Below are positions 1-20,000 of a DNA stretch of 20,000 nucleotides, in pieces. Origin of the DNA: Candidatus Jordarchaeales archaeon (GTDB taxonomy: Archaea; Asgardarchaeota; Jordiarchaeia; Jordiarchaeales; Freyrarchaeaceae); assembly GCA_038889235.1 (NCBI GenBank), contig JAWAHN010000001.1, positions 1,090,803-1,110,802 on the forward strand, in the 5' to 3' direction. Both the position numbers and the translations under genes were made by a program. The notes below the pieces were generated by a model, which saw nothing but the letters and a program-made list of their open reading frames with translations, was not told where the DNA came from and did no database searches. The number at the start of each line of letters is the position of its first letter. Positions within the stretch are counted from its first letter, which is position 1.

Positions 1-2
1 AT

Positions 3-899
3 AGACCTAACGTTGTTTTGAGGGCAACTTTGTCTGATAGTTTTGAAGTGTACGGGCAGAAAAGGGATCTAGTTGAAGAGATACTCTGGAGAGTAGCTAG
101 GACCTTTAACATTAACCCGAGGGTTAAAGTGGAGGTCTTAAAGATCATCCCGGAACATGTTGGTTTGGGCTCTAAAACTCAGCTTTCGCTCGCAGTTGCT
201 AAAGCTTTTTCCTTGCTTTTCAACTTGGACTGCAACGTGCGGCGTTTGGCTATGATAACTGGAAGGGGTGGAACGTCAGGTATAGGTGTTGCGGCCTTCG
301 AAAAGGGGGGCTTTATCCTAGACGGGGGGCATAGCTTCGGGAAGGGGAAGCAGAAAGAGAAGTTTCTCCCCTCATCAGCATCCACTGCCCCGCCGGCACC
401 AGTGCTGGTGAGGTACGACATGCCAGAGGACTGGCTTTTCGTGGTGGCAATTCCAGCAGTGGAGAAGGGGGCGCACGGCACTAAGGAAGTGAGTATTTTC
501 GAGAAGTTTTGCCCCATTCCGAGGGACGAAGTGGAAGCTATTTGCCGCCTCGTTTTAATGAAAATACTCCCTGCGGTAGTTGAAAGAGACTTGTCGTCTT
601 TCGGCGAGGGGTTGACTGAGGTCCAAAAGCTTGGTTTCAAAAAACTTGAAATCTCACTTCAACACCCGATAGTAAGAGAGCTCATTCAGGCGATGTTGAA
701 ATGGGGGGCTGCCGGAGCAGGAATGAGCTCATTTGGCCCCGCAGTTTTCGGTGTTGTCGAGGGAAAAAGAGCTGCAGAGTCCCTACTTTCGGAGGTTGAA
801 AAATACCTGGCGCCTATAGGCGGAGAGTGCTTCATAGCTAAGGTTAATAATACTGGAGCCCAAGTTTCCAGAGAGGCGGTTATAGCTGTTCAAAGTTGA
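3..899 (+). CDS. beta-ribofuranosylaminobenzene 5'-phosphate synthase (beta-RFAP synthase) family, 5' end truncated by window edge
   Basis: GHMP-like protein with HVGLGSKTQLSLAVAKA, GRGGTSGIGVAAFEKGGFILDGGH and FLPSSAS motifs typical of RFAP synthases. The frame continues upstream of the listed TTG (RPNVVLRATL...), so the true start is outside the window. Stop TGA at 897-899. Confidence 0.9.
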   Translation, partial: RPNVVLRATLSDSFEVYGQKRDLVEEILWRVARTFNINPRVKVEVLKIIPEHVGLGSKTQLSLAVAKAFSLLFNLDCNVRRLAMITGRGGTSGIGVAAFEKGGFILDGGHSFGKGKQKEKFLPSSASTAPPAPVLVRYDMPEDWLFVVAIPAVEKGAHGTKEVSIFEKFCPIPRDEVEAICRLVLMKILPAVVERDLSSFGEGLTEVQKLGFKKLEISLQHPIVRELIQAMLKWGAAGAGMSSFGPAVFGVVEGKRAAESLLSEVEKYLAPIGGECFIAKVNNTGAQVSREAVIAVQS

Positions 900-930
900 A
901 GTCTTCCATTGCCTTCCCGGGGGAAAGCTG

Positions 931-2010
931 TTGGTTCGCGTGTGTGGCATAGATCCGGGTACTGGTTCGTGGGATATCGTCGGCCTAGATGATGAAGACT
1001 TGGTTCTGGACACTTCAATACCTACCAGAGAGGTTTTGGAGAACCCTTCCCGCATTGTGAAGATTGTCAAGTCAATGGGCTCATTGGATTTGCTCGTAGC
1101 CCCGAGCGGCTACGGTCTGCCACTCGTAAAGCTCAGTGAGCTAAACGAAAAACACTTTTTTCTCCTAACGCTGAAAAAGGAGAGGGAGACACAAGTCGTA
1201 GGGTTGGAGCAGGTTTTGCGTCTTCTAATAAATGAAGGCTTTGAAGGCTACGTTATACCTGGAGTTAAACATCTCCCGTCCATCCCACCCCACAGGAAAG
1301 TTAACAAGATAGATATGGGGACATCCGACAAGCTTTGCAGCGTAGCTCTAGCCCTCTGGGAGTCCGCTAACGACAACAATGCAGACTATAGTGACATCTC
1401 GTTTATCCTGGTGGAAATGGGGGGAGGGTTTACCTCAGTAATAGGGGTAGAACGGGGAAAAATAGTGGACGCCATAGGAGGAGCTGAAGGGTGTATGGGC
1501 TTCATGGCGTGTGGCTGCATGGACGCAGAAGTAGCATACTTGCTGGGCGGCTTTGAAAAAAAGCTGATCTATACCGGTGGGGCAGTCTACATAGCTGGAT
1601 ACGAAGGAATCACCCCTGAAGAGTTTGCCCTCATGGCGGACAGGGATGAACGCTTCAAGCTCGCTTGGGACGCCCTTATCGAGGGAACGGTGAAAGACGT
1701 GATGTCTGTGAGCGCCTCATTAGAGCACTTCGACACAATACTTCTTTCAGGACGCCTCTCAAGGGTCGAAAAGATCAGAAACGAGTTGGAAAAGCGTCTC
1801 TCACGTTTCGCTCCAACGCGGAGAGTTAGGGGCTTCGCTAGAATAGCCAAGGAAGCAGCCCAGGGCGCCGCGCTCATAGCTAACGGGTTAGCGGGAGGAA
1901 GCTGCGAGCCCCTTGTTGAGAGCCTAGGAATAAGAAAGGCTAGTGGTTCCGTGTTGGACTACGTTTACTTTGACAAGATACGCGAGCTGAGGAGGAAGCT
2001 TGGTGCTTAG
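931..2010 (+). CDS. DUF1464-like ASKHA-fold predicted kinase/ATPase
   Basis: 359-aa ORF, TTG start. N-terminal VCGIDPGTGSWDIVGLDD phosphate-1-like motif; ILVEMGGGFTSVIGVERGKIVDAIGG; GAALIANGLAGG near the C-terminus. Confidence 0.75.
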   Translation: MVRVCGIDPGTGSWDIVGLDDEDLVLDTSIPTREVLENPSRIVKIVKSMGSLDLLVAPSGYGLPLVKLSELNEKHFFLLTLKKERETQVVGLEQVLRLLINEGFEGYVIPGVKHLPSIPPHRKVNKIDMGTSDKLCSVALALWESANDNNADYSDISFILVEMGGGFTSVIGVERGKIVDAIGGAEGCMGFMACGCMDAEVAYLLGGFEKKLIYTGGAVYIAGYEGITPEEFALMADRDERFKLAWDALIEGTVKDVMSVSASLEHFDTILLSGRLSRVEKIRNELEKRLSRFAPTRRVRGFARIAKEAAQGAALIANGLAGGSCEPLVESLGIRKASGSVLDYVYFDKIRELRRKLGA

Positions 2011-2734
2011 GCTCGCCTGGGGGATTACGGGAGCAGGTCACTTCATGGTGGAAACTTTCGAAGTCTTCCTCCAGTTGAAGAAAAGCTACAACGTCGCAGT
2101 TACCACCTTCCTATCTAAAGCCGGGGAAGAAGTAGCAAGGATGTATGGCGTCTTCGAGAAGCTAAAGGAGATTTCCCCTGGAGGGTATTACCAGGAGGTT
2201 GTACTGGAAAGGGAGGAAGGGGCAAGCTTCCCCAAGGCTGGGAGATTCGCCTCCGGCAAGTACAGTGCCTTCATAGTCTCCCCGGCGACGTCCAACACTG
2301 TTGCTAAAATGGCGCTCGGCATCTGCGACACCTTGATCACGACAGCCTTCGCTCAGGCCCTGAAAAACAAAGTGCCAGTTTACATAGTCCCGACAGATTA
2401 CAAAGAGGGCGAAGTCGAGACCACCCTACCAGTAATAGTTGACAGGGATAAGTGCGTTGGTTGCAGCTTCTGCCCTCCAGAAGAGTGTTGCCCTAAAAGC
2501 GCCCTCGTAAGGGTTGAAGGAAAACCCAGCGTGAACTTGTTAAAATGCGTCGGCTGCCTGGCATGCGTTAAAGCTTGCCTTTACGAGGCTGTGGTCTTCG
2601 GTAGGAGAGTGAAAACGTTCGTTCGAAGCGTAGACGTGGAAAACGTCAAGAGGTTGTCAGCAATAGGCGGAGTTCATGTTTTAAGTGATCCCAAGGAAAT
2701 AATCCCCCGCCTAAGGAGGGACCTCCAGCTTTGA
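2000..2734 (+). CDS. archaeoflavoprotein AfpA / DmrX-like flavoprotein with two 4Fe-4S clusters
   Basis: LAWGITGAGHFMVETFEVF flavoprotein N-terminus. SPATSNTVAKMALGICDTLITTAFAQALK. Two ferredoxin-like Cys clusters (CVGCSFCPPEECCP; CVGCLACVKAC). Overlaps the previous gene. Confidence 0.85.
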   Translation: MVLRLAWGITGAGHFMVETFEVFLQLKKSYNVAVTTFLSKAGEEVARMYGVFEKLKEISPGGYYQEVVLEREEGASFPKAGRFASGKYSAFIVSPATSNTVAKMALGICDTLITTAFAQALKNKVPVYIVPTDYKEGEVETTLPVIVDRDKCVGCSFCPPEECCPKSALVRVEGKPSVNLLKCVGCLACVKACLYEAVVFGRRVKTFVRSVDVENVKRLSAIGGVHVLSDPKEIIPRLRRDLQL

Positions 2735-4266
2735 GAGTGCTGCTTGTTACAGGCCGTCTCGCCGAAAAGCTAGTTAAGAAATACTGTGAAGGCCTCGGCC
2801 TCGAGGTTGATGTCGCAACAATGCCCGTATCTGTTGCCGCTTTGATCACCCCCCAGATGCTCATAGAGCACCTCAAAGATAAGGTCTCAAAGGAGAAATA
2901 CGACGCCATAATAGTTCCGGGACTTATGCGGGGCAGCGTTAGGGTAGTTGAAGCCGCGCTCGGAATCCCTGTTTTTAAGGGAACAAAGTATGCGTGCGAC
3001 ATACCGTTAATTTTCAAGAACTTCGACCTCCTATCGAAGGAAGAAGCGCTAGACACGGTAATTTCTAGGCTCAGAAGCGACGCATGGAACAGGTTGGAAT
3101 CTCTCACGGGCTCAGGCTTCACCATTGGAAGGGAAGGTGTTAAACCCGTCTACGTTGGTGTAGATGGACCGGTAAGGGTGCTCGCAGAGGTCGTTGACGC
3201 CCCAGCGCTCCCCCGCAACAAAGTGTTGTCGAGAGCAGAGTACTTTTTGAGGTCTGGAGCTGACATGATAGACATAGGAGGAGTGGTGGGAGAGGAGCAC
3301 CCCAGCATAATATCTGAGTTGGTGCACTGTGTAAGGGAAAAATTTAAGGTCCCTGTAAGTGTGGACAGCCTAAACCCTGCCGAAATAGAAGCCGCCGTGG
3401 CTGCTGGCGCCGACATGGTTCTCAGCTTAGACTACGGAAACTTCCACGAGGTCAAGCTTCCACCCGACGTAGCAGTAACCGTTCTACCAACTAACGAGAA
3501 GAAAGGGGAGATCCCGAGGGATCCAGCCGAGAGAGCGCGGAAAACGCTTGAAATAGTTGAGAAAGCCAAGAAAGCTGGACTAGTCAAAGTAGTAGCTGAC
3601 CCGCTGCTTGAGCCACCCATAACCCCCGGTCTCGTCAATTCCCTTAAATCCTACATCTTTTTCAGGGAAGCTGACACGGTTACACCTCTCCTCTTTGGAG
3701 TTGGAAATGTGACCGAGTTCATTGACGTCGACAGCATAGGGGTAAACGCTCTCCTAACCATGCTGGCACAGGAGCTGGGCGCCGCTATACTCCTAACAAC
3801 TGAGCACAGCATTAAGTGCCGTGGAAGTGTGAGGGAGCTTGACGCCGCAAGGAAAATGGCATACCTAGCGAAGTCCTTGTCTACTCCGCCAAAAGACCTT
3901 GGTATAGCGTTCTTCGCCGCAAAGAGTAAAAAGGAGTACTTTGTACCTCCAAACGTGGATGGATTGAAAGCAGTGGCTGAGGCGAGAAACGACAGCTACT
4001 CCCCCGACCCCCTCGGCTACTTCACAATATGGGTTGACCACGAAAAAGGCAAGATATTCGTGCTGTACAAAGGCGTCAAGGGGGAAAAGCTTTTCGTTGG
4101 GGAGAGCTCCGAGTACATAGGCAAAGCCATTCTTTCAGAAGGAGTAATAAGCTCGCTGGAGCACGCCGTATACCTCGGCAGGGAGCTTGGAAAGGCAGAA
4201 GCCTGCCTGAAGCTCGGTAAAAGCTACGTTCAAGATCTCGACGTTTTCGGTGATAAAAATGAGTAA
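2731..4266 (+). CDS. dihydropteroate synthase-like protein
   Basis: TIM-barrel pterin-binding region (SRAEYFLRSGADMIDIGGVVGEEHPSI, VPVSVDSLNPAEIEAAVAAGADMVLSLD). Adjacent to MptA and RFAP synthase. 4-nt overlap with the upstream gene. Confidence 0.85.
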   Translation: MRVLLVTGRLAEKLVKKYCEGLGLEVDVATMPVSVAALITPQMLIEHLKDKVSKEKYDAIIVPGLMRGSVRVVEAALGIPVFKGTKYACDIPLIFKNFDLLSKEEALDTVISRLRSDAWNRLESLTGSGFTIGREGVKPVYVGVDGPVRVLAEVVDAPALPRNKVLSRAEYFLRSGADMIDIGGVVGEEHPSIISELVHCVREKFKVPVSVDSLNPAEIEAAVAAGADMVLSLDYGNFHEVKLPPDVAVTVLPTNEKKGEIPRDPAERARKTLEIVEKAKKAGLVKVVADPLLEPPITPGLVNSLKSYIFFREADTVTPLLFGVGNVTEFIDVDSIGVNALLTMLAQELGAAILLTTEHSIKCRGSVRELDAARKMAYLAKSLSTPPKDLGIAFFAAKSKKEYFVPPNVDGLKAVAEARNDSYSPDPLGYFTIWVDHEKGKIFVLYKGVKGEKLFVGESSEYIGKAILSEGVISSLEHAVYLGRELGKAEACLKLGKSYVQDLDVFGDKNE

Positions 4267-5212
4267 CCTACCGGACGTTCAAAGCGAGAAACCCAAAATA
4301 CTCCTCTCACTAGACGAGGTAGGAGTAACGGGTCTCGTGAAAAGGGTTCGGATAGTTAAAGGGGGAAGCGAGATATTTTTAACGCCAAAAATTTCTGCAT
4401 TCATAAATCTCCCCGCATGGCAGAGAGGGGTGCATCTTTCAAGAAGTAGTGAAACAATTGAAAGTGTGGTTGAGGACATAGCTTACTCCCCAGTTAGAAG
4501 CTTCGAGGAGCTTTGTAGAAAGATGCTAACGGTCCTCTTGGAAAAACATGACTACGCTGACAGGGCGAGAGTGCTCTTGGAAGGACTTGTAGTTCTCGAC
4601 GTGAGGGCTGGCGAGAGTGAAGTTAAGCGTCAAAAAGCTTACAACGTACGTGTCGAAGGCGTAGCCTCGCGGAGCAGGGAGGGAATCGAAACCAGGGTTT
4701 TCCTAGGAGTGGAGGTTGAGGGGATAATTGCTTGCCCTTGCGCTCAGGAACTTATAAGAAACTACGCGGAAAGCATGATTAAAAGCAGGGCTGAAGAGCT
4801 CTCACTAGACGAACCTGTGATACACAAGATCCTAGATTTGGTTCCCCTCGCATCTCACAGTCAGCGCTGTAAAGGTGCGCTTATAGTGGAGGTGAAAGAC
4901 AACAGCGTAGACCTCTTCGAGCTAATTAGAGTGGTCGAGGACTCGATGAGCGGCACGATATATGACGTCTTAAAGAGGCCAGACGAAGCTAGCCTCGTAA
5001 GGCTCGTTCACTTAAACCCGCTTTTCGTCGAGGATGTCGCGAGACTAATAATACTAAACGCCCTGACAAGGCTTAAACAGCTCTCCGACGACGACGTTTT
5101 AGAGGTCAGAGTTGAAAGCATGGAGTCCGTACACCCTCATAACGCTGTGGCATTCAGGAGAGCCAAAGTCGGGGAACTTAAGAAGGAGCTGCAGGCTGGT
5201 TGTGTAGATTGA
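4250..5212 (+). CDS. mptA: GTP cyclohydrolase MptA-type (FolE2-like)
   Basis: DVQSEKPKILLSLDEVGVTGLVKRVRI, INLPAWQRGVHLSRSSE, GIIACPCAQELIRNYAE, PLASHSQRCKGALIVEV, VHPHNAVAFRRAKVGEL are hallmarks of the MptA/FolE2 family. True start may be the ATG at 4259. Confidence 0.92.
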   Translation: MIKMSNLPDVQSEKPKILLSLDEVGVTGLVKRVRIVKGGSEIFLTPKISAFINLPAWQRGVHLSRSSETIESVVEDIAYSPVRSFEELCRKMLTVLLEKHDYADRARVLLEGLVVLDVRAGESEVKRQKAYNVRVEGVASRSREGIETRVFLGVEVEGIIACPCAQELIRNYAESMIKSRAEELSLDEPVIHKILDLVPLASHSQRCKGALIVEVKDNSVDLFELIRVVEDSMSGTIYDVLKRPDEASLVRLVHLNPLFVEDVARLIILNALTRLKQLSDDDVLEVRVESMESVHPHNAVAFRRAKVGELKKELQAGCVD

Positions 5213-6216
5213 TCGTAGAAGGCTTCTTTGTTGAAGACGTCAATGGGTTTATATTCGACGTTAAAGGTTTGCTTCATCCACCGGATAGGATTATAGCTTA
5301 CTTGCGTTATTTCCCCGACTTGGAAGGGGATCGGGAGAGAAGGGGAGTAAAGTACCGCAAAGTTTACTCCCTCGCAGAAAGGGACGCTATACTCAAGGCT
5401 AGAAAGCCTAACTACTTATACTTCGACCCGGTCTTCGGCATGTTCCTGGAAGGCGTTCCAAGAAATGAGATAGCTAGAATTTACGACCCCCGCGAAAAAC
5501 TCCACCACCTTTTGAGGAGTGAGCGAAACAGCTTGGAGGAAGCCGCAGTCTTCCTCGCGCTCGAGGTAGTTAAGACAGCCAAAATATCTCTCAGCTCTCT
5601 TGGCGTATCTGGCTCAATCCTCGTAGATCTAGCGGGGGAGGGTTCTGACGTCGACATAGTGGTTTTCGGTGAGAAGAACTCTCGGAAGGCTTACGAGGCT
5701 TTAGGTGACCTCATGGCCGAAGGAAAACTAGTGAAAGCTTACGATGAAAATGGTTTGAAGAAGCTCTACGACTTCCGATTCAAGGACACCGTTATGAGCT
5801 ACGAGGACTTCGTGTGGAGTGAGCGGAGGAAACACATGTCCGGGACTGTTATGGGCTACGATTTCTTTGTTCGCTTCGTGAAGTTCCCCGAAGAGTACGG
5901 AGAGCGTTACGGCGAGAGGAGGTATAAGCCCTTAGGCAGCGCGCTTGTTAGAGGGGTGGTAGTCGACGACTCGGACGCTATTTTCACCCCGTGTCGCTAC
6001 GTGTTGGGTGACGTAGAAGTCCTGGACGGCGTAAAGAAACCCGTAGTTGAAATATTCTCGTTAAGGGGCCGCTTCAGCGACCAAGCAAGGGAAGGAGAAG
6101 AAGTTTTAGCTAGGGGGAAAGTTGAAGCCGTCTCATATGAGGGCGGCGAGTATTTTAGGCTTGTCATAGGAGGGGAAAGAGGCGACTTCCTAATAGTAAG
6201 AAGGGAGGCGACTTGA
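5209..6216 (+). CDS. predicted nucleotidyltransferase-like protein (paralog 1)
   Basis: LGVSGSILVDLAGEGSDVDIVVFG matches a nucleotidyltransferase GS...DxD motif. ORF extends to TTG 5200, but TTG 5209 sits in a start/stop overlap with mptA. Confidence 0.7.
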   Translation: MIVEGFFVEDVNGFIFDVKGLLHPPDRIIAYLRYFPDLEGDRERRGVKYRKVYSLAERDAILKARKPNYLYFDPVFGMFLEGVPRNEIARIYDPREKLHHLLRSERNSLEEAAVFLALEVVKTAKISLSSLGVSGSILVDLAGEGSDVDIVVFGEKNSRKAYEALGDLMAEGKLVKAYDENGLKKLYDFRFKDTVMSYEDFVWSERRKHMSGTVMGYDFFVRFVKFPEEYGERYGERRYKPLGSALVRGVVVDDSDAIFTPCRYVLGDVEVLDGVKKPVVEIFSLRGRFSDQAREGEEVLARGKVEAVSYEGGEYFRLVIGGERGDFLIVRREAT

Positions 6217-6220
6217 ACAC

Positions 6221-7246
6221 ATGCGGACTGAAAAAGACAGAGACTTTATAAGGACTAGCGAGAAGTTCTTCTTCTGCGTAGTGGGTTACGAGCACCCACC
6301 AGACAGGGTGCTAGCATATCTCAAGTATATCCCAAGCCCTTTTGGGAAATGGGGGGGCACCACCCGCTTCCACAGGGTTCTCGCAAGGTATGATGCAGCC
6401 TCTGTTTCAGACACGTTTTCAATACTGGAGAAATATCCCAAGTACCTTTTCCACTCCGAAGTGTACGGCATCACGTTCTCGGCGGTTCCTAGAAGCGAGA
6501 TAGTGGAGGAGTATTACCCTGAAGTCAAAGTTGCAAGCTTGATGAACCAGAGCGAGCTTGACCCTCTTCAGTCGAAGGCCATCTCCTTGATAAAGTTGTT
6601 ATCCGAGGAAAGTGGGGTCCCTGTGGAAAAGTTCGGGATCACAGGATCCATACTAATAGATATCCATAACCCTTCGTTCTCAGACATAGATCTAACAGTT
6701 TACGGCAGAGGAAACTCCCTTGCCGTGAAGGAAACCCTTCTAGATTTGAGAGGTAGCGCGATCGTCCCGTTCTCTGGCAGCACAGCTGAGGAGTGGGTTC
6801 GAAAGAAAGAGGGCGTCTTCCAGCTTTCAAAGGCGCAGGCCCGTAAGATATTGGAGCGAAAGTGGAACATAGGTTTCTATGAAGGCACAAGGTTCTCTAT
6901 ACACCCAGTTAAAGACGACGCGGAAATATGCGAAGTCTACGGCGGGAAGTTTTACAAGAGCCTCGGCTTCTGCACTATTGAAGCCACTGTTTCATCATGC
7001 CGCGACGCACTATTTCTCCCATGCCGCTATGAGGTGGAAGATGTTGCCTTCCTGGAGGGAAAACGCGTTGAGAACGTTAGAGAGGTAGTCTCCTATGAGG
7101 GACTTTTCTGCGACATAGCAGGTGAGGGCGAAAGGATAAGGGTGCGCGGCAAACTGGAAAGGGTGGAAGGAGAAAGGGAAGAGTACTATAGGGTGCTAGT
7201 CGGCTCGCAGGAAGCTAAGGCCGGAGACTTCATACACCTCATATAA
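6221..7246 (+). CDS. predicted nucleotidyltransferase-like protein (paralog 2)
   Basis: FGITGSILIDIHNPSFSDIDLTVYG motif. Collinear similarity to the upstream neighbour throughout (HPPDRVLAYLKYIP, CRYEVEDVAFLEG). Confidence 0.7.
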   Translation: MRTEKDRDFIRTSEKFFFCVVGYEHPPDRVLAYLKYIPSPFGKWGGTTRFHRVLARYDAASVSDTFSILEKYPKYLFHSEVYGITFSAVPRSEIVEEYYPEVKVASLMNQSELDPLQSKAISLIKLLSEESGVPVEKFGITGSILIDIHNPSFSDIDLTVYGRGNSLAVKETLLDLRGSAIVPFSGSTAEEWVRKKEGVFQLSKAQARKILERKWNIGFYEGTRFSIHPVKDDAEICEVYGGKFYKSLGFCTIEATVSSCRDALFLPCRYEVEDVAFLEGKRVENVREVVSYEGLFCDIAGEGERIRVRGKLERVEGEREEYYRVLVGSQEAKAGDFIHLI

Positions 7247-7248
7247 AC

Positions 7249-7566
7249 CTACTTTTTCACGACGCCGAGTAGCTTTCGGCCTTCCTCGACAAACGTCTCC
7301 CAGATCCTTTGAGCTTCTTCCGGGTTTTTCGAGGATGTGACCTCTGAAAGCAATTTTAGGAAGGCGCCTATCAACGGGTGCTTTATCAGGCGAAGCTCCT
7401 CAGTCATCACGTTAACATAGCTTACTAGAGCTGAGTCAACCTTGGTCAGCATGCCTGTTACGTCTTTCAAAACTAGTCCGCCATCCTCCATCTTGATATA
7501 AACTACGTCTTCCGCAACTTCCTTCTCGCTGTACCCCTCTTCAACCCTAACCTTAAATTCACACAA
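7249..7566 (-). CDS. CooT-like small protein with C-terminal extension
   Basis: N-terminus MCEFKVRVEEGYSEKEVAEDVVYIKMEDGGLVLKDVTGML resembles the MC-E... CooT nickel-binding family. About 40 extra C-terminal residues. Confidence 0.55.
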   Translation of the reverse strand: MCEFKVRVEEGYSEKEVAEDVVYIKMEDGGLVLKDVTGMLTKVDSALVSYVNVMTEELRLIKHPLIGAFLKLLSEVTSSKNPEEAQRIWETFVEEGRKLLGVVKK

Positions 7567-7680
7567 TCATAAACACCTCCACCAGTTAGGTTTTTGGGAG
7601 CTTGTTAAAAAAGTTTTTAACTTGAACATCCAACCCCATAATAGGACTCCCCTTCTCGTTACAAGTGGATAAGAGGGGGT

Positions 7681-8352
7681 TTGTTGTCTACTAAAGAAAG
7701 CTACCCGTGCACCTTCCACCCTGACTATATGGCGGTCGGGCGCTGCTTCAAGTGTAAACGTCCTTTCTGCAAAGTGTGCCTTGAGCACACCGAGAAGTAC
7801 CCGAGGGAGATTTGCATTGAATGTCTCACGCACAAAGACCTAGCTAGGCGCGGAGACTTGAGACGCATACTCCCACTCTACATAGCAGGACTTTTTGCAG
7901 GCATTGCAATAATAGTTAATGGCCTTCAAAGTCAATACCCGCCAATCCTTCAAATGCTGCTTATGCCCGAGCTATCCCCCATCATCCTCTCCCTATGGTA
8001 TGCCGTAGGGAGAACACCAACAGAGATCGTTTACTTCGCCATCGTGGCAATGAGTAGCTTTGCAGCTTTTACAGCTATTGAATTCAAAAACACGCGCAAC
8101 TTCAGGCGGAAAATGCTGGAACACGGCTTCTGCCCAAGCTGTGGTAAAGTGCTGTTCGGAAACACCGTGTGTCCCAATTGTGGCCAGAAGCTACATGAAA
8201 AACCCCCAGACTACCCAGATATCGAATGGTTAAGAGATTACTTGAGAATGGCGAAGCGAAAAGCGGTGAGCCCCGAGCTTCTTAAAGAGAAGGAAAGAGA
8301 GTTGAGGTCAAAGTATAGAAAGAAGAAGGCAGCAAAAAAGCCCCCCTCATAG
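7681..8352 (+). CDS. membrane protein with N-terminal B-box-like zinc finger and C-terminal zinc ribbon
   Basis: CTFHPDYMAVGRCFKCKRPFCKVCLEHTEKYPREICIEC, hydrophobic segments, CPSCGKVLFGNTVCPNCG. Confidence 0.65.
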   Translation: MLSTKESYPCTFHPDYMAVGRCFKCKRPFCKVCLEHTEKYPREICIECLTHKDLARRGDLRRILPLYIAGLFAGIAIIVNGLQSQYPPILQMLLMPELSPIILSLWYAVGRTPTEIVYFAIVAMSSFAAFTAIEFKNTRNFRRKMLEHGFCPSCGKVLFGNTVCPNCGQKLHEKPPDYPDIEWLRDYLRMAKRKAVSPELLKEKERELRSKYRKKKAAKKPPS

Positions 8353-9459
8353 CAAGTTGGCGTCGGGGTTCATTAGAACCTCTGGAGGAGACTTGAAAAA
8401 CGCTAGGCTCGCCACGGCACCCACTATGCCCCTCCTGCCTGTAACCTCGTAAACGCTAACCCCCACCTTCCTGGCGACGTCTTCTGCCTCTTTCACAGCG
8501 ACCTCCTTCTGCCTCACTCTCCTAGCGAAGTATTTCAGCTCGTCGGGAACCGTGAGTCCTCTTAGGACAGCAATTGCCGTGTTGTCAGAGTACGTCTCCT
8601 TTTCCACTACGCTTACAATCCTGTTAATTAGGGTTCCAACGCTGTCTGGGGGCACGGCGACCTCTATAAAGCTCGCCGAGTTTCCCGCGGTCTTAAACCT
8701 CACTTTCGGGTTCAGTACGACGACCTTATGACTTATACCTTCAGCCAATCCCTCAACGCTTTTCAGCAGTGATAGCGCCAGAGCCCAGGTGGCCCCAGAT
8801 TCAGAGTTATCGGTGTCATCTATTCCTATGGTTAGATGTTCAAGGCAATCCGTGACTATGACCCCCCTAACGTATCCCTCCATGGGCTCCACTTTCAGTT
8901 CTCTAACACCTCTGGCATACATCATGGTCTTAGTTAGTGCGTGGGCTGGCCCTCCAACGGCCCTAACGGTCTGAAAAACTCTCCCCTCCCGCACTTCAAC
9001 TTTCTCTACGGCCATAGAAACCCCCGGAGTAACATTTCTCTGCTCTCCCAGAACTGCGAGCTCCCTCAGAAACGTGCCCTCGCACCTCGCCTCCAGTATA
9101 GCTCCACCGGCCTTAGAATGCTTGAAAGCACAAAATGCAACCGCCCCCTCACTGCTACACTCGTGGTATATCTCGACCAAGCTGTTGTTGAAGTCAACGC
9201 TGGTGAATATCCTCTTACACACCTGGTAAGGGAATATCTCCTTCTCGGCGTAAGCATACCTCGCTGGTTTACGTCCAACGCTCCTCTCTACAACTGTAAC
9301 TATTCCCTCGTCCACGAGCCGCCGTATCCAGTCCTGCACTGTGCTTCTAGGCAGCCCGGTCTCTTCAACCACATCCTGCACCGTGAAGCTACCCTTTCTC
9401 AGAGTTAAGTTCTTAACAAGTCTCAGGCAGAGCACCCGTTTCCTCAGGACCTTTGACAC
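8347..9459 (-). CDS. HTH-domain protein fused to a 'GIDDTD' domain (TiaS-like / resembles methanogenesis marker 11)
   Basis: N-terminal winged HTH (FTVQDVVEETGLPRSTVQDWIRRLVDEGIVTVVERS). C-terminal LTIGIDDTDNSESGATWALALSLL ... SDNTAIAVLRG ... GRRGIVGAVASLAF. Confidence 0.6.
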   Translation of the reverse strand: MSKVLRKRVLCLRLVKNLTLRKGSFTVQDVVEETGLPRSTVQDWIRRLVDEGIVTVVERSVGRKPARYAYAEKEIFPYQVCKRIFTSVDFNNSLVEIYHECSSEGAVAFCAFKHSKAGGAILEARCEGTFLRELAVLGEQRNVTPGVSMAVEKVEVREGRVFQTVRAVGGPAHALTKTMMYARGVRELKVEPMEGYVRGVIVTDCLEHLTIGIDDTDNSESGATWALALSLLKSVEGLAEGISHKVVVLNPKVRFKTAGNSASFIEVAVPPDSVGTLINRIVSVVEKETYSDNTAIAVLRGLTVPDELKYFARRVRQKEVAVKEAEDVARKVGVSVYEVTGRRGIVGAVASLAFFKSPPEVLMNPDANLL

Positions 9460-9480
9460 CCTGCACTCCCACCTGAGCTC

Positions 9481-10533
9481 CTATTTTGCTCCGACAAGTG
9501 AGAAGACACTCTTCCAGTCTATTTTCCTCTCTCTCTTACACTCCGAATTTAGCGGGCATGAGGGACACACGGTGAAGAAAATGTTTTCTTCGCCCTTCCT
9601 TCTAAGAGCGCAAATATACTTTTCCTTAACTAGCTGGTTAAGCCTGTCTTTAAGCACGTCAGGCCCCCACTTAACGTGGAAACTTATTTCTTCAAACGTC
9701 TGCGGCTTCTTAATGATATACAAATACTCAAGAAGTATGGCGTTCTCTTCACCATAAAACTTTTTGAGCACGTCGAAGACAGTGTAAAACTTCTCTTCTG
9801 GAGCTTCTTCGGCTTTGATGGCTTTTTCCTCCATCTCCCTCTTCATTCGTTCGAGCATCGCCTGAACTTGGGCCGAAACTTCGCTCACCCGTTCTAAGGC
9901 TTTCTTCACGCTTTCCATTTCCCTCTTCTTTTCCTCTCTCTCCTTCAGAACAGCACTCGCTTTTTCCTCAATTTCTACTTCCTCCCTGAAAAGTTGCTCC
10001 AACTCGTCCAAGGCTTTCTCGTCACTTCTTACCTTTTCAGCAACCCTAACCTCCTCATCATACCTAGCTTCGAGCAAGCCCCTCAATTTCCTTAATTGGT
10101 CGTTTTTCGCAGTCAACTCCTCCTCTAGGTCTGAAACGCGTCTCCTAAGCTCCTGAGTCGCCTTACCCAGCACGCCACTATAGTACCTTGCCAGGGTCGT
10201 TTGTGCATCTCCCTCCCCCACCTGTAAGGCTACAACCCCTTCCTCGACGATCAAGTCTCTGAACACTTTTTCTTCAACCTCGCTTTCGACAACAATGCCG
10301 AAAACAAGCACGTTTTCACCTTTACCAACCGATCCAAAAAGAACACGCTCTCCGCCAATGTCAACACCCTCAACCCTTCCCATCCTAAAGTTGTAGCCCG
10401 AGAAGAATGCCGCAAGCTCCTCCTCTGAGAGCTTAGAATCGTGAAGGATAGCCTCCTCCAGAGAAAAGGTACCAGCGGAGTACCGCATTGAGAACACACC
10501 CAAGGGCACGTCTCCGCCCCTCCTACAAGTCAA
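9481..10533 (-). CDS. conserved-looking hypothetical protein with central coiled coil and C-terminal HTH/Cys motif
   Basis: 350-aa ORF. Long charged heptad region (ELRRRVSDLEEELTAKNDQLRKLR...). C-terminal FEEISFHVKWGPDVLKDRLNQLVKEKYI and CPSCPLNSEC. An internal ATG (MRYSAG...) may be the real start. Confidence 0.55.
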   Translation of the reverse strand: MTCRRGGDVPLGVFSMRYSAGTFSLEEAILHDSKLSEEELAAFFSGYNFRMGRVEGVDIGGERVLFGSVGKGENVLVFGIVVESEVEEKVFRDLIVEEGVVALQVGEGDAQTTLARYYSGVLGKATQELRRRVSDLEEELTAKNDQLRKLRGLLEARYDEEVRVAEKVRSDEKALDELEQLFREEVEIEEKASAVLKEREEKKREMESVKKALERVSEVSAQVQAMLERMKREMEEKAIKAEEAPEEKFYTVFDVLKKFYGEENAILLEYLYIIKKPQTFEEISFHVKWGPDVLKDRLNQLVKEKYICALRRKGEENIFFTVCPSCPLNSECKRERKIDWKSVFSLVGAK

Positions 10534-10609
10534 ATTATGAAACCTGTGTCGGAAAAGCTTTTCTTTAAAACTCAGCCCCGTTTCATCCTACAATACTTGA
10601 AGGTGTTGG

Positions 10610-11557
10610 CTAGTAGCGTAGCCCCTCGAGCAGGTACACGAATATCGATGCAGCTGTCAAATCCGCGGTGGCTCCTGGGTTTAGCCTGCCACCGCTGCTA
10701 TGCAACTCTTCATCAAGCATCCAACACAGCCTTCTCCCTTCAGGCGTGGATATTCCTCCCGCTTCCAGCACCTCCTTCGCCCTAACGCTAACATACTCTG
10801 CAGCTTTCGCCCCTGCCTTTCTGATTATAAGGGTATCAGGTTTCTCTGAAAGTATCCTCAGAAAAGTGTTCACTGTGGCGATGTTCACATCTCTTTCCTC
10901 CTCGAGGTATTTCTTGAAGCTTGGATATCCCAAGTCGAACACCGTACTCATGCCATTAACCCACTCAGCACTTATGGCGTCCCACCCCGCGCTTATGGCG
11001 AAAATGTCCTTCAGTGAGACTCCTTCTGAAACAATCTTCTCCCTAAAAGCTGGGTCGTTAACGTCGAACTTCTCCACCTCACCCAGCCCACCAGGCTTTA
11101 CTATACGTATTGCTTCGTAAACGTTCACCGCATCCTCCACGGTTGACCCATCGATAACCTTCACGACATTTTTTCTAAGGAGCGTTGAGGAAACCCCACC
11201 TGACAAAGCGAAGCACATTCCTGCAGCGGCAGAGAGGGGAGCGAATAAGAGTATTTCACCCAGGTTAGTGTTACCCCCCTTATGCCATCTAGAAGCGCAC
11301 TTAACCGCTTCGAGTACATAGTAACCCAAACTTATCTCCTTGACATCTATCTCTCCCCTTCCCGCCTTTCTCCCTCTCTCGGCAAGTCTCCCCATTGAAG
11401 GCCCTACCGCTACAGCGCCTGCTAAGAAGTGCTCGAACCGTGTATCGTGCGCGTCACGCAAGCGATGCACGTTACCAGGCTTCGGGTAGCCGCTCACTTC
11501 AAGTAGCATTGCCAGCGTCGCACATTTGGCAACGTATTCCTCAATGCTTTCCTCCAT
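10610..11557 (-). CDS. CitG-like / triphosphoribosyl-dephospho-CoA synthase family protein
   Basis: LLEVSGYPKPGNVHRLRDAHDTRFEHFL, GNTNLGEILLFAPLSAA, PDTLIIRKAGAKAAEYVS, LNPGATADLTAASIFVYLL are characteristic of the CitG/MdcB-like fold family. Confidence 0.8.
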   Translation of the reverse strand: MEESIEEYVAKCATLAMLLEVSGYPKPGNVHRLRDAHDTRFEHFLAGAVAVGPSMGRLAERGRKAGRGEIDVKEISLGYYVLEAVKCASRWHKGGNTNLGEILLFAPLSAAAGMCFALSGGVSSTLLRKNVVKVIDGSTVEDAVNVYEAIRIVKPGGLGEVEKFDVNDPAFREKIVSEGVSLKDIFAISAGWDAISAEWVNGMSTVFDLGYPSFKKYLEEERDVNIATVNTFLRILSEKPDTLIIRKAGAKAAEYVSVRAKEVLEAGGISTPEGRRLCWMLDEELHSSGGRLNPGATADLTAASIFVYLLEGLRY

Positions 11558-11973
11558 AGCTCCACCAGGAACTAAACTGGAATCGAGTGAAAATAAAATC
11601 TTTCGCGCCTATTACCAACAACGTGTTACGCGAAAACGAGGCGCCCAACTACCCGGGTCCACGTTGGTCGTCTGGGTCGAAATGTCACACTACTTGCCAG
11701 CTTCCATGAGAGAGTAATGAAAATGGCTGTTTTAGCTTACGAGTAATGTTATAGTGGAACAATGAGGCGTTGTCTCTAATAGGTTGAGTGACATGTGAAG
11801 TGTAATCGCCGCCTCTTAATGCAGACATTTTCGATTTATGTTAGCATGTGTTTTTTATTCGAAATGTATGGCGGATATGGTTACTCTCGTTTTTTATGTA
11901 AAAAGTTCTTATTTTATTTAATTTTCATTTATACATAACTTGCGTAGAAACGCGTCTGCAGGGTGGTTGGAGT

Positions 11974-12222
11974 ATGGCTCTACTAACTCTTGAAGAAAAA
12001 GGTGGGGTGCACGGTCTCCCCCCCTCAGCCGTAGAGGTGTTGAGCATTTTGAGGAGAGAGGGCCCACTGACTCCCAAAGACCTTTTTGGCAAGACGAGCC
12101 TTGCCCCAAGGACTGTGAGGTACGCTTTAAAGGTTTTACTCGACTCCAAGCTCGTTAAAAAGGTTCCAAACCTACACGACCTCCGCCAAAATCTCTACGT
12201 CGCGCTGGACCGACACCCCTAA
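11974..12222 (+). CDS. small winged-helix DNA-binding protein
   Basis: 82-aa ORF: SAVEVLSILRREGPLTPKDLFGKTSLAPRTVRYALKVLLDSKLVKKVPN. Confidence 0.6.
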   Translation: MALLTLEEKGGVHGLPPSAVEVLSILRREGPLTPKDLFGKTSLAPRTVRYALKVLLDSKLVKKVPNLHDLRQNLYVALDRHP

Positions 12223-12297
12223 AATGCGAGCTCCAAGTTGTAGCCCGCAGAACACCTCCAGAACACTTCAGTATAACTCACCTGTATAAAGGGGAGG

Positions 12298-12309
12298 GGC
12301 TTAAAAATG
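12298..12309 (+). promoter_or_regulatory. putative archaeal promoter for the kinase-like gene
   Basis: GGCTTAAAAATG, TATA-like element about 30-40 nt upstream of the TTG start at 12341. Confidence 0.35.
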
Positions 12310-12340
12310 GCTGTGAAACAGTACCTCAGAGGGACAGAGG

Positions 12341-12937
12341 TTGAAGTTCGTGGCGTCACTGGAAGGCGTTCACGGTTGTGGAAAGACCACGGTTTTCAGA
12401 CGCTTGCAGGAAATGAAGGCTGAATGGTTTTTCCTTCCAGAATTCATAGACCCACCTAGGTACCCCTTTGGCTCAAAGGACAAACAAATTGCGTTCAGAG
12501 CAGAGTTGTGGGTCCTTCAACAAATGTTGAAAAGGAGGACACTACTGGAACAAATTAACAGCGGAGTGGTTGTTTGCGACAGGAGCCCCATCTGTGTTGT
12601 GGCCTACGCGTACGCCCTCTGCTCCGACGAAGACTACCAGCTTATAAAGGACATCTACAGATCCGTGAACTGGGGGGAAGACGTAATATTCTACTTCGAG
12701 GAGACTGTTGAAAGCGTGCTTCCGAAAATAAGGATGAGAAAAGATAGGCCAAAAGAGTGGAACGAAGACGACACAGAATACATCGCAAAAATAATCGAGG
12801 GCTACGAAGAAGCCCTTAAACTGGCCAGCTGCCCCGTGCTGCGCATAAAGAACAGTGACGTGGAGAAAATCTCCTCCAAAATAGCAGTGGAAATCGAGAA
12901 AGCCTGCAGCTTCCTAAACACTTACAATTACCTCTAA
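12341..12937 (+). CDS. P-loop deoxynucleoside/thymidylate kinase-like protein
   Basis: Walker A ASLEGVHGCGKTTVFRRL; VVVCDRSPICVVAYAYAL; YFEETVESVLPKIRMRKDRPKEWNEDD lid-like segment. TTG start. Confidence 0.6.
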   Translation: MKFVASLEGVHGCGKTTVFRRLQEMKAEWFFLPEFIDPPRYPFGSKDKQIAFRAELWVLQQMLKRRTLLEQINSGVVVCDRSPICVVAYAYALCSDEDYQLIKDIYRSVNWGEDVIFYFEETVESVLPKIRMRKDRPKEWNEDDTEYIAKIIEGYEEALKLASCPVLRIKNSDVEKISSKIAVEIEKACSFLNTYNYL

Positions 12938-12995
12938 AAATCCCCCCTGAAGGAGATCATACCTTTCATTTTTATAAATAATTATTGTTGTCCCA

Positions 12996-13412
12996 CTAAC
13001 TTGCGGGTTTAAATGTTAAAATGGTTTTTCCGTTTTTCTCTAAGAATTCTGCTTCGACGTCCATACCTATCTGTATTTTTTCTGGTTTCTTTAAGTCGAA
13101 ACCTACTAGGCGTGCTGTTATCCTAGCCCCCTTCTCCAGTTCAACCACCCCGAAGGCGTACGGTTTTTCTCTTCCGTGTCCCTCAGCGATGAGCGGGGTT
13201 GGAGGAACGTGGACGATGGAGAACGTTACCAGTTTTCCTTTTCCCTTGAGCTCAATCCATTCTAAATCTGAGCTGCGGCAGTTCTTGCAGATGGGTCGCG
13301 GCGGTAAATTAATCACGCCACACTTTTTGCACTTTGCAGCCATGATCTTCCTTTTGTTTAGGAATTCCCTAAACTTGCTTACAGTAAACTCCATTGTGCT
13401 CAAAGCGCTCAC
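12996..13412 (-). CDS. DUF35 / zinc-ribbon plus OB-fold acyl-CoA-associated protein
   Basis: CKKCGVINLPPRPICKNCRSSDLEWIELKGKGKLVTFSIVHVPPTPL...PYAFGVVELEKGARITARLVG. Immediately downstream of the thiolase. Confidence 0.88.
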   Translation of the reverse strand: MSALSTMEFTVSKFREFLNKRKIMAAKCKKCGVINLPPRPICKNCRSSDLEWIELKGKGKLVTFSIVHVPPTPLIAEGHGREKPYAFGVVELEKGARITARLVGFDLKKPEKIQIGMDVEAEFLEKNGKTILTFKPAS

Positions 13413-14683
13413 CTCCTAAAAATGTGCACAGTGCAGCTTGCACCTGAACCGCCGACGTTGTGGGTTAACCCGACCTCAACGCCGGGAACCTGTCTTGCAC
13501 CCGCTTCTCCCCTAAGCTGATGCCATATCTCAACTACTTGCGCCACTCCGGTAGCTCCAACGGGGTGTCCCTTCGCCTTCAATCCCCCTGATGTATTAAT
13601 CGGTTTCTCTCCATTTCTCCTAGTTAGCCCTTCCTCAACTGCTTTTCCTCCTTCTCCTGGTTTGAAGAAACCTAAATCTTCTGTTGCAACTATCTCAGCT
13701 ATTGTAAAGCAGTCGTGTACCTCGGCTATCTCTATGTCCTTCGGCCTTAATCCTGCCATTTTGTAAGCTTTTTCGGCTGCAACCCTAGCCGCTCTTAGCG
13801 AAGTGATTTCTTCTCTATCGTGAAGGGCGAGCGAGTCGCTTCCTTGCCCAGTCCCGACCACGTGTATTGGTGTATCTGTAAACTTTCTTGCCACCTCCTC
13901 CGCTGCTAGTATTACGACTGCGGCTCCGTCGGTGATGGGACTGCAGTCGAAGAGTCTGAGGGGCCATGCTATAACTGGGTTTGCATCTGGATCACTTAGA
14001 AAGTCCATTTCATCCTTCCAGCTTGGAGCAGGGAGCCCCTTAGCTTTTGCCCGCTCAGCTCTAGCTTTCATTATGTCCCTTATTGTTGACTGGAATTGCG
14101 CCTTAGGATTCAGGGCCCCATTCTCGTGGTTTTTGATTCCAACCATTCTCAGTTGCTCAATTGTCGTTCCATATTTCCTCATGTGCGCGTTCGCTATTTC
14201 AGCATACAAACCTGGAAAAGTGGCTCCTGCGGAAAACTCATACACTGAATCAGCGGCTGAGGCTAACACGTCTGTTACCCTCGATGTTTCGAGGTTGGTC
14301 ATCTTTTCAACTCCCGCAACGCAGACTACGTCGTGCGCCCCGGAAGCCACTGCCAGTATTCCGAGCCTCAGGGCGGCACCACCGCTAGCGCAAGCATTCT
14401 CTACTCTCATAGCCGGGCCGGGAGTAATGCCGACTAGGTCAGCCATTAGGGGGCCGGTGTGCACCTGCCCTTCAAATATGTCGTTTGAAAAATTCCCCAG
14501 GAATAGCGCCTCTATCTCGCGTGTTTCTATCCCCTTATCCACGCTCTTGACCGCCTCGACGAAAGCCTCCACGAAAAGCTCCCTAGTTGTCTTGTCGGGA
14601 AAAGCTCCGAACTTACTCATTCCGGCACCAATTACTGCCACACCTCGCGCCAACTTCCCCAATGGGGGAACACCTCCCCGCAA
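13409..14683 (-). CDS. thiolase / acetyl-CoA C-acetyltransferase family
   Basis: VAVIGAGMSKFGAF, RVENACASGGAALRLG, EVHDCFTIAEI, KPINTSGGLKAKGHPVGATGVAQVVEIWHQL, GLTHNVGGSGASCTVHIF. Confidence 0.9.
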   Translation of the reverse strand: MRGGVPPLGKLARGVAVIGAGMSKFGAFPDKTTRELFVEAFVEAVKSVDKGIETREIEALFLGNFSNDIFEGQVHTGPLMADLVGITPGPAMRVENACASGGAALRLGILAVASGAHDVVCVAGVEKMTNLETSRVTDVLASAADSVYEFSAGATFPGLYAEIANAHMRKYGTTIEQLRMVGIKNHENGALNPKAQFQSTIRDIMKARAERAKAKGLPAPSWKDEMDFLSDPDANPVIAWPLRLFDCSPITDGAAVVILAAEEVARKFTDTPIHVVGTGQGSDSLALHDREEITSLRAARVAAEKAYKMAGLRPKDIEIAEVHDCFTIAEIVATEDLGFFKPGEGGKAVEEGLTRRNGEKPINTSGGLKAKGHPVGATGVAQVVEIWHQLRGEAGARQVPGVEVGLTHNVGGSGASCTVHIFRR

Positions 14684-14846
14684 ACGCCTACCATGGCTTT
14701 TTTTATTAACGACGCTTGCTCAAGTTACCGTTTATCTTTACAGCAGCCGAATACGAGCCGTTTGAACACTCAACCCCCTTCTATATAAATTTTCTAGCCA
14801 GCAATAGTTTGCTTGAACCTCAAGGGGGTAACAGTCAAAAGGGAAA

Positions 14847-14857
14847 AGCTTTATATT
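14847..14857 (+). promoter_or_regulatory. putative BRE/TATA box for the permuted 5S rRNA gene
   Basis: GGGAAAAGCTTTATATTC (14841-14858). TATA-like TTTATAT lies roughly 25-30 nt upstream of the start of the processing stem at 14880. Confidence 0.55.
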
Positions 14858-14879
14858 CGCTTTTTTGGTTGATAATTCC

Positions 14880-15039
14880 TGCTGGGCGCCACGGCGTGAA
14901 AGTCAAGCCCGCATGCGATTCGGCGAGTACTGCTGTGCGGGAGCCAGCGGGAAAGCCGAATGCTGGCGCTACGGCGCCGGCCATAGCATGCGGGGATATA
15001 CCCGTTCCCATTCCGAACACGGATCCGTGGCGTCCAGCA
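14880..15039 (+). ncRNA. precursor of circularly permuted 5S rRNA, enclosed by a 15-bp terminal processing helix
   Basis: 14880-14894 TGCTGGGCGCCACGG pairs with 15025-15039 CCGTGGCGTCCAGCA (15 consecutive pairs, one G-U). Inside it, 14895-14898 CGTG pairs with 15018-15021 CACG. Bulges are AAA (14899-14901) and GAT (15022-15024), a bulge-helix-bulge-like geometry. Confidence 0.8.
14901..15023 (+). rRNA. 5S rRNA, circularly permuted gene (3' half encoded upstream of 5' half); predicted 123-nt circular mature form
   Basis: 3' half first: AGTCAAGCCCGCATGC-GATTCGGCGAGTACTG...GGGAAAGCCGAAT-GCTGGCGC. Then TACG, then 5' half: GCGCCGGC-CATA-GCATGCGGG-GATATACCCGTTCCCATTCCGAACACGGA. Helix I 14962-14969/14974-14981 (8 bp), helix II 14986-14994/14908-14916 (9 bp), helix III CCGT 15002-15005/ACGG 15019-15022, helix V 14918-14924/14955-14961 (7 bp), helix IV GCTG 14932-14935/CAGC 14945-14948 plus GC/GC with a GGGA loop. 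Joining 15023 to 14901 gives the canonical CGGAAGUCAAG. Confidence 0.88.
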
Positions 15040-15042
15040 TGT

Positions 15043-15060
15043 GCTTTTCTTCTTGTTTTC
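15043..15060 (+). terminator. T-rich putative terminator downstream of 5S rRNA
   Basis: GCTTTTCTTCTTGTTTTC directly after the processing stem; pyrimidine/T-rich tracts are typical of archaeal termination. Confidence 0.5.
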
Positions 15061-15126
15061 CAAGGTAACTTTAATACAGGGTACCTATCCTTCTTTTTCT
15101 GTGAAGTGTTCGTTGGGGTTGTATAT

Positions 15127-16008
15127 ATGACAAAGCCCAGGCTTTACATAGATGAGAGCAGTCCTCCTATATCCGATAACCTCTACGAAAAGATAGCCGC
15201 GCACAGGAAGCTTTACAGGAAGCTTGTTTTCTCCGGCAAGGCTGTTAAGCGTCTTAGGGGGATTTTGCCCTCTTCAGAATTGGTGAGGATGCTCAGGGGG
15301 GGCGGGGGGAAGCTTAGGCGCTTCGATATAATGATCGAGTTGTATTGTGACGTTGAGACTGAAAGTAGAGTTAAGTCTCTGTACGACGAAGTGTGTAGCA
15401 CGTACCCGCCTCAAAAGTCGTCTATTAGTCTTGCGTCAGAAGGCGAGGAGCCTGCCCCCCTGAGGCTCGGGTTGAGCTGGGAAGACGTCTCGTTCGATGC
15501 TTGGGCACTTATAGAGCGTTTTTACAGCGTCATAGAGGAACCATTCTACGTTAACTTCGAATTCGAAGACGACGAGAAGGTGGTGTCCGCCGTAAATCTC
15601 TCAGTTCCCTTCGATGAGGAAAGGAGGCAGTTCTACCTCGTGGAGCTTGTCACCCCGTTCAGGGTGAAGTATCCTAGTGGGGAAGAAAGGTTACTGGGCA
15701 AGCTTTCGTCGCTTGTGGAGGAGGTAACGAGCAACCCAAATGTGACCCCCGAGCTTTTTGTGATCGGTCGAGGCGGCATGTGGAAGCCGCTGATAACCGT
15801 CGGCTGGTCTTTTAACGATGGCCGCTTACTCGTGAAGGTTCCAGAGTGGAATGGTAAGGGTGGAATAGAGTTCATCTTGGACCCCATTAACGGCAAGGTT
15901 CAACTGATCAAGGGAGATCTTAAGGTTGAAAAGGACGGTAAGCTGGGGAACGTGTCGCTCGATGCCGTTCAGTTTTTCGAGCTGGGGGGAGATGAGCTCT
16001 CAAGTTAG
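15127..16008 (+). CDS. hypothetical protein
   Basis: In-frame ATG at 15127 (MTKPRLYIDESSPPISDNLYEK...). The ORF-track start at 14716 would run through the 5S rRNA, so the ATG at 15127 is preferred. Confidence 0.6.
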   Translation: MTKPRLYIDESSPPISDNLYEKIAAHRKLYRKLVFSGKAVKRLRGILPSSELVRMLRGGGGKLRRFDIMIELYCDVETESRVKSLYDEVCSTYPPQKSSISLASEGEEPAPLRLGLSWEDVSFDAWALIERFYSVIEEPFYVNFEFEDDEKVVSAVNLSVPFDEERRQFYLVELVTPFRVKYPSGEERLLGKLSSLVEEVTSNPNVTPELFVIGRGGMWKPLITVGWSFNDGRLLVKVPEWNGKGGIEFILDPINGKVQLIKGDLKVEKDGKLGNVSLDAVQFFELGGDELSS

Positions 16009-16475
16009 TCTCGCTCAAACCAAGGCGTCTCGAGGTTCTCGTCGACGTCAACGCTCACCCACTCCCTTCCACTCCTGGGGTCTTGCTCGTGCAGGACTCT
16101 CACAAAGCTGATTGACTCGCATGCAAAGCAGTAGGCCTCCACGACGGTTCCCTCCAAAACGTGGAACCAGACCTCTCCGCCATCGATTATGCGCCCCCTC
16201 AACACCTCGCACTCGATGACCTCTCCATTTCTGCCCACGTGCTCCATGATGGTGTTCCTAACTATTTCGCGCGCTTCAAGGTAAATCCTCCCCGCATAGT
16301 TGTTGCTCTTAGGAAAAATGTTCGTGGAGAGCGTTGTATATCCTCCCTTGGAGGCAACGGTAAACCTAGCGGCCTCGTAGTATTCTCCTTCAACTCCAAA
16401 CTTTCCACTCAAAGCTAGGCGTATTCCCTCGCTCATCGAGGCGTGTCTCTCACCAACAGAGGGTAAGGCGGCCAC
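16005..16475 (-). CDS. hypothetical protein
   Basis: 156-aa ORF, convergent with and overlapping the previous gene by 4 nt. Internal start MSEGIRLALSGKF is possible. Confidence 0.5.
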   Translation of the reverse strand: MAALPSVGERHASMSEGIRLALSGKFGVEGEYYEAARFTVASKGGYTTLSTNIFPKSNNYAGRIYLEAREIVRNTIMEHVGRNGEVIECEVLRGRIIDGGEVWFHVLEGTVVEAYCFACESISFVRVLHEQDPRSGREWVSVDVDENLETPWFERD

Positions 16476-16587
16476 CCCCCTGAGACTAAACCGTAAGATT
16501 AAATTTAGACGGCGAGATACTTGTTTGCAAAATTCAGGCTTTAACTGTTACCGGCGCAAGTCGAAACACCCGTCTCGGTGATGAGCT

Positions 16588-18408
16588 TTGTCGCTTAGAC
16601 TGGAAAACATCGCCCGCCTTTACAACAAGCTCTTTACCCTCCCCTCCTCCCCTCTGCTACTATCGCTAGACATACTGGTCCACGCGGCCCTAGGAGCGCT
16701 CTTCTTCTTACTAATGGTTCCTCTCCACGGGTTAACAGTGGTCATGGACGGTGTGGCGTGGGGGCTTACATCGCTACTGCCCGCCTCAGCCGCTTCATGC
16801 CTGCTTTCATACATCGTAATTGGGAGGGAAGGGGTGAAGACGCTAAACTTAAGGCGTCTTACTGGGCTTGCAATGTTCTCCACGTTCTTTTGGGGTGTTC
16901 CCGCCGTTCTCGGTGTAGCGCTACGTAGCTGGGTGCCGGCAGCAGCCAGCTTAGGGTTGGCGTTCGGTGTAGCCTTAATGTCTTTCGCCAGAATGCTTAC
17001 AATCGAAGGTGTCCTCCCCCTAAGCTTTGCGAGGTCGTTTGCAGCGTCCTTAACACACCCCCTCCTCCTCATCGCTTTCCTCTTTTTCTCGAAGCTTGTC
17101 CCTTTGTCCATTTCTCTCGCCGGTAAACTTGTGGTCGTATGCGTGACCTTCACGCTCCTAGCACACTTCTACTTACTACTCATAGATGAAGCCGTCAGGC
17201 AGGAGTTGGGCATAGGAGGGTTACGCCTACTCCGCGGCTTCATGGCTGAATGGCTTTCGGATAACCCCCAACTACTAGAGGAGGCACTTGCCGAGATAGG
17301 CTCCGTGGAGGAACATAAGGTATTAGTGTTAAGCTTCACGCATCGTGATGACGTCGCCGCATCTTTAATTGTGCCAATGGTCCACCCGGGTCCCTTCAGA
17401 AAGGTTGGGGGGGCTACACTACCCTACATGGTCTCCAAATTGTTTGAGGAGCGGGTAGGCGGCGTAGCAGGCGTGGCTCACGGAGCTTCTACACATGCTC
17501 AGAACCCTGTTTCAAGGAGCGAGTCTGTTAAGCTGGCTGAGGAGGTCATTAGAGAAACCCTCTCCGGCAACTTTAAACTTGGTGTTCCGGTGAGCCCGCT
17601 GGTTCAAGCAAGCCGGGGGGGTGTGAGGGTAGGCTGTCAGCTTTTCGGTGAGCTGGCCTTGTTCACGGTAAGCCTTAAACCATGCGGCTACGACGACGTG
17701 CACCCGAGTGTGCTCGCGGAGCTATCGAGGGAGCTAGCGGGTGAGTGGGGTGGGGAATTTTTCTTGGTAGACGCTCACAGTGCCAGCCCGGGTCTCCTAG
17801 AACTAGACCCTCTAACTCCCGAGTCAGAGTTGACTAGGGAAATAATTGACGCAGCAAGGGAGGCGCTGAGGGAAGCTAAGAGACTTGCACTTCACAGTAA
17901 AGTTAGAGTTGGAGGAGGGCGGGCGAGCGTTGGAAACTTTGGGGTGAAAGAGGGGGTTGCGAGCGGCGGCGTCTTTTCACTCATAGTAGAGGTTGGCGGC
18001 AGCTTTGCCTGCTACGTGATCGTCGACGGGAACAACATGGTTCCCGGCCTTAGGGAAGAGGTGGAGCGGAGGGTGAAGGGTCTAGGAATCCAAGCGGTTG
18101 AAGTGATGACTAGCGATAGCCACGAGGCTAACGCGGTCTCCCTCAGCGAGCGCGGCTCTAACCCCATAGGACTCTCAGTCCCCTGGGACGCCGTGTTCGA
18201 AGCCGTACTCGAGTCCGTTGAAGCTGCAAAGCACCAGTTGAAGGAGGCCGAGCCTAAATACTTCATAAAGGAGGTTGCGTTGAAAGTGATTGGGGAGAGC
18301 TCCATGGAAAAGCTTTCACGATCAATCAGAAATGCGGCTCTCCTGGCGAGAAGAGCCATTATAATTCCGATTTTGTCGCTACTGGGGGTTTTTCTGCTCG
18401 CCTTCTAG
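16588..18408 (+). CDS. DUF2070 family predicted membrane protein
   Basis: 606 aa. Multiple N-terminal hydrophobic helices, then a soluble domain with LSFTHRDDVAASLIVPMVHPGPFRKVGGATLPYMVSKLF, VDAHSASPG and MTSDSHEANAVS, plus a C-terminal hydrophobic segment. Confidence 0.8.
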   Translation: MSLRLENIARLYNKLFTLPSSPLLLSLDILVHAALGALFFLLMVPLHGLTVVMDGVAWGLTSLLPASAASCLLSYIVIGREGVKTLNLRRLTGLAMFSTFFWGVPAVLGVALRSWVPAAASLGLAFGVALMSFARMLTIEGVLPLSFARSFAASLTHPLLLIAFLFFSKLVPLSISLAGKLVVVCVTFTLLAHFYLLLIDEAVRQELGIGGLRLLRGFMAEWLSDNPQLLEEALAEIGSVEEHKVLVLSFTHRDDVAASLIVPMVHPGPFRKVGGATLPYMVSKLFEERVGGVAGVAHGASTHAQNPVSRSESVKLAEEVIRETLSGNFKLGVPVSPLVQASRGGVRVGCQLFGELALFTVSLKPCGYDDVHPSVLAELSRELAGEWGGEFFLVDAHSASPGLLELDPLTPESELTREIIDAAREALREAKRLALHSKVRVGGGRASVGNFGVKEGVASGGVFSLIVEVGGSFACYVIVDGNNMVPGLREEVERRVKGLGIQAVEVMTSDSHEANAVSLSERGSNPIGLSVPWDAVFEAVLESVEAAKHQLKEAEPKYFIKEVALKVIGESSMEKLSRSIRNAALLARRAIIIPILSLLGVFLLAF

Positions 18409-18485
18409 GCTTCCGTAGTGCTGAGACTTAACGTGCTTTTCATTAGTAAAATTTTTAACTACTAATTGTTAGTCATTTAGCAACC

Positions 18486-18497
18486 AAAGCTTTTAAC
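18486..18497 (+). promoter_or_regulatory. putative promoter of the 2-oxoacid:ferredoxin oxidoreductase operon
   Basis: AAAGCTTTTAAC element, about 35-40 nt before the TTG start; GGAGG Shine-Dalgarno at 18516-18520. Confidence 0.45.
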
Positions 18498-18529
18498 ATT
18501 AGCAAGATGCAGAAAGGAGGAGCGCTTCT

Positions 18530-19093
18530 TTGAAGGATTTGTTGGAGGTCCGGTTCCACGGTAGAGGCGGACAAGGCGTCGTCACAGCCAGCCGCCTGCT
18601 AGCAGAAGCTGCCCTGTTTGAAGGTAAGTTCGTGCAGGGTTTCCCGTTGTTCGGCCCAGAAAGAGAAGGTGCTCCTGTGAAGGCTTTCACGAGGATAAGT
18701 AGCAGTCCCATTCGCGTGAGGACGCAGATATACACTCCGGACGTGGTTGTAGTGCTAGATCCAACGCTGGTCAAAGTTGAGAAGGTAACGGATGGCTTAA
18801 AGGATGGGGGCTGGCTTATAGTCAACACCGCCAAAAGTCCGATGGACGTTAAAAGCGAAGTGGGGGTTAGGGTTAAGGTTGCAACGGTTAACGCGACGAA
18901 AATAGCGTTGGAGGTTTTTGGCGCTCCGAGGGTTAACGCGCCTATACTCGGATCCTTAGTGAGAGCAGTTCAGTTAGTAAGTCTTGACTCTCTTTTGAAG
19001 GCCACGCGCTCCTCTTTTAGTGGGAGAGTGGCTGAGAGCAATGTTAGAGCTATTGAGCGCGCTTACAACGAAACAATGTTAGAGGAGGATTGA
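18530..19093 (+). CDS. porG: pyruvate/2-oxoacid:ferredoxin oxidoreductase gamma subunit
   Basis: LEVRFHGRGGQGVVTASRLLAEAALFEGKFVQGFPLFGPEREGAPVKAFTRIS; followed by delta and alpha subunits. Confidence 0.9.
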   Translation: MKDLLEVRFHGRGGQGVVTASRLLAEAALFEGKFVQGFPLFGPEREGAPVKAFTRISSSPIRVRTQIYTPDVVVVLDPTLVKVEKVTDGLKDGGWLIVNTAKSPMDVKSEVGVRVKVATVNATKIALEVFGAPRVNAPILGSLVRAVQLVSLDSLLKATRSSFSGRVAESNVRAIERAYNETMLEED

Positions 19094-19096
19094 AGT

Positions 19097-19384
19097 GTGA
19101 AGACGTGGGAAGATGTGCCCTTCGCCGGGTACATTTTTGAGCCCGGTAACACTGAAGGATACAAGACTGGCGACTGGAGATCGAGACAGAAACCCGTCAT
19201 AAACAAGGAGAAGTGCACTTTTTGCCTCTTGTGCTGGATATACTGTCCCGATGGCGCCATAATAAGGAAAGAGGGCGAGGTTGAAGTTGACTACTACCAC
19301 TGTAAGGGTTGCGGCATCTGCGCTTATGAGTGCCCCTCTGGTGCCATGAAAATGAAAAGCGAGTTTGAGGCAGATGAAGTATGA
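19097..19384 (+). CDS. porD: pyruvate/2-oxoacid:ferredoxin oxidoreductase delta subunit (2x 4Fe-4S)
   Basis: DWRSRQKPVINKEKCTFCLLCWIYCPDGAI...YHCKGCGICAYECPSGAMKM. Confidence 0.92.
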   Translation: MKTWEDVPFAGYIFEPGNTEGYKTGDWRSRQKPVINKEKCTFCLLCWIYCPDGAIIRKEGEVEVDYYHCKGCGICAYECPSGAMKMKSEFEADEV

Positions 19385-20000
19385 TGGCAAAAACTATTGT
19401 CGCCCTTAACGGTAACGAGGCTGCCGCTTACGCTGTCAAGCAGTGCAAGCCGGACGTCATAGCAGCCTACCCTATAACCCCCCAAACAGTGATAGTTGAA
19501 AGGCTAAGCGAGTACGTTGCGAACGGCGAGCTGGACGCCGAGTTCCTATCCGCCGAATCAGAACACTCCGCCATGAGCGCGTGCATAGGAGCGTCAGCCA
19601 TGGGGGCTAGAGTATACACTGCCACAGCCTCTCAAGGCCTAGCCCTAATGTACGAAATGTTGTTCGTAGCGTCCTCGTTCAGGCTGCCGATAGTTATGAG
19701 CGTCGCCAATAGAGCCCTGAACTCCCCCCTGAACATATGGAACGACATGAGCGACACCATGGGAGCTAGGGACTGCGGCTGGATACAGCTCTACAATGAA
19801 AACGCCCAAGAGGTCTACGACTTCACCATAATGGCATTCAAGATAGCTGAAGACCACAAGGTTCTTCTGCCGGTCATGGTGTGCCACGACGGCTTCGTCG
19901 TAAGCCACTCGACCGAGGGCGTCGAAGTTCTGAGCGACAGCGACGTAGACTCGTTCCTGCCGCCGAGAACCCCCCTCTACACGCTGGACGTTAACAAGCC
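19384..20000 (+). CDS. porA: pyruvate/2-oxoacid:ferredoxin oxidoreductase alpha subunit, 3' truncated by window edge
   Basis: Open frame from ATG 19384 to the end of the window: MAKTIVALNGNEAAAYAVKQCKPDVIAAYPITPQTVIVERLSEYV...ESEHSAMSACIGASAMGARVYTATASQGLALMYEMLF. Confidence 0.92.
   Translation, partial: MAKTIVALNGNEAAAYAVKQCKPDVIAAYPITPQTVIVERLSEYVANGELDAEFLSAESEHSAMSACIGASAMGARVYTATASQGLALMYEMLFVASSFRLPIVMSVANRALNSPLNIWNDMSDTMGARDCGWIQLYNENAQEVYDFTIMAFKIAEDHKVLLPVMVCHDGFVVSHSTEGVEVLSDSDVDSFLPPRTPLYTLDVNK

What the first reader, a model, noticed from the sequence alone, without database searches (positions are those of the whole stretch)
14901..15023. Circularly permuted 5S rRNA gene in an archaeon
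All conserved archaeal 5S blocks are present, but in swapped order. The segment AGUCAAGCCCGCAUGC...GAGUACUG...GGGAAAGCCGAAUGCUGGCGC is normally the 3' portion, yet it precedes GCGCCGGCCAUAGCAUGCGGGGAUAUACCCGUUCCCAUUCCGAACACGGA, normally the 5' portion. Re-joining 15023 to 14901 gives a full five-helix 5S fold, with helix II perfect over 9 bp and helix I over 8 bp including one G-U. Permuted 5S genes have been reported for some organelles, and permuted tRNA and SRP RNA genes for some archaea. I cannot confirm from here whether a permuted 5S is already described for this lineage.
Basis: partly seen in the sequence, partly recalled or inferred. Interest (0 to 1): 0.96.

Follow-up and report, generated by a model that had tools for sequence, protein, structure and literature searches.

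The report
Permuted 5S rRNA gene, Asgard archaea
This is a real and conserved 5S ribosomal RNA gene whose two halves are encoded in swapped order in several Asgard archaeal lineages; it is flanked by a tRNA-intron-type splicing signal that should cut the RNA out and join its ends into a circle, an arrangement I could not find described for any archaeal rRNA gene.

Summary
Window 14901-15023 (+) encodes the 3' part of a 5S rRNA, a UACG tetraloop, then the 5' part. Rfam finds no 5S at gathering score and only two partial hits. Re-joined, the sequence gives one full-length hit to a canonical 5S profile and folds as a 5S.

A 15-bp leader/trailer helix, a 4-bp helix and two 3-nt bulges form a bulge-helix-bulge (BHB) motif. 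Its standard cut sites fall at 14900|14901 and 15023|15024, and ligation restores the consensus CGGA-AGUC.

The contig is from a Jordarchaeia-type Asgard archaeon. The same arrangement occurs in 17 distinct loci (Jordarchaeia/Freyarchaeia, Njordarchaeota, one unnamed lineage), including the closed Ca. Freyarchaeum deiterrae genome. Both the 5S helices and the processing stem covary strongly.

Helix I is always closed by a hairpin cap, a 4-nt loop in 16 of 17 loci, so the mature RNA probably stays circular. That step is inferred.

No archaeal permuted 5S gene turned up in the searchable literature. The closest analogue is the permuted, circularised SRP RNA of Thermoproteus. Absence of a canonical 5S elsewhere in these genomes was not fully tested.

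The parts
14843..14857 (+). Archaeal promoter: purine-rich BRE-like GAAAAGC followed by the TATA box TTTATATT (14850-14857). This places the transcription start at about 14880, the first base of the leader helix.
   Evidence: Read from the sequence. A TTTA[TA]A box lies 46-66 nt upstream of the excised 5' end in all 17 homologous loci. Promoter function is inferred.
14880..14894 (+). Leader: 5' strand of the 15-bp outer processing helix (UGCUGGGCGCCACGG).
   Evidence: Pairs with 15025-15039 in all 15 positions and is part of the MFE fold. Covarying across lineages: 12 of 14 stem pairs have double changes, and 92.9% of cells are paired against 28-41% in slid controls.
14895..14898 (+). BHB central 4-bp helix, 5' strand (CGUG).
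   Evidence: Pairs with CACG at 15018-15021.
14899..14901 (+). 5' three-nucleotide bulge AAA. The predicted endonuclease cut is between 14900 and 14901.
   Evidence: BHB geometry. Cut position follows the standard rule of cutting after the second bulge nucleotide, derived from PMC4090602.
14901..15023 (+). Excised RNA: 123-nt circularly permuted 5S rRNA.
   Evidence: Covariance-model hit of 144.3 bits over exactly these coordinates (the window is one of the model's training sequences, so this sets the boundaries only). Partial Rfam hits. HMM test of re-joined against native order.
14901..14969 (+). 3' portion of the 5S (canonical positions ~51-119): loop B 3' side; helix II 3' strand 14908-14916; helix V 14918-14924 with 14955-14961; loop E; helix IV hairpin 14932-14948; helix I 3' strand 14962-14969.
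   Evidence: Alignment A3 and pair counts.
14970..14973 (+). UACG tetraloop capping helix I in the context C(UACG)G, at the place where a normal 5S has its free 5' and 3' ends.
   Evidence: Caps in the 14 loci with helix-I folds or sequence read out: UACG, CACG, CUCG, UUCG, GCAA, GUUA, and one 5-nt loop (UUUAU, L027). L036 and L038 read CUCG like L012.
14974..15023 (+). 5' portion of the 5S (canonical positions 1-50): helix I 5' strand 14974-14981; loop A CAUA; helix II 5' strand 14986-14994; helix III 15002-15007 with 15015-15022; loop C 15008-15014.
15018..15021 (+). BHB central helix, 3' strand (CACG). It overlaps the 3' strand of 5S helix III, so the BHB and helix III are alternative pairings before and after processing.
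   Evidence: Rfam helix III annotation.
15022..15024 (+). 3' three-nucleotide bulge GAU. The predicted cut is between 15023 and 15024.
   Evidence: Joining 15023 to 14901 gives ...CACGGA-AGUCAAGC..., which is the 5S consensus CGGAAGU.
15025..15039 (+). Trailer: 3' strand of the outer processing helix (CCGUGGCGUCCAGCA).
15045..15059 (+). T-runs (TTTT at 15045-15048 and at 15056-15059), a probable archaeal terminator.
   Evidence: Sequence. A TTTT run lies 17-55 nt after the excised RNA in all 17 loci. Terminator function is inferred.
13409..14662 (-). Upstream neighbour, transcribed divergently: thiolase (acetyl-CoA C-acetyltransferase-like). Context only.
15128..16008 (+). Downstream neighbour: 293-aa hypothetical protein. 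Gene callers extended it to 14869, straight through the 5S. Context only.
   Evidence: called as 293 aa in L007/L008.

Best explanation
This is the working 5S rRNA gene of a Jordarchaeia-type Asgard archaeon, encoded in circularly permuted order.

Proposed pathway:
1. The gene is its own transcription unit: TATA box at 14850, T-runs from 15045.
2. In the ~170-nt primary transcript, the 21-nt leader pairs with the trailer. This forms a 15-bp helix, then a 3-nt bulge, a 4-bp helix and a second 3-nt bulge, which together make a bulge-helix-bulge motif.
3. The tRNA-splicing endonuclease (EndA) cuts after the second nucleotide of each bulge, at 14900|14901 and 15023|15024.
4. The tRNA ligase RtcB joins A15023 to A14901. 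This closes the strand between helix III and loop B and recreates the normal 5S connectivity (...CACGGA-AGUCAAGC...).
5. The product is a 123-nt covalently closed circle in which helix I ends in a C(UACG)G tetraloop instead of free ends. Most probably it enters the ribosome in that circular form.

What is shown: the permuted order, the 5S fold with covariation, the BHB-shaped flanks with covariation, exact restoration of the consensus at the predicted junction in every homologue, and conservation across several Asgard lineages.

What is inferred: cleavage by EndA, ligation by RtcB, persistence of the circle, and that this is the only 5S gene.
For: 1. 5S identity. There are partial RF00001 hits in swapped order. 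The re-joined sequence gives one full-length hit to a canonical 5S profile, 59-83 bits in 11 of 11 homologues, while native order gives two half hits. The 5S fold is recovered.

2. Functional constraint on the 5S fold. Among 11 distinct MAFFT-aligned homologues, 93.4% of cells are paired, 20 of 36 pairs have changes on both sides, 0 of 500 shuffles reach the covariation score, and slid controls reach only 37-45%. With 14 sequences the figures are 94.8% paired and 24 of 36 pairs. The closest relative alone (92% identical, same synteny) shows four compensatory double changes, two of them in the flanking stem.

3. Processing motif. All 11 hand-dissected loci have an outer helix (10-15 bp in 10 of them; 5 bp plus a distal 10-11-bp helix in L012), a 4-nt central helix and two 3-nt bulges. 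The stem sequences differ completely between lineages but stay complementary: 92.9% paired, 12 of 14 pairs with double changes, slid controls 28-41%. Minimal leader/trailer constructs fold into the helix-bulge-helix shape in 17 of 17 loci.

4. Cut sites. Two BHB registers exist, with junctions GGA|AGU and GGAA|GU. In L019 compared with the window, the leader lost one nucleotide and the trailer gained one. In every locus the standard cut rule gives a ligated CGGAAGY with no gap or duplication.

5. Distribution. Nine Asgard MAGs were found by a permuted-order DNA pattern and seven JGI metagenome contigs by a second pattern. The covariance model found five further copies that were not in its training set: the closed genome of Ca. 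Freyarchaeum deiterrae (CP147778.1; L033 9260-9381, 122.7 bits), plus L034, L035, L036 and L038.

6. No canonical twin seen. A motif that is contiguous in both gene orders recovered Jord/Frey/Njord-type sequences only in permuted order. The five canonical hits are a clearly different sequence type.

7. Helix I cap. In the 14 loci read for it the cap is UACG, UUCG, CUCG, CACG, GCAA or GUUA, with one 5-nt exception (L027); L036 and L038 read CUCG like L012. This fits a retained structural element.

8. Lineage context. Freyarchaeia carry introns in 92-95% of tRNA genes, many at non-canonical positions (PMC11291895). That implies a busy splicing machinery with broad specificity, as in Thermoproteus, where the same machinery circularises a permuted SRP RNA (PMC4731332).
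Against: - There are no RNA data. Neither the cuts, the ligation junction nor the circular form has been observed.
- The BHB is of the relaxed kind. There is no inner helix beyond the bulges, and in five of the 11 dissected loci (L019, L013, L023, L016, L027) the fourth central pair is a purine-purine mismatch.
- The full-precursor MFE fold shows the outer helix but not the 4-bp central helix, which competes with local pairings.
- No complete genome could be scanned, so a second, canonical 5S in the same organism is not excluded.
- A stable tetraloop could also serve only to help the precursor fold.
- Current reviews state that archaeal 5S, unlike 16S and 23S, is not processed through circles (PMC12918454).
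Confidence: 0.7

Rival explanations
1. The gene and the BHB circularisation are as above, but the circle is only an intermediate. It is re-opened in the helix I loop and trimmed to give an ordinary linear 5S with the usual ends. Permuted tRNA genes of Cyanidioschyzon behave this way, as do the classical circular pre-16S and pre-23S intermediates.
For: Circular 16S and 23S precursors are normally re-linearised (PMC12918454; PMC8339473). Permuted tRNA transcripts are circularised and then cut to recover the standard form (PMC10085705).
Against: The linker is only 4 nt in 16 of 17 loci, and mostly an unusually stable tetraloop closing a G-C pair, such as C(UACG)G or C(UUCG)G. In Njord-type genes helix I is lengthened by 4-6 extra base pairs under the cap, which looks like a retained structure rather than a spacer to be removed. 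No nuclease or signal for such an opening is known, and 5S function does not need free ends. The permuted SRP RNA stays circular (PMC4731332).
Confidence: 0.15
2. The transcript is trimmed, by EndA or other nucleases, but never ligated. The ribosome then carries a linear, truly permuted 5S with a capped helix I and its ends at the helix III / loop B boundary. This would resemble the brown-algal mitochondrial 5S, which is permuted in the final product.
For: Permuted 5S molecules that stay permuted exist in stramenopile mitochondria (PMC4267664). Each nucleotide being present exactly once is also expected under this model.
Against: EndA cuts leave the 2',3'-cyclic phosphate and 5'-OH ends that RtcB joins (established knowledge; PMC4731332). 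The nick would leave the 3' strand of helix III held by only a few base pairs, although the RNA GC content of 0.52-0.70 suggests several of these lineages are thermophiles. The brown-algal break lies elsewhere (at the three-way junction) and has no BHB.
Confidence: 0.1
3. This is a decaying or silent rearranged copy, and a canonical 5S elsewhere in the genome does the work.
For: No complete genome was scanned, so a canonical copy cannot be formally excluded.
Against: Seventeen distinct copies from lineages as far apart as Jordarchaeia and Njordarchaeota keep every 5S helix through compensatory changes. They also keep loops A, C and E, their own promoter and terminator, and a covarying processing stem. 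A scan able to see both gene orders found no canonical copy of this sequence type. About 230 kb of related contigs contain no RF00001 hit.
Confidence: 0.04
4. It is an assembly or rearrangement artefact, or a chance resemblance.
For: None found.
Against: The same order occurs in independent assemblies from Logan, JGI, ENA and NCBI MAGs, and in a manually closed genome that was validated with long reads (PMC11291895). The covariance-model hits in loci outside its training set (L033-L036, L038) have E-values of 1e-22 to 3e-26.
Confidence: 0.01

Closest known systems
Permuted, circularised SRP RNA gene of Thermoproteus tenax / T. uzoniensis (Plagens et al. 2015, eLife, PMC4731332)
   Same: The gene encodes the 3' part before the 5' part. 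A short leader (23 nt there, ~21 nt here) pairs with the trailer into a BHB. The tRNA-splicing endonuclease and RtcB are the presumed machinery, and ligation restores a functionally important region. The product there is a stable circular RNA that is the functional form. The host lineage has exceptionally many tRNA introns, many of them non-canonical. Standard annotation could not find the gene.
   Different: The RNA is different (5S rRNA, a ribosome component, not SRP RNA). The phylum is different (Asgard, not Thermoproteota). The spread is much wider, covering at least three deep lineages and 17 sequence variants. Nothing here has been verified experimentally, whereas the SRP case has RNA-seq, Northern blots and in vitro EndA cleavage.
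Permuted mitochondrial 5S rRNA of brown algae and other stramenopiles (Valach et al. 2014, NAR, PMC4267664; Rfam mtPerm-5S)
   Same: It is a natural 5S rRNA in which helix I is closed as a hairpin and the termini lie elsewhere. It was also missed by the standard 5S model.
   Different: In the organelles the new ends lie at the three-way junction between the alpha and gamma domains, and the RNA stays permuted in the final product. There is no BHB and no ligation, and the sequences are highly derived. Here the break lies inside the beta domain (helix III / loop B), the sequence is otherwise a typical archaeal 5S, and a splicing motif is placed so that it rejoins the break.
Circularly permuted tRNA genes (Cyanidioschyzon merolae and others) and split tRNA genes of Nanoarchaeum
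   Same: The genes are in pieces or in permuted order and are repaired at the RNA level through BHB recognition and ligation (PMC4090602; PMC10085705).
   Different: The tRNA circles must be re-opened to give aminoacylatable ends. The intervening linker there is a processed spacer, not a stable tetraloop.
BHB-dependent circular pre-16S/23S rRNA, permuted 23S of Pyrococcus/Thermococcus, and circular 23S in archaeal ribosomes (PMC7758197; PMC12918454; bioRxiv 10.64898/2026.03.23.713588)
   Same: rRNA is excised at a BHB in a long processing stem and circularised. In some species a circular or permuted large-subunit rRNA sits in the mature ribosome.
   Different: In those cases the genes are collinear and the permutation or circle arises at the RNA level. 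Here the gene is permuted and RNA processing restores collinearity. 5S is explicitly described as not taking part in this pathway. Low-level circular reads of canonical 5S in Sulfolobus and Halobacterium could not be validated (PMC3326292).

Membership tests
5S rRNA (Rfam RF00001) | Three-domain fold: helix I, loop A, helices II/III with loops B/C, helices IV/V with loops D/E | tested here: met
   The re-joined sequence folds as a 5S. All five helices are supported by covariation in the permuted-order alignment: 93-95% of cells paired, 20-24 of 36 pairs with double changes, slid controls 37-45%.
5S rRNA (Rfam RF00001) | Conserved loop sequences: loop A CAUAG, loop C CCCAUUCCGAAC, loop E GAGUACUG / GGGAAA | tested here: met
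   Present in the window and invariant or nearly so across the 11 aligned homologues. The Freyarchaeum deiterrae branch has variant loop C and loop E.
5S rRNA (Rfam RF00001) | Collinear 5'-to-3' order, scoring above the family's gathering threshold (38 bits) | tested here: not met
   No hit at gathering in the window or in any permuted locus. The best partial hits are 21.5 and 19.3 bits. Canonical controls score 72-95 bits in the same runs. It is a 5S by homology and fold but falls outside the family model as curated.
5S rRNA (Rfam RF00001) | Incorporation into the large ribosomal subunit (binding uL18/uL5) | not testable with these tools
   Needs ribosome purification or a structure.
BHB-processed permuted non-coding RNA genes (type: Thermoproteus SRP RNA) | The gene encodes the 3' portion upstream of the 5' portion in one transcription unit | tested here: met
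   A single TATA box lies upstream and T-runs lie downstream in 17 of 17 loci.
BHB-processed permuted non-coding RNA genes (type: Thermoproteus SRP RNA) | Leader and trailer pair into a BHB: a 4-bp central helix flanked by 3-nt bulge(s), next to an extended helix | tested here: met
   11 of 11 dissected loci; MFE of minimal substrates, 17 of 17; covariation. Relaxed form: there is no inner helix, and the central helix is 3 bp plus a mismatch in five of the 11 dissected loci.
BHB-processed permuted non-coding RNA genes (type: Thermoproteus SRP RNA) | Ligation of the BHB-defined ends restores the canonical RNA sequence and structure | tested here: met
   The predicted junction gives CGGA-AGUC or CGGAA-GUY, which equals the consensus CGGAAGU, in all loci and in both BHB registers.
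BHB-processed permuted non-coding RNA genes (type: Thermoproteus SRP RNA) | Actual cleavage by the splicing endonuclease and circularisation by RtcB; a circular RNA detectable in cells | not testable with these tools
   No transcriptome or biochemical data were accessible.
Organellar permuted 5S (Rfam mtPerm-5S) | Helix I replaced by a terminal hairpin, with the RNA ends at the alpha/gamma junction; permuted in the mature product | tested here: not met
   Helix I is capped, but the break is at the helix III / loop B boundary in the beta domain and carries a BHB. Description of the organellar type is from PMC4267664.

The most novel reading that the evidence does not exclude
In Jordarchaeia/Freyarchaeia, Njordarchaeota and at least one further Asgard lineage, the only 5S rRNA gene is circularly permuted. 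On this reading the ribosome carries a covalently closed circular 5S rRNA with no free ends, made by the tRNA-splicing machinery. This would be the first natural rRNA gene in Archaea that needs RNA ligation to become functional. The state would be old, shared across class- or phylum-level Asgard lineages, with the BHB register drifting by one nucleotide while the product stays fixed.
Probability: 0.5. Interest if true: 0.9.

Novelty: new variant of a known kind. Interest (0 to 1): 0.86.

Why it matters
- **5S rRNA was thought to be simple and collinear.** It is one of the most conserved RNAs known, and its gene is described as easy to find in archaeal genomes. Current reviews say archaeal 5S, unlike 16S and 23S, is not processed through circles.
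- **Dependence on splicing enzymes.** A permuted 5S gene that relies on the tRNA-splicing endonuclease and ligase would make ribosome production depend on those enzymes. It would add a third class of RNA, after tRNA and SRP RNA, to BHB-repaired "genes in pieces".
- **A circular small rRNA.** It would probably place a circular small rRNA in the ribosome of Asgard archaea, the closest known relatives of eukaryotes.
- **Practical consequence for annotation.** Standard annotation (Rfam/Infernal at gathering score) misses these genes entirely. Genomes of these lineages will therefore be reported as lacking 5S and penalised in MAG quality standards, and gene callers place spurious ORFs over the locus. 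The covariance model built here, or the simple DNA patterns, fixes that.
- **A natural experiment.** The family also shows which changes 5S tolerates: a capped and lengthened helix I, and a break at the helix III / loop B boundary.

Tried and rejected
- **Rfam on the window.** At gathering score there was nothing. It is useful only as proof that pipelines miss the gene.
- **ARAGORN on the window.** No tRNA or tmRNA.
- **Thiolase synteny.** blastn of the locus against the thiolase-syntenic regions of more distant relatives found nothing (L002-L005 Ca. Freyarchaeum deiterrae, L009). The thiolase synteny holds only within Jordarchaeum-like genomes. The Freyarchaeum copy was found later through a different neighbour, a SPOUT methyltransferase.
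- **The two DNA patterns.** Both missed the Freyarchaeum deiterrae branch, because its loops C and E deviate. Their hit lists are therefore lower bounds. Of the 11 genome hits, Amycolatopsis (L014) is a chance match inside coding sequence, and Haloterrigena (L015) is two tandem canonical 5S genes.
- **Tandem duplication.** I considered a tandem pair of 5S genes read across their boundary. Rejected, because each half occurs once, the flanks are not 5S, and a 4-nt loop joins the halves.
- **A protein gene.** I considered ORF 14716-16008 and the called 379-aa product. Rejected, because relatives call the downstream gene at 293 aa, starting at the position equivalent to 15128, and the overlapping reading frame is simply a translation of the conserved RNA.
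- **Literature.** These term sets returned no archaeal permuted 5S gene: 'permuted 5S' + archaea; '5S rRNA' + bulge-helix-bulge + permuted; 'circular 5S rRNA'; Freyarchaeia + '5S rRNA'; Asgard + '5S rRNA' + 'circularly permuted'; 'circularly permuted 5S'.
- **Not available.** Marck & Grosjean 2003 (PMC1370505) is not held.
Full report
**1. The observation**

Window 14901-15023 (+) reads AGUCAAGCCCGCAUGC...GAGUACUG...GGGAAAGCCGAAUGCUGGCGC, then UACG, then GCGCCGGCCAUAGCAUGCGGGGAUAUACCCGUUCCCAUUCCGAACACGGA. So the 3' two-thirds of a 5S rRNA is followed by a four-base loop and then the 5' third.

- Rfam at gathering score reports nothing in the whole window.
- In E-value mode it reports two sub-threshold RF00001 matches. 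One scores 21.5 bits and is carried by the 3' part. The other scores 19.3 bits and matches model 27-51 at 15000-15024.
Native order gives two partial hits (profile 52-120, then 8-54). The re-joined sequence gives one hit over profile 9-120 at 79 bits. The same holds for ten homologues.

**2.

The flanking sequence has four elements:
- Bases 14880-14894 pair with 15025-15039 in a 15-bp helix.
- CGUG (14895-14898) pairs with CACG (15018-15021).
- AAA (14899-14901) is a 3-nt bulge on the 5' strand.
- GAU (15022-15024) is a 3-nt bulge on the 3' strand.

Together these form a bulge-helix-bulge motif, the substrate of the archaeal tRNA-splicing endonuclease. The motif is defined as a 4-bp helix flanked by 3-nt bulges. 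In pre-tRNA, positions 32-35 form the central helix and the cut falls after position 37, which is after the second bulge nucleotide (PMC4090602).

Joining the ends gives ...CCGAACACGGA-AGUCAAGC..., the 5S consensus CGGAAGU at the helix III / loop B boundary.

A TATA box (TTTATATT, 14850-14857) sits where it would start transcription at about 14880, the first base of the leader helix. T-runs begin at 15045. The locus is therefore a self-contained unit of about 170 nt.

**3. Whose genome**

- The window is a Logan assembly contig (SRR21619497, 24.9 kb).
- The adjacent thiolase has its best named relatives in Candidatus Freyarchaeota / Freyarchaeum / Jordarchaeia, at 72-77% identity, with unnamed hits up to 96%.
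- The nearest DNA homologues of the locus are in MAGs named Ca. Jordarchaeum sp. and Jordarchaeales.
- These taxa belong to the Asgard kingdom Promethearchaeati.

**4. Relatives**

- *Closest relative.* The syntenic locus (L006/L007/L008, also L011) is 92% identical and differs by four compensatory double changes. One is in helix I, one in helix II and two in the flanking stem.
- *GTDB genome scan.* A scan for the 5S motifs in permuted order gave 11 hits. Nine are permuted 5S genes in Asgard MAGs: Jordarchaeia, Jordarchaeales, Freyarchaeota, Njordarchaeota, "Promethearchaeati", one labelled Thermoproteota whose 5S is nearly identical to the window's, and two unnamed. The other two are a chance match and a tandem pair of canonical genes.
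- *JGI metagenome scan.* A motif that is contiguous in both gene orders gave 12 hits. Seven are permuted, all of the Jord/Frey/Njord sequence types. Five are canonical, of a clearly different sequence type, and Rfam scores four of them at 72-94 bits. So no canonical-order copy of this 5S type turned up.
- *Covariance model.* A model built from 11 distinct permuted sequences then found copies outside its training set:
  - the closed 3.58-Mb genome of Ca. Freyarchaeum deiterrae (L033 9260-9381, 122.7 bits);
  - L034 and L035, next to a SPOUT methyltransferase gene;
  - L036 and L038, relatives of the unnamed L012 lineage. The neighbouring DHH protein of that lineage is closest, at ~35%, to Hodarchaeales and Heimdall-group proteins.

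In all there are 17 distinct loci. Every one has a TATA box 46-66 nt upstream, a T-run 17-55 nt downstream, and a leader/trailer that folds into helix-bulge-helix.

**5. Constraint**

*5S helices.* On the MAFFT alignment of 11 sequences, the five helices written in permuted order have these properties:
- 93.4% of cells are paired.
- 20 of 36 pairs changed on both sides.
- No shuffle in 500 reached the covariation score.
- Slid controls reach only 37-45% paired.

With 14 sequences the figures are 94.8% paired and 24 of 36 pairs (that alignment is fitted to the model and leans towards it).

*Processing stem.* The outer-helix sequences are unrelated between lineages yet always complementary. Examples are GCUGGGCGCCACGG, GGCGUCGUUG, CCAGCACUCUGGG, CCCGGCACCCCGGA and AUGGCACCUCCUAGG. 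Overall 92.9% of cells are paired, 12 of 14 pairs have double changes, and slid controls reach 28-41%.

*Two BHB registers.*
- Type A: central helix CGUG/CACG, junction GGA|AGU.
- Type B: central helix CYGG (CCGA in L023) paired with ACGG or CCGG, junction GGAA|GU.
- In L019, whose 5S body is ~93% identical to the window's, the leader has one base fewer and the trailer one base more. Both predicted cuts move one position in the same direction, and the ligated product is unchanged.

In all loci the standard cut rule gives CGGAAGY with neither gap nor duplication. This internal consistency is the strongest in-silico argument that the BHB defines the ends.

**6. Mechanism**

- *Shown.* A functional, conserved 5S gene in permuted order. 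A covarying BHB-shaped processing stem. Ends that restore the consensus on ligation.
- *Inferred from established knowledge.* EndA cuts both bulges and leaves a 2',3'-cyclic phosphate and a 5'-OH. RtcB then joins them and circularises the excised RNA. This was demonstrated for the permuted SRP RNA of Thermoproteus tenax (PMC4731332).
- *Lineage context.* Freyarchaeia carry introns in 92-95% of their tRNA genes, often at non-canonical positions (PMC11291895). That implies an abundant splicing system with relaxed specificity, the same circumstance as in Thermoproteus.
- *A structural switch.* The 3' strand of the central helix (CACG, 15018-15021) overlaps the 3' strand of 5S helix III (15019-15022). 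The leader therefore stands in for the 5' strand of helix III until it is removed.

**7. Fate of the circle**

Where a normal 5S has its ends, these genes have a cap of four bases in 16 of 17 cases. In the 14 loci read for it the caps are C(UACG)G, C(UUCG)G, CUCG, CACG, GCAA and GUUA, with one 5-nt loop in L027. In Njord-type genes helix I is 4-6 bp longer under the cap. L036 and L038 read CUCG like L012.

Stable tetraloops and an extended helix look like permanent structure rather than a spacer to be excised, and 5S needs no free ends. I therefore favour a mature circular 5S (about 0.5-0.55), over re-linearisation (0.15) or an unligated permuted linear form (0.1). None of this can be settled without RNA data.

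**8. Comparison with what is known**

- *Permuted SRP RNA of Thermoproteus.* This is the closest system: same logic and same presumed enzymes, but a different RNA and phylum.
- *Stramenopile mitochondrial 5S.* Permuted 5S molecules are known only there. The break lies at the three-way junction, there is no BHB, and the RNA stays permuted (PMC4267664). A 2023 survey of natural RNA permutations cites a single reference for permuted 5S rRNAs, presumably this organellar work (PMC10085705).
- *Archaeal 16S and 23S.* These are excised at BHBs and circularised. The 23S is permuted at the RNA level in Thermococcales, and circular 23S has been reported in ribosomes. The same literature states that 5S is not processed this way (PMC12918454; PMC7758197).
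- *Circular reads of canonical 5S.* Low-level reads in Sulfolobus and Halobacterium could not be validated (PMC3326292).
- *Literature searches.* Seven full-text searches found no archaeal permuted 5S gene. The paper on the closed Freyarchaeum genome does not mention 5S.

I rate this a new variant of a known kind. The mechanism class is known, but its application to an rRNA gene, in Asgard archaea and on this phylogenetic scale, appears to be undescribed.

**9. Limits**

- There are no expression data.
- No whole genome was scanned for a canonical second copy.
- The BHB is of the relaxed type.
- The DNA patterns are biased towards particular loop sequences, so the distribution is a lower bound.
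- Taxon labels of MAGs are as deposited.
- The relation between the three lineages is not resolved. A single origin and repeated origin at a favoured site both remain possible.

Noticed in passing
window 14869-16008 (= L001 5550-6689); L018 7112-7420; L024 303-611: Gene callers and ORF lists run protein ORFs straight through the permuted 5S: a 379-aa call in the window's contig and a 102-aa ORF in Frey-type loci. The window's downstream gene most likely starts at ATG 15128 (293 aa), as called in L007/L008.
   Followed up: partly
L012 4600-4790; L036 5350-5520 (-); L038 5395-5570 (-): In the unnamed L012 lineage the processing stem has three parts: a distal 10-11-bp helix, a small covarying hairpin in the trailer closed by UGCG, and then a 4-5-bp helix next to the CCGG/CCGG central helix. 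The function of the extra hairpin is unknown.
   Followed up: partly
L013 1795-1923; L023 7357-7485 (-); L016 3375-3505; L027 907-1040: In Njord-type permuted 5S genes helix I is lengthened by 4-6 bp beyond the usual end. It has one bulged U and a variable cap (GUUA, GCAA, UUCG, or a 5-nt UUUAU loop).
   Followed up: partly
L033 9260-9381 (CP147778.1); L035 9250-9371: The Ca. Freyarchaeum deiterrae branch has unusual 5S loops: CGGAAAAA instead of GGGAAA on the 3' side of loop E, and CUCUUACCGAAC in loop C. This is why both DNA patterns missed it.
   Followed up: no
L019 3908-4082 and L030 1945-2120, compared with window 14880-15039: Within otherwise near-identical Jordarchaeales 5S genes the BHB register differs by one nucleotide. 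The leader is one base shorter and the trailer one base longer, so the break point moves from GGA|AGU to GGAA|GU with no change in the ligated product.
   Followed up: yes
L033 8244-11353; L034 6059-11251; L035 7875-11349: In the Frey lineage the permuted 5S lies in a long gene-free gap between rpoB and a PF02598 SPOUT 'RNA uridine N3 methyltransferase' gene, which is followed by uL23. The remaining ~1.5 kb of that gap was not examined for further RNAs.
   Followed up: no
L025 888-1120 (-); L026 ~150-380 (-): In canonical 5S genes from another archaeal group, a ~104-nt tRNA (probably intron-containing) follows within about 10 nt, suggesting a 5S-tRNA co-transcript.
   Followed up: no
L015 1489-1855 (-): Haloterrigena salina has two tandem canonical 5S copies downstream of the 23S, with an N in the second. 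This was the only biological false positive of the permuted-order pattern.
   Followed up: yes
window 1-13400 and 16000-20000 (annotated through L001): The rest of the window carries several gene sets: a GCHY-1 / DUF6513-pterin-binding / flavoprotein cluster that looks like pterin cofactor biosynthesis, CitG, a TiaS-like protein, CooT, a DUF2070 membrane protein, and a four-subunit 2-oxoacid:ferredoxin oxidoreductase. This synteny is conserved in L006-L009.
   Followed up: no

What the first reader, a model, noticed from the sequence alone, without database searches (positions are those of the whole stretch)
14880..15039. Bulge-helix-bulge-like processing stem predicted to excise and circularise the 5S rRNA like an intron
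A 15-bp helix (14880-14894 with 15025-15039) brackets the permuted gene. It stacks on a 4-bp helix (CGUG 14895-14898 with CACG 15018-15021), with a 3-nt bulge on each strand (AAA 14899-14901; GAU 15022-15024) placed on opposite strands as in tRNA-intron BHB motifs. Archaeal endonuclease cleavage after the second bulge nucleotide (14900|14901 and 15023|15024) and ligation of the excised piece gives ...CGAACACGGA|AGUCAAGCC..., exactly the canonical loop B sequence. The mature 5S would be a 123-nt circle encoded as the 'intron'. The inner helix below the 5' bulge is weak or absent, so this is a relaxed BHB.
Basis: partly seen in the sequence, partly recalled or inferred. Interest (0 to 1): 0.93.

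Follow-up and report, generated by a model that had tools for sequence, protein, structure and literature searches.

The report
Permuted 5S rRNA gene, splice-circularised
In a group of Asgard archaea the 5S ribosomal RNA gene is written back to front and sits inside a conserved stem that looks like a tRNA-intron splice signal, so the RNA is most likely cut out and joined into a circle, which has not been reported for 5S rRNA.

Summary
A 15-bp helix (14880-14894 with 15025-15039) stacks on CGUG/CACG. The bulges AAA and GAU are staggered as in archaeal bulge-helix-bulge (BHB) splice sites. Cutting after the second nucleotide of each bulge releases 14901-15023, 123 nt. This is a complete 5S rRNA in permuted order, with helix I capped by a UACG tetraloop.

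The organism is an Asgard archaeon of the class Jordarchaeia (also called Freyarchaeota). I found the same arrangement in 11 distinct sequence variants from four subgroups. The outer helix differs between them (9-16 bp), and 9 of its 15 pairs show compensating changes on both sides. One subgroup has a 1-nt deletion in the leader and a 1-nt insertion in the trailer. Every variant predicts the same junction, ACACGGAAGUCAAG. One subgroup also carries a textbook 32-nt BHB intron inside the 5S. All variants have a TATA box 21-24 nt upstream of the helix.

Cleavage by the tRNA splicing endonuclease and circularisation are inferred, since no RNA data were available. The motif is relaxed: it has no inner helix, and its central helix competes with 5S helix III. 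The closest precedent is the permuted circular SRP RNA of Thermoproteus. I found no report of this for 5S rRNA.

The parts
14842..14857 (+). Archaeal promoter: purine-rich BRE-like GGAAAAGC followed by the TATA box TTTATATT (14850-14857)
   Evidence: TTTATAT is invariant in all 11 variants. Its end lies 21-24 nt upstream of the first paired base of the outer helix, whatever the helix length. This places the transcription start at about 14879-14881. The start site is inferred from the usual archaeal spacing between TATA box and start site.
14880..14894 (+). 5' strand of the outer (processing) helix, in the leader
   Evidence: Pairs with 15025-15039 over 15 bp. Nine of the 15 pairs change on both sides across 11 variants. 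RNAalifold predicts the helix.
14895..14898 (+). Leader strand (CGUG) of the 4-bp central helix of the BHB-like motif
   Evidence: Pairs with CACG 15018-15021. CGUG-AAA is invariant in subgroups A, C and D, although the adjacent outer helix has diverged. Subgroup B has CUGG-AAG instead.
14899..14901 (+). 5' bulge AAA, with the predicted cut at 14900|14901. It lies in a multibranch loop because there is no inner helix.
   Evidence: The cut position is inferred from the BHB rule, which the subgroup D intron validates.
14901..14969 (+). 3' part of the 5S rRNA (canonical positions 51-119): loop B 3' side, helix II 3' strand, helices V and IV with loop E, helix I 3' strand
   Evidence: Partial Rfam 5S alignment, fold, covariation in helices II, IV, V and I.
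14970..14973 (+). UACG tetraloop joining the canonical 3' and 5' ends and closing helix I
   Evidence: The loop is UACG in subgroup A, CACG in B and CUCG in C and D, always 4 nt of the form YNCG.
14974..15023 (+). 5' part of the 5S rRNA (canonical positions 1-50): helix I 5' strand, loop A, helix II 5' strand, loop B, helix III and loop C
   Evidence: Rfam hit to model positions 27-51 at 15000-15024. nhmmer match to profile positions 5-55.
15018..15021 (+). 5S-internal strand (CACG) of the central helix. It overlaps the 3' strand of mature helix III (ACGG 15019-15022).
   Evidence: The BHB conformer lies only 1.7-2.3 kcal/mol above the minimum free energy in subgroup A.
15022..15024 (+). 3' bulge GAU, with the predicted cut at 15023|15024
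   Evidence: The third, discarded nucleotide varies (U or A) among variants, while the first two do not vary within a register.
15025..15039 (+). 3' strand of the outer helix, in the trailer
15045..15059 (+). T-rich tract (TTTTCTTCTTGTTTT), the likely archaeal oligo-T terminator
   Evidence: A run of at least four T lies 5-24 nt after the helix in 9 of 11 variants. The two exceptions (subgroup D) run straight into a tRNA-Trp gene. Function is inferred.

Best explanation
This is the working 5S rRNA gene of a Jordarchaeia (Asgard) archaeon, encoded in circularly permuted order. A short transcript starts about 22 nt downstream of a TATA box and ends at an oligo-T tract. Its 21-nt leader and 16-nt trailer pair into a 15-bp helix, which is extended by a 4-bp helix between leader CGUG and 5S CACG. 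This presents two 3-nt bulges in the bulge-helix-bulge geometry recognised by the archaeal tRNA splicing endonuclease (EndA). EndA cuts after the second nucleotide of each bulge, at 14900|14901 and 15023|15024. The RtcB ligase then joins the 2',3'-cyclic phosphate and 5'-OH ends of the excised 123-nt piece. That ligation recreates the universally conserved ...CCGAACACGGAAGUCAAGCC... stretch between helix III and loop B, and gives a covalently closed 5S rRNA whose helix I is capped by a UACG tetraloop.

Shown here: the permuted gene, the conserved and covarying stem, the BHB-like geometry, and the identical predicted junction in all relatives.

Inferred: the enzyme identities, the ligation, and that the circle is the form used in the ribosome.
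For: - The sequence and geometry are exactly as described.
- The re-ordered RNA is a full 5S by fold and by profile alignment.
- There are 11 distinct variants in four subgroups from independent assemblies (NCBI, JGI, ENA, Logan).
- In the outer helix, 9 of 15 pairs have changes on both sides. In the whole structure, 24 pairs do, with 97.1% of cells paired against 32-44% in slid controls. RNAalifold agrees.
- Compensating indels in subgroup B preserve the cut-site distances and the junction.
- A canonical BHB intron inside the subgroup D 5S has boundaries that match the cleavage rule exactly.
- The BHB conformer is energetically close to the minimum, at +1.7 to +2.3 kcal/mol in subgroup A.
- The TATA box is conserved at a fixed distance and oligo-T follows the helix.
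- The same lineage has a tRNA-Trp with three introns, so BHB splicing is used heavily there.
- There is a direct precedent. The permuted SRP RNA of Thermoproteus tenax has a leader-trailer BHB that recombinant endonuclease cuts, and circular junction reads were observed (PMC4731332).
Against: - No RNA-level data were available: no junction reads and no end mapping.
- There is no inner helix, so the 5' cut site lies in a multibranch loop. This is a relaxed motif that not all archaeal endonuclease types cut.
- The central helix competes with mature helix III, so the substrate fold is not the minimum-energy fold.
- In subgroup B the central helix is only 3 bp plus a G-A mismatch, and the conformer costs about 5.6 kcal/mol at 37 °C (3.8-5.0 at 70 °C).
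- I could not scan the whole genomes for a second, canonical 5S gene.
- I did not examine the EndA and RtcB genes of this lineage.
Confidence: 0.7

Rival explanations
1. The stem is a processing signal and the 5S is released, but the ends are not ligated. The mature 5S would be a linear, permuted molecule with its ends between helix III and loop B, either after EndA cleavage or after cleavage and trimming by other nucleases.
For: A relaxed motif with no inner helix. No RNA data. Linear permuted 5S rRNAs with an open junction exist in brown-algal mitochondria (PMC4267664).
Against: BHB-excised RNAs in archaea are routinely circularised (PMC4731332, PMC12918454). Both retained bulge nucleotides are conserved, so that the two ends abut to give exactly the consensus GGAAGU. 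Subgroup B compensates an indel on one side with an indel on the other, which is expected if the two ends must be joined in register. In Thermoproteus, the open form of the permuted SRP RNA bound its proteins poorly.
Confidence: 0.14
2. Circularisation occurs but the circle is only an intermediate. It is re-opened in the helix I cap to give an ordinary linear 5S with canonical ends. [quoted passage not shown]
For: Precedents: permuted tRNAs in Cyanidioschyzon and Thermofilum (PMC3218864, and citations), and circular pre-rRNA intermediates that are re-linearised (PMC10515664).
Against: The cap is always exactly 4 nt (UACG, CACG or CUCG). In subgroup A it is the very stable C(UACG)G form. There is no spacer or recognisable processing signal. 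A tetraloop is what one expects if the loop stays in the product.
Confidence: 0.11
3. The locus is a rearranged 5S pseudogene or fragment, and the inverted repeat is incidental. The real 5S is elsewhere in the genome.
For: I could not scan the complete genomes. Rfam's 5S model does not reach its threshold here.
Against: The arrangement is conserved across deeply diverged subgroups, whose neighbouring protein is only 45-48% identical. Compensatory changes occur in every variable 5S helix and in the flanking stem. The promoter is conserved. No other 5S-like sequence was found in about 350 kb of Jordarchaeial loci held here.
Confidence: 0.03

Closest known systems
Permuted, circularised SRP RNA of Thermoproteus tenax and T. 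uzoniensis (Plagens et al. 2015, eLife, PMC4731332)
   Same: A universal structured RNA is encoded in permuted order, so standard covariance models miss it. It has its own TATA promoter and a short leader (23 nt there, 21 nt here). Leader and trailer pair into a BHB with a 4-bp central helix. The ligated junction restores a conserved functional element. The host lineage has many tRNA introns.
   Different: The RNA differs (5S rRNA, a ribosome component, against SRP RNA), and so does the lineage (Asgard Jordarchaeia against Thermoproteales). Here the trait spans at least four diverged subgroups rather than a few species of one genus. Here the canonical ends are closed by a 4-nt tetraloop. For Thermoproteus, cleavage and circular junctions were shown experimentally. 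Here they are only predicted.
BHB processing stems and circular forms of archaeal 16S and 23S rRNA (PMC12918454, PMC7758197, PMC10515664)
   Same: A long leader-trailer helix carries a BHB. EndA cuts it and ligation gives circular rRNA species. Circular 23S has been reported inside ribosomes.
   Different: Those genes are colinear, not permuted. The literature states explicitly that 5S rRNA does not follow this route (PMC12918454). The known archaeal 5S maturation pathways use other endonucleases and exonucleases at A/U-rich motifs (PMC10515664).
Permuted tRNA genes (Cyanidioschyzon merolae; Thermofilum pendens, PMC3218864)
   Same: The 3' half is encoded upstream of the 5' half. A BHB forms at the junction of leader and trailer. 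The splicing machinery circularises the RNA.
   Different: In tRNAs the circle is an intermediate that is re-opened at the acceptor-stem ends. Here the canonical ends are sealed by a tetraloop with no obvious re-opening signal.
Permuted mitochondrial 5S rRNA of brown algae and other stramenopiles (Valach et al. 2014, PMC4267664; Rfam mtPerm-5S)
   Same: It is a 5S rRNA whose ends are not in helix I.
   Different: In the organelle case the final RNA is linear and permuted at the alpha domain, where a hairpin replaces helix I. There is no BHB and no ligation. The breakpoint also differs: the alpha/gamma junction there, between helix III and loop B here. Rfam, which holds that model, gives no such hit here.

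Membership tests
5S rRNA (Rfam RF00001) | Three-way junction with helices I-V, supported by covariation | tested here: met
   The re-ordered 119-nt sequence folds into the canonical shape. Helices I, II, IV and V all show pairs changed on both sides across 11 variants. Helix III is invariant and always paired.
5S rRNA (Rfam RF00001) | Conserved loop sequences: loop A CCAUAG, loop C CCCAUUCCGAAC, GGAAGUCAAGCC, and loop E GAGUACU with GGGAAA | tested here: met
   All are present. They align to the Rfam consensus in two pieces and to a profile of 77 ordinary 5S genes. GGAAGUCAAGCC exists only after the predicted ligation.
5S rRNA (Rfam RF00001) | Colinear gene order reaching the curated gathering score of 38 bits | tested here: not met
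   No hit at gathering in the window or in nine related loci. The partial hits score 21.5 and 19.3 bits. The failure comes from the permutation, not from divergence.
Archaeal bulge-helix-bulge splice motif (hBHBh') | Two 3-nt bulges on opposite strands, separated by a 4-bp helix and staggered as in pre-tRNA | tested here: met
   Window and subgroups A, C and D: CGUG/CACG with AAA and GAU or GAA. Subgroup B has 3 bp plus a G-A mismatch with bulges AAG and AAA, so it meets the feature only loosely.
Archaeal bulge-helix-bulge splice motif (hBHBh') | Outer helix h next to the 3' bulge | tested here: met
   9-16 bp in all variants. Nine of 15 pairs covary.
Archaeal bulge-helix-bulge splice motif (hBHBh') | Inner helix h' next to the 5' bulge | tested here: not met
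   At most 2 bp can form (U14903-A15016 and C14904-G15015). Constrained folds leave this region open. The motif is therefore a relaxed helix-bulge-helix-loop form. Plagens et al. define a BHB as a 4-bp helix flanked by at least one 3-nt bulge.
Archaeal bulge-helix-bulge splice motif (hBHBh') | Cleavage 2 nt into each bulge gives a sensible product | tested here: met
   The predicted junction is the 5S consensus in all 11 variants despite a shifted breakpoint. The same rule reproduces the alignment-defined boundaries of the subgroup D intron.
Archaeal bulge-helix-bulge splice motif (hBHBh') | Actual cleavage by the splicing endonuclease and ligation by RtcB | not testable with these tools
   This needs RNA sequencing or enzyme assays.
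Permuted gene restored by circularisation (Thermoproteus SRP RNA type) | Permuted gene with its own promoter, and a leader and trailer that form the BHB | tested here: met
   compared.
Permuted gene restored by circularisation (Thermoproteus SRP RNA type) | Circular mature RNA shown by junction reads | not testable with these tools
   No transcriptome data were accessible.
mtPerm-5S (organelle permuted 5S) | Helix I replaced by a 5' hairpin, linear product, ends at the alpha/gamma junction | tested here: not met
   Here helix I is intact and capped, and the breakpoint lies between helix III and loop B. No Rfam hit to that model.

The most novel reading that the evidence does not exclude
Ribosomes of a whole class of Asgard archaea (Jordarchaeia/Freyarchaeota) contain a covalently circular 5S rRNA made only by the tRNA splicing machinery. 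In one subgroup the same machinery must also remove an intron from the 5S. This would be the first natural circular 5S rRNA, the first permuted 5S gene outside organelles, and the first intron reported in a 5S rRNA gene.
Probability: 0.6. Interest if true: 0.88.

Novelty: new variant of a known kind. Interest (0 to 1): 0.82.

Why it matters
5S rRNA is universal, and its gene is regarded as easy to recognise in every archaeal, bacterial and nuclear genome. Recent work states that archaeal 16S and 23S rRNAs circularise but 5S rRNAs do not (PMC12918454).

If the prediction holds, several things follow.
- In this class, maturation of an essential ribosomal RNA would depend wholly on the tRNA splicing endonuclease and ligase.
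- The circular-rRNA story would extend to the third rRNA, in the archaeal kingdom closest to eukaryotes.
- It would be a natural counterpart to engineered circularly permuted 5S (my own recollection of the ribosome-engineering literature, not checked here).

There is also a practical consequence now. Rfam-based pipelines miss this gene, so genomes of this clade will be scored as lacking 5S. Public gene models meanwhile translate straight through it as false N-terminal extensions of a hypothetical protein.

The prediction can be tested directly. The junction sequence, the circle size and the minimal substrate are all specified.

Tried and rejected
1. **Genome-collection pattern.** GTACYG...CCATAGC...CCATNCCGAAC had too weak a first element.
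2. **Metagenome pattern.** The pattern was specific, with no false hits among 100 ordinary 5S loci. It was too strict, because it required CATAGC and AAGC. It found only three contigs of subgroups A and B and missed subgroups C and D.
3. **A wrong early conclusion.** I first concluded that the sister clade lacks the permuted gene. It is absent next to the syntenic protein, and Sun et al. report a 5S gene in Ca. Jordarchaeum. A profile search of the held loci overturned this. The gene sits 3.6 kb away and is permuted there too. The published '5S present' may be a partial hit, and I do not count it as evidence either way.
4. **Alternative registers for the subgroup B central helix.** I tried 3' bulges of 2 or 4 nt and a shortened outer helix. 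None pairs better than CUG/CGG plus G-A.
5. **A BHB that keeps helix III intact.** None exists. With helix III formed, the three helices meet in an open junction with no bulge-helix-bulge.
6. **Searches that returned nothing.** ARAGORN found no tRNA in the window or in seven related loci. Whole-window Rfam found nothing at E <= 1.
7. **Chance or pseudogene.** Both are rejected on covariation and promoter conservation.
8. **Literature.** Searches for permuted or circular 5S in archaea found only the organelle case.

Full report
**1. The observation**

- 14880-14894 (UGCUGGGCGCCACGG) pairs with 15025-15039 (CCGUGGCGUCCAGCA) over 15 bp, one of them a G-U pair.
- CGUG 14895-14898 pairs with CACG 15018-15021.
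- AAA 14899-14901 and GAU 15022-15024 are left unpaired on opposite strands.

The order of elements is that of archaeal pre-tRNA splice sites. The 5' strand runs outer helix, 4-bp helix, bulge. The 3' strand runs 4-bp helix, bulge, outer helix. Among inverted repeats within 250 nt in the 20-kb window, this one has the highest complementarity (I5).

**2. What lies inside the stem**

Rfam finds nothing at its curated thresholds. In permissive mode it reports two partial 5S rRNA matches in the wrong order. The 3' two-thirds of the model matches at about 14899-14966, and model positions 27-51 match at 15000-15024.

Positions 14901-15023 (123 nt) read as follows: 5S positions 51-119, then UACG, then 5S positions 1-50. 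When the sequence is opened at the tetraloop and re-ordered:
- It folds into the canonical three-way junction.
- It aligns colinearly over positions 6-104 of a profile built from 77 ordinary 5S genes, at 45.5 bits. The genomic order aligns only over positions 5-55, at 30.4 bits.

This is therefore a circularly permuted 5S gene. The canonical ends are sealed by a C(UACG)G tetraloop. The new ends lie between helix III and loop B.

**3. The organism**

Proteins of the window occur unchanged on contigs of GCA_038821275.1, GCA_038886715.1 and GCA_038824485.1 and on Logan assemblies. The window is identical to Logan contig SRR21619497_14741. Homologues of the neighbouring gene carry the names Candidatus Jordarchaeales, Jordarchaeaceae, Jordarchaeum and Freyarchaeota. 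These belong to the Asgard kingdom Promethearchaeati.

**4. Relatives**

I collected 11 distinct variants of the permuted gene. The sources were one lucky genome-scan hit (L098), loci fetched through the neighbouring protein, one metagenome scan and a profile search of everything held. They fall into four subgroups:

| Subgroup | Loci | Outer helix | Leader (helix strand, bulge) | Trailer (helix strand, bulge) |
|---|---|---|---|---|
| A | window, L108, L109, L110, L121, L126 | 14-16 bp | CGUG-AAA | CACG-GAU, or GAA in L126 |
| B | L098, L112 | 13 bp | CUGG-AAG | ACGG-AAA |
| C | L118 (Ca. Jordarchaeum sp.) | 9 bp, unrelated sequence | CGUG-AAA | CACG-GAA |
| D | L114, L124 | 11 bp | CGUG-AAA | CACG-GAA |

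The neighbouring protein in subgroups C and D is only 45-48% identical to that of the window, so the trait is old within the class.

**5. Covariation**

On the 11-sequence alignment A4 I counted pairs for the outer helix plus the canonical 5S helices.
- 97.1% of cells form standard pairs, against 32-44% when partners are slid by 1-3 columns.
- 24 pairs show changes on both sides, against 1-4 in the slid controls.
- 9 of those 24 pairs are among the 15 pairs of the outer helix.
- None of 500 column shuffles reaches the observed percentage paired or covariation score.

RNAalifold predicts the outer helix and helices I, II, IV and V without guidance. The gene and its flanking stem are therefore both under selection for pairing.

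**6. Evidence that the stem is a splice-type signal and not just a stem**

(a) Cutting 2 nt into each bulge gives the same ligated sequence, ACACGGAAGUCAAG, in all 11 variants. This is the universal 5S consensus.

(b) Relative to subgroup A, subgroup B has lost one leader nucleotide and gained one trailer nucleotide. Its gene breakpoint is therefore shifted by one position. The cut sites still lie 6 nt after the outer helix on the 5' strand and 1 nt before it on the 3' strand, and the product is unchanged.

(c) The third nucleotide of the 3' bulge, which would be discarded, varies (U or A). The retained nucleotides do not vary.

(d) Leader CGUG-AAA is not 5S sequence. It is nevertheless invariant in subgroups A, C and D, while the adjoining outer helix has changed at most positions. 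This is expected if it must pair with the invariant 5S CACG.

(e) Subgroup D carries a 32-nt insertion in the 5' strand of helix III (ACCC|AUAGUGCUGGACGCCGCCCAGCAAUAGUAGAA|GUUC).
- It is present in four independent assemblies, with one substitution in its terminal loop.
- Its boundaries are fixed without ambiguity by alignment to the intron-less subgroup C sequence.
- It folds as a textbook hBHBh' motif: outer GGGAA/UUCUC, central CUAC/GUAG, bulges CCA and AAG, and an inner hairpin.
- The alignment-defined boundaries fall exactly after the second nucleotide of each bulge.

This is an internal control for the cleavage rule. It also shows that 5S maturation in this class already needs the splicing endonuclease.

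(f) Just downstream of the 5S in subgroups C and D lies a roughly 250-nt gene. It is called tRNA-Trp(CCA) once three inserted segments are removed, and one of those segments resembles a C/D-box sRNA. The lineage therefore uses BHB splicing heavily.

**7. The transcription unit**

TTTATAT is invariant. Its end lies 21-24 nt upstream of the first paired base of the outer helix in every variant, although helix length ranges from 9 to 16 bp. This puts the transcription start at the foot of the stem (inferred from usual archaeal spacing). A run of at least four T follows the stem within 5-24 nt in 9 of 11 variants. Subgroup D runs directly into the tRNA-Trp gene and is probably co-transcribed with it.

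**8. Weak points**

- There is no inner helix, so the 5' cut site lies in a multibranch loop. This is a relaxed motif.
- The central helix borrows CACG 15018-15021, which overlaps ACGG 15019-22, the 3' strand of mature helix III. The substrate fold and the mature fold therefore exclude each other.
- The BHB-constrained fold costs only 1.7-2.3 kcal/mol more than the minimum in subgroup A. In subgroup B the central helix is 3 bp plus a G-A mismatch, and the cost is about 5.6 kcal/mol at 37 °C (3.8-5.0 at 70 °C).
- I had no RNA data. I could not scan the whole genomes for a second 5S gene, although about 350 kb of held Jordarchaeial DNA contains no other 5S-like sequence. I did not examine the endonuclease genes.

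**9. Mechanism and rivals**

The best-supported reading has three steps. The primary transcript forms the leader-trailer stem. EndA cuts both bulges. RtcB joins the ends of the excised piece into a 122-123-nt circle, or 155 nt before intron removal in subgroup D.

- A linear permuted product is less likely. The two ends are kept in exact register by compensating indels.
- A circle that is later re-opened at helix I is less likely. The cap is always a bare 4-nt YNCG loop.
- A pseudogene is very unlikely given the covariation and the conserved promoter.

**10. Comparison with known systems**

The closest system is the permuted SRP RNA of Thermoproteus (PMC4731332). It has a permuted gene missed by standard models, a TATA box, a 23-nt leader and a leader-trailer BHB that recombinant endonuclease cuts. 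Circular junction reads were observed, and the host is rich in tRNA introns.

BHB stems and circular forms are well known for 16S and 23S rRNA. For 5S the literature says the opposite (PMC12918454) and describes other maturation routes (PMC10515664). The only permuted 5S rRNAs on record are linear mitochondrial ones (PMC4267664). A 2023 survey of natural RNA permutations lists no others (PMC10085705). My searches found no report of a permuted, circular or intron-containing 5S in archaea. The library does not hold most subscription-journal papers, so an unseen report cannot be excluded.

**11. Verdict**

The enzymology and the circular end state remain predictions. This is a new variant of a known kind of system, namely a permuted gene restored by the tRNA splicing machinery. 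Here it applies to a universal ribosomal RNA and is conserved across a class of Asgard archaea.

Noticed in passing
L114 4347-4378 (also L115, L116 and L124 4351-4382): A 32-nt canonical hBHBh' intron lies inside the permuted 5S gene, in the 5' strand of helix III between ACCC and GUUC. It is present in four independent assemblies and absent from the sister subgroup (L118). I know of no other intron reported in a 5S rRNA gene.
   Followed up: yes
L120 4355-4600; L114 about 4425-4645 (starts a few nucleotides after the 5S trailer); L118 about 4540 onward: A roughly 220-250-nt gene with an encoded CCA end that ARAGORN misses. After three inserted segments are removed (D-loop, anticodon loop, T-loop), ARAGORN calls it tRNA-Trp(CCA). 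The anticodon-loop insert resembles a C/D-box sRNA (weak Rfam sR40 and sR3 hits). The T-loop insert fits a strict BHB.
   Followed up: partly
window 14716-16008 (+); L002 18678-19790; L003 18652-19791; L126 5027-6130: Public gene models for the downstream hypothetical protein (370, 379 and 367 aa; P0001, P0006) start upstream of or inside the 5S gene and translate through it. The 293-aa form starting at 15127 matches the other relatives, so the N-terminal extensions are annotation artefacts.
   Followed up: yes
window 15127-16008 (+): A protein with no Pfam domain, found only in Jordarchaeia/Freyarchaeota (17 database clusters). It lies next to the permuted 5S in subgroups A and B, in inverted orientation in B, but 3.6 kb away in subgroups C and D. 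Its function is unknown.
   Followed up: partly
L124 about 3860-4010 (minus strand): Another tRNA-like sequence. It has a GCGCCCA...UGGGCGC acceptor-type pairing, a CUGUCAC anticodon-loop-like stretch and apparent insertions. It is probably a second multi-intron tRNA that standard tools miss.
   Followed up: no
L120 (GCA_038871495.1), 4150-4350: This Jordarchaeaceae contig has the tRNA-Trp gene and the same flanking genes as L114 and L118, but no 5S upstream of it. The 5S of that lineage must lie elsewhere, and I could not find it.
   Followed up: no
window 1-7250 and 10610-11557: A cluster of genes with Pfam domains typical of methanopterin-type cofactor synthesis (GCHY-1, pterin-binding with DUF6513 and DUF4346, a flavoprotein, a GHMP kinase and CitG), next to the archaeal thiolase/DUF35 pair at 12996-14683.
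   Followed up: no
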